In this document: piece by piece, positions 1 to 64,000 of the stretch | How the letters are laid out: each line of letters begins with the position of its first letter | How positions within the stretch are numbered: position 1 is the first letter of the stretch | Source of the DNA: a virus | IMG/VR virus record: IMGVR_UViG_3300035199_000659 | Coordinates: 1-64,000 of that record | Direction: 5' to 3' (one strand) | Length of the DNA: 64,000 nt | Position numbers and translations under genes: made by a program | The notes under the pieces: model-generated | The model's database searches: none | What the model was told of the DNA's origin: nothing | What the model saw: only the letters and a program-made list of their open reading frames with translations

Positions 1-141
1 ATCCTCTACCATGCCGAAGTCTTCAGCGTCTACTGATTCGTGGTAGCTGTCTTTTTCCTGCGCGAACGCGGGAGGTGGTTCTGCGGGAGGCAGAAAATCA
101 AATTCGTTTTTATCTTCGTTGTTATCGTTTTCGTCTGACAT
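1..141 (-). CDS. Hypothetical protein, 5' part only (runs off the window)
   Basis: Not in the ORF track. I translated ATG at 141 as MSDENDNNEDKNEFDFLPPAEPPPAFAQEKDSYHESVDAEDFGMVED, open to base 1, with an AGGA Shine-Dalgarno-like site upstream. Confidence 0.7.
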   Translation of the reverse strand, partial: MSDENDNNEDKNEFDFLPPAEPPPAFAQEKDSYHESVDAEDFGMVED

Positions 142-181
142 TGTTTATTCCTATTGTTTTGGTATCTTGTAGCATGCGGAG

Positions 182-637
182 CTATCCTGATGCCTTTTCC
201 ATATAAACGCCTTGATGGGTTTCGCCTTGTTCGTCGGGGATGGTATCGGCGTATTTGAGCACTTCCCATTCTGATGTTGCCGTATCATCTCCAGTGGGTC
301 GTGGGATCACTGGAGGACGGCTGGCGCCTGCGCCGCGTATATACTCGGTGCGCTGATCCATCGCAGCTTTAATTCCCTTATCATCTAACCCAAATTCCTT
401 AAGGTATCTTACTACTGCGGAATTGTTCCCACTACCAATAAGACCTTCTAATGACATTGCGCGCTCGGCGGTGAAGGCGCGATGGTCTACCAATACCTTA
501 TATATTGCTTTTGCTAAATACTTCTTAGCTTGCTGCGGGTTGAGGAAGCGCGGCGGAGCAGCGCCGTATTGCTCGTCAAGAGCTTTCTCAAGCTCTTCCT
601 TGATAATGTTCTTAAGTTGCCTCTTGGTTACTTTCAC
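182..637 (-). CDS. Hypothetical protein with MKVTKRQLKNIIKEEL N-terminal motif (putative virion-internal protein)
   Basis: 151 aa, AGGAG SD upstream. The N-terminus matches that of 3925..4914. Confidence 0.7.
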   Translation of the reverse strand: MKVTKRQLKNIIKEELEKALDEQYGAAPPRFLNPQQAKKYLAKAIYKVLVDHRAFTAERAMSLEGLIGSGNNSAVVRYLKEFGLDDKGIKAAMDQRTEYIRGAGASRPPVIPRPTGDDTATSEWEVLKYADTIPDEQGETHQGVYMEKASG

Positions 638-648
638 TTTGCAATCTC

Positions 649-3600
649 CTATTGATTTACTCTCGCGTATCCTGCTTTTTTCTCAATTACAATTTGCATG
701 TCAACGCAGTCTTTGAGCGAATCAAGGTGCGAGATCAACAAAACGTTCTTAAAATACACTTTAATTAGTTCCAAGATCCTAATAAACCCCTCCATATTTT
801 CCTCATCTAACGCTGTGCCGGGTTCGTCAAGAATGAACAAGTCTGCCTTTGGCAGCGAAGACACACTCAAAAGCGCTAAACGAATAGCCATGGCCGCCAT
901 CGTCTTTTCTGCTCCGGAGGCCATTTCAATCGGACGCTCATCATGTAATGGATGTTTAATAAAGATATCAAACTTGTTTCCGTTACTTTCAAAAAAGATT
1001 TCAAAGTCAACAATGTTCGCAAGAATCTTTGCAATCTCTTGATTGATGACCGGAATCTTCTTTTTAATCACATCGTAGGCAATTCCATTTGCGTGCATAC
1101 ACCTCATGAAGAGATCGTAGGCCGCAAACTCTCGTCGTAGTCTAAGATGAGAAGCGCGCTCGTTTCTGAGGGACTGTAGTTTTTGTTCCTCGGAGCCAAT
1201 TTGCTTGTATAAATCGAGCGTCTTCTTTTCGCAGCGCGTGATCTTGGCTTGCGATCGTTCGATTTCTTTTTCGTGGGCGGTCTTTTCCTTTAGCAGTCTT
1301 TCTAAGTTTTCAATAACATCCTTGTTCTCATTATATTCTCCTATCTTAGAGTCGATTTCTTTTAACTCAAACTCAAGATTGGTTTTTGTGTTTCTGTTTC
1401 TCTCGCGTTTAAGCTCCATAGCTGAGATTTGTTTTTCTAAGGCTTCCGCCAAAGTTGCTATCGTCTCAAACTGTGCTATCTTTCTCCTTATGTCGATAGC
1501 CCCCACTTCAGAAAGAGCGGCCACAGCGGTCGATAAGTCATGCTCAGTAACCTCTTGGGTGGCAACTGCAACGTGAGCGTCTTTAATAAATCGACACGTA
1601 GGGAACGAGTCGCCACAGGGAATGCTATTGAGCAGCTCTTGCTTCTTATCTATCTCGGACATTTCCTTTTGTAGTCTCTCAATCTTCGTCTCCAAGTCGC
1701 ATGCGATAACTTGCTTTTCTCTTAACTGTTCAATATTAATCGACGCAACAAATTCATAAGACTTGTCGTACTTCATCTGTTTCTTGTCAATTGCCAATTC
1801 TTGTTGTGCCATGGCTTCAATTAATAAAGCCAAATCTCTTTCTTTATTGCGGTGGTTTTTTGTTGCTATCGTAATGTCAATAAATTCTGCTGGAATTGAA
1901 TTTATCTGAACATTCAGAGATTCAAGTTCTGCGTTTGCAGAGTCTATCGCACTCGCCAATCGGGAACATATTGACTGATTTTCTTTTGACTTAGTCCTCG
2001 CCTCGGATAAATCAGCCACAACCTCTTCAATTTCAGAGTCGAAGCTTCGATCATCGTTCTTCTTTAAGAGCACTTTTGTCTCGACAGAATCTTCCTTAGC
2101 GAGTTTGAATTTCTTATCAAACATCTCTAAATCCAAAAACTTGGCAATAATCTCTTTACGACGAGTTGACCCCTCATCGACAAACGAGAAGGCGCCGTGC
2201 TGAGAGGCCAGAGAAGACACGGAAAAATCTTCCACAGTTCCGAAATGCTTGCGAATATTTGCATCCGTCTGATTGCGCGTGGTGCCATTCAGTGAAGTCG
2301 TTTCGCCGGTCACCTCATCATAAACCTCAAAGTTCAAATCAGTCTTGGCCTCGAGGGTTTCCTCCCCCTTAAGGCGCTTGACATATTTCTCTGAAGCCCT
2401 AGAAATGGTATATCTCCTTGCGCCGACTTGGATTTCTAATTCGCCGCGGCCAAACTCTCTATTTTGGTTGATGACGTTGAGATTCTTTCGCTCGTTTTTC
2501 GACGTGGTATTAAAGAGAGTGTACAGGGCGGCATCGATAATAGAACTCTTCCCAGAAAAATTCTTTCCAAAGATGCCAATAATCCCCGCCATACTATGAA
2601 AATCAATAGTGTTGTCTTCTCCGTAATTAAACAGATTATCCCATTTAAAATTCTTAATTTTCCAGTTAACATTTCTAGAAATTTCTTCGCTGTCTTCAAC
2701 AATTTTATTATATTTGCGATTCAGCTCATATACTGTTTCTAATGTTTCCGAATCTACCTGAAAATCCTTCAAATATTCGTCAATCAACTCTTCTTGAATG
2801 TTGAGATCTCGCAGGTTTTCTGTCTGCAACGTGTCTGTGATGTCTTCAACATTGCCTCGTTCTCCGGCGGCGCGGTTCAAGAACGAAATGCTTTCCGGCT
2901 TAAAACGGTGCTTAGCGATATCCATCGCACGGCGCATAGAATCAAGCGGCAAGTTGTTGGTGCTTACAAGACGTAAGCGTGCATTCGAGGGCACATCAAT
3001 GTTGCGAGGCATTCTCCCAGTCAGTGTCAACGGAATCGTGAAGAACGGGCGCGGGTTTTTAAGAACGACCGGCTCAATCTCCCAATCATCCTTGGACTTG
3101 ATATCCCAAATTAGAATGCCCTTGTCATTGGTTTCTCCGTGATTTTGCTGTACAGTAGAGCCGGCGTACCATACGCGGCCATCGTCATCCAAAAACTGAC
3201 GGCGATGAATATCGCCGAGCATAGAAAAGTCAAAGTCATCAAAGATGTTGAGTTCGTCCTCTCCGTGTGTCATGGTCCAATTGGTGTCTGTCTTACAGCG
3301 ACTGATAGAGCCATGATACAGGGCAATGTTGATTTTATCTGTATCAGTTGGTTTTACCCACCGATCTCGATCAAACACAGAAAGCACATTTAAGCAAAAG
3401 TCATCGTTAATGTGGGTTTCACCCGAATCTTTCAACAGGTGCAGATCGTCGACAGCTAGCGCATCAACAATCGGAGTCAAGGCATCTTGACGGCTACTGT
3501 TTTTTAGGTTTCCATCGTGATTGCCCAAGATAATATACGTCGGCGCAATCATCGCCAGATTCCTGAAAAACTCAGAACACATCTCAACGAACTCCGGTGA

Positions 3601-3756
3601 GATCTGTGTTTTTGTGTGGGCTATGTCTCCACAGTGGACAATATAGTCCACCTCTTCTTCTCGCAGTGTCTTGTACAACTGCTCGAAAATAATATTATAT
3701 TCATAGTGATACTTCAAATTTTTAATATGAGTATCTGCTATATGTGCGAACTTCAC
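649..3756 (-). CDS. Fused Mre11/SbcD nuclease - Rad50/SbcC ATPase (T4 gp47+gp46-like)
   Basis: Metallophosphoesterase motifs ADTH, GDIAH, GNHD, GDIH; Walker A GKNFSGKSS; long coiled coil; signature-like ASGAE; Walker B FILDEP; H-loop LISH. GTG start with GGAGG SD. Confidence 0.93.
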   Translation of the reverse strand: MKFAHIADTHIKNLKYHYEYNIIFEQLYKTLREEEVDYIVHCGDIAHTKTQISPEFVEMCSEFFRNLAMIAPTYIILGNHDGNLKNSSRQDALTPIVDALAVDDLHLLKDSGETHINDDFCLNVLSVFDRDRWVKPTDTDKINIALYHGSISRCKTDTNWTMTHGEDELNIFDDFDFSMLGDIHRRQFLDDDGRVWYAGSTVQQNHGETNDKGILIWDIKSKDDWEIEPVVLKNPRPFFTIPLTLTGRMPRNIDVPSNARLRLVSTNNLPLDSMRRAMDIAKHRFKPESISFLNRAAGERGNVEDITDTLQTENLRDLNIQEELIDEYLKDFQVDSETLETVYELNRKYNKIVEDSEEISRNVNWKIKNFKWDNLFNYGEDNTIDFHSMAGIIGIFGKNFSGKSSIIDAALYTLFNTTSKNERKNLNVINQNREFGRGELEIQVGARRYTISRASEKYVKRLKGEETLEAKTDLNFEVYDEVTGETTSLNGTTRNQTDANIRKHFGTVEDFSVSSLASQHGAFSFVDEGSTRRKEIIAKFLDLEMFDKKFKLAKEDSVETKVLLKKNDDRSFDSEIEEVVADLSEARTKSKENQSICSRLASAIDSANAELESLNVQINSIPAEFIDITIATKNHRNKERDLALLIEAMAQQELAIDKKQMKYDKSYEFVASINIEQLREKQVIACDLETKIERLQKEMSEIDKKQELLNSIPCGDSFPTCRFIKDAHVAVATQEVTEHDLSTAVAALSEVGAIDIRRKIAQFETIATLAEALEKQISAMELKRERNRNTKTNLEFELKEIDSKIGEYNENKDVIENLERLLKEKTAHEKEIERSQAKITRCEKKTLDLYKQIGSEEQKLQSLRNERASHLRLRREFAAYDLFMRCMHANGIAYDVIKKKIPVINQEIAKILANIVDFEIFFESNGNKFDIFIKHPLHDERPIEMASGAEKTMAAMAIRLALLSVSSLPKADLFILDEPGTALDEENMEGFIRILELIKVYFKNVLLISHLDSLKDCVDMQIVIEKKAGYARVNQ

Positions 3757-3767
3757 GCATCCTCCGG

Positions 3768-3887
3768 TTAATTAATATAGGGCGCTCCAAAACATGAGTG
3801 TAGCATTATCGGCAAGATAAACATGCCTAAACACACACCAATCTCAAAACATACAACTTTTACAAGCGTATCTACAATACAATACAT
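3768..3887 (-). CDS. Small hydrophobic Cys-rich protein (39 aa)
   Basis: Translated by hand: MYCIVDTLVKVVCFEIGVCLGMFILPIMLHSCFGAPYIN*. GAGG SD upstream; it fills the gap between a sigma70 promoter and the Mre11-Rad50 RBS. Confidence 0.5.
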   Translation of the reverse strand: MYCIVDTLVKVVCFEIGVCLGMFILPIMLHSCFGAPYIN

Positions 3888-3903
3888 TTCGCCCTCATGT
3901 ATT

Positions 3904-3932
3904 AATATACCACATTGCTGTTGACTATGCAA
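3904..3932 (-). promoter_or_regulatory. Sigma70-type promoter (early/middle) for the Mre11-Rad50 unit
   Basis: TTGCAT (3932-3927), 17-nt spacer, TATATT (3909-3904), with a TGn extended -10. Confidence 0.7.
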
Positions 3933-4914
3933 GCACTTTCTTTCGATTTTTATAGTTTTTCCAAGTGATCTTGCTTTCTTTCATTCTTCGTTTTTGATCT
4001 TGTTGGACTCTTTTGTTGGTGGCGTCGATGATTCCCTGATCCAACATCTCTTTATCGTCATCATCGGGAGTGACTATCATTTCTTCATCGGGCTGCTCAA
4101 GGGCCTTTATCTCGCCCGAGCCCATGAAGCCTCCATATTGAGATTTATAAAAATCTTCTGCAGTCATTCCTAATTCTGGCAGAACATAGTCTCCGCTAAT
4201 CTTGTCTGGGTCGACCATTTCTATTCTGCTTTCGAGGCCATGGCCCGGTACGCTGACCAACTCGTCATGGGCGGCCACAACATCAAGCGCATTAACAAAG
4301 TTCCCTTCATATGTCTTAAAGAAATTATCGATGTTCTGTTCAAAGTCGCCTTCGTAGCCGCGTTCATTATCTCTGAGATTATCCAAATCAATTTCCCCAT
4401 AGCGCTCAAATGGGCGCAGGCCCTGCTCCATTCTTTCGGCATTTATTTTTTTATCTTGGAGTGCCTGCACGGCTATACTATAACTGGCCGGCAAGACCGT
4501 GGTTTTTCCTTTCGAGCCGGGCTTAAACACCACAGCATCCTCTCCCTTCCCCCATCGAAATGCATATTGGTTGTTCAACTGATCCGAAAACTTATCGAGT
4601 TGAGCCTCATCGCTGGCCGCCTTCTCCATGTTTTGTGTTATTTCGGCATCGATATTTGCGCCCTTAATGTCGGCATGTTGGTCGGTAGCGTATTTAAGCC
4701 CTCCAAAACCAATACCTAAAAATAAGGCTAATGCTGCGGGTATCTTTTTCCCTTGACGAGATAGCCTTCTGTATTCCTCTCTGGCTTTCTGTACTTCTGG
4801 ATCCTCTGAGTCTTCAAAGAGTATTTCAATTTCCTTTTCGACATAATATTCTATAAGGCGCATTTCGACCTCTTCTTTGATAATCTTTCTAAGTTGTGAC
4901 TTTGCGATTTTCAT
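3925..4914 (-). CDS. Hypothetical acidic protein with MKIAKSQLRKIIKEEV N-terminal motif and one hydrophobic helix
   Basis: 329 aa, AGGAG SD, hydrophobic segment IPAALALFLGIGFGGL. Confidence 0.75.
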   Translation of the reverse strand: MKIAKSQLRKIIKEEVEMRLIEYYVEKEIEILFEDSEDPEVQKAREEYRRLSRQGKKIPAALALFLGIGFGGLKYATDQHADIKGANIDAEITQNMEKAASDEAQLDKFSDQLNNQYAFRWGKGEDAVVFKPGSKGKTTVLPASYSIAVQALQDKKINAERMEQGLRPFERYGEIDLDNLRDNERGYEGDFEQNIDNFFKTYEGNFVNALDVVAAHDELVSVPGHGLESRIEMVDPDKISGDYVLPELGMTAEDFYKSQYGGFMGSGEIKALEQPDEEMIVTPDDDDKEMLDQGIIDATNKRVQQDQKRRMKESKITWKNYKNRKKVLA

Positions 4915-4923
4915 TTTTGCTCC

Positions 4924-5862
4924 TTATACTGCTGATAGTAAATTCAACAATAAATAGTTATCGGCATCGATAAAGGCTGCTTTATTCTTTCGCTCTTCAA
5001 ATACTGACTTGGGCATAGAACCAACATCCTCATAACCGCCAACATCGATCTTATGAAGCTCAATATCATACTGTTGCAGCATCTTAATAATTCGACGCTC
5101 TTTAGAGGCAGCGTCGGGATCTAGGGCTAAATAAACGGGCGTATCATTATATACTATTTTCCGGACCAAACTGGAATCTCGACGCAGAGTCGAGCCCAGA
5201 ATAGGCACAGCGTTGCCAGCCACAATTGCGTCAAAGGCGCCTTCGACCAATATCAAGTCAGAGTTCCAGTCTGTAAACAGCTCGTTGAACACGACGTTCT
5301 TCGATGCTCTTGGGTTCTTGTATTTGTATGAGTCCCCGTTATATGAACGGGCAATGAAATAGTTTACGTCCCCTCGCTCATCAAACGATGGAATCACAAT
5401 GCGATTGCGATATTCGCCCTCAAAGCAATATCCAATCTTCCATCGAAGGATATCTTCGTCAGTCACGCCACGGTTTTGTAAGTATCGATAGGCAAACTTT
5501 GCTGTCGCTGGCAGCCTCTTCGCCGATAGGCTTATGAACTGTTCCGGGAATTCCACTCGCTCGTAGATTTCTTCAGTGATCGGTTCCATAAAAAGATCAG
5601 CGAATCTTTCAAGATCGACCCGGTTTGTAATTTGGTCCCATTTCTGTAGTTGTGAAATCGTACCAAAACGTCTAACAAGACGCCTAATATTACGACCGCG
5701 ATAATCACAAACCCAACATTTAAAAGCATTTTTGTCCAAGTTAATAGAGAGTTTGCGCTTGTGGTGATTGCATGACGGACACTTGAAAAGAAGTTCCGAG
5801 CCGGAGTCTCTGTTGTATCCAATAACTTCATTCAATATCCTCTTAGCTTCGGCTCTATCCAT
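4924..5862 (-). CDS. DNA primase (Zn-finger + TOPRIM)
   Basis: CPSC...CWVC zinc finger, YLQNRG, RIVIP, KYKNP, TOPRIM motifs LVEGAFDA and ALDPD. Confidence 0.9.
   Translation of the reverse strand: MDRAEAKRILNEVIGYNRDSGSELLFKCPSCNHHKRKLSINLDKNAFKCWVCDYRGRNIRRLVRRFGTISQLQKWDQITNRVDLERFADLFMEPITEEIYERVEFPEQFISLSAKRLPATAKFAYRYLQNRGVTDEDILRWKIGYCFEGEYRNRIVIPSFDERGDVNYFIARSYNGDSYKYKNPRASKNVVFNELFTDWNSDLILVEGAFDAIVAGNAVPILGSTLRRDSSLVRKIVYNDTPVYLALDPDAASKERRIIKMLQQYDIELHKIDVGGYEDVGSMPKSVFEERKNKAAFIDADNYLLLNLLSAV
4949..4958 (-). promoter_or_regulatory. Putative late promoter (ACTATTTATT) inside the primase 3' end
   Basis: Copy of the recurrent TAWTTA motif, 35 nt upstream of the ATG at 4914. Confidence 0.45.
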
Positions 5863-5877
5863 ATTACCCTCAGCTTA

Positions 5878-5906
5878 AATGTAACACATCTACTCCCCAG
5901 AGTCAA
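5878..5906 (-). promoter_or_regulatory. Sigma70-type promoter for primase
   Basis: TTGACT (5906-5901), 17-nt spacer, TACATT (5883-5878), with a TGn extended -10. Confidence 0.7.
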
Positions 5907-6459
5907 GTGAATCTTGAATAATTTTATGGCCGGCATGGGCAACAATAATGGCGTCGGCACGATCAAACGATTCTGGCTTTGGATTTCCGAATCGTGTATA
6001 CTCTACACTAAATGCCTTTTCAGTATCCAGCAAATGCTGCAACACTACTTGTTTTGCCTTCTGTCCTCTGGGAACTTTTATTCCGCAAAGCTTGCGCGCT
6101 TGGGTGGCGCCGACATATTGAGGCTTGATCTCAAATAATTCGTAAACCATCCACGATACAATCCCATTAAATTTTTGTAATGTGGCCATGGTTTTAGCTG
6201 ACGAGCCTCCAGAGTTGAAAAACGTGAATGGTTGCTCGATAAAAATGTGCTCAATGGGAAACTTGGAGGAGCCGATAAATGACTCATTGTCACACTGGTA
6301 CATCTCAAAAAGATCCATAATCTTCTCTTTCATTTCTATGGCTTTTGCAAATACGTCTTTGTGCTTTCGCAAATCAATCGAGTCATAATACAACAGCTGC
6401 TCATCTGCCACTATAGCAACGCCAGTAATACTTGTCGAGATATCTAATCCTAATATCAT
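5890..6459 (-). CDS. ruvC: RuvC-like Holliday junction resolvase
   Basis: RNase H-fold motifs ILGLDIS..TG, IFIEQP, K..V and DRADAI. Confidence 0.85.
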   Translation of the reverse strand: MILGLDISTSITGVAIVADEQLLYYDSIDLRKHKDVFAKAIEMKEKIMDLFEMYQCDNESFIGSSKFPIEHIFIEQPFTFFNSGGSSAKTMATLQKFNGIVSWMVYELFEIKPQYVGATQARKLCGIKVPRGQKAKQVVLQHLLDTEKAFSVEYTRFGNPKPESFDRADAIIVAHAGHKIIQDSLDSGE

Positions 6460-6460
6460 T

Positions 6461-6802
6461 TTAAACCTTGTATTTTCGCCAGCTATATGGTTTTCTATTG
6501 TCTAAATAATTCTTGTTTAGCATTTGGGCATATGCTTCTTGCTCGAAACGTATTTTATAATATGCCAGCTCTTTATCTCGGAACTTTATTATTCCTTTTA
6601 GATAATCCCAGCCATATAGTATATAAAAGAATAACACAAGCAGCTCTTTTTGTTGAGCAATATGTATGCTTTCATGACATAAAACATCTTCTGACATTTC
6701 TTCTCTTGAGATAATAAAAGGATATAAAGTAATTGCAGTAATATCCACTACCACAGAAAGTGTTCTCAATAGTTTAGGGGCTATTATCGTTATTGGTTTC
6801 AT
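6461..6802 (-). CDS. Small HExxH zincin-like protein, probably membrane-associated
   Basis: HESIH followed by a hydrophobic stretch and FEQEAY (candidate third Zn ligand). Confidence 0.6.
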   Translation of the reverse strand: MKPITIIAPKLLRTLSVVVDITAITLYPFIISREEMSEDVLCHESIHIAQQKELLVLFFYILYGWDYLKGIIKFRDKELAYYKIRFEQEAYAQMLNKNYLDNRKPYSWRKYKV

Positions 6803-8025
6803 TAGATATCGAGCTTTATTTTAAATGAGATGTCTTGATCTTCTTTTTTCAAAATTGGGTTTGCAAGTGTTGCTATGCCAATTAAGTTTTTATTTTCATC
6901 ATATACAGCGACTCTAGAAATATATACTTGCCGCTTGAACGGGGCATTATAATCGGGATAGCTAGAACTGACTGTGTTATATATCGTCCTTGTCGCACTT
7001 TCTTCGTAGATAGCCGAACTGGTTTGTTTTAATTGGCTTTGGCCGTAGGTCAAATAAGTGGGGTTGTTAGAGTAATTTGCTTCCCCTTTGCGGGCATGCG
7101 CGAACATTGTCACTACTTGTACATCGTTCACTCCTTGAAACGAAAAGTCAAATGAGGCCGAGACATACCCAACGGCGGTGGTGGCGCGTGTTACGTTATC
7201 TTGAGCGCCGGCGCCCCAATAAATCCACGATGGGGCAACACCGGCGCCGCTTCCGGAAACAAGCGGCAAAGATTCCCCATTTAAAGCCCATGATCCTGTC
7301 AAAAGCACAAAACCTTCACTGTATAAGACCACGCCGGCGACAGAGCCTGTGCTCGAGCCGGATACCTCTATCAGTTCGCCGTTGCGCTTAATGTCCTGTA
7401 ATTCGCCGGCCAATGAGCCTGTGACATACCACTTAAGCGAGATGCTCCCGGGCTTGATACTCTCTCCGTAAAAAATAGAAGGAATCGAGATAAGGTTGAT
7501 GGTCTGGTTATCTTTATTGCCATACGAAGACGTGACTTTATAGTGCTGACTTCTGGTGCCGTAATAATTCAGCTTGTTTTTGAGGGCGTAATAGTGGCGA
7601 TAGACCGGTGCCGCGAGAAACGTTTCGCCCGTGGCGTCATTGACGCCCAGAGTCCGGCGGCCTGCAGTCACCATCAACTCTCTAGTGATCGAAGCAGACA
7701 TCGGATAGCTTGACGTCATCACATCGCCATAAGCAAATTCAGTTGAGTAAGTTGTCGAACTTACAGTTCTCCAATTCGTTCCGGAGCTTTGCTTTGTGAC
7801 AAATGGATAGATGAGCGGATTCGTGCCGGAATCTCGATCGATGTTTACTTCATATAGGCTAACAAAACCAGAGGGCGTGTTCTTTACGTTTGAACTAAAG
7901 GCGCCGGATTGGGCTGGCTGGTTGTTGTAGTAGATGTTCCCATCATACACAAAGAACTGGCAACGCGGGTTGGTAACCATCGTGTTGACAATAACATCAC
8001 TCTCGCCAAATTCCTTAAGCGACAT
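6802..8025 (-). CDS. Virion structural protein (baseplate/tail collar-like)
   Basis: C-terminus YISRVAVYDENKNLIGIATLANPILK...KIKLDI resembles phage tail-collar/baseplate domains; paralogous to 8028..9134. Confidence 0.65.
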   Translation of the reverse strand: MSLKEFGESDVIVNTMVTNPRCQFFVYDGNIYYNNQPAQSGAFSSNVKNTPSGFVSLYEVNIDRDSGTNPLIYPFVTKQSSGTNWRTVSSTTYSTEFAYGDVMTSSYPMSASITRELMVTAGRRTLGVNDATGETFLAAPVYRHYYALKNKLNYYGTRSQHYKVTSSYGNKDNQTINLISIPSIFYGESIKPGSISLKWYVTGSLAGELQDIKRNGELIEVSGSSTGSVAGVVLYSEGFVLLTGSWALNGESLPLVSGSGAGVAPSWIYWGAGAQDNVTRATTAVGYVSASFDFSFQGVNDVQVVTMFAHARKGEANYSNNPTYLTYGQSQLKQTSSAIYEESATRTIYNTVSSSYPDYNAPFKRQVYISRVAVYDENKNLIGIATLANPILKKEDQDISFKIKLDI

Positions 8026-8027
8026 GT

Positions 8028-9134
8028 CTAATAATCCAGTCTAACTCTCAATGTAAGCTCGTTAGTCGGGTCCTTTCTGAGGGGCTCTGATAACTTAGCT
8101 AATGCCAGCAATTGGCCAGTCTCCTCTCCATACAGTCCAATGGTGGTGATATATGCGAGAGGCTGATCGGAGGCATCGTTTTTAACTCGAATTGTGCTCG
8201 CCGACAGATATGTCGGATTGCCACTGTGGTTATACTTGTTAGATGGGACCCGGCAAAAGTAAATCGTAGAGTTAATCTCGGTCGAGTTGTTGAAAGCGAC
8301 GTTGCGAATTCGGTGTCTAACAGCGTCGCAAGCGCCGCTAATAGAAGAAGACTGCATTGCTTGAACATATGTCTGAGATCCCAAGGTGGGGTGGACGTAG
8401 AAGCCCGCTGATGAAGAAGCTATGTCAGTCTTAAATGCTGAGCCGCTAAGGAGCACAATACCGGACTCATAAAATACGATTCCACGGGGCGCAGATGAGG
8501 TGTCATAAAGCACACCATAATCGCCACCAAGAGTCTCGGCCGAGCCACTGCTCGTTGTAGTCTGACTGTCAGTCAAAACTCGCTGGCCGGAGGCGCCGAA
8601 AGGGGTTGCCCACGGACCATAACCGACTGTGATGCTAAACGATCCCATCTTAATCTGATCTTTCGTAATCAGCCGAGAGAAATTCAGGAATACGCCGTCT
8701 GTGCAGACGGTGCCGCGGCTTCCGCCCCACGATCCGGTGTTGTCTAGGTTAAGATCTAACTCGAACTTTCGAACTGTGTTGTTTGAGCCAGTATAGCCAA
8801 GCAGAACTTGAGAGAACTGGTTGTACATGTTGATCTTCTTCTTCTGCTGACCGGAACCCGTTGGGCCGGCGCCGGCAGATGCACTTAAGACCGAAGACTC
8901 GTCATATCCAACCGTAATATCAAGGATGTGGTTGGCTGATGAACTCAGGTAGGGGTAATCGTAGACACTCTGGAACATCCCGTGGGAGTAGTTCTTGATG
9001 TTTCCGCCGGCAGTAAGCGTGCCATAGGTGCCACTCAGGATAGAGCCCGTAAGTGGGATCGACTCGTGTAATAACGTTCTCGTTGTTGTAATGTCAGTAT
9101 CTGGGTCAAAAATTTCGAAAGCAGTAATAGTCAT
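8028..9134 (-). CDS. Virion structural protein (baseplate/tail collar-like)
   Basis: C-terminus NPTY...YITTIGLYGEETGQLLALAKLSEPLRK...RVRLDY; S/T/G-rich. Confidence 0.65.
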   Translation of the reverse strand: MTITAFEIFDPDTDITTTRTLLHESIPLTGSILSGTYGTLTAGGNIKNYSHGMFQSVYDYPYLSSSANHILDITVGYDESSVLSASAGAGPTGSGQQKKKINMYNQFSQVLLGYTGSNNTVRKFELDLNLDNTGSWGGSRGTVCTDGVFLNFSRLITKDQIKMGSFSITVGYGPWATPFGASGQRVLTDSQTTTSSGSAETLGGDYGVLYDTSSAPRGIVFYESGIVLLSGSAFKTDIASSSAGFYVHPTLGSQTYVQAMQSSSISGACDAVRHRIRNVAFNNSTEINSTIYFCRVPSNKYNHSGNPTYLSASTIRVKNDASDQPLAYITTIGLYGEETGQLLALAKLSEPLRKDPTNELTLRVRLDY

Positions 9135-9151
9135 TTAATATCTCCGTTGAT

Positions 9152-10144
9152 TTATGCGCGCCTAATGATTCGAATAGGAATTTGTAGGGTACCCGGCGTA
9201 GAGTAGCCCTGCACATATATAGTGGTATCGATGAAGCGCGTGAGCGTGCCCCCGACTTGGTGGTTAAGCGTCCCATAACGCGCATATTCGGCGTCTAGGC
9301 CGGGCTTGATGACAGGCGAAATAGCAAAGGCATTTGCTCGGGGCCCCGAAATGACCGACCAAGTTTGCTCAGTGTTCGGGTTAGATGAGCGAACGGTGCC
9401 GTTCGGGATTGCGGCGACTGATGTGGCGCTATAATTATCCATGCCTGTATCTAAGTTTGTGGTCATCGAAGATGCTGCCAAGTTGAACTTCATCTCTACA
9501 TCACTACCATTGGACTGGAAGGCGCACTGGTTGGGATCGAAGCCCATCACGCTGTCAATAAAGCGATTATCGTAAAGAACGGCTATTCCACTGTCGGTCA
9601 ATCCGTTGGCAGTAAGATACGTTGTTCGGTTGGCGGCGGATCCGACTGGGACGGCATCCCATCCGGTCGATAAGCCCGATTCCATTAGCACCATCTTTGT
9701 GGCCGAGATGGTACCCTGCATGTACTGAATTCCGGCCGAGGTTAATACCCCTCCAATTGTCGACGTCGTGGTATCATTAGAGTCATCTGTCACGTAATAC
9801 ACGCCGTTTGTTCCCGCAATCGCGCCGTTGTCCTGCTGGGCTGCCAGTTCATTAACATGAAAAGTTGGCATGTACAGCAAATCTGTTGCCGTTGTCGGCA
9901 ACAGGCCGTAATTAATTCCAGCATGCGTTTGTGTTGTTGCTTCAAAAATAGGGGTCTGTAGAATCTCTAGGTCGTAATAAGCGGAGCCGGACGGGTGATT
10001 TTTGTTATAGAGACTGTAGTCAATCTCGTCATCGCCAAGTGCAAATTTTTGAATCCTAAATGAACCATTGGCCATTTTACGTCGGCCGACGTCGGTTAGT
10101 ACAGCGTCTAAAATGATGTCGCCGGAGTTATCTAAAAATGCCAT
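9152..10144 (-). CDS. Virion structural protein (tail collar N-terminal-like)
   Basis: N-terminus ILDAVLTDVGRRKMANGSFRIQKFALGDDEIDY resembles the start of tail-collar domains. Confidence 0.65.
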   Translation of the reverse strand: MAFLDNSGDIILDAVLTDVGRRKMANGSFRIQKFALGDDEIDYSLYNKNHPSGSAYYDLEILQTPIFEATTQTHAGINYGLLPTTATDLLYMPTFHVNELAAQQDNGAIAGTNGVYYVTDDSNDTTTSTIGGVLTSAGIQYMQGTISATKMVLMESGLSTGWDAVPVGSAANRTTYLTANGLTDSGIAVLYDNRFIDSVMGFDPNQCAFQSNGSDVEMKFNLAASSMTTNLDTGMDNYSATSVAAIPNGTVRSSNPNTEQTWSVISGPRANAFAISPVIKPGLDAEYARYGTLNHQVGGTLTRFIDTTIYVQGYSTPGTLQIPIRIIRRA

Positions 10145-10161
10145 TTATTTTCCTCTCTTTG

Positions 10162-10171
10162 TATAAATAGT
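10162..10171 (-). promoter_or_regulatory. Putative late promoter (ACTATTTATA)
   Basis: Intergenic, just upstream of the GAGG SD and the ATG at 10144; recurrent motif. Confidence 0.6.
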
Positions 10172-10182
10172 TGTGCTTTTGC

Positions 10183-12876
10183 TTATTCGCTTCTCAAATT
10201 ATAAGTAATATTAAAATCGATTTTTTTGCCAGTCTTTTTGGAAGTCAAGCGAATCTTAAAGGTTTTATCCCAGATTAAATCGGATGCGCCGCCGATACTA
10301 ATGTTGCTCATTTCAGAAGCTGCGCTATTTGAAAAGTCAGCATCTTCTGTGTTTATTTGGATTTGACTTAAGTTCGGTTGTAATTGTATCAGGTTCTTAA
10401 AACGTTTTGTAGGGTTGGTGTAAACTTTCTCTTCAAGCTCGGACTCCATGATTGTGTTAAAAATGGCATAAGAATAGCCGCCATCGTTTACCATACGAGC
10501 CTCATAAACTGGTGATAAATGTGATTGTGTGTCGTGCTCGTTAAGACTCTTAAATAAGTAGTAGTACTTTTTGTTAGGTACAACTTTATCATAATATGTC
10601 GTTGCGTTATAGGTGGCATATTTTTCTTGTGAAATGCGCATATCAATAGTATCGTGGAGGGCATACTGCATATCTGATATCTTTTTCGGACGCGTCGTAC
10701 TGCGATATACTAATACCTGCACGGGGTTTGTGACCGAACCATTCGGCAAGGTCATCGAATCCGTCAGATCATTGGCGTTCAAATATTCTTCTTTGTATGA
10801 CGCGTCGGCGTCAGTGACTGGTGTTGGGTATGCTCTCGATGCATAGGTACCGCCAAGGATAGTGAACCCAAACTTATTCTGTGTGCCGACGGTGCCGAAA
10901 GGAGATATCATTGCCTCGCTAACGGGGTTGTCCAGAATCTGAAGTTGTTTCTTGTAAATTGGAATCTCAATGATCTTCACTTGGGGCTCATAATTCAAGT
11001 TAAAATCGGCAACGAAAGGATAGCTGGAGAATACAGTTGCATCCGTCAGAAACGTTCCGGACAACTGAGAAAACCCATCAGTATAGGTGCTAGTGTCGTC
11101 CAATAAAAGTCGATTTGCCCGTTCATCTGTTTTGGGGTTATAAAACTCCAAGCCAATTTTATCTCCAGCGTCATTCTCGCAGCCGATCTGCTTCGACAGC
11201 AACAAGTCTGAAAAATTGTAGCGAATACCGACTGTCAAAACATATGCATATACTTTATAAGTGTAGGTTTCCCCATACTTAACTTGCGAATCCGCGAAAT
11301 TAAACGGCATAGGATCCCGGGGTGGTAAAGAGGTGTCTGGTGATGGGCGACTGTTAATAAACCAGAAATTCTGCAATGCAGATTGTGTGTTAGAATCGCC
11401 CATTGCCGGGCCACCAATTTTCTCGATCCTATATGCTACAGTTTCCGTGTGCCTTGTAGTATTAGAATATAGATCTGCCCACTGGGTCACCGCTGTCTTA
11501 TCCACATTGGTGTGGATATATGACATAAGGGAGTTCAACGTTGAAAGAACCGGCTGTGTTTTGACATATCTGTATGCTTTTGAATCCGTCTCGGCCGCTT
11601 CACGTTGGATGTTGGAAGGGCCGACAAATAGATAATCCTCATCAGTGTCAGTGTATGTATTGTGAGAATTAAGAAGCATTTGTAAGTAATCGATCTCTCG
11701 ATAATGAGCTGTTTCAAGTTTCTCCACGTGGTGTACGGCATCTCCCGATATGGAAGCGGAGTAATAACTCGAAGCTTTATTGTAGTCTTTGCCGGCAGGC
11801 AGGAGGTTCTCTGACTTATTAGAAAAAATCTGGTATATTGATTTAATGAACTCAGAGTCGTAGCCGTTCTCAACTATTGCTTCAGTAAATGTATCCGGCA
11901 AATCGGTCGTAAAATCGATTTTAATATTATATGGCAGCTTATGATGGAGGGGCGGGAAATAATCTTCGGTGGCGCGGATTCTTTCTACGGCGGATGCATC
12001 AAAAAGCATATTTTTCATTTTAGTGGTGGCCCAGCGTGAAGCACTAGCAGACAGTGAATGCTGTACATACGAAGATGATAGATACTCAATAGCCAGATTG
12101 TTATTTTTAACAGCAAGATGACTCAGCTCTGGCAACGACCAATCTGGCACTGTGGAAAGTTTATCTGGATTGTTGTTAAAAAACTGATTTAAATAAAAGG
12201 ATATGTTATCGTTTCTTGTGAGATAATCCCTCATGTCGATGGGATATAATTCTGTAAGTTGTCCTAGGCCGGATGCCCCGCCAGCGAATCCGGTGGGGGT
12301 CTGCTCGGCCTCGTCCCATCGCGCCAAGTCAGCCATTAAATAGAAGTTGGGTAACAGCAATTCTGATATGTCCATCTGATTTTTTTGATAATCTTCATAT
12401 TCTTTCAAATAATTTCTATAATCATAGGATATTTGAATAGCACTGGGATCATAAGCAGTTGTCAGCAGTGTTGCCGATAATTGAGAGTATGGCTTTTCAT
12501 AATAAAAATTTATAAATTCGAATTGTTCTTCTGTGTAGATTGGGGCATAGGAACTTTGACCATAGGCGCCTCCGAGCCACAGGGCTTTCCATTCTTCGTC
12601 TGTCTTTATTGGGCCAGATTCAGAACTAGCCACTCGCACAGGCACCTTGTGGTTGGGCATGATGGCGTTTTTATCGATAATTTCTTGGTTATCAGACATA
12701 AAAATTCTATTGAAATATGGAGAATCAGGCATTATCTCTGTGGTTGTTTGAAATGACACCGCTGTGCCATCATCTCCGTCTACCTCATACCAATAGCCGC
12801 CGTTGGCGGTCCGAAAAACATCAGAAGAGCCAGAAAATAATTTTGAATCTATTATCTTACATTCTATACCGGGCAT
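10183..12876 (-). CDS. Hypothetical structural protein (897 aa)
   Basis: Long ORF in the tail module with FN3-like signatures (FADSQVKYGETYTYKVYA, YYDKVVPNKKYYYLFKS). Confidence 0.6.
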   Translation of the reverse strand: MPGIECKIIDSKLFSGSSDVFRTANGGYWYEVDGDDGTAVSFQTTTEIMPDSPYFNRIFMSDNQEIIDKNAIMPNHKVPVRVASSESGPIKTDEEWKALWLGGAYGQSSYAPIYTEEQFEFINFYYEKPYSQLSATLLTTAYDPSAIQISYDYRNYLKEYEDYQKNQMDISELLLPNFYLMADLARWDEAEQTPTGFAGGASGLGQLTELYPIDMRDYLTRNDNISFYLNQFFNNNPDKLSTVPDWSLPELSHLAVKNNNLAIEYLSSSYVQHSLSASASRWATTKMKNMLFDASAVERIRATEDYFPPLHHKLPYNIKIDFTTDLPDTFTEAIVENGYDSEFIKSIYQIFSNKSENLLPAGKDYNKASSYYSASISGDAVHHVEKLETAHYREIDYLQMLLNSHNTYTDTDEDYLFVGPSNIQREAAETDSKAYRYVKTQPVLSTLNSLMSYIHTNVDKTAVTQWADLYSNTTRHTETVAYRIEKIGGPAMGDSNTQSALQNFWFINSRPSPDTSLPPRDPMPFNFADSQVKYGETYTYKVYAYVLTVGIRYNFSDLLLSKQIGCENDAGDKIGLEFYNPKTDERANRLLLDDTSTYTDGFSQLSGTFLTDATVFSSYPFVADFNLNYEPQVKIIEIPIYKKQLQILDNPVSEAMISPFGTVGTQNKFGFTILGGTYASRAYPTPVTDADASYKEEYLNANDLTDSMTLPNGSVTNPVQVLVYRSTTRPKKISDMQYALHDTIDMRISQEKYATYNATTYYDKVVPNKKYYYLFKSLNEHDTQSHLSPVYEARMVNDGGYSYAIFNTIMESELEEKVYTNPTKRFKNLIQLQPNLSQIQINTEDADFSNSAASEMSNISIGGASDLIWDKTFKIRLTSKKTGKKIDFNITYNLRSE

Positions 12877-12881
12877 TTATA

Positions 12882-13616
12882 CTAATATTCTCCTGTCGTT
12901 AATGTGGTGGTAATCGCCGATGTGGCGACCGTGGCGCCAGTTTGTTCAAATTTGTCGAGTTCAAATGTGGATGTCTCTTTGAGGGACGGGGTGCGTTTCG
13001 AAGATTGTTTATATGTGGCGCTTGTTTCTCGGAGATCTCCCGTGACTTTGGTAATCTCTGCAACATGTGCATCTATCAGGTTGAGATATCCTGCTTTGAA
13101 GGATGTCCCAGAGGAAGAGGATCTGTCGAACATTTTGATCAAAAGCTTCTCCGAATCGGAGTCTTGGAGCGCTCCGGAGCCGACTTTGTAATCTCTTTTA
13201 TTATCATTGATAATGACCATTTGACCAAACCAAGCGCGAGGAACCGAGCCAATCTCATATGCCACCGAGAAGCCGGCTGTGGCGGTGGTGGACGATGGCG
13301 ATCCGGGCGATTCTGTACGTATTCTAAACGGAGTAACTCCTTCACCAGACTCATCGATGTCCGTGAATGCGTCAGTGATCTCGGAGTAACTTGTGAGGCC
13401 GGAGCTGCCCTCGCGGGTAAGCATTTCATTGTACTCGTCGGGTCGGAGTCGAGGGCCGGACTCGATGGCACCTTCATACATGTCGTATAGATCATCATCC
13501 GCTGCGAAGACGGCTATATTCTCCCAGTGGAATTTTATCGAGTCTATTAGATCGTGTTCGTCACTAGACACGAGCAAGGGGATACAAATATCCCAATATT
13601 CATGTTCCGTTGTCAT
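12882..13616 (-). CDS. Hypothetical protein (244 aa)
   Basis: AGGAG SD, co-oriented and tightly packed in the tail module. Confidence 0.7.
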   Translation of the reverse strand: MTTEHEYWDICIPLLVSSDEHDLIDSIKFHWENIAVFAADDDLYDMYEGAIESGPRLRPDEYNEMLTREGSSGLTSYSEITDAFTDIDESGEGVTPFRIRTESPGSPSSTTATAGFSVAYEIGSVPRAWFGQMVIINDNKRDYKVGSGALQDSDSEKLLIKMFDRSSSSGTSFKAGYLNLIDAHVAEITKVTGDLRETSATYKQSSKRTPSLKETSTFELDKFEQTGATVATSAITTTLTTGEY

Positions 13617-13628
13617 CGTGTTCTCCTA

Positions 13629-14366
13629 TTACCTTCGCCCTTTTCGGGACTTGCTCACACCTGCACCAACACTGCGACGTCGGGATGGCGACGGTCGTGT
13701 TGGGCGCCTTTCAACGGGCTCGGGAGCTTCCATAACAGATGTTTTGTCCCGGCGCTTATAAGTAGACTCCTTCGGGGATGTCTCAGGGCTTTTAAAATAT
13801 TTTGTAGTGCTGTTATAAGAAGGATCAAGATTGATGAGGCATAAGTCGGATACCAACTTGCTGCACCTCTTCCCCGTCGCTAACCTTGCGGTTGCGGTGG
13901 CTGCTACAGCAGATGCTCGAAGAATTGTGGTGTCTGGTTGTCGGATAGGATCGTCCGAATCTGGAAAGCTCTTGTCAATGCTTTTGAGGATATCGGTGGA
14001 TCCCGGGGCAAAGACAATCGGTCTATCAAGTATGTTTGGGTTTGCTATCAACTCGGGTTGTGTTATTTCTGAAAGAAGCTCATAATTAGCATCCTTTGCC
14101 GGTGCAGTCGATATCCCAATCGCAGACATTGTGCTCAATGAGGATGCCTCTACGCCAAGAACGGCTGGGAAGGCCGTGACCCCTCGCGAGGATAGTTGTT
14201 GGAGGCCCCTAAGTGTACGAATCTGTCGCATACTCGTTTTTTTATCCAAAACTTGGCCGTTAATCCGAACTTTTGTAGTGCCGACTGCACGAAGTGATGA
14301 CGTGTCAGTCTTACCTCCGGCCGGTGAACGAATTCCCAACGATTTTGTATTTACTGATAATCCCAT
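13629..14366 (-). CDS. Hypothetical protein with Arg/Ser-rich basic C-terminus (245 aa)
   Basis: AAGGA SD and an upstream TAATTA motif. Confidence 0.65.
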   Translation of the reverse strand: MGLSVNTKSLGIRSPAGGKTDTSSLRAVGTTKVRINGQVLDKKTSMRQIRTLRGLQQLSSRGVTAFPAVLGVEASSLSTMSAIGISTAPAKDANYELLSEITQPELIANPNILDRPIVFAPGSTDILKSIDKSFPDSDDPIRQPDTTILRASAVAATATARLATGKRCSKLVSDLCLINLDPSYNSTTKYFKSPETSPKESTYKRRDKTSVMEAPEPVERRPTRPSPSRRRSVGAGVSKSRKGRR

Positions 14367-14382
14367 CTTTTTATCCTTGTTT

Positions 14383-14392
14383 AGTAATTAGT
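14383..14392 (-). promoter_or_regulatory. Putative late promoter (ACTAATTACT)
   Basis: Intergenic, 17 nt upstream of the ATG at 14366. Confidence 0.55.
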
Positions 14393-14404
14393 GTTATAAT
14401 TGGA

Positions 14405-17400
14405 TTAGACCTTCTTCCACAGCGGTATGCCGTCGGCATCCGTCATTTCAGGGCTATCCCAACTGCCGGGGGCCCAATCAAAGGGTTTGTCGTATTCAAT
14501 CGCTTTGGCCGAAGTAGAGCCGGGGGCTGCCTCGGTGCCGGGTGTCTCGGTCGACGGATCCGGCTCGAGGTATTCAGACCACTCCTCGCGGCCCTCGAGG
14601 GTGGCGACACCCGTTTCCATCGTTTCGTACGACTCTGGCATGTCATAACTGGTTCTGAATATTTTAGTGTTTGCGACCTCGGCAAAACCAAGGGTGCCGG
14701 AACCGAATTCAGTACCTTCGACTGCGTCGGACCCAGCAACAGTCGCGGACATGTCGACGAGGGCGCTCCAGACAACACCTCCATGCTCATATATGGCTTC
14801 GGACAACGCTGTCATGTCACTATGGAACATCTCTACACCGTTGAGTGTTCCGCTAGCGGGATTTATTCTCTGGCTAATGTTAATTGCCGCTTCTTTAATT
14901 TTTTCCATATCGCCTTGAAAAGTATTATAATAAAGATCGCGATGTAGGCAATATATAAAGGGTAGACGGTACCATGGGGTTTTCTCTATATCCTCGTCAT
15001 AATAAGTCACAATATTTTCTTTAAAGAAGTCATTGAAAGATTGTGTATCTGAATTATAAGAGCACTGCTCTATACAGAGATTATAATATTCTGTTAACTC
15101 GGATAGTGCTTCTTTATATAGGGCCATTAATTGTACTGGTATCTCTGAGGTCTTGTCTGTTATGGCAACTCTAAAATCATAAGTATCAGCGTACGAATTA
15201 ACCTGATAGTCTAGTAAATCGAAGCACATGAGGCGATAATTGTCGATAGTTGGGGACAGGTCGGCCCCCAAATTGGTAAAAGGGCGCAGGGTCGTGCTTG
15301 TGAGATATCCATCAGCCATTGTCCCACCAAAGTACTCCCAATAATCGTCGGTGGTGGTTGAGGTCTCGCCGGCTACCATAACCGTCCACGTGGATCCGTA
15401 TATAGTGTCGTAGTGCATCCTGTTGAAGTCGGTCGTTACAAACCACGCACCCTCCCAATAATCGTGGGGCCAGCCGGGGGGTACGGTCGTTGCGCCATCA
15501 CCATCGACTTGCGCAAGCGCTTCGGTGAATGAGTGGCCAGCGATGGCATTTGCGCGCTCGTACTCCGACTCGATGTTGGTCCTGAAGCCGCGTATCTCCT
15601 CGTGCGCTGCTTCGAGTGCGACGTCTGTGCCGTAGACGGCTGAGCCCGGGCCGTCACCCGGGTCAGGAACCGTGTGGTATTCTATTTTGCTGACTGCGAG
15701 ACCATAGGTTGTAGTTCCTTCGATAAGCTCGGTCTGCAGAGCTGATTCCTCTGGGTAGTAGGGGGTGCCCATGAGAGCATTCACATAATCATCATCTTCA
15801 TCATACTTGACTGTTCTTCTTACTTTTTTTCTTAAACCAAGGTCGGAGACTCTTACCCACTTAGTGCTCGGGTATTGTTCGACGCCAAGAGTTGTGCCGG
15901 CATGGGTGTTGCCCGGAGGTCCTGAGCCGGCCATATACGATATAATGCGGACGTCCTCTTCTAAGCTGCCGCCACTCGACGCCTGTTGGCGGATAAACCT
16001 AACATTTGTAACATAAAATTGTGAATATAAAATGGGCATGCCCCATGACTCAAGCTTTTGTACGTTTAGAACTCTGGATGCATCACATGTATATGTAAGG
16101 GCTTTCTCATAATCAAAAAATGCCATTCCATAGACAACATCTTTTCGATTGAGTTCGGTCGCATCGTAGTAGATGTTCATTTTGGTGGCCAGAAAATTCG
16201 CGTTGTAGATGTAGTGGCCAATATTGCTCTCCCAATCCGATTTGTATAATGGGGCATAAACTTCTTCAGTTCCCCATGGGCGCTCATCGATAACTTTCGC
16301 ACTGTACCTAATGCGCGGATAGAGACGCTCAGCTTGTTTTATTGTTTTATTGATCGCAAAAATGTTCTTTCTAAAGTCTTTGTATAATTTTCCTACAGGC
16401 TTTGCTGGCAATTTGTGGGGCCAAGCTCTTTGGAATGTGGCGAGGCGCGGGAGTAAATAAGGATCGTTGGCCTGAGTGGCAATAATGGTGGAAATGCCAT
16501 TATACATGTTTTTTAGGTTATCATATCCCCTGTCCTTGTCATAATATACCCGATAACGATCAAGAACCTTTTGAATTTTATCAACAATTTGAGCATGTGT
16601 GATCCTGTTTACTTTGTATATTGCGGAGTCTATTGCCACCAAGGGTATCTGCGGATAAGGCGAACTGTCAGAATCAAAATATTCGACGTTGGCCTTATCT
16701 GCTATGACGCCATCCTCAATAACTTTTTCATATGCAATTGCGCTTGTTTCTAAGCTCAATAGAGGTCTTGTCGCGACAGTTCCTGCGGTAGTCGAGCCGA
16801 TGGCAGTGTCGTTAAAGTCCTCTATGATCCCGGAGGCGTTGATCAAGTCGATGCTGTACCCGCCAAGATCTGTACTGTCATCGGTCGCCCAAGCTTGTGG
16901 GGGTCTGTATCTCTCTCCATATATTTCCAAAGAATCAACTGATGCTCTATAGTCAATTGTGCTGCTGAATGCATACACATTCATGTTAGATATGGCAGCC
17001 CATTCATCGAAGCCCTCTTTGCCACCGTTAAAAATCCATGGTCCGAGATCATACGGCTTGTGCATGTCGATCTCTTTTACGACGGTATACTTCCATATTT
17101 CGTCGCCGTCTTCAGAATAAACTTGGGTGGGAGCGACACCTGTGAAGTCAACTTCAAACAAAAGCATGGGGGCATTTGATTCTTTCCCGTTGGTGCGCCA
17201 GCCTGCCGCGGCCCGCACTGCGGAGCGTTCAAAAAACCCTGCAGCCACCATCAACGGGTTTGCGTCTGGGTTTCCTTTCACCACTTCTTCGTGAAAGGCC
17301 TCCCAAAGTGGTTTGTCTGCGGCGGGGAATGTAGAGAGTGCTATATAATATTTCAGTGCCGATATATATGGCCGGAATGCGCGGTCTTGAGACGATAAGG

Positions 17401-17569
17401 TGGCGCCATATGCAAAATATTTTGCCTCATTGTGGGGCACGTGAATAGACAAATGAATATCCATTTGTGCGGCCGCGTCAATGCCTTTCATAACAATGCG
17501 ATCGATGTATGGCGTTGGGAGATGCTCTCCCAGCAATTGTGTTGTGTCGCCTTTTATAGTTACTGACAT
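14405..17569 (-). CDS. Hypothetical acidic structural protein (1054 aa)
   Basis: Long ORF whose start overlaps the upstream stop, within the tail module. Confidence 0.65.
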   Translation of the reverse strand: MSVTIKGDTTQLLGEHLPTPYIDRIVMKGIDAAAQMDIHLSIHVPHNEAKYFAYGATLSSQDRAFRPYISALKYYIALSTFPAADKPLWEAFHEEVVKGNPDANPLMVAAGFFERSAVRAAAGWRTNGKESNAPMLLFEVDFTGVAPTQVYSEDGDEIWKYTVVKEIDMHKPYDLGPWIFNGGKEGFDEWAAISNMNVYAFSSTIDYRASVDSLEIYGERYRPPQAWATDDSTDLGGYSIDLINASGIIEDFNDTAIGSTTAGTVATRPLLSLETSAIAYEKVIEDGVIADKANVEYFDSDSSPYPQIPLVAIDSAIYKVNRITHAQIVDKIQKVLDRYRVYYDKDRGYDNLKNMYNGISTIIATQANDPYLLPRLATFQRAWPHKLPAKPVGKLYKDFRKNIFAINKTIKQAERLYPRIRYSAKVIDERPWGTEEVYAPLYKSDWESNIGHYIYNANFLATKMNIYYDATELNRKDVVYGMAFFDYEKALTYTCDASRVLNVQKLESWGMPILYSQFYVTNVRFIRQQASSGGSLEEDVRIISYMAGSGPPGNTHAGTTLGVEQYPSTKWVRVSDLGLRKKVRRTVKYDEDDDYVNALMGTPYYPEESALQTELIEGTTTYGLAVSKIEYHTVPDPGDGPGSAVYGTDVALEAAHEEIRGFRTNIESEYERANAIAGHSFTEALAQVDGDGATTVPPGWPHDYWEGAWFVTTDFNRMHYDTIYGSTWTVMVAGETSTTTDDYWEYFGGTMADGYLTSTTLRPFTNLGADLSPTIDNYRLMCFDLLDYQVNSYADTYDFRVAITDKTSEIPVQLMALYKEALSELTEYYNLCIEQCSYNSDTQSFNDFFKENIVTYYDEDIEKTPWYRLPFIYCLHRDLYYNTFQGDMEKIKEAAINISQRINPASGTLNGVEMFHSDMTALSEAIYEHGGVVWSALVDMSATVAGSDAVEGTEFGSGTLGFAEVANTKIFRTSYDMPESYETMETGVATLEGREEWSEYLEPDPSTETPGTEAAPGSTSAKAIEYDKPFDWAPGSWDSPEMTDADGIPLWKKV

Positions 17570-18561
17570 ATTTCTGGTTCCGTTGCTGCGCCATAAATAT
17601 CAAAAAATTCTTCTGAAATAGGCTCTTGGTTACAGTCGAATCCTAAATCGATATAGTATGACTGTTTGTCAAACTGTTCTTTGCCGCGGCAAGCAAGATT
17701 TCTTTGTATTTGTGTGTCTGTCAAAACATCGAAATAATATTCAATACTGCCAGTTGTAAGCTCTGCTGTGGCTCGGGTTTTTGGGACATCCGACATGAGA
17801 TATCCATTTTGAATTTGTGGTATGTCTTTGCGAAAAAACTTCCTTTTCAAAATATCCGTGGTGCCGGCGACTGAAGATGTAAGGATTTCGAACACCTCTA
17901 TATCATAATTATGGACTAAAGATTGGGTATTTAGCTCTTCAATATATAAGACTGGATCATTACTATGTAGCGAAACAACCTTATTATCTATAAAAGCAAG
18001 AGTTTTGCTATCCATTTCTCTAAGGTCGAGAGGATCATAGTCGTAGTTATTGTCGATAACTCGCTTAGTGTAGTTGGCCTCTATGTTAATTTGTGGTATG
18101 TTTTCATTCGTTATGTTGTCTTTTGTTGCAGAAGAGCTGATTCTTGACTGCAGTGTTAATATGCGCCAAGCGGCGGACCGGTTTGCCTCTCCACTCAAAT
18201 AAGCATCCCCAATGGGCATATCATATTTGAACGTGTCTTTCGCAGGTTCAGACTTGCGAGAGAGGATTTGGGTTTGATTATACCAATCGGGTCCGGTACC
18301 GTCATTCTGATTTAGAGTTTTTTCGGTATCTCTGAATAATACCAAACTCTCGATATATGCTGTGTTTTCAGTGATCCTTCGGTCTACATCATTTTGATTT
18401 TCAGCAGCACTGGAACAAGCATATCTTCGATCATATACTACGTTGTCATCGTAAAAGGCGTAATACTTCGGCTTAAACGACCCTATGGACATAAGATAGT
18501 GCCCATATGAAGTTAACTTGAAGTCTATAACTTGTTCTTTTTTGTTTATAAATTTTGCCAT
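17560..18561 (-). CDS. Virion structural protein (N-terminus paralogous to 9152..10144)
   Basis: VIDFKLTSYGHYLMSIGSFKPKYYAFYDDNVVYD aligns by eye with ILDAVLTDVGRRKMANGSFRIQKFALGDDEIDYS. Confidence 0.65.
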   Translation of the reverse strand: MAKFINKKEQVIDFKLTSYGHYLMSIGSFKPKYYAFYDDNVVYDRRYACSSAAENQNDVDRRITENTAYIESLVLFRDTEKTLNQNDGTGPDWYNQTQILSRKSEPAKDTFKYDMPIGDAYLSGEANRSAAWRILTLQSRISSSATKDNITNENIPQINIEANYTKRVIDNNYDYDPLDLREMDSKTLAFIDNKVVSLHSNDPVLYIEELNTQSLVHNYDIEVFEILTSSVAGTTDILKRKFFRKDIPQIQNGYLMSDVPKTRATAELTTGSIEYYFDVLTDTQIQRNLACRGKEQFDKQSYYIDLGFDCNQEPISEEFFDIYGAATEPEICQ

Positions 18562-18564
18562 ATC

Positions 18565-18574
18565 TTTAATTAGT
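18565..18574 (-). promoter_or_regulatory. Putative late promoter (ACTAATTAAA), possibly giving a leaderless mRNA
   Basis: Intergenic, ends 4 nt before the ATG at 18561; no SD. Confidence 0.5.
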
Positions 18575-18577
18575 GTT

Positions 18578-21500
18578 CTAATATTTCTTTTTGGTTGTCT
18601 TTATGACGGCGCCGGTTGACCTTTTGGCTGTCTTTGTAATACCGCCGGGTAGTTTTTTGGTCACAGCGCCAGTAATGCCATCGGGTAGTTTTTTGGTTAC
18701 AGCGCCCTCAAGGGCGCCGGGGGTCACCTCTTTTAAGTCTAAGAGCATTTCGTCAGTGCCGATTGGCCCCGCGGAAACAAGCTTATTAAATAAGTCCGCA
18801 GAGACACCCGGGGCTGCAGCTGCCTGCACCACAGTTGCTTCTGGAAGGCCTGTGGCAACGGCTGCAGAGGATACCTCGGCGGCGTGGACTGCAGATGTGT
18901 CCAGCGGTGAAACGCCTGTAGACATTATCGGAGGTGTGGGTGGGGTGTATTGTACACTAGCGCCAAATTTAATACTCTCTACAAAAGAGACATAATCGTA
19001 AGGCCAATTATACTGTAGCGGATAGCTTTCATCTTCTGTTTTAGCTAAGAGGTCAAGTGACAAGACCTTCGGTATTTTGACAGTGGCGCCGCGGGAAGCC
19101 TGATCTGTTCTAAGTTCTTCATAGGTCTTTTGGGACCTTTGTTTGACTTTAAACACCATCCACCTGACATTATCTCGGAGAACATCTTCCGGACTTAACA
19201 ACTCGTTTTGTGCCAGCGCATGTCCTGTCGAGCTTACCTCAATCGACATTTTCTTATAATCGCGGGGGGCAAGATTTTGCCAAATATAACTTAAGTCATC
19301 TTTATCAAAAGAATATGCAAATTCAAAGAAATACATAACCATGGGAGTCAACGAAGGATTGTTTATGAAATCAAACTGTGGCGGTAAGATATAGTCTTGC
19401 ATCTTTTGGACCATCTTGCGGACGGACTCACCGGCATAGTCCAAAGAGTCGCCAGTGGCTGTGCCATAAGCCGACGGGGACGAAAGGTTCACCATCTCTT
19501 GGTTTACTTCAAAAAATTCTTTTGCGGGAATATGGCCAACGTTGGTGGCGGGGCTTTGAACATATGGCACAGCTACAATCGCCTCTTTGATCGTTCTATT
19601 TGACGCCAATTCTCCCAAGCGAGCGCTGGAGCCCTGATCTGGGAAATTAGCAAGATCGGTTAGCGATTGCATCTTCTGATACATGGACTCGCCATTGAGA
19701 TTGGCGCTGTTCTTGTTATAAACAGAATTTGTAGTTCTTACATCATAGTGATATCTGAGCCACTCTTTAGGGATATCATCGATTTCCATAAAGACGCCTT
19801 TAGAGCCCGATGGCTCGAGGATGCCGAACTGGTGCCACATTCCGCGGGGGACCGAACCTGATCCATATGATGGTATTGATAACGTACCGTAGGCTTCCGA
19901 GATTGGGTGAGCGCCGAGATCATTGAAATTGAAATGTGGTGTTTCCATTTTGGGCTGAATGACCCATTTTTTACCTAGAATTTCATTGGTTTCCACCGTA
20001 GGGTTGCCTTGACTGTCTAACTCCATTTTGAAGATCGGCTCTACGCCGAACATAGCGAGGCTGGCGCTAAGCTGCATAGAGTTTCCATTGACATTCTTGC
20101 CGTCGTAAATCATGTCTCCATCGGTACCAAAATTACCACTAAACGTTGGAAGTAGCGCCGTTCCGCCATATGCGACGGGGCCGGTGCCCACGGAGGCGGA
20201 AACGCCCGGATCAACGCGCCAATATACAGCTTCAATTTCGGATAAAATCTTATCCAGATCATAAGCTGAGTCAGCGTCTGGTTTGAAGATAAGATCTGCC
20301 CATGCTTCACCGTGGTAATAAGGCGGGGTGTATGCCCAGTTAAAGCCGGCTACTGCATCTGCTGGAGATGTTCTAAGGGCGGCGCTACTATAGGCGGCGA
20401 GGAGGTCAGGTCGAGCGGCGACGGGGGGGCCGAAAGCTGATGGGCGGCTGTACATCGTAAAGTTTTCTTGCAGGTGTTTCGCAGCAATGCCGGTCGGGGT
20501 TTGTCTGATTTGTCTTGGATCCTGTGGGATCGGATATGACGTGCCAGTGACGAACTTACTGCCGTCATAATATTTGGCTCCGAATTTTGAGTATGCCGCA
20601 TTATCTCCCGAGGAACCCGACTCAAGAGTATAGAATCTAGAACCACTGAGAGATCTCCTAAGCTTGACGCGGGCGCCGTAAATGCTCCCCGACGCGAATC
20701 TCAGATCATCGCGTATCACACCAGATTCCAGTTTTGTATACCCAGAGTCTTTAAGGAAGAAATTGCCGATTTCGCCAAAAAAGTTAGATGCCATTTTGGT
20801 ATAAAGAGGATCTTGAGTTGGGGTACCCAAGGACGCTGTCGCGTCTACTGAGCATGAAGGGTGGGGCTCCATATCACAAATTTGAATATTGTTGAGATAT
20901 TTTGGAGGGTTAAGAATAGCCTCGAACGGCAGCCTGTTGTCAAAAAACACCCCTCCTGTTAAATAGGTCTCGGGCTTGCCGGCTGGCCAGCCTGATGCCG
21001 TGACCGCTGTTATCATCCACTGATTTCGGCCGCGGGCTGGGGTACTGCCACCAAAGAAGGCTTTATCAACCTTGGCGCCATTACTGACTGTTGGATAATC
21101 CACCGCAATTCCAGCCTTAATCGTGTTGTATAGAATACCCGGGGCGAACAAAGCAGATGATATTGGCCGGGCGAAGCCTTGTTTGGCGCCCACGCTATCA
21201 TAATCTTTTGCGGCGCCGCCGGCTTCGCCCAAGATATCGCCCCCATAAGACTCCGCAAACCTCTTTACAAGGTCTACAGTTCTCTGGGCAGGATAAAAAC
21301 CTTTATATGGATTTAGTCTGATTGAGGCCGTGCAGGAAAGAAGGATCTGCTTGGGTCCGAGCAAAGACATGTCTTTAATGTCGGCGAACGAACTCATGAA
21401 ATCGCTATTTGAATAGTCTTTATAAAAGGAAGTATCTGAGCTATTATTGTTGGTGCCCACGATTTCGAAAGTATCATATTTCTTCGGGGAATCAATTCCG

Positions 21501-24500
21501 TATTTTTCATATTCTTCCATATGCTCGCTAATTCTATATTCTGGGACAATCGCAAATCCCTTGGAAATTCTGCCCAATTCATCCTCATAATCGGCGTAAT
21601 TGTTGAACCATGGCTCAGACGAGGCGGATTGAAACGCCGGGGTGGTCTTGGTAGAGTTTTCTACTCTTTGTGGATAAACAGTTCCTGCCTGAGAACTAGC
21701 TTCCCAGAGAGCAGAGCCAGCATAAAGTTGTACTCCGCCGCCCCAATATGGAAAAAGTCCTAGGGCGCTTTTATTATTTACAGCGCCCGTTTGTGGAATG
21801 TGCATGCCTGACGGTGCTACAACCGAAGGTGGGCTTGTCAACATGTGCTTCCGCGAATAAAGCGCGCTCATCCTCATGGAGTTAAGAAATCGCACCATAC
21901 TAACAGCTTTGCCTCCCACGATTGGGCCGGCTTGAAAATACTCGTTCTGTAGCTCACCGGCTGAATTTGAGTTAGCAAATTGATCAGCGTCACCGCCGAA
22001 GGGAGCCGTCACTGGCCACATCGGTACACTGCTGCGGGTCAAGAATCCAAGCGGGGCATCAAGGGGCCAGACGCTCTGACTAACAACAGAGCCGTACGAG
22101 TTAGAGAGGAGCGCAGTAGTATTAAGCCTGTATCTCTCTATCTGTGAGTTTCTCCAGTAAAGGTTGTCATAGCCTATTCTAGTGCTTGAACTCGATAAAA
22201 ATTGGTTTTTAGCCGATGGGAAGAGGGTCTCTCTGTAAATGATCCAGTTTAAATCGTAAGAGTCAGAACTGAGTGCCAAAGCTATTGTTTGTCCAGCGCT
22301 GGTCACAGTTCGGCCGGCCATATCTGAACAAAGCTTCTGATCTAAGTCCTCATCCCCAAAGTAAAGATGTGCTAAATTGTAGGATTCCCGCAGAGTTTCG
22401 TTTTCGCCGTTAATGTTAATATTGATTAGCATGGGTTGGCTTCGGTTAGATACCGGGAGCACTGAATATTGTTGAACGCCGGTGGTCTCGTCAAACACAA
22501 AACTATATGTGTTTTGGCGGCGGTGGCGGCGCAGGACTGCCGGGGCCGTGGGGCCAGTCTGTGGGTTTCCACGATATCCGAACGTATTCTTACGTTTGGT
22601 CATTATCAGGTTAAAGTATTCGGCTTCGTCAAGGCCTAATGCCGGGGAACCCGTCCTTGTTATGCTGATGCAATTTTTGTTCAAGAATGTGTCATTTGCA
22701 TATGCGCTGACGATATTGTCAGAAGTCGGAAATCCAAGCGTATTGTCATTGGATGCGTCTACGGAGTCTATTACATAGAGATTCAAGTCCAAGGCCGGCT
22801 GGTAAGTGGTCGTGAACTTCCCATGGAGGCAAGCGCCGCCGGCCATTTGGCGGGGCCGCACCGAACTAGCGCTAACAAAATCAAAGTAGCTAACAAACCC
22901 CGTGGCTGAGCTAGAATACATGCCTTCGCTCACACCACGCGTGGGGGCGTACCCCCAATATCTCAAGCCCCCATGAAGAGATTCATAGCCTAGCGAGTTG
23001 GTGATCCACGAATATTGGCGATCAGAGCGCGGTATTTGATGTTGCACCCAGAAATTATCATATTGAGAGGCTGTGTAGTACACGCCTTCATCTGTTTGCT
23101 TGATCACTCTAAGGGGGTTGCGGTTGTCTTTAACCAGAGAAGCCTGCTGGTCGTATGATGCGCCGGGATTGGTGACGAGCAGGGAGTTGCGTCCGAACCG
23201 GCCGGCGTGTTGCGTAAGATTCATATATAAGCCAAAATCTTGGCCGTTAATATCAACAACACGGATACCGGGTGTGCCAGTGCCCGTTGCTTCTGATACA
23301 GTGCCAGACATATTCTGGAACGGCCTCAGAAGCGTTAGGTTCTTGTAATTACATGTGTTATATACGCTATATTCATCGGACCTAATATCGCCGTAACCCT
23401 GACCGATAGTTTCAATGCCGCCGGGGGAGGAGAATCTTTGCCTAATGACTGATTTGTTGGCGCTTGAAGTATCATGGAAGTAGGGGACTGCGTATGCCGG
23501 GGTGAACTCAAAGTGGTTCTCATCGGCGCGGCGGATACTAAGAATTGTACGGCCCTGTGTGGCGGCCGGTGTTTGTACGACCTCTGTAGGTAGTACAGGT
23601 GGATTTTCAACGAAGGCGCGAGGATTGGCGTAAGCGCCAACTGTTGATACAATCTGGTAATTGTGCTGGTAATTCCCAAGGATTGTTGAGCCGGTACGCA
23701 TCAAGATGTTCTTGAACACATAAGGAGTCTTAGCAGTGAAGTCTCGATAATAAACTGCGCGCTCAGATCCGGTCACCGGATACGGCCGCGGGCCAACAAG
23801 ACGAGTGGTGTATACGCGGTCATCACAACCAGTTAAGATTCTATCGGTGGAGATCGATAGGTTCGTATTTGTACCAGCCTTCGCTGTGGGCAAGAAGGAG
23901 GCAGAACTAATCAGATCATAAATAACGTTCGCTCCGGAAATAGCATCGGGGGCGGTGGCGCCGGTGTTGATGGCGTCACCAGATGCATCACCGAGGCGCC
24001 ACCACCCAGCAAGAGAAGCTGATTGGGGGGAACTGCTCGACGTTAGCACACATGGAGAGCCACTGTTATATACTTGGGCAACTTCTAAGTCGGTAAGCTT
24101 GCGGTTCCATATGGCGACTTCGTCCATTGAGCCTTGATATTCCTTATTGGTTGCCGCTCCGATATTACCGCCGATCATCACTGTGCCGTAAAGATCTAAA
24201 ACAGCGTGGGAACGAACATTTGATTTTAAATTCCGGGCGTTGGGCAGATGATCATAAGGTGTAGCAGACGGCGATGTGGCGCCGTCCCAAGATTGACTAA
24301 CTCCGTTGACGTAGAGAGTTGGCAGGGCTGTTGTGGAAAGGCTGCCTACCGTGCCGGTGAGAGAAACTGCTATGTGTTGCCAAGAGCCATTGGTAATTGC
24401 GTTATTCGCCGTTTCCCATTCGACCACGCGCACATTACCGGCGCCGGCGTTGAGAGAGGATCTGAAAGTGTATTGTAACTCCTCGTGCATGCCTACCCCT

Positions 24501-27500
24501 ATCGTATGGATTGGGTCCCCGCTGCCATTGGCGGCACCTGCTTCCCAAATTGTTCGAACTGCGTTAGATGCGCTTGGATTAATCCACGCCGAAAAGGTCC
24601 AAGTTGGGAATGTCCCCGAGCCAGTCATGTTGTTGTCGAACAAAAGATCGTAGGCGGCAGGCTGGTATATCGAACCTGAAGTTGATGGAATTACCAAGCA
24701 TTGACCGTTGTTGCCGGCGGGGGCGGGCGCCTCTGGCCAGTGTATACCCTTGGTATTGTTGAGATAATCTCCGGTCACATCAGTAACTGTAGTCTGCTTT
24801 GTATTAGACTCGGGCCAAGGGTAATCTGGGCCTGTCATGCCGATGCCGCCGTCGACGCCGTTAACTGCGGTGCAAGTATCAAGAAGAATTTTCCACGCTT
24901 CTGGGCGATTTAGATAGGTGTCAGTACCCTTGTTAATCGCCACATGTCGAGATTGGTGGCCGCCCACAGCATAACTGGAGAATGGGCCCTGCAGGGGGAC
25001 TTCCATGTCCTCGCCGTATACATCATTGTGAACGTTTGTAATTTCAATATTGCCGCTAACCTTGTCTACAACTTGTTTGTTGTAACCGGACACGACCGAT
25101 GAGCTAAGAATATTAAAGGGGAAGGCATAGGACGACTTAACGTTAGAATACCCAAAACCGTCTTGGTAATCTCGGCCGTGTTGCACTCCAAAGTATTTGC
25201 GTGTTTTCGTCTTCAGTTCAAGATTATCTATTGAGTCTGGCTCTTTGACTAAATCATCAGTAAATGCTACCATAACATTGAGCGGAACGAACACTCCGCC
25301 TTCTGTATTGACGGGGCCGTCAGGGCGCAGTGCGTTATAAGTAAAAGCTATGTTCTTGTTATCTTGGAAGTTTACACCACCCTTTAATACTTGGCTACGG
25401 GTAACCGCATATTTGTAAGGGCGAGCGAGAGTGCGTAAAACATCGACGCTGCCCTGATACGTTACTTTTGCCGCGGTTACAAGTGCTGAAGATGTCTGGG
25501 CGTTAACGCTGTGTGCGGTCTCGCGAATGACCTCTCTCTGGCGATCAACATCGGTGTCGCCAGATGTAATTTGCTTGTTAAGCAGGCGATCTGCTCGCAG
25601 TAGCCACCAATTGGCCGCTTCATTTTGCTTATTAGAAGCCGGCGCGTGTTCGACCCGCCAATTATACAGCATCTCGTTGATGCCCATAATCGGAAATTCA
25701 GGCTCAGGTGACACGAATTCTATGGTTGGAAATTGCGCTCGGTATTTATTACGCTCCAGCACATGGCTTTCTACTATATTGTATGCGTCATCAATAAACC
25801 CTGCGGATGCCGGCATCAACTGTGACACAATAATCGCGATGGCATCATCAAGCCACCTATAATACTCAATAAACTTTTCTACTTTGGACGTCTCAGTAAC
25901 TTTGCGGAAGAAAACTTCTCGTAGTTTCTCTAGGGCCTTATACCTGCCGCGGTATCTATTGACCGGCTCGCCAATGACATTGTTAAAGTCAATAACGCCG
26001 GCGAAGAATGTCAACATCTCCTCGGAGATTGCTTGATACATGCTTTTTTCAACCACATGATAATACTTGGGAGGAGATTGTGCTATCCCATAAAGAACCT
26101 CTTCTTCTCCAACGATGCTAATCATTTCGGAAGAAACTGAGGCCTCTGGATCAATAAACTTAAGGGTATTATAAGGCTCAGTTTTAACAACATCAGAACT
26201 ATTAGTTTTAAACCCATATCCATATCCGGTGTGTTGATATCCGCCGATGGCACCGATCCATCCATAATTGTCGCGCAACTCTGATGACCCCGAACTCATA
26301 TCAGAAACATAGTAGAAATTGCCAGAAGAATCTGAGCCTGTAACATTGTCGAACGTCCAATGGAGCCCAAGTGTGTTGGCGCCCACTGCATCTACTTGTC
26401 TCAGTAGTGGATCAAGTGGCGATAATGACTTGTAAGAGCCAGAAATGCCCGCATTGTTTATATCATATAGGTGTTGATCTAAGTTGTTGTCATTTAGGTA
26501 AGATGACCAATACTTCAAGTTGGTAATATTGGCGTCGCTACGGTTGACAAGCGCCCCAGTAACATTGGTTCGTTGGGCGCCCGCATACATGCGCTTGGCG
26601 GATTTAAGAAAGTTGGCGCCAGTGGCCTGATCTACAGAAGCTGTGAGCTTAAAGGTGTTTTGTATAGTCTCGTTGACCGCATTAACACCACGAAATTCCA
26701 GCATATAATTGAAAGTATCGGAGCCAGTTACCATATCAGTAATTGGATAGTTTGATGGCTTCAATCGGACAGAAAAATGCCATTGATTGTTGTCGTAAAC
26801 ATCAAAATAGGTACTACTTGTCAACTCGGGAAAGGGGAAAGGAGAGTTAGAAGATGACAGTCGGAAATAAGCGTTCTTAGACCAAACTCGATCTCTGACC
26901 GCGTGGATTTGGAAGTTTGCATTATCTGTTGATAAAAAGGCAGTATTGTCAGCAGAAGAAGTGTTGGCCTCACACATGCCGAACAATGAAGAGCTTATAT
27001 AATTTCTATCTACGATTTCATCGCTAGCGGCAAACCATGGGAATATTATATTAGCCTCGGCAGTAAATCCGTATCTGTCTTCGCGATTATCTAAATATGT
27101 CCCTGAAATATAGCCTAGAGAGTTAGCATTAGAAGAATCTGCTTTTTGAAAGACTACGCCGGCTAAGTTCTGATTATTGTTCAGGTTTACATACGAATTG
27201 TTTGCCACTGTTAGTTCTAGATTGTTTCTAAGACTGAACATTTGGCCGTCGGTATAAGTCTTTAGCTTGATAATGCGATCATCTATATTAAAACATCTTA
27301 AGACATTCCTAACTGCTTTTTCGGTTCCCTTAGCCTTATAAATTCCAGCAAGACTATTGTAAAGATTCAAATAAATTAAGTTCTTTACTTCTGCTACATC
27401 ATTCTGAAAAAGTTTATCTTGTGATCGATTAAGAAACTTTTCCATGACTTCTGATTCTACAAAAATCTCTGGACTATATAGGCCTAATGACTGTGGCATA

Positions 27501-29113
27501 TGTTGTGCAAAGGGGAGCGCTTCATGAGATGCACTAGTATACGTTGTGTGCTTAAACTTGGGAATGGCCTCAATCTGCAACGAAAGTTTGTCAAAGTAAG
27601 TCGCGACAATGTGAGAAATCATTCTAACATCAGAATCGGCATTTTCCGCGTCTTCTAAAATCCACGATGGCATCAAATTAATGAACGTGCTATTGTTGTT
27701 GGCGTCGTACCATGTGCCCTTAGCTTCTAGAGTGCTTTGAAGGGAAACCACTTGAGGATTTTGAGAGTATACGATTGGATCCAAATATTCGCTGCTGGCG
27801 GCGCCGGCGAGAACAATCATAGAGCCAGTATTTCTTGACGTAGTAGAATACCCAGTCCAAGAGCCATTACTAAGGCGCCCAGAGTAGTCAAGAACAGTGC
27901 TGTCAATGCTTGAGGTGCTCGTTATGCCCTCGTTAAATTTAAAGTAGACCCCTAGAGTGGTATTGGAAATATCCGTGTTTGTGCCGCCTCTGACTTGCGA
28001 TCTATAATATCGAGCAATTTGGCTAGAATCTCTTGTATCTTTCCAGAACCTAAACTCATCCATCGATGCGCTTAGTTTTCCGGCGTACGCTGGGGCGCTT
28101 GTACCGGAGGGGCTCGTGATAAGTGCACCGATTGTAGCCTGTAGTCCCTTGGGGTTAAGTGTGTTTATGTTGCTGGCGTGAGTGTGAGTGTCGTTAAGCG
28201 CACCATCAACATATAACTTGCTAATGAAATCTGTACCGTTGTTGTAGAACGAAAGTGAATAGAACCCGTAAGAAGATAAGGAGGCTGTTGTAAGCGATTG
28301 TCCGATGGACTGCTGGTAAACTCCCGACGTTCCAGACATTACCGTAACCAAGAAAGGCGAGCCGGTGGCGGCGCCAGTTAATTCAACTCGGAGGCGGCCA
28401 TAGTGTATAGAACTAGATGCGTTATTGTTCCACATGTCAAAGACGACTTCTTTTTCTGTTTTCGCTGTGTCAAATCCATCCTTCTTCAGCCAAAATTCTA
28501 CGGTCACGCCGTTATTAAAGTTGCTTTGAAGGTTTGATATCCGTGAACCGGTGGCATAATTAGAAGGAAGGCCGCCGGTCAAATATACGTTTTCTTCATA
28601 CAGGTTAGATGACTGGAACCTGCTGTCTGATGGGTTATTAAACGCGTCTGCGAGTTTTGTATAAGAAGATGTGTGGGGGCCGCCAGACAGCCTAATGTAT
28701 TCTGCAGTCGTGGGCATGCCATAACCAGAATCAATGGCGCCGGTCCGAGTGCCCCAGCCGTTAGCAGACAGGTTGATATATCCGTTGGTTTTAGGATAGA
28801 GGTTATTGTAAATATATTTTTCGATACCGAGAAGATTATTATAATACTCGTTAATCTCGGCGGCGGCGCCATCGTATGGGTAATAACCATAAATGTGTTC
28901 TATGGCTGATTTATAATATAAATAGGCTGAACCATATTTGACAAAATTTGCCGGGTCAGAAAAATCTATTTGCGGTGTTAGGTGATCTTGCTTTTTCGTA
29001 ACTGCGCGGACGTTTCTAGAGGATTCTACTTCTGAGAAAGCGTCCTTAGAGTCTGTATCGGAGAGATAATTTCTGTTTTTGTTTGTTGAATCAAAAAGTT
29101 TTTTAATACTCAT
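18578..29113 (-). CDS. Giant baseplate/tail-fibre protein with several LamG (ConA-like) domains (3511 aa)
   Basis: LamG motifs TVEFWLK...LYVDG...SMDEFRFW...YFKFNEG and WTFSAWINP...WQHIAVS...LYVNG...SMDEVAIWN; also a helical segment with YKAKGTEKAVR, as seen in baseplate wedge/tail proteins. Confidence 0.75.
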   Translation of the reverse strand: MSIKKLFDSTNKNRNYLSDTDSKDAFSEVESSRNVRAVTKKQDHLTPQIDFSDPANFVKYGSAYLYYKSAIEHIYGYYPYDGAAAEINEYYNNLLGIEKYIYNNLYPKTNGYINLSANGWGTRTGAIDSGYGMPTTAEYIRLSGGPHTSSYTKLADAFNNPSDSRFQSSNLYEENVYLTGGLPSNYATGSRISNLQSNFNNGVTVEFWLKKDGFDTAKTEKEVVFDMWNNNASSSIHYGRLRVELTGAATGSPFLVTVMSGTSGVYQQSIGQSLTTASLSSYGFYSLSFYNNGTDFISKLYVDGALNDTHTHASNINTLNPKGLQATIGALITSPSGTSAPAYAGKLSASMDEFRFWKDTRDSSQIARYYRSQVRGGTNTDISNTTLGVYFKFNEGITSTSSIDSTVLDYSGRLSNGSWTGYSTTSRNTGSMIVLAGAASSEYLDPIVYSQNPQVVSLQSTLEAKGTWYDANNNSTFINLMPSWILEDAENADSDVRMISHIVATYFDKLSLQIEAIPKFKHTTYTSASHEALPFAQHMPQSLGLYSPEIFVESEVMEKFLNRSQDKLFQNDVAEVKNLIYLNLYNSLAGIYKAKGTEKAVRNVLRCFNIDDRIIKLKTYTDGQMFSLRNNLELTVANNSYVNLNNNQNLAGVVFQKADSSNANSLGYISGTYLDNREDRYGFTAEANIIFPWFAASDEIVDRNYISSSLFGMCEANTSSADNTAFLSTDNANFQIHAVRDRVWSKNAYFRLSSSNSPFPFPELTSSTYFDVYDNNQWHFSVRLKPSNYPITDMVTGSDTFNYMLEFRGVNAVNETIQNTFKLTASVDQATGANFLKSAKRMYAGAQRTNVTGALVNRSDANITNLKYWSSYLNDNNLDQHLYDINNAGISGSYKSLSPLDPLLRQVDAVGANTLGLHWTFDNVTGSDSSGNFYYVSDMSSGSSELRDNYGWIGAIGGYQHTGYGYGFKTNSSDVVKTEPYNTLKFIDPEASVSSEMISIVGEEEVLYGIAQSPPKYYHVVEKSMYQAISEEMLTFFAGVIDFNNVIGEPVNRYRGRYKALEKLREVFFRKVTETSKVEKFIEYYRWLDDAIAIIVSQLMPASAGFIDDAYNIVESHVLERNKYRAQFPTIEFVSPEPEFPIMGINEMLYNWRVEHAPASNKQNEAANWWLLRADRLLNKQITSGDTDVDRQREVIRETAHSVNAQTSSALVTAAKVTYQGSVDVLRTLARPYKYAVTRSQVLKGGVNFQDNKNIAFTYNALRPDGPVNTEGGVFVPLNVMVAFTDDLVKEPDSIDNLELKTKTRKYFGVQHGRDYQDGFGYSNVKSSYAFPFNILSSSVVSGYNKQVVDKVSGNIEITNVHNDVYGEDMEVPLQGPFSSYAVGGHQSRHVAINKGTDTYLNRPEAWKILLDTCTAVNGVDGGIGMTGPDYPWPESNTKQTTVTDVTGDYLNNTKGIHWPEAPAPAGNNGQCLVIPSTSGSIYQPAAYDLLFDNNMTGSGTFPTWTFSAWINPSASNAVRTIWEAGAANGSGDPIHTIGVGMHEELQYTFRSSLNAGAGNVRVVEWETANNAITNGSWQHIAVSLTGTVGSLSTTALPTLYVNGVSQSWDGATSPSATPYDHLPNARNLKSNVRSHAVLDLYGTVMIGGNIGAATNKEYQGSMDEVAIWNRKLTDLEVAQVYNSGSPCVLTSSSSPQSASLAGWWRLGDASGDAINTGATAPDAISGANVIYDLISSASFLPTAKAGTNTNLSISTDRILTGCDDRVYTTRLVGPRPYPVTGSERAVYYRDFTAKTPYVFKNILMRTGSTILGNYQHNYQIVSTVGAYANPRAFVENPPVLPTEVVQTPAATQGRTILSIRRADENHFEFTPAYAVPYFHDTSSANKSVIRQRFSSPGGIETIGQGYGDIRSDEYSVYNTCNYKNLTLLRPFQNMSGTVSEATGTGTPGIRVVDINGQDFGLYMNLTQHAGRFGRNSLLVTNPGASYDQQASLVKDNRNPLRVIKQTDEGVYYTASQYDNFWVQHQIPRSDRQYSWITNSLGYESLHGGLRYWGYAPTRGVSEGMYSSSATGFVSYFDFVSASSVRPRQMAGGACLHGKFTTTYQPALDLNLYVIDSVDASNDNTLGFPTSDNIVSAYANDTFLNKNCISITRTGSPALGLDEAEYFNLIMTKRKNTFGYRGNPQTGPTAPAVLRRHRRQNTYSFVFDETTGVQQYSVLPVSNRSQPMLINININGENETLRESYNLAHLYFGDEDLDQKLCSDMAGRTVTSAGQTIALALSSDSYDLNWIIYRETLFPSAKNQFLSSSSTRIGYDNLYWRNSQIERYRLNTTALLSNSYGSVVSQSVWPLDAPLGFLTRSSVPMWPVTAPFGGDADQFANSNSAGELQNEYFQAGPIVGGKAVSMVRFLNSMRMSALYSRKHMLTSPPSVVAPSGMHIPQTGAVNNKSALGLFPYWGGGVQLYAGSALWEASSQAGTVYPQRVENSTKTTPAFQSASSEPWFNNYADYEDELGRISKGFAIVPEYRISEHMEEYEKYGIDSPKKYDTFEIVGTNNNSSDTSFYKDYSNSDFMSSFADIKDMSLLGPKQILLSCTASIRLNPYKGFYPAQRTVDLVKRFAESYGGDILGEAGGAAKDYDSVGAKQGFARPISSALFAPGILYNTIKAGIAVDYPTVSNGAKVDKAFFGGSTPARGRNQWMITAVTASGWPAGKPETYLTGGVFFDNRLPFEAILNPPKYLNNIQICDMEPHPSCSVDATASLGTPTQDPLYTKMASNFFGEIGNFFLKDSGYTKLESGVIRDDLRFASGSIYGARVKLRRSLSGSRFYTLESGSSGDNAAYSKFGAKYYDGSKFVTGTSYPIPQDPRQIRQTPTGIAAKHLQENFTMYSRPSAFGPPVAARPDLLAAYSSAALRTSPADAVAGFNWAYTPPYYHGEAWADLIFKPDADSAYDLDKILSEIEAVYWRVDPGVSASVGTGPVAYGGTALLPTFSGNFGTDGDMIYDGKNVNGNSMQLSASLAMFGVEPIFKMELDSQGNPTVETNEILGKKWVIQPKMETPHFNFNDLGAHPISEAYGTLSIPSYGSGSVPRGMWHQFGILEPSGSKGVFMEIDDIPKEWLRYHYDVRTTNSVYNKNSANLNGESMYQKMQSLTDLANFPDQGSSARLGELASNRTIKEAIVAVPYVQSPATNVGHIPAKEFFEVNQEMVNLSSPSAYGTATGDSLDYAGESVRKMVQKMQDYILPPQFDFINNPSLTPMVMYFFEFAYSFDKDDLSYIWQNLAPRDYKKMSIEVSSTGHALAQNELLSPEDVLRDNVRWMVFKVKQRSQKTYEELRTDQASRGATVKIPKVLSLDLLAKTEDESYPLQYNWPYDYVSFVESIKFGASVQYTPPTPPIMSTGVSPLDTSAVHAAEVSSAAVATGLPEATVVQAAAAPGVSADLFNKLVSAGPIGTDEMLLDLKEVTPGALEGAVTKKLPDGITGAVTKKLPGGITKTAKRSTGAVIKTTKKKY
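18636..18706 (-). repeat. Imperfect 36-nt tandem repeat encoding GAVTKKLP(D/G)GIT twice
   Basis: gtaat(a/g)cc..cgggtagttttttggt.acagcgcc at 18636-18670 and 18672-18706. Confidence 0.85.
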
Positions 29114-30665
29114 AATCTTCTACTCGGAACTTGAATACTTCTGACTGCTCGGACCATGATGCCAGTGCTGGATCATAGAAGGAGAATTTAAATGCGTACT
29201 GATACCCGGGTTGCAAAATAGACATATCAAAGTCAAAATAGTTTCCGGATACATCATGAGAGAGTGAGGTACACATGTCAGAGCCTGTTCCATATGGGAT
29301 TGCTTCATATGCATCTAGAATTCGAAAGACCCGATATGAGGCGCTAGCAATCGTAAGCACCTCTGGGTCGTTATTGGCAACCGTATAAATGGTCGGATCC
29401 CAGTTCTTGTTTCTAACATATAAATTGAATCTAGCGGTCTCGTTGCTTCTATAATTTTGCTTGAGATTCGTAATGTTCATAAAATATACCGGTTTTGCTA
29501 CGGTCTGGGCGGCGCTTAACACATTCGGCTTGATCGCGCCTGTAAAGTATTGTATACTGCCAGAATACCATACATCAAACAGGGGATTGACTACGGTCGT
29601 CGTGCCATCGCTCAAGGAGATCGACGTTGCAGCCAAGCACACAGAACAAGTATAGATGCCCTTGGATACCCATCCTCCGGTAGCCGGCGTGTACAAAATC
29701 TGTGACTGTGCGGAGCCTGATGGGACTGAGTTGTTTAGTGAGCCCGAGTATATGTTGACAAATATGGGATCGCCATTGTCGACGTTCGGGATATTTCTCA
29801 ATTCTCCTCGCACGTAGTTGTATAGATACAAGGTATTCATATTTTCTGCTGCAGTGGCCAAGGAGCTACTGTAGTAGAAATCTCCTCGATCATCATTTCG
29901 CACACTGTTCCAGCGCGCCTCTATAGCGGGGCGTTTGAAGTAGTATTGTGAGCCTCTTGCAAAGAATCGTTTAGTATAGTAAGATTTTGTAGCGCCTAAG
30001 CGGTTGTTCTGCACGCTCTGATCGGTGCCGACAGAGGCTGTGGCTCGAGCTTCATAGCTCGAAGATAATTTTACCCCCACACCATAGTTTGCAATGCCGC
30101 CGCCGCCGGCGCCTTTGATCCATCTTTCGACCAAGGGGGTTATATTGATCTCTAGATCTTCTAGACCGGTTTCAAATGTTTGTTCATACCGATAGTCAGC
30201 CGAACTTGACAACCAATCTCCGCCACCAGAAACCGAATTCCATCCGGCAGTGTTTGAGGCACTCATCCAATTGGCGCCCGTATTTCCCTTCGTTTCATCC
30301 TTATATGTATCCAGATCCAAGCCAACACCTTCTTGCCAATCTGTAAAGATGGGGTTCACAACCATCTTGAAATCGCGAGGTACAGTACGAGACGTTTTAG
30401 CCCCATAGAGCCTCAAGTAAAAGCTTACACTTCCACTGCCCGGGATTGTGCCGGCTGTTCTATCTGAAGAAATAGTTGCGGTGGGAAACTTCACCAAAGC
30501 ACGAGAAAGCTCCTGCGAGCCGGATGTAGCCCTTCCGTAAATCGAAAATACTTCCATGATATCCGCCATGCCCATATTGGAGCCTGTGCCACGTGTTTGT
30601 AAATTTGGTTTAAATGCGTTGACAATAGTGGTGTCTGCAGTGGCTTTATATCTCTTAATGGCCAT
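29103..30665 (-). CDS. Baseplate-associated structural protein (DNRLRE/disaggregatase-like N-terminal domain)
   Basis: ATADTTI...SRALVKF...YLRLY...WQEG...GGDW...INITPLVERW...NYG pattern; directly downstream of the gp6-like gene. Confidence 0.6.
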   Translation of the reverse strand: MAIKRYKATADTTIVNAFKPNLQTRGTGSNMGMADIMEVFSIYGRATSGSQELSRALVKFPTATISSDRTAGTIPGSGSVSFYLRLYGAKTSRTVPRDFKMVVNPIFTDWQEGVGLDLDTYKDETKGNTGANWMSASNTAGWNSVSGGGDWLSSSADYRYEQTFETGLEDLEINITPLVERWIKGAGGGGIANYGVGVKLSSSYEARATASVGTDQSVQNNRLGATKSYYTKRFFARGSQYYFKRPAIEARWNSVRNDDRGDFYYSSSLATAAENMNTLYLYNYVRGELRNIPNVDNGDPIFVNIYSGSLNNSVPSGSAQSQILYTPATGGWVSKGIYTCSVCLAATSISLSDGTTTVVNPLFDVWYSGSIQYFTGAIKPNVLSAAQTVAKPVYFMNITNLKQNYRSNETARFNLYVRNKNWDPTIYTVANNDPEVLTIASASYRVFRILDAYEAIPYGTGSDMCTSLSHDVSGNYFDFDMSILQPGYQYAFKFSFYDPALASWSEQSEVFKFRVEDYEY

Positions 30666-32461
30666 TATTTAACCTTTCCTATAATGTCGGTAGTCGGATA
30701 TTTTAATTCCACGACAGCGTTCTTCGGCACAATAACATATGTGCCGTCTGGGGACGTGTTATCATTAATATTAAAGCTAACTGCTGAGTAGTTGGCGCCG
30801 GCTTTGTTTATAATTGCCACTTGAGATACTTCTAAGACCCCAGAGACTTTGTTTAATTCGGCATAAAGCTCTACTACACTAAGGTGTTCGCCAATATAGG
30901 CATGTGTTTGAAACTTCTTGCGAAGAGCTGCATTACAGGACTCCAATAGATCATATTTGTCAACTCCGGTTTTCGGGCGCACAATGTATTGAATCCCAAA
31001 GTTGATGATATAAGCATCTAGAATATCAATTGTATCATTGATCATCCTGTGCTGATTAAGCCAAGTTTTTAAGTTCTTTTTAATGGTATTATTGCACAGG
31101 GTAAGGTGCCCGACCGCATCAATGGAAATAACATACATATTCAAGTTGCGTTTACGTTCATCAGGGTCGCGCTGGACTGAACATCTTTTTACAGCGCCGT
31201 ACTTCTCTGGCATCCGATACGAAAGATTTTCATAATCCGCCTGTGTCACAGCCCTGTTTTGAGTTGGAAAAGTATCAAAAATCTTTCTTTTAATCTCATC
31301 AGATGTTAATTCAGCAACATTGCCAACTATCGGCTCTTCATTGCTGACCTCAAGCGATTGCCTGACTTCGTCCATAAGGCCCGAATCAAGATCTTGTGGG
31401 TTGCTAAATTCAAAAATGCTGTTTCCAACTTCGTTCAAAGTGGCCACTGCGGCATTCGAGTTTGCTGGGTTCGTGATCCGATAAACCACATTCAACGTTG
31501 TGTTGGATGGCACAACACCATAGCTTTCATTTTGGCTCAATCGCGTGGGATCAAACGTGGTGTCCGTAATATAATCTTTCCCAAAAATATCCATAGCCAC
31601 CGCTCCCGGGTCAGCTATAATATTAGTTCCGGCGGCCTGACCACTTCCAAATTGAATAACGGTGTTGGAGCGGCCGCGCTCGACGACAAACTTTCTTGAC
31701 ACCAGATATGGCTTCAAAATTGATGGAACATTATCGTTCCTGAAATTCATGTTTGGCACTTCTCTAAAAATCATATCTTGTGAAAGGTAGTCTACTTCAT
31801 AGTATTCATTCCCCTCTGAGTCAGTAATAGAAATGATCTCGCTCATATTAGGGTTGGAAATACCCACCTTTTTAAATCTCTCATAAGCTCCAACTTTAAT
31901 CTGCTCGCGAGTAAAATAGCCCGATACAACGTTGCCATACGCTTTAATTGCATAGTATGTTGGGGCGCCAGTAATTGTGTTGGTTCTGGCAGCAACAATG
32001 GCGTTTTGTGGATTGGTGAAATCGACATTAGCAGTCAAAACAAAGTTTAAACCACCTGTGGTGCTAAATCGTGTTCCCCGCTTGAGAATGGGGGTGTACC
32101 TGAGATCTGGACCAATACCAGTCGCACTAGCAGGCACTAGAACATACATCGAAACTGTTCCGAAGGTCGATGGGCGGCCGCGGTTTTTATATCCCAGTGC
32201 GCGGCCGTGGCGGACAATATTATCATACTGGTATGCGGTGTCCAGAAACGCCTCATTGACATTGTAGTCTAAGTAAAAGTTTAGCTGGTCAGCCACATAT
32301 GCGACAGCATCAACCATCATGGCCCCAAACGAACCTTCGCTAAAATCTCTGAAGGAATCTGGATAAAGCCTTTCCGCTACTTGTACAAGATCACTACGGA
32401 TTGATTGGAACTCTCTATGTGTGTAGTCGATAGGGACTATCTTTTTTTGGTCATCTGACAT
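30665..32461 (-). CDS. Baseplate wedge protein, T4 gp6 / P2 J-like
   Basis: IDYTHREFQSIRSDL, NEAFLDTA, IQFGSG, QNRAVTQADYE. Confidence 0.9.
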   Translation of the reverse strand: MSDDQKKIVPIDYTHREFQSIRSDLVQVAERLYPDSFRDFSEGSFGAMMVDAVAYVADQLNFYLDYNVNEAFLDTAYQYDNIVRHGRALGYKNRGRPSTFGTVSMYVLVPASATGIGPDLRYTPILKRGTRFSTTGGLNFVLTANVDFTNPQNAIVAARTNTITGAPTYYAIKAYGNVVSGYFTREQIKVGAYERFKKVGISNPNMSEIISITDSEGNEYYEVDYLSQDMIFREVPNMNFRNDNVPSILKPYLVSRKFVVERGRSNTVIQFGSGQAAGTNIIADPGAVAMDIFGKDYITDTTFDPTRLSQNESYGVVPSNTTLNVVYRITNPANSNAAVATLNEVGNSIFEFSNPQDLDSGLMDEVRQSLEVSNEEPIVGNVAELTSDEIKRKIFDTFPTQNRAVTQADYENLSYRMPEKYGAVKRCSVQRDPDERKRNLNMYVISIDAVGHLTLCNNTIKKNLKTWLNQHRMINDTIDILDAYIINFGIQYIVRPKTGVDKYDLLESCNAALRKKFQTHAYIGEHLSVVELYAELNKVSGVLEVSQVAIINKAGANYSAVSFNINDNTSPDGTYVIVPKNAVVELKYPTTDIIGKVK

Positions 32462-32476
32462 AAAAAACCCTCATTT

Positions 32477-32486
32477 TTTAAATAGT
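32477..32486 (-). promoter_or_regulatory. Putative late promoter (ACTATTTAAA)
   Basis: Overlaps the gp25 stop, 16 nt upstream of the gp6 ATG. Confidence 0.5.
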
Positions 32487-32846
32487 TATTTCTAATAAAT
32501 CTGTCGAGCCTATTCGTGGAATCGAATACTTCACCGCAACATTCAAAATGTTAGAATCTTGATCGGCAGCACTAAACATTATATCCCCAATAGTAATATA
32601 GGGCATATACATTGTTACCTGAGCCCTGATGGCATCATCCATTTGGCTATATGTATTTCCATTAAACGCCTCAAACAAAAAAGTTTTTAATCCAACGCCG
32701 TATTCGGGTTCCATGACCCTTTCTCCCGGGATAGTCAATAGGAGCATCTTTAAATTTTGTTTCACTAAGGCCGAAAAGTCGCGGATGACTGTGAATCCGT
32801 CTGATGAGTCCCGAGTTATCGGCAGTGCTGGGGCATAACTTGACAT
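32478..32846 (-). CDS. Baseplate wedge protein, T4 gp25 / P2 W-like
   Basis: VKQNLKMLLLTIPGERVMEPEYGVGL..FLFE is the gp25/GPW signature. Confidence 0.92.
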   Translation of the reverse strand: MSSYAPALPITRDSSDGFTVIRDFSALVKQNLKMLLLTIPGERVMEPEYGVGLKTFLFEAFNGNTYSQMDDAIRAQVTMYMPYITIGDIMFSAADQDSNILNVAVKYSIPRIGSTDLLEITI

Positions 32847-32865
32847 TATATTTTGATTCCTTTAC

Positions 32866-32875
32866 TATAAATATC
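32866..32875 (-). promoter_or_regulatory. Putative late promoter (GATATTTATA)
   Basis: 20 nt upstream of the gp25 ATG, ahead of an AAGGA SD. Confidence 0.55.
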
Positions 32876-35800
32876 ACACATCTTTCTTTTCGCACAACTC
32901 ATCTTTAGCATTAAACGGGTTGCTCTTGAGTCTCTTGCGCTGCCACCATGGTATAAGCTGTCTGCCCGGGGCAGGTCGAAGGGCATCAAGAAGCTTCTTA
33001 AAGGCGATAGCGGCTGGTCCTCCCTCGGTTGATTTACCAATCTGGTCAGGATCAAAGTCCCGGGAATAATAATAAGCTTTAAAGATCTTTTTAATTCGCG
33101 AATTAGAGTTGGTGAGTAATTCTCGATCCCAATTGTCCCACTCCATGACACCTATGCCGCCTAAGAAATTGGGCGTACGATCTTTCTTGGAAGCCCACGC
33201 GCCGTCGGTATTACTGTCTCCAAGCGGGTTGTCCACTTCATCGGAGAACAGGGAGACACTCGTAACTTTGCCGTCTTCTTCTTTAGTCTCTTTCCACATG
33301 CCCGGCTTTGTGGAAGAGTCATAATCTAGGTTTCCTTTGAACGATGTTTCACCATTGGCTACAGTGACCTCACCAATAGAGGGCAGCATCCCCATATCGT
33401 TGTATATCGCCGCAACTGATAACAAGTGCGCGGAACCAAAGATGTATCGTGTAAGTAACTGGAACTCATCGCTTTCTTTCATTGTGTTGATGAGACACAA
33501 GAGGTTCTTGCTGTTTCCTGTTAGGGTTCGGAAGTCTCTAACCTTAAGATCTAGCGCGTCGATTTCTGTTTTAATCATGGTGTAGGCGGATCCGTCGATA
33601 TCTAATCGTAGTCGCAAGCCGTAGCGGACCCCCAACTTGCCCTCGATCCCAACAGCTTCACCGTCATCGTTCTCCACTACGCTCATGGTACCGGGGTAAA
33701 TCTCTGACAACAGAGTATCGGGATCGTTCGCAGCAATTAATTCGGCGGCGATGTCCGGTGCATATTTGGAGCCATCAACGGAGATGTATTTTTCAAGGAT
33801 TAAAGGTTGCGCTGTGCTCCCCATGGCCACTGTGGTGCCATAGTCGCCAACGGTTCCGATCGGCACTGTAATCATGTTAGCTAGCGGCTTCAGAACGTCG
33901 TGTGCTTCTTCGGAGTGATATTCACCGGCCATATAAACTTTGGCGTAATCTTCGTCAATATGCACATGATAGTAGCCGATATATTCTTGACCAACTTGAT
34001 ATCCAGAATCGTCATTGTCTTCTTCAACAACAAGTTCACCACCATAAGTATAGTATGGTTCAGACGCGTCTTCATTGTCTTCATAAGGCACTTCAGGTAG
34101 ACCTCCGTAAGTAGCCTTAAACGTGCCATCGGGATTTATTGCCGAGTTAAGAGTAAGTTCGCTGCCGCGGACCATATTCTCTAAAATATAGTAGCCCATA
34201 TCAACAACGTCGGGTGCCAAATTTAGCCTAGCGAAATTCTCTTCAAGCTTCGTGGACATAAAATCAAGCTGCTGTTTCACCAATTCTTTCATAACAAGTT
34301 TGGCGTCTTCCTCTGTAGCTCGAATGGCTTCCAAGTTTTTATCCGTACGATAGCTTTCTAAAGTCTGAAACGTGCCGGCGTCGTCGGTCGCCTTGGCCAC
34401 TTTCAAATCTTCTTTGTTGGGATAGAGGAAATCCTCTTGCAAATCATTGAGCCTAAAGAGGGCTTCAAGAACATCCGGCGATGGGTTTACGAGGCCTGCA
34501 TCAATTTGCATGTTATACATTTGGACACACGTCTCTAAAAACGCATACCAAAACTCAGTATCTTTGAACGTGTTAAACACTTCCCAGAAGGCCGGCTGGG
34601 CGTCCAAGAAGCCCGCTTCCATGTTCTCTACAATGTAAGATGCATATGCGGATCCAAACAGATCTGGGAATTTGGGAGAGAACTTAGTAAACGTCGGCAG
34701 CGTTTTAATCATGTGAACACTCACGTGAATGCGAATTGCTGCTATAACCAAGCCGTACAGGCCTGCTTTTGCCGAGCGATCTAATATCCTATTATATGGC
34801 ACTTCTAAAATGCAATCGGGATCGCTTTTAAGGCGCTCATCTTCAGACAGAGAGGGATATATTCTGCTCATCTCATCTTGAATCTGCCCAAAGTCAATCA
34901 TGTCAGTAGTCTGAGGTTTACAAGGGCTGAGTTCTGGGAAAAAAGCATCCACAACGCCCATCCAGCCAATTGGTTTTATGGGCTTAATATAAATCGGAGG
35001 GTTCATATAGTTGCCACCAAATTTTGCAGGATCGAGGTAATATACGCGTGTAAGTTCTGGGGTGCCGGCTTGCTCCATCTCATATTGATTCCTACTCATT
35101 CCCAGTACCATGTCTGTATTGGAATAATCTGTGTCGCTGTAAAGGGTGAATCCGCCCTCCTTCACGCCATATTCGATGTCTTCTTCTGTTAAGCCATCAA
35201 TTTGGGCTCCGTAGGACCAAGCCGTTTCGTTTGTTGCCACATCTGGATCTGCAATAGTGTACATAATGTTGGCTAAGAAATCCTTCATAACGTCGGATCT
35301 TAACGACTTAACTGTCGAATTGGGGATATCGTGGCCATTGTTTTCTAGCATCTCGGCTAACAAAATTGTTTGGGGCGTGAAATTAGTTTTTGACTGAAAC
35401 GAAGCCAAGAAGCTTGGGTAGTTCTCTAAAGTTTGTGCAATCGTGTCGCTAATTCCTGTTAGGGTGTCATCAACAGCTAAGAACTCAAAGACTGTTGATT
35501 TAATAACGGCGTCTTCTCCAATATCTTGTGTCACTTCTTCATTGTCGTAGCCGGCGGCGGTCTCGGGTGGGTCGCCGCCTAGGCTGCCAAAACTGAGGCC
35601 CTCATTTGGATCTCCGACTGCGCCGGCATCAAGTGACATATTGGTTCGGGCGCCCATATTGTATCGATCTACAATCTTGATTCTCATGTTATCGCTTTTT
35701 CTGTTAGTTATTTGGCCTTCTTCGTTCTCATATAAGTCCGAGAAATAAGCCTTGATGTCAAATCCATAACCATATACTGATTGATTGCCGTTGGGCCCAG

Positions 35801-38800
35801 AAGCCATCCCGGCAGCATTATCGCTGAAAGATACTGATATATCTGCATCGGCTTTTCGGCCTTCGGCAGTAAATGCAATCCCCGACATGTCGCCGTCGCT
35901 GTCAACCATTGCTTTCATTGTTATGTCGTAGCCCATATCCGGCAAGTTAACCAAATCTAGGTTATTGCCGAACAAGCTGTCCATATCTAAATCTGCTAAT
36001 GATTTAGTCCAAGAAGAAGCCTCTTTCCACTCGTTATTAGGATCGACAGAGATTGAACCTGCGACATCGGTCATGACATCTTGTAGCCATGCGCCCACCT
36101 TTGTGGGAAATGCACCCTTTTGGAATAAGACTGTCCACGGCAACAGGGCTAAAGCGACCGGTGCAGCAAATATAGCAATAGGGGCATATTCTTCAAGCTT
36201 GGGGTTCCAACCGCCATTATAATCGGTATACATGGGATTGAATGAAGCTTTACGCATATGTGCGGTTAGAGGGTTACCCATCGTATCTGAAAGCATCATG
36301 TTGACTAATCCCCAGTTGCCTTGGCCGGGGCCGTTGCCCAACATATCAGTGCCGTAATCGACCTTTAACTGCTCTAAAACATTCCCAAGGCCAGCGGTAA
36401 CTGTGGCAGTCGTAACTGCGGGTTCATATGGAAGAAGGCCATTGTCGCATCCCGGATCGGAATAAGTTGGGGGCATTTGTTCGCCGAGGTATTGTTCAAG
36501 GGCTTCTGGAGATGAGATAGCCTGAAGGACTGTACTAAGGTCCCCTAAGTCATCCAGCATCTGCTCTTTCACGCTACTGTGCATCTTCTCACACTGCGCT
36601 GGGGAAGCGCGGCCTTCGAGGTAGGCGCACTGAAGCTCTTGGAATTCTGCCAGTTTGGCTGGGTCTGCACAGATTGAAGGATGTGCCGGCATATCATCAG
36701 GCATTGATTCTAATTGGTCTCGTAATGAAGCCCTAAAAGACGCCGGAAACAAGACACCCATATTACTCATAAAGCTGCCAATTGCCTCTTTGTTTGGAAG
36801 CGCTTCGCGAAAGGCTGGTGAGGTCTCATATTCTATATAACTATCAATGATTGTGAGTGTGTCACTAGTGGCTTCACCGAGCAGAGCTTGTGTAAGCTCA
36901 GCATTGGTAAGGGACATTGATATTCCTTGGGCGAATTGGAGTGAGGCCTCTCTGTCGGCGAGGGCGGCGCCGCCCACTCCAAGCTGTGCAACCATTTCTG
37001 CGATCGTGTCATCAACCTGATCTTGGTCTGCGTCTGGGCCACAAATTGAGTCTTTGATAACGTTGCTCAAGTTGTCGCGGCCAGACAACAAGTCCGGTAA
37101 CGAGGCGGCGATATCGCCAACAGTACCCAGTGCATTACAAATCGCATTTCCGAGCAATTCACACAGTTTTACTATGAGACGAACCAAAATCTTAATAATC
37201 ACCATCTGAATGGCATACATAAGTGCTTGGTATAGCATCCAAAGCAAGTCTTTAATCTTTGGGTACCACGCGCTAATATTGACCAGCTTGGGCCAGTTAA
37301 TCTCGTTAACATTCTTGCATATTGGAAGCTCAATGTCATTCATCCAGTCCATAAGGCCGGGCTGGAAAAGAGGAGGGCGGGGGCAATCCATAAGTGCGAT
37401 GATGGTCGCGATCAGCTGGGCGCCCGGGAAGCGGTTTAGCTCATCGGCGAGTGATAATAGGTCATTACCATAAACTTCCAGAACTGCTTTAATATAGGCT
37501 TCTAAAATTGCTGAATCCCAGCCGGGGCCCAGAGCGCCATCAGCATTAACGCTCAAGGTTCCAGTTCCAGTGCCAGAGTCATAATTGACTGCCAGTGTTC
37601 TACGACCGTCTGCGACTGGGGCTCCCACATTGGTGGATGCATCAGGCTTGTTTTTATCAGCCTCTTTTTGGGCCATTCGGCTAGTCCAATCGGCTAAGGA
37701 GGGTAGTTGTATATCGCCGGCGATGCCATCAGATAAGTTTTGGGCAAGAGAGCCTTCCGGGAATACATCCCCGTCTTGAATCTTCTTCTTCGCCAATTCT
37801 CCAATTTCTTGTTGCTTTTCATATGGAAGCCCAACGAACAAGTCGCCCAAGTTGTTAATAGACATAGCTCTAAGGCCAGATTCAAGCACTTTCGCCAGAA
37901 CCTCCTCAAGACTGAGTCCCGAAAACAAACATGTGATAGCTTCCATTAAAATATCGAAAAGGCCGCAGATTTTAATATCATTAAACCCATTCTTCCACAA
38001 CATATCCAACTGCTTCTCTGCAGAAAGAGGGCCAGCGGCGCCGGCAACTCCAGATGCCACGGGGCCGGGTGGCAGCATCGATGATGCAACATGGGCGCAC
38101 AAGGAGACAAACGGGCTTTCAGATGCGTTTAATTCTTTGAAGGCTTGCTCAGTGGCAAATGCGGAGATGTTCTTTTCGTTTTCGCGTTGAGGTGTGAGCG
38201 GATTGTCTGACATTGACCGGTCGACCACAACACCAAGCCTAACATCTTCATCTAATTTCTCACCTAAAGAAGCCTTGCATATTTGTTCGTGAAATTTAAA
38301 CGCAATAGCATCGCCAATACTAAACACGTCGTCTAAGATATCTTCGCCCAATTGTTTGGCTTCCTCTTGAAGGGCCTCTTGAACACACCCAAGCGCATCT
38401 TGCTCAAGACTTTCTTCATCCTGTGTTGCGTATATCTCAGGATGGGTATATTCTGTTAAAAATTCGATCCATGGTTGCGGAGTTCTGGCTGTAAGGGCGG
38501 CCTCCATCTCTCTAAGTTTGGTGAAATATGCCATGGCTGTTCGGTCTTTCCAAGCCGATTTTGAAAGCAGCTCTTTGGCTTTGCTGTTGAATGTTTGCTT
38601 ATCCTCTCCGCAGCCTTCCGTATAAAACTCAATCTTTTTGATTTTATATTTATAATCAAAGGTGAATGTAATCTCTGTGACGGCATTGTTGCCATTAAAA
38701 ACTTCTGAAAAGTATCCACCTACGTTAGGGATATTGTAGCCATATTTATTAAGGACACCATCAAGCTCTGGTAATATTTTAGACATGACTGCTTTATCGC

Positions 38801-39491
38801 CGCCCCATCCGATGTCTCCATAATTCTCTAAATTGAAAATCTTGTTCCCATCGGAGAATTTTAAGTTTCCTTTCTCGATGGCACGATAGACTTTTAGATA
38901 TCTGTTGTATAGATTCAGGCCCTTTCGCACCTTCAACATCATAGGATCTATTTCATGGGCGGAAAAGCTGACGACGATATCACTTGTATCTTCCTCTTCG
39001 TCGTCCTCATCTGAATCTCGGGCGGGCAACTCTTCCAAAGCGTCGTACGGAACAGAATACAATAATTTTAGGCGTGTTTTGTGTCTGGCCTTGAGCCAGT
39101 AATCAGTATACTCTATGACCTCTCTTATCACCTCAACACTCGCAGCGCTGTTGTCTTTATCGTGAGTCTCTAGAAGTGTCTCGATAGCTTCGTCTTCATA
39201 CTCCTTAAATATTTCATCAAGAGCAGCCTGTTCCTCATCTTCTGTGGCGCCGGGGAAGGTACCCGTGGTCATATGTTTTGCGGCAGTGATTGTAATCTGA
39301 TACTTACAATTCTTTTCGTTCAAGAACGATTCAAACTTGTCCTTTTCTCGCCAGTTGGGCACCAAAGCATTAGAATTGGGTTCACACCCCGGGCAATATT
39401 TTGGCTCTGTGGCAGCAAATTTTTCTGGGCAGTCATCATTTTGACCGTCGCCGTTAGCGTCCTGAAATGGCAGGAACTTTGATTCTGACAT
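32874..39491 (-). CDS. Very large acidic virion protein (2205 aa) between spike and wedge genes
   Basis: Long ORF, largely helical by composition, with two hydrophobic segments; function not assignable. Confidence 0.7.
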   Translation of the reverse strand: MSESKFLPFQDANGDGQNDDCPEKFAATEPKYCPGCEPNSNALVPNWREKDKFESFLNEKNCKYQITITAAKHMTTGTFPGATEDEEQAALDEIFKEYEDEAIETLLETHDKDNSAASVEVIREVIEYTDYWLKARHKTRLKLLYSVPYDALEELPARDSDEDDEEEDTSDIVVSFSAHEIDPMMLKVRKGLNLYNRYLKVYRAIEKGNLKFSDGNKIFNLENYGDIGWGGDKAVMSKILPELDGVLNKYGYNIPNVGGYFSEVFNGNNAVTEITFTFDYKYKIKKIEFYTEGCGEDKQTFNSKAKELLSKSAWKDRTAMAYFTKLREMEAALTARTPQPWIEFLTEYTHPEIYATQDEESLEQDALGCVQEALQEEAKQLGEDILDDVFSIGDAIAFKFHEQICKASLGEKLDEDVRLGVVVDRSMSDNPLTPQRENEKNISAFATEQAFKELNASESPFVSLCAHVASSMLPPGPVASGVAGAAGPLSAEKQLDMLWKNGFNDIKICGLFDILMEAITCLFSGLSLEEVLAKVLESGLRAMSINNLGDLFVGLPYEKQQEIGELAKKKIQDGDVFPEGSLAQNLSDGIAGDIQLPSLADWTSRMAQKEADKNKPDASTNVGAPVADGRRTLAVNYDSGTGTGTLSVNADGALGPGWDSAILEAYIKAVLEVYGNDLLSLADELNRFPGAQLIATIIALMDCPRPPLFQPGLMDWMNDIELPICKNVNEINWPKLVNISAWYPKIKDLLWMLYQALMYAIQMVIIKILVRLIVKLCELLGNAICNALGTVGDIAASLPDLLSGRDNLSNVIKDSICGPDADQDQVDDTIAEMVAQLGVGGAALADREASLQFAQGISMSLTNAELTQALLGEATSDTLTIIDSYIEYETSPAFREALPNKEAIGSFMSNMGVLFPASFRASLRDQLESMPDDMPAHPSICADPAKLAEFQELQCAYLEGRASPAQCEKMHSSVKEQMLDDLGDLSTVLQAISSPEALEQYLGEQMPPTYSDPGCDNGLLPYEPAVTTATVTAGLGNVLEQLKVDYGTDMLGNGPGQGNWGLVNMMLSDTMGNPLTAHMRKASFNPMYTDYNGGWNPKLEEYAPIAIFAAPVALALLPWTVLFQKGAFPTKVGAWLQDVMTDVAGSISVDPNNEWKEASSWTKSLADLDMDSLFGNNLDLVNLPDMGYDITMKAMVDSDGDMSGIAFTAEGRKADADISVSFSDNAAGMASGPNGNQSVYGYGFDIKAYFSDLYENEEGQITNRKSDNMRIKIVDRYNMGARTNMSLDAGAVGDPNEGLSFGSLGGDPPETAAGYDNEEVTQDIGEDAVIKSTVFEFLAVDDTLTGISDTIAQTLENYPSFLASFQSKTNFTPQTILLAEMLENNGHDIPNSTVKSLRSDVMKDFLANIMYTIADPDVATNETAWSYGAQIDGLTEEDIEYGVKEGGFTLYSDTDYSNTDMVLGMSRNQYEMEQAGTPELTRVYYLDPAKFGGNYMNPPIYIKPIKPIGWMGVVDAFFPELSPCKPQTTDMIDFGQIQDEMSRIYPSLSEDERLKSDPDCILEVPYNRILDRSAKAGLYGLVIAAIRIHVSVHMIKTLPTFTKFSPKFPDLFGSAYASYIVENMEAGFLDAQPAFWEVFNTFKDTEFWYAFLETCVQMYNMQIDAGLVNPSPDVLEALFRLNDLQEDFLYPNKEDLKVAKATDDAGTFQTLESYRTDKNLEAIRATEEDAKLVMKELVKQQLDFMSTKLEENFARLNLAPDVVDMGYYILENMVRGSELTLNSAINPDGTFKATYGGLPEVPYEDNEDASEPYYTYGGELVVEEDNDDSGYQVGQEYIGYYHVHIDEDYAKVYMAGEYHSEEAHDVLKPLANMITVPIGTVGDYGTTVAMGSTAQPLILEKYISVDGSKYAPDIAAELIAANDPDTLLSEIYPGTMSVVENDDGEAVGIEGKLGVRYGLRLRLDIDGSAYTMIKTEIDALDLKVRDFRTLTGNSKNLLCLINTMKESDEFQLLTRYIFGSAHLLSVAAIYNDMGMLPSIGEVTVANGETSFKGNLDYDSSTKPGMWKETKEEDGKVTSVSLFSDEVDNPLGDSNTDGAWASKKDRTPNFLGGIGVMEWDNWDRELLTNSNSRIKKIFKAYYYSRDFDPDQIGKSTEGGPAAIAFKKLLDALRPAPGRQLIPWWQRKRLKSNPFNAKDELCEKKDV

Positions 39492-39503
39492 GTCTTACCT
39501 TTT

Positions 39504-39513
39504 ATTAATTAGT
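39504..39513 (-). promoter_or_regulatory. Putative late promoter (ACTAATTAAT)
   Basis: Overlaps the upstream stop, 13 nt before the ATG at 39491. Confidence 0.5.
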
Positions 39514-40452
39514 TAATACATTTCTACTTACAATATACTTTTTCTCAGGAGATTGTAAGTAGTTAAAATTCCAAAACTGAAGAGTCGTTCTAGTCTGGTA
39601 GAGGGATGCAAGGACGCCGGTAAACTTTTGTTGCATAGATACTGGCATAGCAGATGCATGCCACGGGATCGGTGTAACCCCGAGTACCCCTTCTAAGCCG
39701 GCTTGGGTGATCCCCAAATTGAAGCATGCGCTCCAAATCTCTCCAATTATCTCGGTTAACTCTCTTAAACACTCTACAGTGTTCTCTCCGCGGGCTACGC
39801 CTTGAACATTACTCATATCGTTGCCGGCAACCAATTGGATGGGTGCGGAATTGCTAATCTTGCCACCTAATGAGTTTGTTTCTCCTGAAAGGCCAAACTT
39901 GGCGTTGCGCATCTTGCCGGTGACGATCTTTACACCTTCTCTCCCGACAATTCTAACTCCATCTGCTTTAATCCCAACGCCCGACCTTGCGATGGCGCCG
40001 CGGCCCATGTTTTGGCTCCATATGCCGGAATCAAGTCCGAGGGCAAGATCAATATCACACAAGCGGCTAATATAGATTCTTGCAGCATCCGTAGCGAAGT
40101 TGTTATCTATGGCAGACTTGGCTTTTGGGCCTTTTCCTCTGTGAGAAGATGAGTGTCTTCCAACTACCAAGTCGATAGAGTCTGCGGGTATGCCGCGGGC
40201 GCCATAGTTTCCCGCGATGCCGGCGGCTGGAACTTGCCCGAATACAATATAAGCGCCCTGATTAGACAGAACAGATGCACCTCTGGGCTTGTTATAGGTA
40301 AACGGGACACGACAAACCGGGGTGTTGAACAAGCCCGAATTTGGCGGGGCTGCTCTCACATCGACGCCGCGGTCTATCATCTCTTGTACGGTTTCGCACT
40401 CGGTATCCTTATTCCCCTTAAGGAAATCTCCAAATTTAATCTTCCTTGCCAT
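39505..40452 (-). CDS. Putative baseplate central spike/hub protein (gp5 C-terminal-like beta region)
   Basis: Short beta-strand repeats (SIDLVVGR, ARIYIS, VGIKADGVRIVGREGVKIVTG) and position upstream of gp25/gp6. Confidence 0.5.
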   Translation of the reverse strand: MARKIKFGDFLKGNKDTECETVQEMIDRGVDVRAAPPNSGLFNTPVCRVPFTYNKPRGASVLSNQGAYIVFGQVPAAGIAGNYGARGIPADSIDLVVGRHSSSHRGKGPKAKSAIDNNFATDAARIYISRLCDIDLALGLDSGIWSQNMGRGAIARSGVGIKADGVRIVGREGVKIVTGKMRNAKFGLSGETNSLGGKISNSAPIQLVAGNDMSNVQGVARGENTVECLRELTEIIGEIWSACFNLGITQAGLEGVLGVTPIPWHASAMPVSMQQKFTGVLASLYQTRTTLQFWNFNYLQSPEKKYIVSRNVLTN

Positions 40453-40475
40453 ATTAATATCCTATCTTATATGTC

Positions 40476-41786
40476 TTAACTTGTGTAGCCCCAATCTACA
40501 CCCTCGACGCCATATGTGGGATCGGTCTCGGGCGGATCGCCGGCGGCTACCCAACTATCTCGATTCTCTGTGTCCCATGGACGCTCTGCTGAAACGACAG
40601 CGTTGCTGGTGCCGGTTAAATCTGACCACAACAATAGTGTGTATGTAACTCGCGTTTGACCGGTGGACTTCCAGATACCCCACGCTTTTTCAAAGTCAGA
40701 ATTTTTCTGGAAAACTTGGCAGCCGGCGGACCAAGTACTGACTTGCTGGCTGTTTTTGCCTGATCTGTGAATATTGATGCCGAAGCGCTTACCGGTATCC
40801 TCTCCTCCACCGGATGATTCCCAATCTAAAACTGCATCAGCGTTGTTGTCACGATAAACTGTCACTTCACCAACTTGCTGCAGGCCGGGCTTTCCCGAAT
40901 GCTTGCCAAAAATATACGCATCCACATATTGGCCCTCTTTAAGCTGGGCGGCTCCTTTTGCATTAAGATACTCTTTAGCAGCAGTTCGATTAATAATCGA
41001 CAATCCGGGATCGGTCGTAATTTGAAAGCCTATATCGTTCCACATGCCGTCCTTAAACCATATAAGATGCATAACATCATCAAAGGAGTCTGGCACTCTA
41101 TTCGATGAGCGAACCCCGATAGAGTTAATCGTCCCATCTTCATATACTTTATATCCCTTGTTTCGCAATATGGTGATCAGCTTAGGCTCTTCAGCCGTTT
41201 GTGCAAGCTTGTCTGATGCAGTTAGGGGGAGGCCGGCCACGTTGCCTATAAAGCCGGGGGCTCCGCCTCCTCCAAAAAGGTTGCCCAATTTGGCGCAGGC
41301 GCCGGCTTTACTAATTTGCTGGTTCTGGAAAATATCTTTTACGCCGGTCATATCGCAAAACTGTAAGTCGTAAAGGTTTGTTAGGCCTCCGGCAAGCATC
41401 TCGCTCTCAATAATATCGCCGGGCTGGAACTGGGGCATTTCGCCCGCTTTACTAAATCGCACTTTTGTATGCAGCGCATATAATCTAGAGCCAGCGCCGG
41501 CATCGGGCGATACTGATTCGTTACACGGGTCTTCTAAGAATTTTTGATGTGGCATGCCGGGGTTAAGTATTCTTCCTGTAAATAAATATTTAGAGTCTAT
41601 GTTGGTTTGGTTTAGCAATTCGGGATCTTGATTGGCGGTGGCTGGGCCTGAGTATGGCGCAGGGCTTGACATTACTTTGAACCTAAACGAATTGTCGTTT
41701 TGGAAAACACTAGAGTCTTTCTCGTCAACTTCTTCATTTTGCGTAGCAATTAACGTTTGCAATGCTTCTCTGTTTGTCAATGACAT
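40476..41786 (-). CDS. Shared N-domain + L,D-transpeptidase (YkuD)-like C-domain
   Basis: GINIHRSG...WSAGCQVF matches the H-x(n)-S-x-G-C catalytic motif; the N-domain is shared with the two upstream genes. Confidence 0.75.
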   Translation of the reverse strand: MSLTNREALQTLIATQNEEVDEKDSSVFQNDNSFRFKVMSSPAPYSGPATANQDPELLNQTNIDSKYLFTGRILNPGMPHQKFLEDPCNESVSPDAGAGSRLYALHTKVRFSKAGEMPQFQPGDIIESEMLAGGLTNLYDLQFCDMTGVKDIFQNQQISKAGACAKLGNLFGGGGAPGFIGNVAGLPLTASDKLAQTAEEPKLITILRNKGYKVYEDGTINSIGVRSSNRVPDSFDDVMHLIWFKDGMWNDIGFQITTDPGLSIINRTAAKEYLNAKGAAQLKEGQYVDAYIFGKHSGKPGLQQVGEVTVYRDNNADAVLDWESSGGGEDTGKRFGINIHRSGKNSQQVSTWSAGCQVFQKNSDFEKAWGIWKSTGQTRVTYTLLLWSDLTGTSNAVVSAERPWDTENRDSWVAAGDPPETDPTYGVEGVDWGYTS

Positions 41787-41801
41787 ACGTTTTCTCCACC
41801 T

Positions 41802-41811
41802 TATAATTATA
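41802..41811 (-). promoter_or_regulatory. Putative late promoter (TATAATTATA)
   Basis: Intergenic, 16 nt upstream of the ATG at 41786, ahead of a GGAG SD. Confidence 0.5.
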
Positions 41812-41835
41812 TCAATAGCAAAATTTTACCAGCAG

Positions 41836-43080
41836 TTATGTTGTCTCTGTTTCTGGCTCTGTGGCGCCATCTCCAGCTTCTGGTGGCGGATCTTGCGGAG
41901 TAGACGCGGCAGCAGCAGCGACTGCTTCCGCGTGGGCTGCGGCGCCTTTACGAAGAAGTGAACTGATGCGTGTAGATTCCCAGTGCCATACCTCAATGTT
42001 TGAGCCGCACTTCTTTTTAGGTGGGGCGACACAAGGACGACCAAGCTCAGCGCTAACGCTGGGCTTTTGGGCCCAGTATGGATGCTCCCAATTATATGTG
42101 GATGCATTATCAAAAAGCCATTTATAAGCTTCCCCGCTAAAAGAAAGGGACTTCTTTTTACCATTTCCATCATAATAGTGGGTATCAACAGCAGCGCCCC
42201 AGCCGTGATTTGAATAGCCGGGCTTCGAAGCTTTTCCGCAAGATCCTTTGGCGCACCATGATGCCCTAAGCTTAACTTGTGTTTGATAAGTTCTATCGCC
42301 ACTACCGGCCAACTTCCACCCTTTATCGGAAAAATGAGCAGCAAAGGCTGCTGCCATTGAATCCCATTCTGGCGCTATGTCTGTCAAGACGCGGGGGTGA
42401 CCTGTCAAATATCCTTGGGTTGCGGCAGTAATGAGGCCAGCATCAGACAATTTTCCATTAGTAACGGGAGTGTTGTTCCCTCCTCCAATATAGACAGCCT
42501 TTTGGCCCGGGCCATTGCCGGCTGCGGCGCCGACTGTGGTAGCACCCATCATGGAGCCTATTTCACCAAAGTTTGCTGCTATTTTACCGTTAGCGACAGT
42601 TTTAACATCCGCACAAGTGATATCGGTACCAGCTTTACTTGGTTCTGTAAATATCTCAATCACTCTTTCGAAATCAACAGCTTGAAGATCATATTGAGCT
42701 ACATCGCTGGCCGCGGCGTCACAAGATATTTCTACGATATCGCCCGCCGTGAAGGCTGGCATTGCGCCGGCCTTAGAAACAGTCACGATTGAGTGAAGGC
42801 AGGTTAGGCCAGTTGATTTATCAGAGGTACTGCTATCGCATACGTTTTCCAAAAAAACTTCATGTGGCATTTTCTTATCTAAGATTCGGCCCATGAACTG
42901 CCACTTTGAATCTATGCCAGCTTTATTAAGGGTCTCTGGATCATCAGTAGTGGTGGCAGGGCCTGAAATCGCAATTGGTTTGTCGATCACCTGAACTTTG
43001 AATGAATTCTCATTTTGTTTGTTGTCTTGTGCATTGGAAAATTTTGCCCATGCCTCAAAATTGGAACGGTTGGTGGACAT
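41836..43080 (-). CDS. Shared N-domain + M15 (VanY-like) Zn peptidase C-domain
   Basis: SGDRTYQTQ, PGYSNHGWGAAVD (SxHxxGxAxD) and EVWHWE (ExWH). ATG at 43080 preferred over the TTG at 43092. Confidence 0.85.
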   Translation of the reverse strand: MSTNRSNFEAWAKFSNAQDNKQNENSFKVQVIDKPIAISGPATTTDDPETLNKAGIDSKWQFMGRILDKKMPHEVFLENVCDSSTSDKSTGLTCLHSIVTVSKAGAMPAFTAGDIVEISCDAAASDVAQYDLQAVDFERVIEIFTEPSKAGTDITCADVKTVANGKIAANFGEIGSMMGATTVGAAAGNGPGQKAVYIGGGNNTPVTNGKLSDAGLITAATQGYLTGHPRVLTDIAPEWDSMAAAFAAHFSDKGWKLAGSGDRTYQTQVKLRASWCAKGSCGKASKPGYSNHGWGAAVDTHYYDGNGKKKSLSFSGEAYKWLFDNASTYNWEHPYWAQKPSVSAELGRPCVAPPKKKCGSNIEVWHWESTRISSLLRKGAAAHAEAVAAAAASTPQDPPPEAGDGATEPETETT

Positions 43081-43088
43081 ATTCTGTC

Positions 43089-44471
43089 TCAAACTCCTTC
43101 CGTGGCGCTAGGTGTGGTGCCGGTTGCTGAACCAGTGGCAGCTGTCGCGACGGCTGGGGTTGATGATACTACGTTCTTGCATGGCCAAGTAGAATTGATA
43201 ACGTTTGCTCGTCGCTGCCAGTGCTTCTTCATTGCAGGGAACTTGCGCGATGCTTGGGTCTCCTTGGGCATGCTGATGCCCTTCACATATCCAAGCAATG
43301 TTTTTTCTGCATCCCAGCCGGCCATTCCAGCTAGCTTTGTGAAACCCTCAACGCCCAAACTGTTGCTAATTCCGGCGGCGATTGCAAATTGTCGGCCGGT
43401 TACCCAGCCGTGAGCCTTGGCTTTTTCAGATCCGGGGCCGGCCTTGGAACTCATCCACGTTGCTGTTTGGATACGCTTGGACTCTGGGCTTGCTGTGAAT
43501 TTCTGCATTCCGCTTTTCCACCAGCCGGTTGAATAACAGCCGGTGCCATTATCATTTTCGCCCATTGGCGTCGTACCTTTACAGTTATTTTTCTGCTTTG
43601 TGAAGCTTCTTAACTGCGACACACTTCTGCCAAAATACTTCTGAGACACAGTATCACCCATGGCTTTATATAGTGAGTGAAGTCCTGAGTCTGCCCAATG
43701 GGCGATGCCTATGGAGCCGCCATCAATAGCGATAACATCAGTATACTTTTTAGATTTTCCTTTCTTTGAAATAACATGATAGAGTGTGGTCTCAGCCCAA
43801 TCCGCAGGTGCGGGTTCTGTGTCGCCGCAAGATTGGGCGGAAGTGAGCATTGGGGCGCCCCCGCCGCCGGCGGTGCCACCAAAAGCTGAGCCGATCGCAT
43901 GGGCGCCTGCTGGGATCATGCGACCCAAGGAGCCAAAATTTGTACTCGCGAACATCTTTGATATGTTTTCGCATGTTTCAGATACACTTTTCTTATCCTC
44001 AAACGAGTCTTTAATTCTCACAAAATCTGCATTTTGTAGATCATACATCGTTCCGTTATCTCCAGCGCGGAACTTGCAAATAATAACGTCTCCCGCCTTA
44101 AAAGACGGCAGGGCGCCGGCTTTTGTTAACGTTATTTTGGTATGCAGGCACACAACACCGTTATTGGCGCCGGGTGATGGGGCTGTACTTTCGTCGCACG
44201 GGTCTTCGCACAGTTGGTTGTGCGTCATTTTTAGCTCCGTAATACGACCCATAAATACATATTTGGAATCTATGCCGCTATTTTGCAGATCTTCTGGGTC
44301 ATCGGCAGCAGTTGCGGGGCCTGAGTATGCTACTGGATCTGACAAAAGCTTGACGGCAAATTTCTTCTTTTTCTTAAAAATGTTTTTGCCACTTTTCATA
44401 TGAAAAGAGCCTTCTGCATACTCTTTGGGTCCGTATAGATCTTTGCCTCTTAGGGCTGTTTTACTGCCCAT
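43089..44471 (-). CDS. Shared N-domain + lysozyme-like (possibly degenerate) C-domain
   Basis: YTDV..IDGGSIGIAHW..SGLHSL...W...F...PE..RIQ resembles lysozyme-superfamily hairpin motifs; no obvious catalytic Glu. Confidence 0.55.
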   Translation of the reverse strand: MGSKTALRGKDLYGPKEYAEGSFHMKSGKNIFKKKKKFAVKLLSDPVAYSGPATAADDPEDLQNSGIDSKYVFMGRITELKMTHNQLCEDPCDESTAPSPGANNGVVCLHTKITLTKAGALPSFKAGDVIICKFRAGDNGTMYDLQNADFVRIKDSFEDKKSVSETCENISKMFASTNFGSLGRMIPAGAHAIGSAFGGTAGGGGAPMLTSAQSCGDTEPAPADWAETTLYHVISKKGKSKKYTDVIAIDGGSIGIAHWADSGLHSLYKAMGDTVSQKYFGRSVSQLRSFTKQKNNCKGTTPMGENDNGTGCYSTGWWKSGMQKFTASPESKRIQTATWMSSKAGPGSEKAKAHGWVTGRQFAIAAGISNSLGVEGFTKLAGMAGWDAEKTLLGYVKGISMPKETQASRKFPAMKKHWQRRANVINSTWPCKNVVSSTPAVATAATGSATGTTPSATEGV

Positions 44472-44763
44472 CGTCCGCTGTTCCCTGAATCATATCAAAT
44501 ATGCTGTCTTTGTCGCCATCTGATAGTTCCGACGTCTCAACACGGCGCTTCTGGCGCAGGCCGATGAGCTTTACAAGCTGTTCGTTCGACCGTTGCATTG
44601 TTTCAATATGCTTGGCAGCTACGGGACTAAGGTACTTATTTTGTTCAGAATCAGCTGCTATCTGGTTCGCAATCTCGTTTAAAAATTCACGAGCCAATTT
44701 CCTATCATCTCGGATATTATCCAAGGCTTCGGTCATCAAATTATCCATTTCTTTTGTTTTCAT
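44461..44763 (-). CDS. Hypothetical helical protein (100 aa; terminase small subunit is one possibility)
   Basis: ATGA overlap with the sigma stop; coiled-coil-like. The functional guess is weak. Confidence 0.6.
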   Translation of the reverse strand: MKTKEMDNLMTEALDNIRDDRKLAREFLNEIANQIAADSEQNKYLSPVAAKHIETMQRSNEQLVKLIGLRQKRRVETSELSDGDKDSIFDMIQGTADDGQ

Positions 44764-45470
44764 AGCGAGCCGTTTTCCCAATCCTGCCTAAAATTAGAAT
44801 ATTTCTTGCGAAATTTCTTAAGAGAGTTAACAATCTGTTTGGTATTGAGATCAGTAATCTCGCGCAGGTATAAATAAATAGCTTTTTTGTTGAAAATTTC
44901 TATATCTTCTTTGGACTCAAACAAGATCATGATCGCTTTATATACTTTAAGATCGTTATCTTTCATTTGTGATTCGTCCCACGAACGAATCTCTTGATAA
45001 AACGAATCCCAAAATTCTTGTTCCACTCTATTGGAGAGATAAGACTCGGTAGTTGCTAAATATTCTTCTTCATATTTCTTAGAAATGTTTCCCAAATCTA
45101 CTTCGCGTCGATTGCGTTTCTGCTGTTGTTTTACTTTATGAATAAACCAATTTTTAGTTATGACTGAGAAATATGAAAAGGCTTTCGAGCCCTTGTTTGG
45201 ATCATACTTGTCCAAGATGGTAACGAGCCAAATTTTACACTCATCCCTAAGCGAATCGCAGTTTGGAAGTGTCGTAAATTTATAAGTAAAAACAATTTTA
45301 TCCACCATTTGATCAAAGGCCGGCTGAATATAATCAACATATAGCTGTGTTCTCGTTTTTATACATCTAATGCGTGCATATTGAACGATAGCGTCTTCGT
45401 GCACTTGTGTAAAATAATAGTTTTTGGTCTTGCTTCTACGCCTGCGGCGCTTGATCTTCTTCTGCGTCAT
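44760..45470 (-). CDS. Phage sigma factor, T4 gp55 (late sigma)-like
   Basis: KNYYFT; region-2-like LRDEC...LDKYDPNKGSKAFSYFSVITKNWFIHKVK; C-terminal HTH-like YLYLREITDLNTKQI. Confidence 0.8.
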   Translation of the reverse strand: MTQKKIKRRRRRSKTKNYYFTQVHEDAIVQYARIRCIKTRTQLYVDYIQPAFDQMVDKIVFTYKFTTLPNCDSLRDECKIWLVTILDKYDPNKGSKAFSYFSVITKNWFIHKVKQQQKRNRREVDLGNISKKYEEEYLATTESYLSNRVEQEFWDSFYQEIRSWDESQMKDNDLKVYKAIMILFESKEDIEIFNKKAIYLYLREITDLNTKQIVNSLKKFRKKYSNFRQDWENGSL

Positions 45471-45798
45471 CAAATAATTCCTTCTGTTCTTCTTCAGACA
45501 TTTCTATAGGTTCTTCCTCTGTGAGCGAGTAAACATATTCAAACGTCTCTAACTGCTCATTGAGAGAAACTGCGTGATTTAAGAGATGCTCTAATGTGGT
45601 GTCACCATAAAACATTTCTAATTCATAAACTGATTTTGTGTGTTTTGCAAAAGCATCCACCATTGTTTGCAGGTCTCCCAGTTCCCCAGAAACCATTAAC
45701 AGACGCCGGATTGCTGCTCGGGCATATACAAAAATCCCGACATTAAAGATGACTGAAAAAAATAGTACTGCGGACAATATTACTTCAAGTTTACTCAT
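45436..45798 (-). CDS. Hypothetical protein with N-terminal transmembrane helix
   Basis: VILSAVLFFSVIFNVGIFVYA followed by an acidic tail. Confidence 0.7.
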   Translation of the reverse strand: MSKLEVILSAVLFFSVIFNVGIFVYARAAIRRLLMVSGELGDLQTMVDAFAKHTKSVYELEMFYGDTTLEHLLNHAVSLNEQLETFEYVYSLTEEEPIEMSEEEQKELFDDAEEDQAPQA

Positions 45799-46051
45799 AT
45801 GTTTCTTCCTTTGCTTTACGCTTCTCTTCTTCTAAAATTTCTCTATTCTTCTCGATATACTCTTCGGTGACAGCTCCTACTTTTGTTTGCTGTTCTGCCG
45901 CAGGTATCAAATATGTTGGTGATGTGAGGGCTCTTTGTAGTGCGGCTGGTGTGTTGCAGGTATGACAACTCAAATCAACCGCTTCTTCAAATAAATGAAA
46001 AATGATCTTCTCGTCCTCACACATGCAACACACATAACGATAGCGCGGCAT
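45791..46051 (-). CDS. FmdB-family zinc-ribbon protein
   Basis: MPRYRYVCCMC...CHTC...LQR. Confidence 0.8.
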   Translation of the reverse strand: MPRYRYVCCMCEDEKIIFHLFEEAVDLSCHTCNTPAALQRALTSPTYLIPAAEQQTKVGAVTEEYIEKNREILEEEKRKAKEETYE

Positions 46052-46275
46052 TACTTTACCATATTTTCTAAATCATTATTAGAAATTTCACTCTCATCCG
46101 AGAATCTGACTGACGGTGGATTCTTCACCATCAGGCCGTCTTCCGTACTCACCAGTTCAAAGCCCTTGAGAATAGGGACGATGTCTATCTGATTAAGCAA
46201 GGACTCTTGCAGGGCCATCATAATGGCCCCCAGAGCTTGGTTGGATAATCTCAAATCTTCAGTAGTGTTTTCCAT
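46051..46275 (-). CDS. Hypothetical protein (74 aa)
   Basis: GGAGG SD before the ATG at 46275. Confidence 0.7.
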   Translation of the reverse strand: MENTTEDLRLSNQALGAIMMALQESLLNQIDIVPILKGFELVSTEDGLMVKNPPSVRFSDESEISNNDLENMVK

Positions 46276-46276
46276 G

Positions 46277-47122
46277 TTAACCTCCAAAACAACTTTCTAG
46301 TCCATTTTTAATATCAATTTGGGCAGACCACCCCAATTCTTTTAGCGCTTCCACTTTGGCACAAGAAAATTTAATATCCCCTTCTCTCTCGGGTTCTTCT
46401 GACCATAGTGCGCGGACATGCTGGTTGATATGCTGTCTAACATAGTCGATACTTGTCTCTACGCCAGTACCAACGTCGTAATTAGCGCCATTAAAATTCT
46501 CATCGTGTTCCATGCAAAAAATATTTGCTGCTATTATATCATCGACGTGAATAAAATCTCTAGTTTGTAGTCCGTCGCCATCAATCCTTAGTTGGCGGCC
46601 AGCGCGAAGAGCATCCATCCAAGCAGAAATGACTGTAGAATAGGGGCCGCCGTACTTTTGATCTGCAGAATATACATTAAAATACCGAAGGCACACAGTG
46701 TCTACATCATACAATTTAGAATACAGTTTGCATTCATCTTCGGTCATCATCTTATGTAATCCATAGGGGCTTGAAGCCCCATAGACGGCCGCAGAGCTAG
46801 CAAAAATTACGCGGCGGGCATTGACTGCCTTAGCAAATTCTAACACCCTTGAAGAGCCCAGCACATTGTGTGACAGTGATTCAGAAGGGTTTTCCACGCT
46901 CCAAGAAACACTCGGCTTAGCTGCCAGATGAAAAATATACTCCGGCTTACATTTTGGCCATGGTCGGCCGTTGAAAAACATATGCCGGCGGATGTCTAAA
47001 CCTTCAATCGGGTCCAGTGATGCCATATCGATACCATGGACCTCGTGGCCCGACTCTATAAGCTTATTATAAAGTTTAGCACCTATATATCCCTTATGTC
47101 CGGTAACGAGGCATCTAGCCAT
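46277..47122 (-). CDS. NAD-dependent epimerase/dehydratase (extended SDR)
   Basis: TGHKGYIG, IFHLAA, ASSAAVYG, YGLHK, LRYFNVY, RDFIHVDD. Confidence 0.9.
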   Translation of the reverse strand: MARCLVTGHKGYIGAKLYNKLIESGHEVHGIDMASLDPIEGLDIRRHMFFNGRPWPKCKPEYIFHLAAKPSVSWSVENPSESLSHNVLGSSRVLEFAKAVNARRVIFASSAAVYGASSPYGLHKMMTEDECKLYSKLYDVDTVCLRYFNVYSADQKYGGPYSTVISAWMDALRAGRQLRIDGDGLQTRDFIHVDDIIAANIFCMEHDENFNGANYDVGTGVETSIDYVRQHINQHVRALWSEEPEREGDIKFSCAKVEALKELGWSAQIDIKNGLESCFGG

Positions 47123-48089
47123 CTATCTCACCTATCTTATCAAATGCTGATTTCCAATCCGTAAATCGAATAGCTTTATCATCGATATAGTATCTGGCGC
47201 GAGGCTTCTCAGCGGTCACTTTGCTGACGAATTGTGCCATATTATGCTTCTTGAGCCACTCCCAAATAAGCGCTGTTCCGGTTTTTCCGTTAATCAGGCC
47301 TCTATCCGGCTTTGCTTTGCAACTATAAATGATTATAGTATGCTCCTGTGACAGCTTCTTGAGCGCATCATATGAACCTTCAATGGGCTCATCATAAATT
47401 GTCCCATCATAATAGCCCCTAGAGTTCTTGTGGATAACGCCGTCAAAATCAATGCCAATATTAATCTGTTCATCCGGGTAACTGTGTTCTCTAATTTTAC
47501 CACCCTTCCAATTCAGCTTCTTAAGGGCCTCCGGGCTGTTTTCGCCAATGGGCGGGCAAACATTCCCAGAACCATGAGTTAGTTGGTATGTTAGAAGTAG
47601 CGTGAGCACCTCCGCAGTGTGGTAGTAGTCGGCGCCAAGGATAACTTTGGTAAGCTTATCAATCTCCAGAGGGATATCCTTTGAGGTAATCATTGCAATT
47701 TGCATCCCATTTGAAGAGGCCCACTGCAGTGCCTTGAGAATGTCCACGGAGGTGCCAGAAGACGAGACTCCCAAAACCAAGGACTTCTTCATTTGCGACT
47801 TGGTGCGAGTTGCGGTTCGACAAGACAGCCAATTAACCATCCACTGCTCAAAGCTCGTATCATTAATGAAGGATGTGGCCACTACTCCGCTAGCGGGGCA
47901 CATAGCATTCTTGGTGCCATTAGATAAACGCGTCATATCAACGGCAGCATGATCGGCTACAGCCATATTGCCGCCATGGCCTAGAACATATATATCGTCA
48001 CACTCATTATACTGGGCTTGTAACGCTTCCCATTCTGGAGTGTGTACGATTTGTACGAACTTTTCTCCAATATTTTCAAAATTAAGCAC
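47115..48089 (-). CDS. SIS-domain phosphosugar isomerase (GmhA-like) fused to a HAD phosphatase
   Basis: LGHGGNMAVADHAAVD and VSSSGTS (SIS); IDFDGVIH ... YYIDDKA (HAD motifs I and IV). Confidence 0.8.
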   Translation of the reverse strand: MLNFENIGEKFVQIVHTPEWEALQAQYNECDDIYVLGHGGNMAVADHAAVDMTRLSNGTKNAMCPASGVVATSFINDTSFEQWMVNWLSCRTATRTKSQMKKSLVLGVSSSGTSVDILKALQWASSNGMQIAMITSKDIPLEIDKLTKVILGADYYHTAEVLTLLLTYQLTHGSGNVCPPIGENSPEALKKLNWKGGKIREHSYPDEQINIGIDFDGVIHKNSRGYYDGTIYDEPIEGSYDALKKLSQEHTIIIYSCKAKPDRGLINGKTGTALIWEWLKKHNMAQFVSKVTAEKPRARYYIDDKAIRFTDWKSAFDKIGEIDG

Positions 48090-48767
48090 TTAAGTTATCT
48101 CCTTGTAAAACTCTAGTAATCCTGTTGTATCCATTCCTACTGCTATAATACCATATCCTTGGTATTTTTTAAGCTGATTCTTCACGTCAGTGGGAATGTG
48201 AACAGCCATCTGGTGTATCGGAACAACTTTTTTTACCGCATGCAGAGCATCTAAGTATTCCTTATTGTCAAAATTGCCGGGGTCTCCCAGACTTGCGCTT
48301 AGATCATACGGCCCAATCATATAATAATCAAAATCATATGAGAATATCTTTTTGATATTATCAATGCCGGCTTTAGTCTCTACCTGTGCGATAATGCGCG
48401 GTGGGTATGTGATTAGGGGGGCAATGCCCCATCTATTTTGCCTCACGAGGCCCAAGCCTCGCTTGCCCCCGTAATGAGGGAACTTGCAAATTTCATTAAT
48501 CTTTTGACATTGCTCTTCAGTTTCAACAGTTGAAAAAATGATCCCGTCGGCGCCGGCATCAAGGCAGGCGCGGGCGAGAGTTTTGCTTGGTTCGGTTAAG
48601 CGCACATAGCACAATTTACCGCAACCTTCTATAACTTGTATACACGAATATAAAGTTTCATTATTAAAAAAGCCATGTTCGGTATCTATTACAATCCCAG
48701 CGGCAGAGGTGTTGCAAAGTAACTCTGATACTACTGGGGAAGGGATTTGCTGCCATGCGAATTTCAT
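48090..48767 (-). CDS. HpcH/HpaI-family pyruvate aldolase
   Basis: IDTEHG, VR, LDAGADGI, GKRG, AQVETKAG, IGPYDLSASLG. Confidence 0.9.
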   Translation of the reverse strand: MKFAWQQIPSPVVSELLCNTSAAGIVIDTEHGFFNNETLYSCIQVIEGCGKLCYVRLTEPSKTLARACLDAGADGIIFSTVETEEQCQKINEICKFPHYGGKRGLGLVRQNRWGIAPLITYPPRIIAQVETKAGIDNIKKIFSYDFDYYMIGPYDLSASLGDPGNFDNKEYLDALHAVKKVVPIHQMAVHIPTDVKNQLKKYQGYGIIAVGMDTTGLLEFYKEIT

Positions 48768-49219
48768 TTATGGTTGCTCACGTAATCAGAACATATCCCT
48801 GCACAAAGCTGTAGATCATGTTCTGTGTATTTAATATGACTAATTTCAGGCATAACGCAAATTGACCGCGGTGTCAAGATACTGCCCGGATAGGACCAAA
48901 TAAACCCGGCTGTTGTAAGGGTGTAATAATCTGTTTGGTGCCAAAAGGCGTTGCATGCTGTGGTTTGCTGGGAAAAGGTATAGAAGGATTGGATATCTTT
49001 GGTGTGCATCCATAAATATTGAGAGCGCTCAAAAATCCAATCTGGTGAAACCTCGTACCGTGCTTCGTCATGGCCAAGATATAATCCATCTGCAAAGGTG
49101 CCTCTTATATCCACCTCTACATTATAACCACTATCAATAGCTTTGTCAACATATTCTGGATTATTTTCCATTTCTATGTTGGGTCCGTTGATATTTCCTC
49201 TGTGTGCTATTAAAATCAC
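48764..49219 (-). CDS. Glycerophosphodiester phosphodiesterase-like protein (short)
   Basis: IAHRGN, EN, VEVDI, LGHD, GICSD. Confidence 0.75.
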   Translation of the reverse strand: MILIAHRGNINGPNIEMENNPEYVDKAIDSGYNVEVDIRGTFADGLYLGHDEARYEVSPDWIFERSQYLWMHTKDIQSFYTFSQQTTACNAFWHQTDYYTLTTAGFIWSYPGSILTPRSICVMPEISHIKYTEHDLQLCAGICSDYVSNHK

Positions 49220-49911
49220 TTCTTCACCACGTATGCTGTCGGACAGATATAATTCAAAGTCTTGATTTCTACGTCTTTATCGGCAAAAAAACGGTCAGCG
49301 CCGGCTGATTCCGACCATTTGTGAAAGGCATATTCATCAAACACAACAATGCCACCCTTTACAACTCGAGCCCACATCGCTTTAAGTGCCTCATAGGTGG
49401 GAATGTCTACGTCTAAATCGACATAAAGCATCGAAATTCTAAATCCGGGGCGTTCAGCAACATATTTTGCAGCTGTTTCGGTGATATCGCCGGGCACAAG
49501 GTCAAATTCGTGCTCTTCAAAGCCACACTGCTTAACAAAATTGCCAAACAACTCGGCATGATTGTCTGAATGCTTGTAATTTCGTTGGTTAAACAGGGTA
49601 TTCATCGCCTCTTTGTCGATTCCAGAGAGGCTTTCTACAAGCTTTTCAGAGTCAAAAAAGTCAAATCCAACCACCTTTTTGCCGCTATTTGGGCATAAAA
49701 ACCGCTTAAGCTTGAGAAAAGTAAGCATTCCAGTGCCTTTGAAGACTCCGCACTCAACAATGTCGCCCGGGAGGTCTTTTACCTGTTGGGCCAACAAAGT
49801 TCTGGCTAAAAGCTTGCCAAACACCTTTGTATCGGGACTCAAGATAAACCCATTAAAGCAATCGTATAGGTTCTGTGATGTATCGATGATTTCTAGTTCT
49901 TTAAGATCCAT
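49216..49911 (-). CDS. TylF/MycF-family O-methyltransferase
   Basis: PGDIVECGVFKG, GFDFF, LYVDLD, GGIVVFDEY. Confidence 0.88.
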   Translation of the reverse strand: MDLKELEIIDTSQNLYDCFNGFILSPDTKVFGKLLARTLLAQQVKDLPGDIVECGVFKGTGMLTFLKLKRFLCPNSGKKVVGFDFFDSEKLVESLSGIDKEAMNTLFNQRNYKHSDNHAELFGNFVKQCGFEEHEFDLVPGDITETAAKYVAERPGFRISMLYVDLDVDIPTYEALKAMWARVVKGGIVVFDEYAFHKWSESAGADRFFADKDVEIKTLNYICPTAYVVKK

Positions 49912-51282
49912 CTACTTCTCATGAAATTTGTTAAAGTAATCCAAGTCTTCGGGTGTTCCGATGCCCCACATACCATCAAAGTGGAAAGTTTTGATCTTCT
50001 TGCCATCATTCACAGCCTCGTTGAAAACGGGGCACACATAAAACTCATTGTTAACTCTATTGTTGTTGGCTATCATCTGCTCGGCATACTTTACATAATC
50101 AGAACCATGTTTCCAGTAGTAAATGCCCGTTGTAGCAATATCACTAATAGGCTTCTTCTCAGCCACCTCTGTGACGAACCCTTCGGAACCAAGCTTTGCA
50201 AAACTCCACTTGGGGTGAGTCGCTGTAAACGTGAGCATGCCTCCGTCAACTTCGTCAGCTTCCATCGCATACATGAATTCGTTGCTGTCCCAGTCTAAAA
50301 ACTGATCTGAATTCGCATACAGCAAGGGTTCGTCGTTGTCAATAAACTCTTTGGCAAGAAGCGTGGTACACGCAGCGCCCTCGGTCATACCGTCGACCTG
50401 TATAATCTCACAACCGGGGGAAATGAGGCCCAACAGGTGCTTTAGGTTATATTCTTCATAGTGTGATTTTTGAACCACGAAGATGTGTCGTGCATCAATA
50501 TTTAAATTTTCAACGACAACTTGAATCATTGGCTTTCCGTTCACCTCGATAAGGGGTTTGGGAAAGGTATATCCGGCTTTTTGAAAGCGTGAGCCGGCGC
50601 CAGCCATGGGGATTAAAACGTTCATACCACCTCCTTGCCATTTGGGTCTTGTGTTTTCTTGTCCGTCTGCTTTTTTAATTGTACTCTTGATCTTCTCATA
50701 TGTAACATCACTGCTGTTTTTCACCCCGCACAAATGTGCGCCGCTGCGAAGGGCAGCCTTGCGGCCGTGGTGGGAATCTTCCACAATTAAAGTCTCGTCG
50801 GGCTCTACTCCGACTCGCAACATACAGCGCATGTATATTTCAGCGCTTGGTTTTGGTTTGCTTACATCTTGGTTAGAATACATAAAGTCAAGATGTTCAA
50901 AAAAGCCGCGCCGAATTAGCTGCAGTTTCGCTGTTTCTCTAATTGAGTTTGTGGCGCATGCCAGTGTATACCCCTCCGACTTTAGTTTCTTCAGCAGTTG
51001 AACGATTCTGCGATCAATTGTAAAATTATCAATTATCTCAGTTGTCTTTTTTTGTTTTAGTTTCCACACTGCATTGTGAAGGTCTTTTGGCAGGTGTCTA
51101 GTTTTTGTTAACATTTGAAGCTTTTTCGTAGTTGATAGCCCATCAAATGTAGAAAGGTGCTCCTCTCTTCCAATTACATACTTTTCGTCGACATCACCCA
51201 AAGCCTCGTTCAAAGCCTCGTAATGCAACTCGCGTGCGTCGACTAACACGCCATCTAAATCAAATACAACTAATTTAATCAT
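49912..51282 (-). CDS. HAD phosphatase fused to a sugar nucleotidyltransferase (GT-A fold)
   Basis: FDLDGVL, KP, VEDS; then IPMAGAGSRF...PKPLI, TEGAA, NSDQ, GTPEDL. ATG at 51282 (MIKLVV). Confidence 0.88.
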   Translation of the reverse strand: MIKLVVFDLDGVLVDARELHYEALNEALGDVDEKYVIGREEHLSTFDGLSTTKKLQMLTKTRHLPKDLHNAVWKLKQKKTTEIIDNFTIDRRIVQLLKKLKSEGYTLACATNSIRETAKLQLIRRGFFEHLDFMYSNQDVSKPKPSAEIYMRCMLRVGVEPDETLIVEDSHHGRKAALRSGAHLCGVKNSSDVTYEKIKSTIKKADGQENTRPKWQGGGMNVLIPMAGAGSRFQKAGYTFPKPLIEVNGKPMIQVVVENLNIDARHIFVVQKSHYEEYNLKHLLGLISPGCEIIQVDGMTEGAACTTLLAKEFIDNDEPLLYANSDQFLDWDSNEFMYAMEADEVDGGMLTFTATHPKWSFAKLGSEGFVTEVAEKKPISDIATTGIYYWKHGSDYVKYAEQMIANNNRVNNEFYVCPVFNEAVNDGKKIKTFHFDGMWGIGTPEDLDYFNKFHEK

Positions 51283-52204
51283 TTCTAAATTTTTCTCCAC
51301 TCTTAAACGGGTGAACATCGATATCAGAACACTTGTTGGCATCAAGCCAATAGTCGCCCGGGCGCCAGCCTACATAATTCTTGTCCTTCAATTCGATATC
51401 CTTTTCAAAATAATAATACTGCACAAAGCTTGGCACGTGTGGTGGACTGGGCGGGTTATCTACAAAATCTTTTGACCAGCGAGTAAGCCAACCATAATAA
51501 CTTGGCTGCTCCTTCCACGTGTCTTTCCATTTCCAATAAAATATCTGGGATGTGTGATACCAACCTTCCTTAGCATTATCGTTACTCTTCATCTCTCGCC
51601 ACGTGGCCTCTCCACCTTGATATTCAGAGGTATCTAACTCCAAAGCATCCTTCTCATTTAATAGTCTACCATGAACCCTGTCATTTATTAAGGACTTATC
51701 TTTATTGTGAATGAGTGCTCTGATGTAGTAATCTGCTTCTTTGTTGGCCGGCGTAACAAAACGTTCGTCCCACATACCAATCTTCTTGACTGCTTCGGGT
51801 CGATAACTTACTATATTGTCTCCTAGCTGGCCGGTGATGAATGTATATTTCTTGTGCATTTTCAACAAGTTGGTAGCCCAGTTAGAACTAAGAACTATGT
51901 CATTTTGCATTGTAGCAACAATTTTAGTATCAGGATTGTTTAAGTCTTTAAAACCATGTAAAAGGGCTTCGTTCCAGTTTCTCGCCAGATTGCCAGTGTC
52001 CCAGTCGGGTCGAGTGCTGTTATGTATTACATTGACTTTATCGACAAATTGCTCATCTAAGTGAAATTCAGAATGGTTATTGATAACGTTTACTTCGGTA
52101 TCAGGAATATTTGCAAAATCTGTTTTGTTAAATAATGTATCTAAAGTTTTGTTTAATATATCAGTGCGTCTATATGTGACGATAAAGACTTTCATATTTT
52201 TCAT
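51275..52204 (-). CDS. Glycosyltransferase, GT-A/GT2-like
   Basis: VFIVTYRR, VINN, LARNWN, QND, KKIGMWDERF...EADYYIR. Confidence 0.7.
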   Translation of the reverse strand: MKNMKVFIVTYRRTDILNKTLDTLFNKTDFANIPDTEVNVINNHSEFHLDEQFVDKVNVIHNSTRPDWDTGNLARNWNEALLHGFKDLNNPDTKIVATMQNDIVLSSNWATNLLKMHKKYTFITGQLGDNIVSYRPEAVKKIGMWDERFVTPANKEADYYIRALIHNKDKSLINDRVHGRLLNEKDALELDTSEYQGGEATWREMKSNDNAKEGWYHTSQIFYWKWKDTWKEQPSYYGWLTRWSKDFVDNPPSPPHVPSFVQYYYFEKDIELKDKNYVGWRPGDYWLDANKCSDIDVHPFKSGEKFRND

Positions 52205-53023
52205 TTATTGTCCTCGCTCGATTTTTCGCGGTATAAAGACGTGATATTCGATGAGACCGTCGAAAGCCTTAATCAGTCTCGGATCATAATCTACATTATA
52301 TTTTGAAACTATATCCCACACGTCTTTAAATGTTACACCACCAAATGATTTATCAACATGAACTTCTAAGAAGATAGTAGGCTTAAATTTTTCTAAAAAC
52401 TTTTGGGCGCCGCGCATCACCGCAGCCTCAGCGCCCTCAACGTCAATCTTTACCACATCTACTTTTGCATAATCTTTTATATAATCATCTAAAGTAGTAG
52501 AGGCATAAGAAATATCCACTGCATGGCGATTTGGAAGTTCAATACCACCGCATCGGCTGCTACCGGCTCCGCCTTGGGTATCTGGACACATGTAATGTCG
52601 CAGATCAATTTTCTGCCCTGTTGTATCTGATAAAACTGATTCATAAATATCAATGTTTATCTTATCTTTATCTCTCTGAAAGTGTTCAATATAAAAGTCT
52701 GCGTTCTGTTTGAATCTTTCATTTCGGGGGCGGTCGGGCTCGAAGGCCACGATGGTAGCCTTATGGCAAAACTCTATAACTGAACAAGAATAACAGCCTT
52801 CGGCGGCGCCCACATCAAAAAATACTAACTCATCCAGAATCATTGACATGCCCTTGATTTGTTTTCGAAAGGTTTGGTACATTTCTTCAGGATGATTGGC
52901 GGCATCCCAGCGCCACTCTTTTGATGTGTCTAAGCACTCTTGCGTCTTAACGCGAATCTGCTCTGGCGTAAAATACTTCTCATATTGTTTGGGTCGCAGC
53001 ATGTGTGTGGTTTTTTTAATCAT
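52205..53023 (-). CDS. FkbM-family methyltransferase
   Basis: FFDVGAAEG, AFEP, TTLDD, VKIDVEGAE, PTIFLEVH. Confidence 0.9.
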   Translation of the reverse strand: MIKKTTHMLRPKQYEKYFTPEQIRVKTQECLDTSKEWRWDAANHPEEMYQTFRKQIKGMSMILDELVFFDVGAAEGCYSCSVIEFCHKATIVAFEPDRPRNERFKQNADFYIEHFQRDKDKINIDIYESVLSDTTGQKIDLRHYMCPDTQGGAGSSRCGGIELPNRHAVDISYASTTLDDYIKDYAKVDVVKIDVEGAEAAVMRGAQKFLEKFKPTIFLEVHVDKSFGGVTFKDVWDIVSKYNVDYDPRLIKAFDGLIEYHVFIPRKIERGQ

Positions 53024-53688
53024 TCTTTCCTCATTTTCTCGTATAAAAATTCTGCCAGCATAAACTCATATTCGGTATCAACGTCGATGGCTTCGACTTC
53101 ATCCAACATATACGCATAAAAGTTGTCACCTAAGATGTTCTTGTTTTTGATCATCAACTCTCGTGGTAAGATGTTTACTGCAAAGTTAAGTGCATAAATG
53201 TTCGGCAAGTCTTGTGAGCGGGGATGATTCTTGGGGTCGTAATTGATGGCTTTGTTGTCGAGCCACATATATTCTTTAATAAGGTTAGTGGTGACAACTG
53301 AGTCGTGGTCGCCTCTGTGCTTATAAACATTTATGCAGTCTTGCATAGTCTGATCGGTGACCAGTGGGCTTGTTACCGGCGTCCACATTACATCTTGACA
53401 GTCTAATGACGATGCAAGGTGAACATATACATCCCCCATGGGCACTGTGTCAGTCGCATAATATGGCTCTCTATCCATTGGTGTGGCACCTAAACGATAT
53501 GCTGTCTCCAGCATGTCTTCGTCATCCGACGTTACTACCACGCCCGTGACATCCTCAAGCCTCATCGCTTGTTGTACTTTCAGTTCCAACATAGAAGAGC
53601 CACAGAAGGGCCTCACATTCTTACGAGGAACGCGCTTAGAGCCGCCTCTGACGGCTATTAAAATATTAATGTCTATATCACGGCTCAT
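53020..53688 (-). CDS. neuA: Acylneuraminate cytidylyltransferase (CMP-ulosonate synthetase)
   Basis: AVRGGSKRVPRKN, VTSDD, TSPL, PRSQDLP, AIDVDTEYEF. Confidence 0.88.
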   Translation of the reverse strand: MSRDIDINILIAVRGGSKRVPRKNVRPFCGSSMLELKVQQAMRLEDVTGVVVTSDDEDMLETAYRLGATPMDREPYYATDTVPMGDVYVHLASSLDCQDVMWTPVTSPLVTDQTMQDCINVYKHRGDHDSVVTTNLIKEYMWLDNKAINYDPKNHPRSQDLPNIYALNFAVNILPRELMIKNKNILGDNFYAYMLDEVEAIDVDTEYEFMLAEFLYEKMRKE

Positions 53689-54410
53689 TAGAATTGTCCT
53701 CCGTTCACATCGAGCGCAGTGCCAGTTATGTATGACGCCCCATCAGAACATAAAAACAAAATAGGAAGTGCCTGCTCGGTAGTCGAAGCAATTCGGCGGA
53801 TTGGTATCTTTTCTGCTAAATCGTATAATTGCTCTTCAGTCATAGATTCAGCCAACATTTCCGTCAAAGTTTGACTTGGGCACACACAATTTACCAAGAT
53901 ATTGTGCTGTGAGACTTCGTTTGCCAGCTGTTTTGTCAGTCCAATGATTCCGTATTTGCTGGATGTGTAATGAACGCCGCTCACGATGCTCTTTGAGCGG
54001 CCGGCGATGGAAGACACATTGACGATCCTGCCGCCGGTGGTCTTCATTTGCTCAACTGCTCTTTTGCAAATCATAAAAAACGATCTCAAGTTTGTATTCA
54101 TCAGGCGATCCCATTCCCATAAATCAATATTTTCAATTGGTTCACACAAATTTGTTCCGGCGACGTTTATAACAAAATCCACTTTTTCCACTGTATTGAA
54201 TACTTTGTGGATATCGCATGGGAAGGAAATGTCACAGCATATGTGCTCTACGCCTTCCAGTTCCGGGGCAGTCCGAGAAGCACAATATACCTTGGCGCCG
54301 GAAGCTTGGAACTGGCGACATGTCTCTCTGCCAATTCCGCGGCTTCCGCCGAACACTACAACTGTTTTGTCGCTGAAATCATATTTAAGGTTACTCGTCT
54401 TCATAGACAT
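53688..54410 (-). CDS. Classical SDR oxidoreductase (FabG-like)
   Basis: GGSRGIG, NVAG, NVSS, YTSSK, VNCVCP, LDVNGG. Confidence 0.9.
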   Translation of the reverse strand: MSMKTSNLKYDFSDKTVVVFGGSRGIGRETCRQFQASGAKVYCASRTAPELEGVEHICCDISFPCDIHKVFNTVEKVDFVINVAGTNLCEPIENIDLWEWDRLMNTNLRSFFMICKRAVEQMKTTGGRIVNVSSIAGRSKSIVSGVHYTSSKYGIIGLTKQLANEVSQHNILVNCVCPSQTLTEMLAESMTEEQLYDLAEKIPIRRIASTTEQALPILFLCSDGASYITGTALDVNGGQF

Positions 54411-54822
54411 GGTCCACGTCCGGCCTTGTTATGGCATAGCGTACGCCCGGCGAATCACCAACACAAGTAATTTTGTGCCAAACACCCTTTGGCACAACTA
54501 CGATGTCATTCGTTCTAACTGTTCTTGTTCCAACGCCTTCGATCCACCACTCCCACTCTCCATCAAGAATAACCCAGTTCTCATCGGCGTCATGATGAAA
54601 GTGTTTTCGATTTCCTTCCCCGGGGTGTTGCTGGATAACCACACCGCCAAAAAGTTCATTGTAGGCAATGCGGACAGCCCACGACCCCATTCCAAGGTCT
54701 GCGCGCAACTCTTCTAAATTGACAGTAGAGCAGTTTTCATACTTTTCAAGCTCAGATACCGGAACGCCGTCCTTCTCTAAAACGCTTATAAGATCGCTGT
54801 CTGATTTTGTTTTTATTCCCAC
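54391..54822 (-). CDS. Cupin-domain protein
   Basis: HFHHDADENWVILDG ... VPKGVWH. Confidence 0.85.
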   Translation of the reverse strand: MGIKTKSDSDLISVLEKDGVPVSELEKYENCSTVNLEELRADLGMGSWAVRIAYNELFGGVVIQQHPGEGNRKHFHHDADENWVILDGEWEWWIEGVGTRTVRTNDIVVVPKGVWHKITCVGDSPGVRYAITRPDVDHVYEDE

Positions 54823-56720
54823 TATCTTGTCTCGTTCTTAAATTTTGGCAATTTCATAAATTTTTGCAATCTTTCTTCCATTTGATTTGAATATAACATG
54901 TTCATAACCGTACTGTCAAGTTTAAAACGCTCATCTTTCAATAAAACATTAATGCAATGCATCATTTGTGATAATTGGTCATGCAAGATCTTGTCAGGGC
55001 CGTTAGGGGTGCCTGATTTGCCATAGGTGTCAGTATATGACTTGTCATACTTTTGTTCATCAGTTTGGGGAATACCGGTGTTATAGAAATCAACACCGAA
55101 AACAGCCAATTCTTTAATTGGATATCGCATTAAATAGTTCAGTGCGCCATAGCCAGAATTAAAATTTGCTGTATATTGAGTGTAATTTTTATGGTTAAAA
55201 TTCTCGATGTGCTGCTTGGGGTATACTTGCCAATATAACGCCCAGCGATCCCATGTATCGTCTTCATTTTTTAAATGGGCAAAGGGAATATTTAATTCTT
55301 CGAAAGTTTGTGCGTATATTTCGTCAACAAAAGCCCACGTTCCATCTTGCTTAAGCTGGCTAGCCGTATCATTACAAATAATAAATCTAGGGCGCTCTTC
55401 GGGCGGAGTCGACATCAAATGTTTGACTAGGGGGGGTCCGTAATTAGAATTCAAACAGCTTTGAACTATGTCGGTTCTACTGCCATAATCTGCTTCGTTG
55501 GGGATCCCATGTTGAATTCTAACCACCACATCGTAGGAATCAATTTTGGGGCCCATGCCAGAACCACCAAGGTACGGGGCGGGGCCCACAAACGCAACTT
55601 TGGCTCCATCTAAGTACTCAGCAAGTGATGCGTCGGTATTGCACGCATTGTGGAAATACGAAGGATGTGGGCCCATCTGTTGATATACTTCTACACATTC
55701 GTTAGCCTCAAGTTGGCGTTCGTTGGTTATCTTTTCGTTAATTTGGCCAGCAATGTCGAGCCATGGGTTTGTTTGTTTCTTAAAATCATTGAATGTCAGT
55801 GTTTTGAGGTGTTCCTCGGCCATAGCACGCGAAGCAGGGCTAATTGGGGACATTTGGCTTTCGGGACTCAAATCTATATTATTAAACCTTTCATGACTTA
55901 AGTCAAAAAATCGCGCTAATGCTTCAGTGTCCATATAGTTTTCGCGCTTTTCGGACGAAGATGGGCCCAAGCCGCTTCCTAATATTAAATTTATAAAGGC
56001 ATTTTTGACCAGCAAAGAATCTCTTAAGTTCGGGGCTTGTGCGGAAGTGGCTACAACCCCCATTTTTTTAAAGGCCGGCAGGATCCAAGTCCACATCTCG
56101 TCCATTCTATATTTATTCCATGCGCCATTTTGATTATGCGGCGCTTCTTCATCTGTATTCCCGTTGTCATAAACCATTTGGTGGCTACATACCACGTTTT
56201 TTAGGAATGGAATCTCTAGAATGTTAAACAGGTGGCATGCTTCTACTCCGCCGCCAAAGCGCGTTACCATCGGAAAAAACCAACTCATCAAGCTATGATG
56301 TACCACTTTCATCCCACAATGACTGAACGGGAGAATAGATGCGCTCTTGCTGTCGCGATATTCAATATTTTGGGCAAATGGTGTTATCATCCCATTGCCG
56401 GGATAATATGTCAACACGGCCGGCTCATAGGTCTGCAAGTCTTGTAATATTTGTTCTCTTGGGTTTAGTTCTCCAAGCGGTCTAAAATTGTAGTCATAAT
56501 CCACAAACGCATAGTATTCATAATGTTTTGGGACCTGTGCTGCAAGGATATTGCGTGTATCAGTCCATGTTGTGTTCGGGCAGAATTTAAGAGCGTCTTT
56601 GTTGGGTCCATCGTGCGTAACAAAGAAAAAGTCGCAATCTTCCTGTTTAGCAAACAACTCGACATGCTCCGGGTTGGGTGCAATAGGTGTCACCTGCAAT
56701 ACGCAAAATCTTTTAGTCAT
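54822..56720 (-). CDS. Two-domain glycosyltransferase with a GT29 (sialyltransferase)-like C-domain
   Basis: VAFVGPAPYLGGSGMGPKIDSYDVVVRI resembles sialylmotif L; NSGYGALNYL...LAVFGVDFY resembles motif S; the N-domain has a GT-A-like FVDYD. Confidence 0.65.
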   Translation of the reverse strand: MTKRFCVLQVTPIAPNPEHVELFAKQEDCDFFFVTHDGPNKDALKFCPNTTWTDTRNILAAQVPKHYEYYAFVDYDYNFRPLGELNPREQILQDLQTYEPAVLTYYPGNGMITPFAQNIEYRDSKSASILPFSHCGMKVVHHSLMSWFFPMVTRFGGGVEACHLFNILEIPFLKNVVCSHQMVYDNGNTDEEAPHNQNGAWNKYRMDEMWTWILPAFKKMGVVATSAQAPNLRDSLLVKNAFINLILGSGLGPSSSEKRENYMDTEALARFFDLSHERFNNIDLSPESQMSPISPASRAMAEEHLKTLTFNDFKKQTNPWLDIAGQINEKITNERQLEANECVEVYQQMGPHPSYFHNACNTDASLAEYLDGAKVAFVGPAPYLGGSGMGPKIDSYDVVVRIQHGIPNEADYGSRTDIVQSCLNSNYGPPLVKHLMSTPPEERPRFIICNDTASQLKQDGTWAFVDEIYAQTFEELNIPFAHLKNEDDTWDRWALYWQVYPKQHIENFNHKNYTQYTANFNSGYGALNYLMRYPIKELAVFGVDFYNTGIPQTDEQKYDKSYTDTYGKSGTPNGPDKILHDQLSQMMHCINVLLKDERFKLDSTVMNMLYSNQMEERLQKFMKLPKFKNETR

Positions 56721-56988
56721 CTGTAGGCTCCCATAATTTTATCTGTACTGGGTGAGTGGCGCGAGTAAAAGGCTCTAATTCTACTTCTTCAAATATCATC
56801 GTGTCGCTGTGTTTTGTACGATAAACTGTGTAGTTAGCATACGGGCGGCCCATCCAAGCTAAGTTGAAATCCCTTTTCTCAACCACGACACCGTCGCCCA
56901 CATCTCTCAGCATAAACCCATCTGCGTATCGTTCATGCCAGCGAACTAAGTCGCCGGGCTTATATTTAATTACAGTTCTCTCTGCCAT
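56713..56988 (-). CDS. Hypothetical small SH3/KOW-like protein
   Basis: KPGDLVRW...GVVVE...YTVY; overlaps both neighbours. Confidence 0.55.
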   Translation of the reverse strand: MAERTVIKYKPGDLVRWHERYADGFMLRDVGDGVVVEKRDFNLAWMGRPYANYTVYRTKHSDTMIFEEVELEPFTRATHPVQIKLWEPTDD

Positions 56989-57944
56989 CTCTCAATCATT
57001 TCCTCTAGCATAGATTCAAAAGTATATTCAGGCTTCCAGCCTAATACCTCGTGCGACTTGGAAGGGTCTCCCTTGAGGTATTTTAACTCTTCTGGTCGCA
57101 TATACTTTGGATTCTGGACAATATAGTCCTCATAATTCATATTAAGCTTGTTGAAAACTGTCTCACACAAATCTCGCACAGAGTGAGTTTCACCGGTGGC
57201 CACAATGAACTCATCTGCCTCATCGTGGTTCACGATCATGTGCATTGCGCGAACATAATCTTTCGAATGTCCCCAATCTCTATAAGAGTCCATGTTTCCT
57301 AATTCAAGCTTGTCTTGTAGCCCTTTCTGAATTGCGACGGCGCCTTTCACGACTTTGTTAGTGACAAAGTTGGAGCCTCGTCGGGGAGACTCATGGTTGA
57401 ACAGGATTCCATTACATGCATGTAGTTTATATGCATGTCGGTAATGCCGAACGAGGTTATATCCCATCACTTTGGCGCAGCCATAAGGACTAACCGGGTT
57501 CATCGGTGTAGTTAAGCGCTGGCTGCCATCATCATCAACCGAATTTCCAAACATCTCTGAGGAACTAGCTTGATAAAATTTAGCATCTGGTGTAGACGTG
57601 CGATATACTTCGAGCATGTTCAATACGCCCAACGCATTCGTTTGAATGGTGAAGGAGGGCATGTCATAGCTAATCCGGACGTGACTCATGGCGCCTAAAT
57701 TATAAATTTCATCGGGGTTGACTTCGTTGACAATTCGCATGAGAGAGGGATAATCCAACAAATCCCCGTAATAAGTGTGAACATTTTCGTTCAAATTTAA
57801 CTTGTGTAATCTGTGGTTCTGGTTTTCTGCTACAGAGTGACGGCGAATAATGCCGTGGACCTCATATCCCAAGGATAAAAGGTATTCGGTTAAATAGCTG
57901 CCGTCTTGACCGGCGATACCGGTAATCAAAGCTTTCTTGGTCAT
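56970..57944 (-). CDS. gmd: GDP-mannose 4,6-dehydratase
   Basis: ALITGIAGQDGSYL, YNLGAMSHV, FYQASSSEMFG, SPYGCAK, GILFNHESPRRG, RDWGH. Confidence 0.96.
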   Translation of the reverse strand: MTKKALITGIAGQDGSYLTEYLLSLGYEVHGIIRRHSVAENQNHRLHKLNLNENVHTYYGDLLDYPSLMRIVNEVNPDEIYNLGAMSHVRISYDMPSFTIQTNALGVLNMLEVYRTSTPDAKFYQASSSEMFGNSVDDDGSQRLTTPMNPVSPYGCAKVMGYNLVRHYRHAYKLHACNGILFNHESPRRGSNFVTNKVVKGAVAIQKGLQDKLELGNMDSYRDWGHSKDYVRAMHMIVNHDEADEFIVATGETHSVRDLCETVFNKLNMNYEDYIVQNPKYMRPEELKYLKGDPSKSHEVLGWKPEYTFESMLEEMIERWQREL

Positions 57945-58531
57945 TTAAAAATCTCCATCTGTGTTAAATCTGGCCAATCCGAAACAACCCACTGCTTCGG
58001 TTCTGTTTTGATTGCATCGGGGAGCTTCTTTGTTCCCAATTCAGCAATCTCTGGTGTCATGTAATAATGGTAGCCCATTGTTTCAATATTCTGTTCTCGC
58101 CATGGCGCGATCGGGTCTCTGCCGTCGTAGGCCATTTTTCTCAGTCGGGTGGCCGCTTTGCTGCTGTCGGTGAGGATCATGCCGCCGCGGCCTAGGCTAA
58201 GATGTTTTCTAAATTGAAAACTCAAGCACATAAATGTATCAGGCAAATACGAGTCTTTCTTCCATAATACCGCGGCATCGACAATATTTGTACCCCCAAG
58301 ATAATAAAAGTCAGCCCAGTCTTCATCGCGCCAGTCAAAATCAATATTTAATTTCTTAGCAAGAAACGGTACCGATATATATGTTCGCTTTGGGGTGCTA
58401 TACCATTGTGTATTTTGGTCTCGCAAACACAACTCAATTGCGTGGGTACAGCAATCTGTGGCTACTGCGTGTGGGGCGCCAAAGAAGGTCGCTACTTGCC
58501 TTTCAAAGTTTTCTACTGCCTGAAAGCTCAT
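57941..58531 (-). CDS. DegT/DnrJ/EryC1/StrS aminotransferase, unusually short (~196 aa)
   Basis: FERQVA...HAVA...THAIEL, DAA, SFQFRKHL..GRGGMILT (PLP Lys), GYHYYM. ATG at 58531 overlaps the upstream stop. Confidence 0.8.
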   Translation of the reverse strand: MSFQAVENFERQVATFFGAPHAVATDCCTHAIELCLRDQNTQWYSTPKRTYISVPFLAKKLNIDFDWRDEDWADFYYLGGTNIVDAAVLWKKDSYLPDTFMCLSFQFRKHLSLGRGGMILTDSSKAATRLRKMAYDGRDPIAPWREQNIETMGYHYYMTPEIAELGTKKLPDAIKTEPKQWVVSDWPDLTQMEIFK

Positions 58532-59073
58532 GATATCTTTTGACACTCCACGTTAAGGCTTATGAGCACTCCGTTCTCTTTGTCCATATGGGGGAAATAC
58601 GCCTGTGAATGGTCATCAAACTGGGCATGTTCTGTGAGGCGCCAGTCATATCTCTTGGTGCCATAAAATCCGTTTTGCATCAAAAATATACTCAAATTCT
58701 CAAGATCGTAAGTTGTCTTGTGATATATTGTTTCTTCGCTCATTTGCATTGCACCATACAGGGGTCCTAAAACGTTTTCAAGTCTAATTTCTTTTTCTTG
58801 ATAAAGCCGGCTCAATTCAGCAAAGTCTGGTACCGCTATACGTAAAAGACCATTTGGTTTAAGGGTCCGGCGCCACTCTCCCAATAACATACATGCCTCT
58901 TGTCGATTAAAATATTCCAACACGTGAGAGGCGTAAATAAGATCTACAGTGTTGTCAGCAAATTCCAAATCTGTAATTGATTTATAATCTAAGTGTTTGT
59001 AGTTGCCGCCATCAATGTGGAACCAGTCAGGCCCAAAGTTGCGCCAGCCGCAGCCCATATTGATTTTAACCAT
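58528..59073 (-). CDS. Class I SAM-dependent methyltransferase
   Basis: INMGCG, IYASHVLEY, LKPNGLLRIAVPD. Confidence 0.88.
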   Translation of the reverse strand: MVKINMGCGWRNFGPDWFHIDGGNYKHLDYKSITDLEFADNTVDLIYASHVLEYFNRQEACMLLGEWRRTLKPNGLLRIAVPDFAELSRLYQEKEIRLENVLGPLYGAMQMSEETIYHKTTYDLENLSIFLMQNGFYGTKRYDWRLTEHAQFDDHSQAYFPHMDKENGVLISLNVECQKIS

Positions 59074-59482
59074 CTAAAAATACCTTGTCTTCAGCTTGGC
59101 CGTAATAGGGGCCGGTCTTATATTCTAATACGCGGGTGCCTTCTTCGACGATCTCGTAATTATGGCCACCGAATAACGTGATCGACACATCGCCGGCCTC
59201 TAAATCTTCTATGGCTATGATTTCATCATTCAAGTCATAAAGATATGCCCTCACTTTGCCGCTCATGACTACCCACGATTCTTGGGCTATAGTTTGTTTG
59301 GGTACATTCTTAAAAATATGCTTGTGAGCATTAAAAGTTTTACCTTTCTCATAATTCAAAATTGCTAACTGCAAATATTGCTCTTCTGGAATAATATCTT
59401 CGCGTGGGCCCTCATCCTCAGACGGCCTGCAAATAATATGTAGCAGCTTATCGGGCTCGATCCTAGAATAGTGCTTAATCAT
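59066..59482 (-). CDS. WbuC-like cupin
   Basis: AHKH, QESWVV, GGH, EYKTGPY...DK. Confidence 0.8.
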   Translation of the reverse strand: MIKHYSRIEPDKLLHIICRPSEDEGPREDIIPEEQYLQLAILNYEKGKTFNAHKHIFKNVPKQTIAQESWVVMSGKVRAYLYDLNDEIIAIEDLEAGDVSITLFGGHNYEIVEEGTRVLEYKTGPYYGQAEDKVFLDG

Positions 59483-60177
59483 CTTGACGTCTCTATGGCT
59501 TTTTCAATGGACATTCTTTTAAAGCACCTCAAAGTCGTAGTAGGGCTACAGTTAATAACTTCCACCTTGGCGTGGGCGGCACGGTATGCAAACATGTTCC
59601 ACGTTGGCAGGTGAAAATCGTTGCCGCGGGGAATATTGTATTTATCGCCGGCCTGTTGGTAATCATCAAACCAATAATTGGGATTAGTGTCTGGTGTCTC
59701 CTCAATAACAAGGCCCGGGCCGTCTTCTTTACTGCCCTCAACAAATTCTACGTAATTGCAGTCGACTCCCACCAAAATAATCTTCTTATAGCCCATACAA
59801 ACGGCGGCCGAACATGCATTGGCTCCAGAATTGCCATTGTCGTGAAAATGGGCATAATCCTCTATCGTGTGGTTCCACTTGTTTGTTGTACCATACTCCT
59901 GCATATTGATATGTTGCAACTTTGTATTTTGGCTGATATCCATAATATAGAACATTCGCTCGATGGGGCTATTGTCAATTAAGTTAATAAATTTGTCTTT
60001 GTGGCACTCAGTTACCCGGTAATCAAAACAACCATGATAAGTTGGCCACCAATCCATTCGCTCATAAGCGCGGTATGCAGAATTTAAACCGAAGGTGTCA
60101 AAACCCTCTAACATATCAAAATCTAAATCCTTAAGTGACGGGCCATTGCCCATCAAAACCAATGTTTTATCCTGCAT
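59479..60177 (-). CDS. CstII (GT42)/Maf-DUF115-like ulosonate transferase
   Basis: VLMGNGPSL, FGLN, NSGANA...MGYKKIILVGVD, INCS. Start moved to MQDKT (60177). Confidence 0.7.
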   Translation of the reverse strand: MQDKTLVLMGNGPSLKDLDFDMLEGFDTFGLNSAYRAYERMDWWPTYHGCFDYRVTECHKDKFINLIDNSPIERMFYIMDISQNTKLQHINMQEYGTTNKWNHTIEDYAHFHDNGNSGANACSAAVCMGYKKIILVGVDCNYVEFVEGSKEDGPGLVIEETPDTNPNYWFDDYQQAGDKYNIPRGNDFHLPTWNMFAYRAAHAKVEVINCSPTTTLRCFKRMSIEKAIETSR

Positions 60178-61021
60178 AATAACCCCAAAATATATCTGAC
60201 CGCGTACGCAAATAATCAAAGGCTTTTTCTTGACTTTGAAACCACTCTTCGTCTTTGTGTTGAACATATTCATTCAAAATCACATCGCACCCCAAAAGCT
60301 TAGCTTCGATTACAATACGCGGGCACGTATCAGAACCAAGAGGGCGGAAAATCAACCCCTTAGAAGTAGACATCTTTATCAGCAATTCGTGATATGGTAG
60401 ACCACTCACAATCTCATATGCAAGTTCATTATCTTTAGCATATTCCACACAATCTTCGGTGCCCTTAATCCAAGAATTAGAGCCCAAGATCAGATACTTA
60501 TCATCTTTCTCGTTATCTTTGATGGAGTCCATAAACTGCATATCGCCGGCAGAGAAGATCGAGCTTAACACTTCCGTATTTTCCTCTTTTAATACAGGTA
60601 TTTGCTTAAGAAATATAGCACGCTGTGCGGCACTCATAAACCACACCTTTTTAGCATACCCATAAAAGGCGCTATTAATCTTGCCAGTAATCTGCTGGAC
60701 ACAATCGCACTCCGAGCCTGTGGCAACAAAATGTTTTTCCATCGAGCGATATTCGCAAAATTTGTAATCATACTCAACAATCGAATAATCGGCATTTTTA
60801 CACATATATAATTTAACCTTCTCGTCGAGGCCGGCAAAATTACACACAATGTAATGAGCGTCTGGATTTTGTGTGATCATGTCTGCAGTTAAGGAGCCAG
60901 AATGAACTTTTGCTATCTGACTATCTTTTTTAGCCGCGTACATAATGGCAGCCGTGGTTAGCTCGGCGCCACCGCGGTAATTTTCGACAAACATGTCAGA
61001 AATAAAAACATATTTTTTCAT
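60167..61021 (-). CDS. Glycosyltransferase, GT-B-like
   Basis: GGAE, KG, DTCPRIVIEAKLLGC (variant of E-x7-E). Confidence 0.7.
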   Translation of the reverse strand: MKKYVFISDMFVENYRGGAELTTAAIMYAAKKDSQIAKVHSGSLTADMITQNPDAHYIVCNFAGLDEKVKLYMCKNADYSIVEYDYKFCEYRSMEKHFVATGSECDCVQQITGKINSAFYGYAKKVWFMSAAQRAIFLKQIPVLKEENTEVLSSIFSAGDMQFMDSIKDNEKDDKYLILGSNSWIKGTEDCVEYAKDNELAYEIVSGLPYHELLIKMSTSKGLIFRPLGSDTCPRIVIEAKLLGCDVILNEYVQHKDEEWFQSQEKAFDYLRTRSDIFWGYYAG

Positions 61022-62277
61022 ATCAGGTCACTCAAAAGATCATCAATTTGAGACTCTAACTCTTTAAGCTCTTCGGCTGGTATAATACAGTTTACAAATT
61101 GTGCATATAGGCTTTCAGTGGAGAATCTTTCCTTCAATTCAGCTGCATAATCACAACTTTGAGATGCAAAAGAGTCTTCTGTATTGTTGGTGATATCTTC
61201 GTAGCACATACGCATTTTCTGTTTAGCAGATTGCTCACGTGGATAAGCCCACATCGATTCTTTAATCAAAACATTTTCCCAAACAACATTGTCTGCGATA
61301 GGTTGCAGGTCAAAGGCGACGTTATAAAATCTTTCTTTTGAGTTTTCGTCAACTAAAAAATCAAGTTGCCCTGACCAACCCGTAGCCACTACTGGAAGGC
61401 CACTATATGCTGCCTCAAAAATGGGCAGGCCGAAGCCCTCACCATGTGGCAGAGCTAACAGGGCTGAAAGTTTAGGGTGTCGGTACAGCGAGTGAATCTC
61501 TCGATCGGTCATATCGCCATGAAGTATATACACTTTGCACTTGTGTTCTGGCAGCGACGACATAAAGTTCTTCATATCTATTTTCAGCGTCTCTCTATCC
61601 AACAAACAATTTTTAGCAATATTGGTTTTTACCACTAGCCCAACTTCCTCATCTTGAAACTCTTCAACGAACCACTTAATTGTATTAGGGAGGTTCTTTC
61701 GTGGACCGAACTGGGCGACGGCCAAAAAGTTAAAGTCAAAATCTAAATTAAGCTCCAACTCTTCAAGGTTATCATATTCTTTAACAGGATAATTGACAGC
61801 ATAAATCGGCGTCTGAAGCCGGTAATCAATTTCTTGGCCTGTGTCGTTATCAACTGCAACGACTGCTGTGTTTTCGTATACATTCTTAGAATGATTTGAT
61901 ACTACAATGACCTTGTCGACTTTTTCATTTGCAGCTTGGATCCATACCGGTGCTACCTTCGTGGTTTCAATACCGGCAGTATAGCCGATATTAACCGGGG
62001 CGATCTTTTCCCACTCATTGGGGATTGTAACCTGTACTGACATATCGAACTGGCCTCCGGCCTGCATATGTCCAATAGTCTTTTCAATTGTCTGATCGAT
62101 AAACACCCTCTCCGCGTCAGTGGTGGTTAACCACGAGGTGTTCCCCCATTGAAGGGGCTGAATATATAGTTCGAATAAATCTGGTCGGCTCTGGAGGGAT
62201 CTTAGGGCAAATCTAGTTTGCTCCCCATACCCAGATCGGGTGAGGACCGGGCCTTTCAATAATACCTTTTTGCGCAT
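61018..62277 (-). CDS. Glycosyltransferase family 4
   Basis: SGYG, PRKN, HGEGFGLPIFEAAYSGLPVVAT. ATG at 62277 (TAATG coupling). Confidence 0.88.
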   Translation of the reverse strand: MRKKVLLKGPVLTRSGYGEQTRFALRSLQSRPDLFELYIQPLQWGNTSWLTTTDAERVFIDQTIEKTIGHMQAGGQFDMSVQVTIPNEWEKIAPVNIGYTAGIETTKVAPVWIQAANEKVDKVIVVSNHSKNVYENTAVVAVDNDTGQEIDYRLQTPIYAVNYPVKEYDNLEELELNLDFDFNFLAVAQFGPRKNLPNTIKWFVEEFQDEEVGLVVKTNIAKNCLLDRETLKIDMKNFMSSLPEHKCKVYILHGDMTDREIHSLYRHPKLSALLALPHGEGFGLPIFEAAYSGLPVVATGWSGQLDFLVDENSKERFYNVAFDLQPIADNVVWENVLIKESMWAYPREQSAKQKMRMCYEDITNNTEDSFASQSCDYAAELKERFSTESLYAQFVNCIIPAEELKELESQIDDLLSDLI

Positions 62278-63563
62278 TATGCCACCTCCAACAGGTGCCA
62301 AGTTTTATATCCCTTGCGAGTTTCCCAAGAGCCGTGCTTCTCAATTATTTCATCCATCAATTTAATCCATCCATTTTCATAATTTTCAAAATTGTAATTC
62401 TTAACTACATGCCCCTTGCCTTGGGCTGCCCACTTCTTGTAAGTTTTGCTCGAGGCTTTAAGGGCAGTAGTAAGTGCCTTATCAAAGCTCTCTTGTGAGA
62501 TTCTGTCTTCATAAATATAAGGAACTGATAGAGAGCCGATTATTGTTTTCGACGCCGGTTCGATGGCGAGGCCAAACCAATCCGTACCATTTGTGATTTG
62601 CTCCTTAAGGCCGCCTGTCATATTGACTATGATTGGGGTACCGCACGATAGCGATTCCAAAGTGGATAGGCCGAAACCCTCTGCATCGGAAATGTTGATG
62701 GTGTAATCAGCAACATTATACATATTTGCCAATTCTTCTGGGGCTACTTTGTTGGTTGATAGCATCACTTGTCCGTCAGCCACTCCTACATGATCAATAA
62801 GATGTGGTAAGTCTTGACCATGTTGATCTCGGGCATCGGTGTGCATTAATAGGCATGCCTTATCGTGACCCACCTTGTCTAGCCACTCTTTAAACCACCA
62901 AATAATAGTCCCACTCTGCTTACGGCGTGCATTGCGATTATTCCAAAAGAATATCTTCTTATTCATATTCTTATGGCTGTTTGTTGACTCAATACAAATC
63001 CTCTTTCTAAGAGTCTTTAGGAAGTCTTTCTGCTCCCGAGTCTTCTGCTTATAAAATATATTTGAATTAACCGCATGTGGAAGGTAGCACGAACTTACCT
63101 CTGGGGCGACTTGCTTAAGAATCTCATGTGTGACCTTGGATATACAAACCACTTCGTCGGTTGAACGATAGAAATTGGCGTTATAATGGGGTGCTGGGAA
63201 GTTGTCCCATACATGGTAATAAACCATCGGCACATTCGGCCTAATTTCGTTCTCAATCTCCCACAGCCATCCGTAGAAACGGGGATCCGTCATAAACCAC
63301 AGTACATCAGGCTTCTCTTTTTGCAAGATGGAGCGAATGATCTCATGGTTACCATAGCCGTCAACTGGAAACACTCTCCAGTCTTCGCCCCATGGGTCAA
63401 CAGTCTGTGGCTGATAACTGTGGTGCTTCATGGCACCTCCCAAGCATACTACTTGATAGCGCCCAGTTTTTAAAAGTGCCTCAATCATATATTTGGTTTG
63501 GGTACCGACGCCAGATGGCGACAGCGGATGGTCAGAAAGGACCAAAATCTTCTTTTTCTTCAT
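62277..63563 (-). CDS. Glycosyltransferase family 4
   Basis: SGVG, NRNARRK, AEGFGLSTLESLSCGTPII..TGG. Confidence 0.9.
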   Translation of the reverse strand: MKKKKILVLSDHPLSPSGVGTQTKYMIEALLKTGRYQVVCLGGAMKHHSYQPQTVDPWGEDWRVFPVDGYGNHEIIRSILQKEKPDVLWFMTDPRFYGWLWEIENEIRPNVPMVYYHVWDNFPAPHYNANFYRSTDEVVCISKVTHEILKQVAPEVSSCYLPHAVNSNIFYKQKTREQKDFLKTLRKRICIESTNSHKNMNKKIFFWNNRNARRKQSGTIIWWFKEWLDKVGHDKACLLMHTDARDQHGQDLPHLIDHVGVADGQVMLSTNKVAPEELANMYNVADYTINISDAEGFGLSTLESLSCGTPIIVNMTGGLKEQITNGTDWFGLAIEPASKTIIGSLSVPYIYEDRISQESFDKALTTALKASSKTYKKWAAQGKGHVVKNYNFENYENGWIKLMDEIIEKHGSWETRKGYKTWHLLEVA

Positions 63564-63570
63564 TTATTCC

Positions 63571-64000
63571 TCATGGGCAGTGTTCTGTCCCGTAAAATTT
63601 ACAACCAAATCCCGACGTGCAGGATAATTTATTCTTAATATAGCGCTTTTTCTTAATATTGTATAGTGCTGTATTTAAGGTTTTTAGAGCGTTCTTAGTT
63701 TTCTGCGGGCCACTCGTCACCCGAAAGAATTCAACGCGATTCTTTTTTGCAGTTCTCTTAAGTAGTGCAAAATGCGTTTCTATGTGTTTTGGATCTACAT
63801 CCATTTTCTGCGCAAAAAAGTGTTTATAAAGTGTTAACTGGTATGTTGTCATTTTATCCGAGCGGCGGCGGGCGTCCCAACCCCAAGAGCATGTTTTCCA
63901 GTCAAAAATGTGGATTTTATCATCCGGGGTTTTAACCACGGCATCAATATACCCCTTAAAGACATGTTCATCGTGCCCCTCAATCGGCTCATAAAGCGGC
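63571..64000 (-). CDS. PD-(D/E)XK nuclease, Cas4/RecB-like (3' part only)
   Basis: The frame is open to the window edge: FKGYIDAVV...IFDWKT...YQLTLY, with a C-terminal Cys triad (C...C...C) typical of Fe-S staple nucleases. Confidence 0.85.
   Translation of the reverse strand, partial: PLYEPIEGHDEHVFKGYIDAVVKTPDDKIHIFDWKTCSWGWDARRRSDKMTTYQLTLYKHFFAQKMDVDPKHIETHFALLKRTAKKNRVEFFRVTSGPQKTKNALKTLNTALYNIKKKRYIKNKLSCTSGFGCKFYGTEHCP

Follow-up and report, generated by a model that had tools for sequence, protein, structure and literature searches.

A shared N-terminal domain joined to exchangeable, putatively cell-wall-degrading enzymes beside the baseplate genes of uncultured marine phages

The stretch of DNA analyzed here (the window, 64,000 nt) comes from an uncultured marine phage and holds three adjoining minus-strand open reading frames, A, B, and C, whose products join a common N-terminal domain (N-domain) to different C-terminal domains (C-domains). 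The question raised by this locus is whether these proteins are carried by the phage tail to attack the cell wall at entry or serve another step, such as lysis at the end of infection. The initial annotation had read them as a divided gp5, in which a shared, possibly OB-like adaptor loads three different cell-wall enzymes onto the three-fold hub, either as a heterotrimer or as alternative tips. The genes concerned are as follows.

p237: 44760..45473, minus strand; weakly gp55-like (late sigma; phrog_234, 7.4e-4), opens the conserved module
p106: 44461..44781, minus strand; small, helical, acidic protein encoded immediately before the first N-domain gene
A: 43089..44471, minus strand; 460 aa, with N-domain at 36–165 (nt 43977–44366), linker at ~166–215, and 'A-type' C-domain at ~216–437
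B: 41836..43080, minus strand; 414 aa, with N-domain at 25–153 (nt 42622–43008), linker, and VanY/M15 (LAS) domain at ~206–370
C: 40476..41786, minus strand; 436 aa, with N-domain at 32–160 (nt 41307–41693), linker, and 'C-type' domain at ~200–395
p315: 39505..40452, minus strand; 315 aa, next gene after the N-domain gene(s), candidate component of a spike or needle
p2205: 32874..39491, minus strand; giant protein between p315 and gp25, candidate tape-measure or hub
gp25-like baseplate wedge: 32478..32846, minus strand; Pfam GPW_gp25 at 2.1e-14 (53.5 bits, above 27.2), phrog_261 at 3e-18
gp6-like baseplate wedge: 30665..32461, minus strand; phrog_219 at 1.6e-20

The window and 98 related loci share the order p237, p106, one to three N-domain genes, p315, p2205, gp25, and gp6, and the genes of this module are closely packed or overlapping, as at the end of p106 and the start of A (11 nt). 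The start codon of B is ATG 43080 or TTG 43092. p237 has homologues across all related loci and, in the corresponding place, in immuto (1e-29) and Mel-JY01 (2e-21). Similarly, the position of p106 is kept across all loci with upstream sequence, and that of p2205, whose relatives span 2,100–2,400 aa, across all loci. The gp6-like protein is 28–31% identical over its full length to the baseplate wedge proteins of Mel-JY01 and immuto. In the 98 loci, the N-domain gene keeps to the slot that follows the late regulators and precedes p315/p2205/gp25/gp6. Where the upstream sequence is intact (71 viral loci), every locus contains at least one N-domain gene there (66 detected by HMM and 5 divergent). 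The N-termini of A, B, and C show neither a signal nor a transmembrane segment in their sequences.

The common N-domain of ~130 aa that had been proposed for A, B, and C was borne out. The three copies share 43–44% identity, 40 of 130 alignment columns are invariant, and the N-domain of each paralog matches orthologues of the other two with phmmer E-values of 1e-28 to 1e-41; judged by these comparisons, the likeness is far above chance. The Gly-rich linker is also present in each protein, with GGGG at A202–205, GGG at B199–201, and GGGG at C172–175. The N-domain has no family match in Pfam, PHROG, or NCBIfam or in a PDB profile search. A scan of viral contigs with the three-sequence N-domain alignment gave no confirmed locus, a tblastn search of A against deposited phages gave no match, and the family member P0012 matched deposited phages through its amidase domain only; by these searches, the family has no cultured member. 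The N-domain defines a previously unnamed, widespread family. Its proposed kinship with gp5 found no support: a PF06714 (Gp5_OB) search of the whole record gave nothing at A, B, and C, the same profile had no match in Mel-JY01 and immuto, and hhalign of the N-domain with a gp5 OB profile built from 120 sequences gave a probability of 0.05%.

The AF2 model of the N-domain is a barrel with a pLDDT of 71 (75–87 in the core), and all of its Foldseek and VIA neighbors are OB folds. The best structural match is a baseplate chain of phage P1 (Z 6.2, rmsd 3.1, 78 aligned residues), tied with IF1/eIF1A. Approximately 13 of the top 50 matches are spike or baseplate chains (Mu, A-1(L), Pa193, PhiTE, Bas63, the phiKZ spike, VgrG1, AFP, PVC, and eCIS), with spike OB domains at Z 4.5–5.3, and an Atlas feature search returned Gp5_OB clusters at 0.92 and 0.90. 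These models indicate, with moderate confidence, that the N-domain is an OB-type barrel. The OB match is generic, because a Z of 5–6 falls in the range of common arrangements. Thus, the OB-like part of the proposed adaptor is retained as a prediction, with central-spike OB domains among its best neighbors, but the tie with IF1/eIF1A and the missing sequence link to gp5 do not single out a spike origin. Additionally, the polar residues R76, H84, C92, H110, D128, Y143, and Q146 are kept in >80–95% of 204 family members and could equally form a ligand, metal, or sugar site or a protein interface. Because H, C, H, and D are among the conserved residues, we considered whether the N-domain is itself an enzyme, but neither family nor fold searches supported this.

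In contrast to the N-domains, the C-domains of A, B, and C are mutually unrelated, as had been suggested; alignment, BLAST clustering, and hhalign agree on this. B is an M15 Zn peptidase, as first annotated: it matches Pfam VanY PF02557 (2.8e-7, 30.8 bits, cut-off 25), NCBIfam LdcB (1.2e-4), and the PDB entry 4ox5 of LdcB (2e-3), and it carries the LAS zinc motif SxHxxGxAxD as SNHGWGAAVD at 290–299 (nt 42184–42213) and the second zinc motif (ExxH) as EVWH at 363–366. For a YkuD assignment, we considered the signature H-x(14-17)-[S/T]-x-G-C together with a family match. C contains H340-x12-SxGC356 (SAGC), a YkuD-like signature that is invariant in six diverse members, and matches phrog_3000 (1e-25) and phrog_33083 'endolysin' (6e-9). 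The C-type domain has no Pfam match even at E<=10, and its PDB profile search yielded nanobodies alone, which we regard as chance matches. The earlier L,D-transpeptidase label is tentative for C, which is YkuD-like by motif, with PHROG matches but none in Pfam and PDB. For A, the label 'lysozyme-like' found no support: searches of Pfam, PHROG, NCBIfam, and PDB gave no match for its C-domain, and hhalign gave no link between the A-type domain and the Phage_lysozyme2 or GH24 classes of the family. The tail of A is Ala/Thr/Pro-rich, and A orthologues are 73–90% identical.

Across the family, ~23 enzyme classes are joined to this one N-domain. They include the peptidoglycan hydrolase domains VanY (as in B), M23, Amidase_2, GH24, and Phage_lysozyme2/SLT, as well as DUF2272 and more than 10 classes without a family. 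Two proteins with 96.8% identity over residues 1–187 carry VanY in one case and Amidase_2 in the other; further swaps occur at 84.5% identity over residues 1–200 and, for B's own orthologue, at 78% over residues 1–191. The identity break between swapped proteins falls at the linker. These alignments indicate that the enzyme part is exchanged very often within the family, in line with the earlier idea of interchangeable warheads. A single copy is present in 60 of 80 viral loci. Several lineages reached two or three copies separately from one another, and in every case the copies differ in enzyme class. Three copies as the basic design are ruled out by this count, and the triplet is a lineage-specific expansion because most relatives are single-copy. 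The variation in C-domains and in copy number (one to three) that the initial annotation had proposed to survey among homologues is therefore real, but the triplet is not the general design.

The gene directly downstream, p315, had been described as a spike-like protein with no enzyme domain. It has no enzyme-family match, whereas its likeness to a spike comes from weak Atlas leads (DUF2345/Gp5_C at 0.82–0.84), which mark it as a weak candidate for a spike or needle component. It has 353 homologues and is present on 322 viral contigs, with no homologue in Mel-JY01 or immuto. The AF2 model (pLDDT 80.6) has a beta-rich N-terminal half, a conserved Gly-rich stretch at ~160–220, and a long helical hairpin at 222–299. 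Foldseek returned nothing for this model, VIA matched only the generic helical hairpin, the PDB profile search had no match, and hhalign gave no link to gp5 or to the N-domain. When p315 and the N-domain were modelled as a 1:1 complex, the outcome was 'no answer' (score 0.00), which speaks neither for nor against binding. Furthermore, p2205 has no Pfam, PHROG, or NCBIfam match; it contains two to three hydrophobic segments (windows at ~508, 752–783, and 1103–1125). Neither a gp27-like hub nor a match to PF05954, PF04717, or PAAR (PF05488) was identified in the record.

Based on these observations, it is reasonably likely that A, B, and C are peptidoglycan hydrolases associated with the baseplate core and acting at entry, comparable to gp5* but without a beta-helix and with polymorphic warheads; the family probably sits in the phage tail. 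The fixed position, the universality in the slot, the predicted OB-type fold, the pairing of a constant anchor with a highly variable enzyme, the separate putative endolysin of relatives (below), and the N-termini free of signal or transmembrane segments lead us to infer that the proteins are located in the virion, that the N-domain anchors them, and that they act at entry. Several observations count against the baseplate-core reading. The sequence and profile link to gp5 is absent, Z-scores of 5–6 are common, the record has no identified gp27-like hub, and the conserved polar residues may equally belong to a binding site for a ligand, metal, or sugar instead of to a protein interface. Moreover, gp5 is retained in the spike through its own beta-helix, whereas A, B, and C have none: they lack a Gp5_C or Phage_base_V match, and low-complexity tails end the proteins soon after the enzyme domain.

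The same proteins could be cytoplasmic lysis enzymes, that is, modular endolysins whose OB barrel binds cell-wall oligosaccharide and whose three copies together cut several kinds of bond when the cell is lysed late in infection. The PHROG label 'endolysin' on the domain of C fits this reading, every assignable C-domain class also occurs in endolysins, and modular shuffling is a typical endolysin trait. OB folds can bind sugars, the N-domain keeps polar and aromatic residues, and Mel-JY01 has a GH19 'endolysin'-type protein near the same slot, the N-terminal 145 aa of which have no family. However, a separate PG_binding_1-like plus Amidase_2 protein of ~300 aa, conserved by vertical descent, is encoded in three complete relatives (G001–G003, 100% complete, 187–203 kb) and in a fourth record. 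It lies far from the slot, lacks the N-domain, is never swapped, and is 65–87% identical among the four. This protein is a candidate for the endolysin of these relatives and argues against A, B, and C being non-virion endolysins; no separate endolysin was found in the window's own record, which is 52% complete. In one genome, the slot gene and the separate gene are both Amidase_2, so lysis enzymes in the slot would imply two Amidase_2 lysis enzymes in one genome. T4 offers a parallel, with gp5 and gp e in one phage (PMC3004832). The slot beside the baseplate genes is never left in the 98 loci, and A, B, and C have no holin-like neighbor, being flanked by late-regulator-like and baseplate genes. 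A role in lysis is thus very doubtful. Non-virion endolysins were among the explanations that the initial annotation had itself set against its tail reading; the putative canonical endolysin of relatives argues against them, and the genes lie at the head of the gp25/gp6 baseplate module.

Rather unlikely, too, is that the enzymes are carried in the virion with the N-domain as a targeting or packaging module elsewhere, either in the tube lumen with p2205 or as ejected cargo, for release into the periplasm. The generic OB match (Z 5–6, tied with IF1/eIF1A), the absent profile link to gp5, and the missing beta-helix for spike retention would suit such a module, and p2205, two genes downstream, has hydrophobic segments as in tape-measure or ejection proteins. 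Nevertheless, a folded, strongly conserved 130-aa domain exceeds in size all capsid- or tube-targeting peptides known to us, the best OB matches contain an excess of spike and baseplate chains, and the slot directly before p315 is fixed.

As baseplate-core enzymes, A, B, and C would be free-standing functional counterparts of T4 gp5* (OB domain plus enzyme). Docking to the hub/spike region would fall to the OB-type barrel as structural anchor, and the flexible Gly-rich linker would tether the catalytic warhead, allowing local wall digestion after sheath contraction. The linker may double as the recombination joint, so that warheads could be freely exchanged between phages. From an ancestral state of one copy, the source lineage would have triplicated the gene and gained a different enzyme class per copy (A unassigned, B an M15/VanY stem-peptide peptidase, and C a Cys/His YkuD-like enzyme), which would widen the range of bonds cuttable by one virion population.

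The OB domain of T4 gp5 is the adaptor to gp27 (PMC3004832). Like gp5*, the proteins described here have an N-terminal, predicted OB-type barrel of ~130 aa, a long linker, and a peptidoglycan hydrolase, are encoded with baseplate genes, and belong to a phage group with a separate putative endolysin. Unlike gp5, they have no detectable sequence or profile similarity to it, lack the C-terminal triple-stranded beta-helix, carry enzymes other than GH24 in A, B, and C, occur as one to three paralogous genes rather than one, and show a very high turnover of the enzyme module. In the baseplate core of Staphylococcus phage 812/K, the hub 'cleaver' bears CHAP, and the spike consists of OB, beta-prism, coiled coil, and a GDPD 'petal' (PMC13433997). 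Several chemically different wall-degrading activities would likewise share one myophage baseplate core here, and the OB, beta-prism, and coiled coil of that spike resemble the predicted beta-rich, Gly-rich, and helical-hairpin layout of p315. In contrast, the phage 812 enzymes are domains of hub and spike proteins, whereas those of the window are separate paralogs with one anchor domain; hosts and wall types also differ.

In the 'evolved' VgrG and PAAR proteins of T6SS, a constant structural N-terminus is followed by exchangeable effector domains, in many cases peptidoglycan hydrolases, which a contractile machine delivers, and several paralogues with different effectors may occur per genome. 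The family shares this domain plan and the multiple paralogues and would share the contractile delivery, but it lacks a gp27-like/Phage_GPD domain, beta-helix, PAAR, and immunity genes and lies in a phage structural module instead of a secretion system. Similarly, Gram-negative endolysins of the KZ144 type place a non-catalytic N-terminal domain before a C-terminal muralytic domain. The N-domain differs from theirs as a predicted beta-barrel rather than a helical PG_binding_1 and by its location inside a baseplate operon, and the phage group already has a PG_binding_1-like plus Amidase_2 protein elsewhere.

In three-copy phages, A, B, and C might form an obligate heterotrimer through diverged OB anchors on the three-fold axis of the baseplate core, which we regard as unlikely. 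Every virion tip would then bear three different bond specificities, recurrent independent triplications would reflect selection to fill exactly three symmetry-related sites, and phage tails would gain their first example of a polymorphic enzymatic tip built as a heterotrimer. Irrespective of the heterotrimer, phages with one, two, or three paralogues would, on the baseplate-core reading, be a clean system for studying how symmetry sites are shared. Diversifying selection would appear on the enzyme repertoire of the tail tip rather than on the receptor-binding protein, and the family would provide a natural plug-and-play tail-lysin scaffold, with its joint defined at the Gly-rich linker, and a catalogue of the ~23 wall-degrading domain classes, including those >10 without assignment. 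A large clade of uncultured marine myophages would thus mount entry lysins on a previously unnamed anchor domain and replace their catalytic parts as readily as polymorphic effector systems replace toxin domains; the linked marker p315 is present on >320 viral contigs.

We read A, B and C, three neighbouring paralogs in the window, with somewhat better than even confidence as members of a new, widespread family of putative entry lysins associated with the baseplate. The window covers the opening 64 kb of an IMG/VR virus record that is 96 kb long and has an estimated completeness of 52%; all genes of the window lie on the minus strand, including the following:

44461-45473, minus strand: p106 (small, acidic, helical) and p237 (weakly similar to the late sigma factor gp55), which always open the module
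43089-44471, minus strand: A, ORF of 460 aa
41836-43080, minus strand: B, ORF of 414 aa
40476-41786, minus strand: C, ORF of 436 aa
32874-39491, minus strand: p2205, a giant protein whose relatives have 2,100-2,400 aa, conserved between p315 and gp25 in every locus

The N-terminal ~130 aa of A, B and C (the N-domain) are 43-44% identical in alignment and share 40 invariant columns, and each N-domain finds the orthologues of both others with E values of 1e-28 to 1e-41. A Gly-rich linker follows in all three, and comparison of the C-domains beyond it revealed no relatedness, which confirms the layout of three ORFs with one shared and one unrelated domain described in the initial annotation. The C-domain of B is a VanY/M15 LAS peptidase (Pfam 30.8 bits against a cut-off of 25), with both zinc motifs present and a match to LdcB structures at 2e-3. 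The C-domain of C matches phrog_3000 and an 'endolysin' PHROG and carries an invariant H-x12-SxGC motif whose spacing is YkuD-like; Pfam and PDB searches with it gave no match. For the C-domain of A, searches of Pfam, PHROG, NCBIfam and PDB gave no match, and its former description as lysozyme-like is thus unsupported. Additionally, all three proteins end in low-complexity tails rich in Ala, Thr, Pro and Glu (nt ~43089-43220, 41836-42000 and 40476-40650), that of A closing with ...TEGV and that of C including ...GVEGVDWGYTS.

By sequence, the N-domain showed no link to any known family in Pfam, PHROG, NCBIfam, PF06714, a gp5 OB profile or PDB profiles. An AlphaFold2 model based on a 68-row alignment shows a barrel into which helices are inserted (overall pLDDT 71, core 75-87), and its Foldseek matches, although weak, are all OB folds. 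The top VIA match is a phage P1 baseplate chain (Z 6.2, rmsd 3.1 Å over 78 residues), and about 13 of the best 50 VIA matches are labelled baseplate or central-spike chains, from Mu, A-1(L), Pa193, PhiTE, Bas63, E217, the phiKZ spike, VgrG1, AFP, PVC and eCIS; IF1/eIF1A, S1 and SSB folds rank level with these at Z 4.5-6. Moreover, Gp5_OB clusters score 0.92 and 0.90 in the Atlas, and the top BFVD matches are proteins of uncultured marine viruses with the same layout. From these comparisons, the N-domain likely has an OB-type fold, and it may plausibly be related to spike OB domains in particular. Seven polar positions (R76, H84, C92, H110, D128, Y143 and Q146 in A, nt ~44034-44246, with equivalents in B and C) are retained in 81-97% of 204 family members, and the H/C/H/D set looks like a possible metal site.

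The three genes are flanked upstream by p237 and p106, and downstream by p315 (315 aa), p2205 (2205 aa), a gp25-like protein (Pfam 53.5 bits) and a gp6-like wedge protein; the gp25-like and gp6-like genes therefore mark a contractile-tail baseplate module. p315 is well conserved, with 353 homologues, and its monomer model (pLDDT 80.6) has a beta-rich N-terminal half, a poorly structured Gly-rich stretch and a long helical hairpin. Fold searches returned generic hairpins only; among Pfam-labelled Atlas clusters, those closest to p315 all relate to spikes (DUF2345, Gp5_C and Gp5_trimer_C), at scores of only 0.82-0.84. This layout recalls the phage 812 spike of OB, beta-prism and coiled-coil parts (PMC13433997), and p315 is a candidate spike. 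No family was matched by p2205, which contains two to three hydrophobic stretches (~752-783, ~1103-1125) and may be a tape-measure, hub or ejection protein.

An exhaustive profile search at E<=1e-3 found the N-domain in 98 cluster representatives, in nearly all of which it spans residues ~30-160, the whole protein being 350-470 aa long. The members come from marine metagenomes, Tara viral-size fractions included, and carry VanY (19), M23 (10), Amidase_2 (6), Phage_lysozyme2 (3), DUF2272 (3), GH24 (2) or M15_4 (2) domains, while many have no Pfam domain. Clustering of the C-domains gave 28 BLAST-level classes, or about 23 once profiles were merged. The order p237, p106, N-domain gene(s), p315, p2205, gp25, gp6 recurs in all 18 metagenome loci and all 80 viral loci, the latter a subset of 322 viral contigs carrying a p315 relative. 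Among the 80, one copy is present in 60, two in 3 and three in 3; nine others are cut upstream, and five have one divergent member that retains the H...PxPC and GD motifs. The N-domain gene is therefore universal in the module, with a single copy as the rule. Three BFVD entries with near-consecutive accessions (A0A1B1IUR3, A0A1B1IUR4 and A0A1B1IUT8; 456, 472 and 440 aa) all match the N-domain model and may represent another three-copy genome in UniProt.

In a quick maximum-likelihood tree of the N-domain, in which several branches are long, the clades of A, B and C group together with a single-copy relative (SH-aLRT 85), while the L069/L071/L084 triplet and the L013/L016 pair fall inside separate clades of their own (97 each); on this tree, the duplications are therefore independent. 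Enzyme classes differ between copies at every multi-copy locus, and unrelated enzymes are found on nearly identical anchors:

L019 and L020: VanY versus Amidase_2, N-terminal identity 96.8% over residues 1-187
L099 and L083: M23 versus an unassigned class, N-terminal identity 84.5% over residues 1-200
B and its closest N-domain relative, P0009: VanY versus DUF2272-like, 78% over residues 1-191 and nothing beyond

In these pairs the breakpoint invariably lies right after the Gly-rich linker. A conserved OB-type anchor would bear a highly polymorphic enzyme module, in a gene that would have expanded here to three copies and three enzyme classes. Such proteins resemble gp5*, the processed OB-fold and lysozyme part of T4 gp5, except that they are free-standing and have no beta-helix. 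The initial annotation had proposed a split gp5 whose possibly OB-like adaptor loads three enzymes onto a three-fold hub; of this, polymorphic enzymes on a predicted OB-type anchor within a baseplate module are supported, and the lysozyme assignment of A is not.

Four related records each encode, far from the slot between p106 and p315, a ~300-aa protein with a PG_binding_1-like N-terminus and Amidase_2 but no N-domain; three of these genomes have a completeness rating of 100%, at 203 kb (with terminal repeats), 191 kb and 187 kb:

L106, 1698-2675
L107, 1782-2672
L108, 1990-2913, minus strand
L109, 1858-2781

This protein is 65-87% identical among the four, whereas their slot genes encode VanY, M23, Amidase_2 and a divergent VanY. 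It is likely the true endolysin of the phage group, and a conserved amidase against varying slot genes is what one would expect if the endolysin is inherited vertically and the entry enzyme evolves separately; in T4, gp e and gp5 are likewise separate (PMC3004832). The amidase gene was not found in the window's own record, which is half complete. Small TM-like ORFs lie near it in L107 and L109.

Judged by gp6, the nearest phages in culture are Microcystis phage Mel-JY01 and the Flavobacterium 'immuto' phages (~30% identity). They have in common with the window the p237 ... gp25-gp6 arrangement, with p237 kept at the same place, and the N-domain and p315 are absent from both. The p237/p106 pair may be putative counterparts of the T4 late-transcription factors gp55 and gp33. 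Two genes upstream of gp25, Mel-JY01 encodes WWT39505 (L005 13948-14979; 343 aa), in which residues 147-336 are a GH19-type lysin domain and the first 145 aa are unassigned; the N-domain HMM did not match this protein, which may nevertheless be a cultured-phage analogue of the N-domain lysins. Elsewhere in the window, an ORF of 3511 aa (18578-29113) that lies downstream of the wedge genes matched no PHROG; it presumably encodes a giant protein of the baseplate or a fibre. Finally, a single 1035-aa ORF (649-3756) matches an SbcD-like PHROG over residues 1-376 and an SbcC-like PHROG over 304-1034, and looks like a fused Mre11-Rad50-type nuclease.
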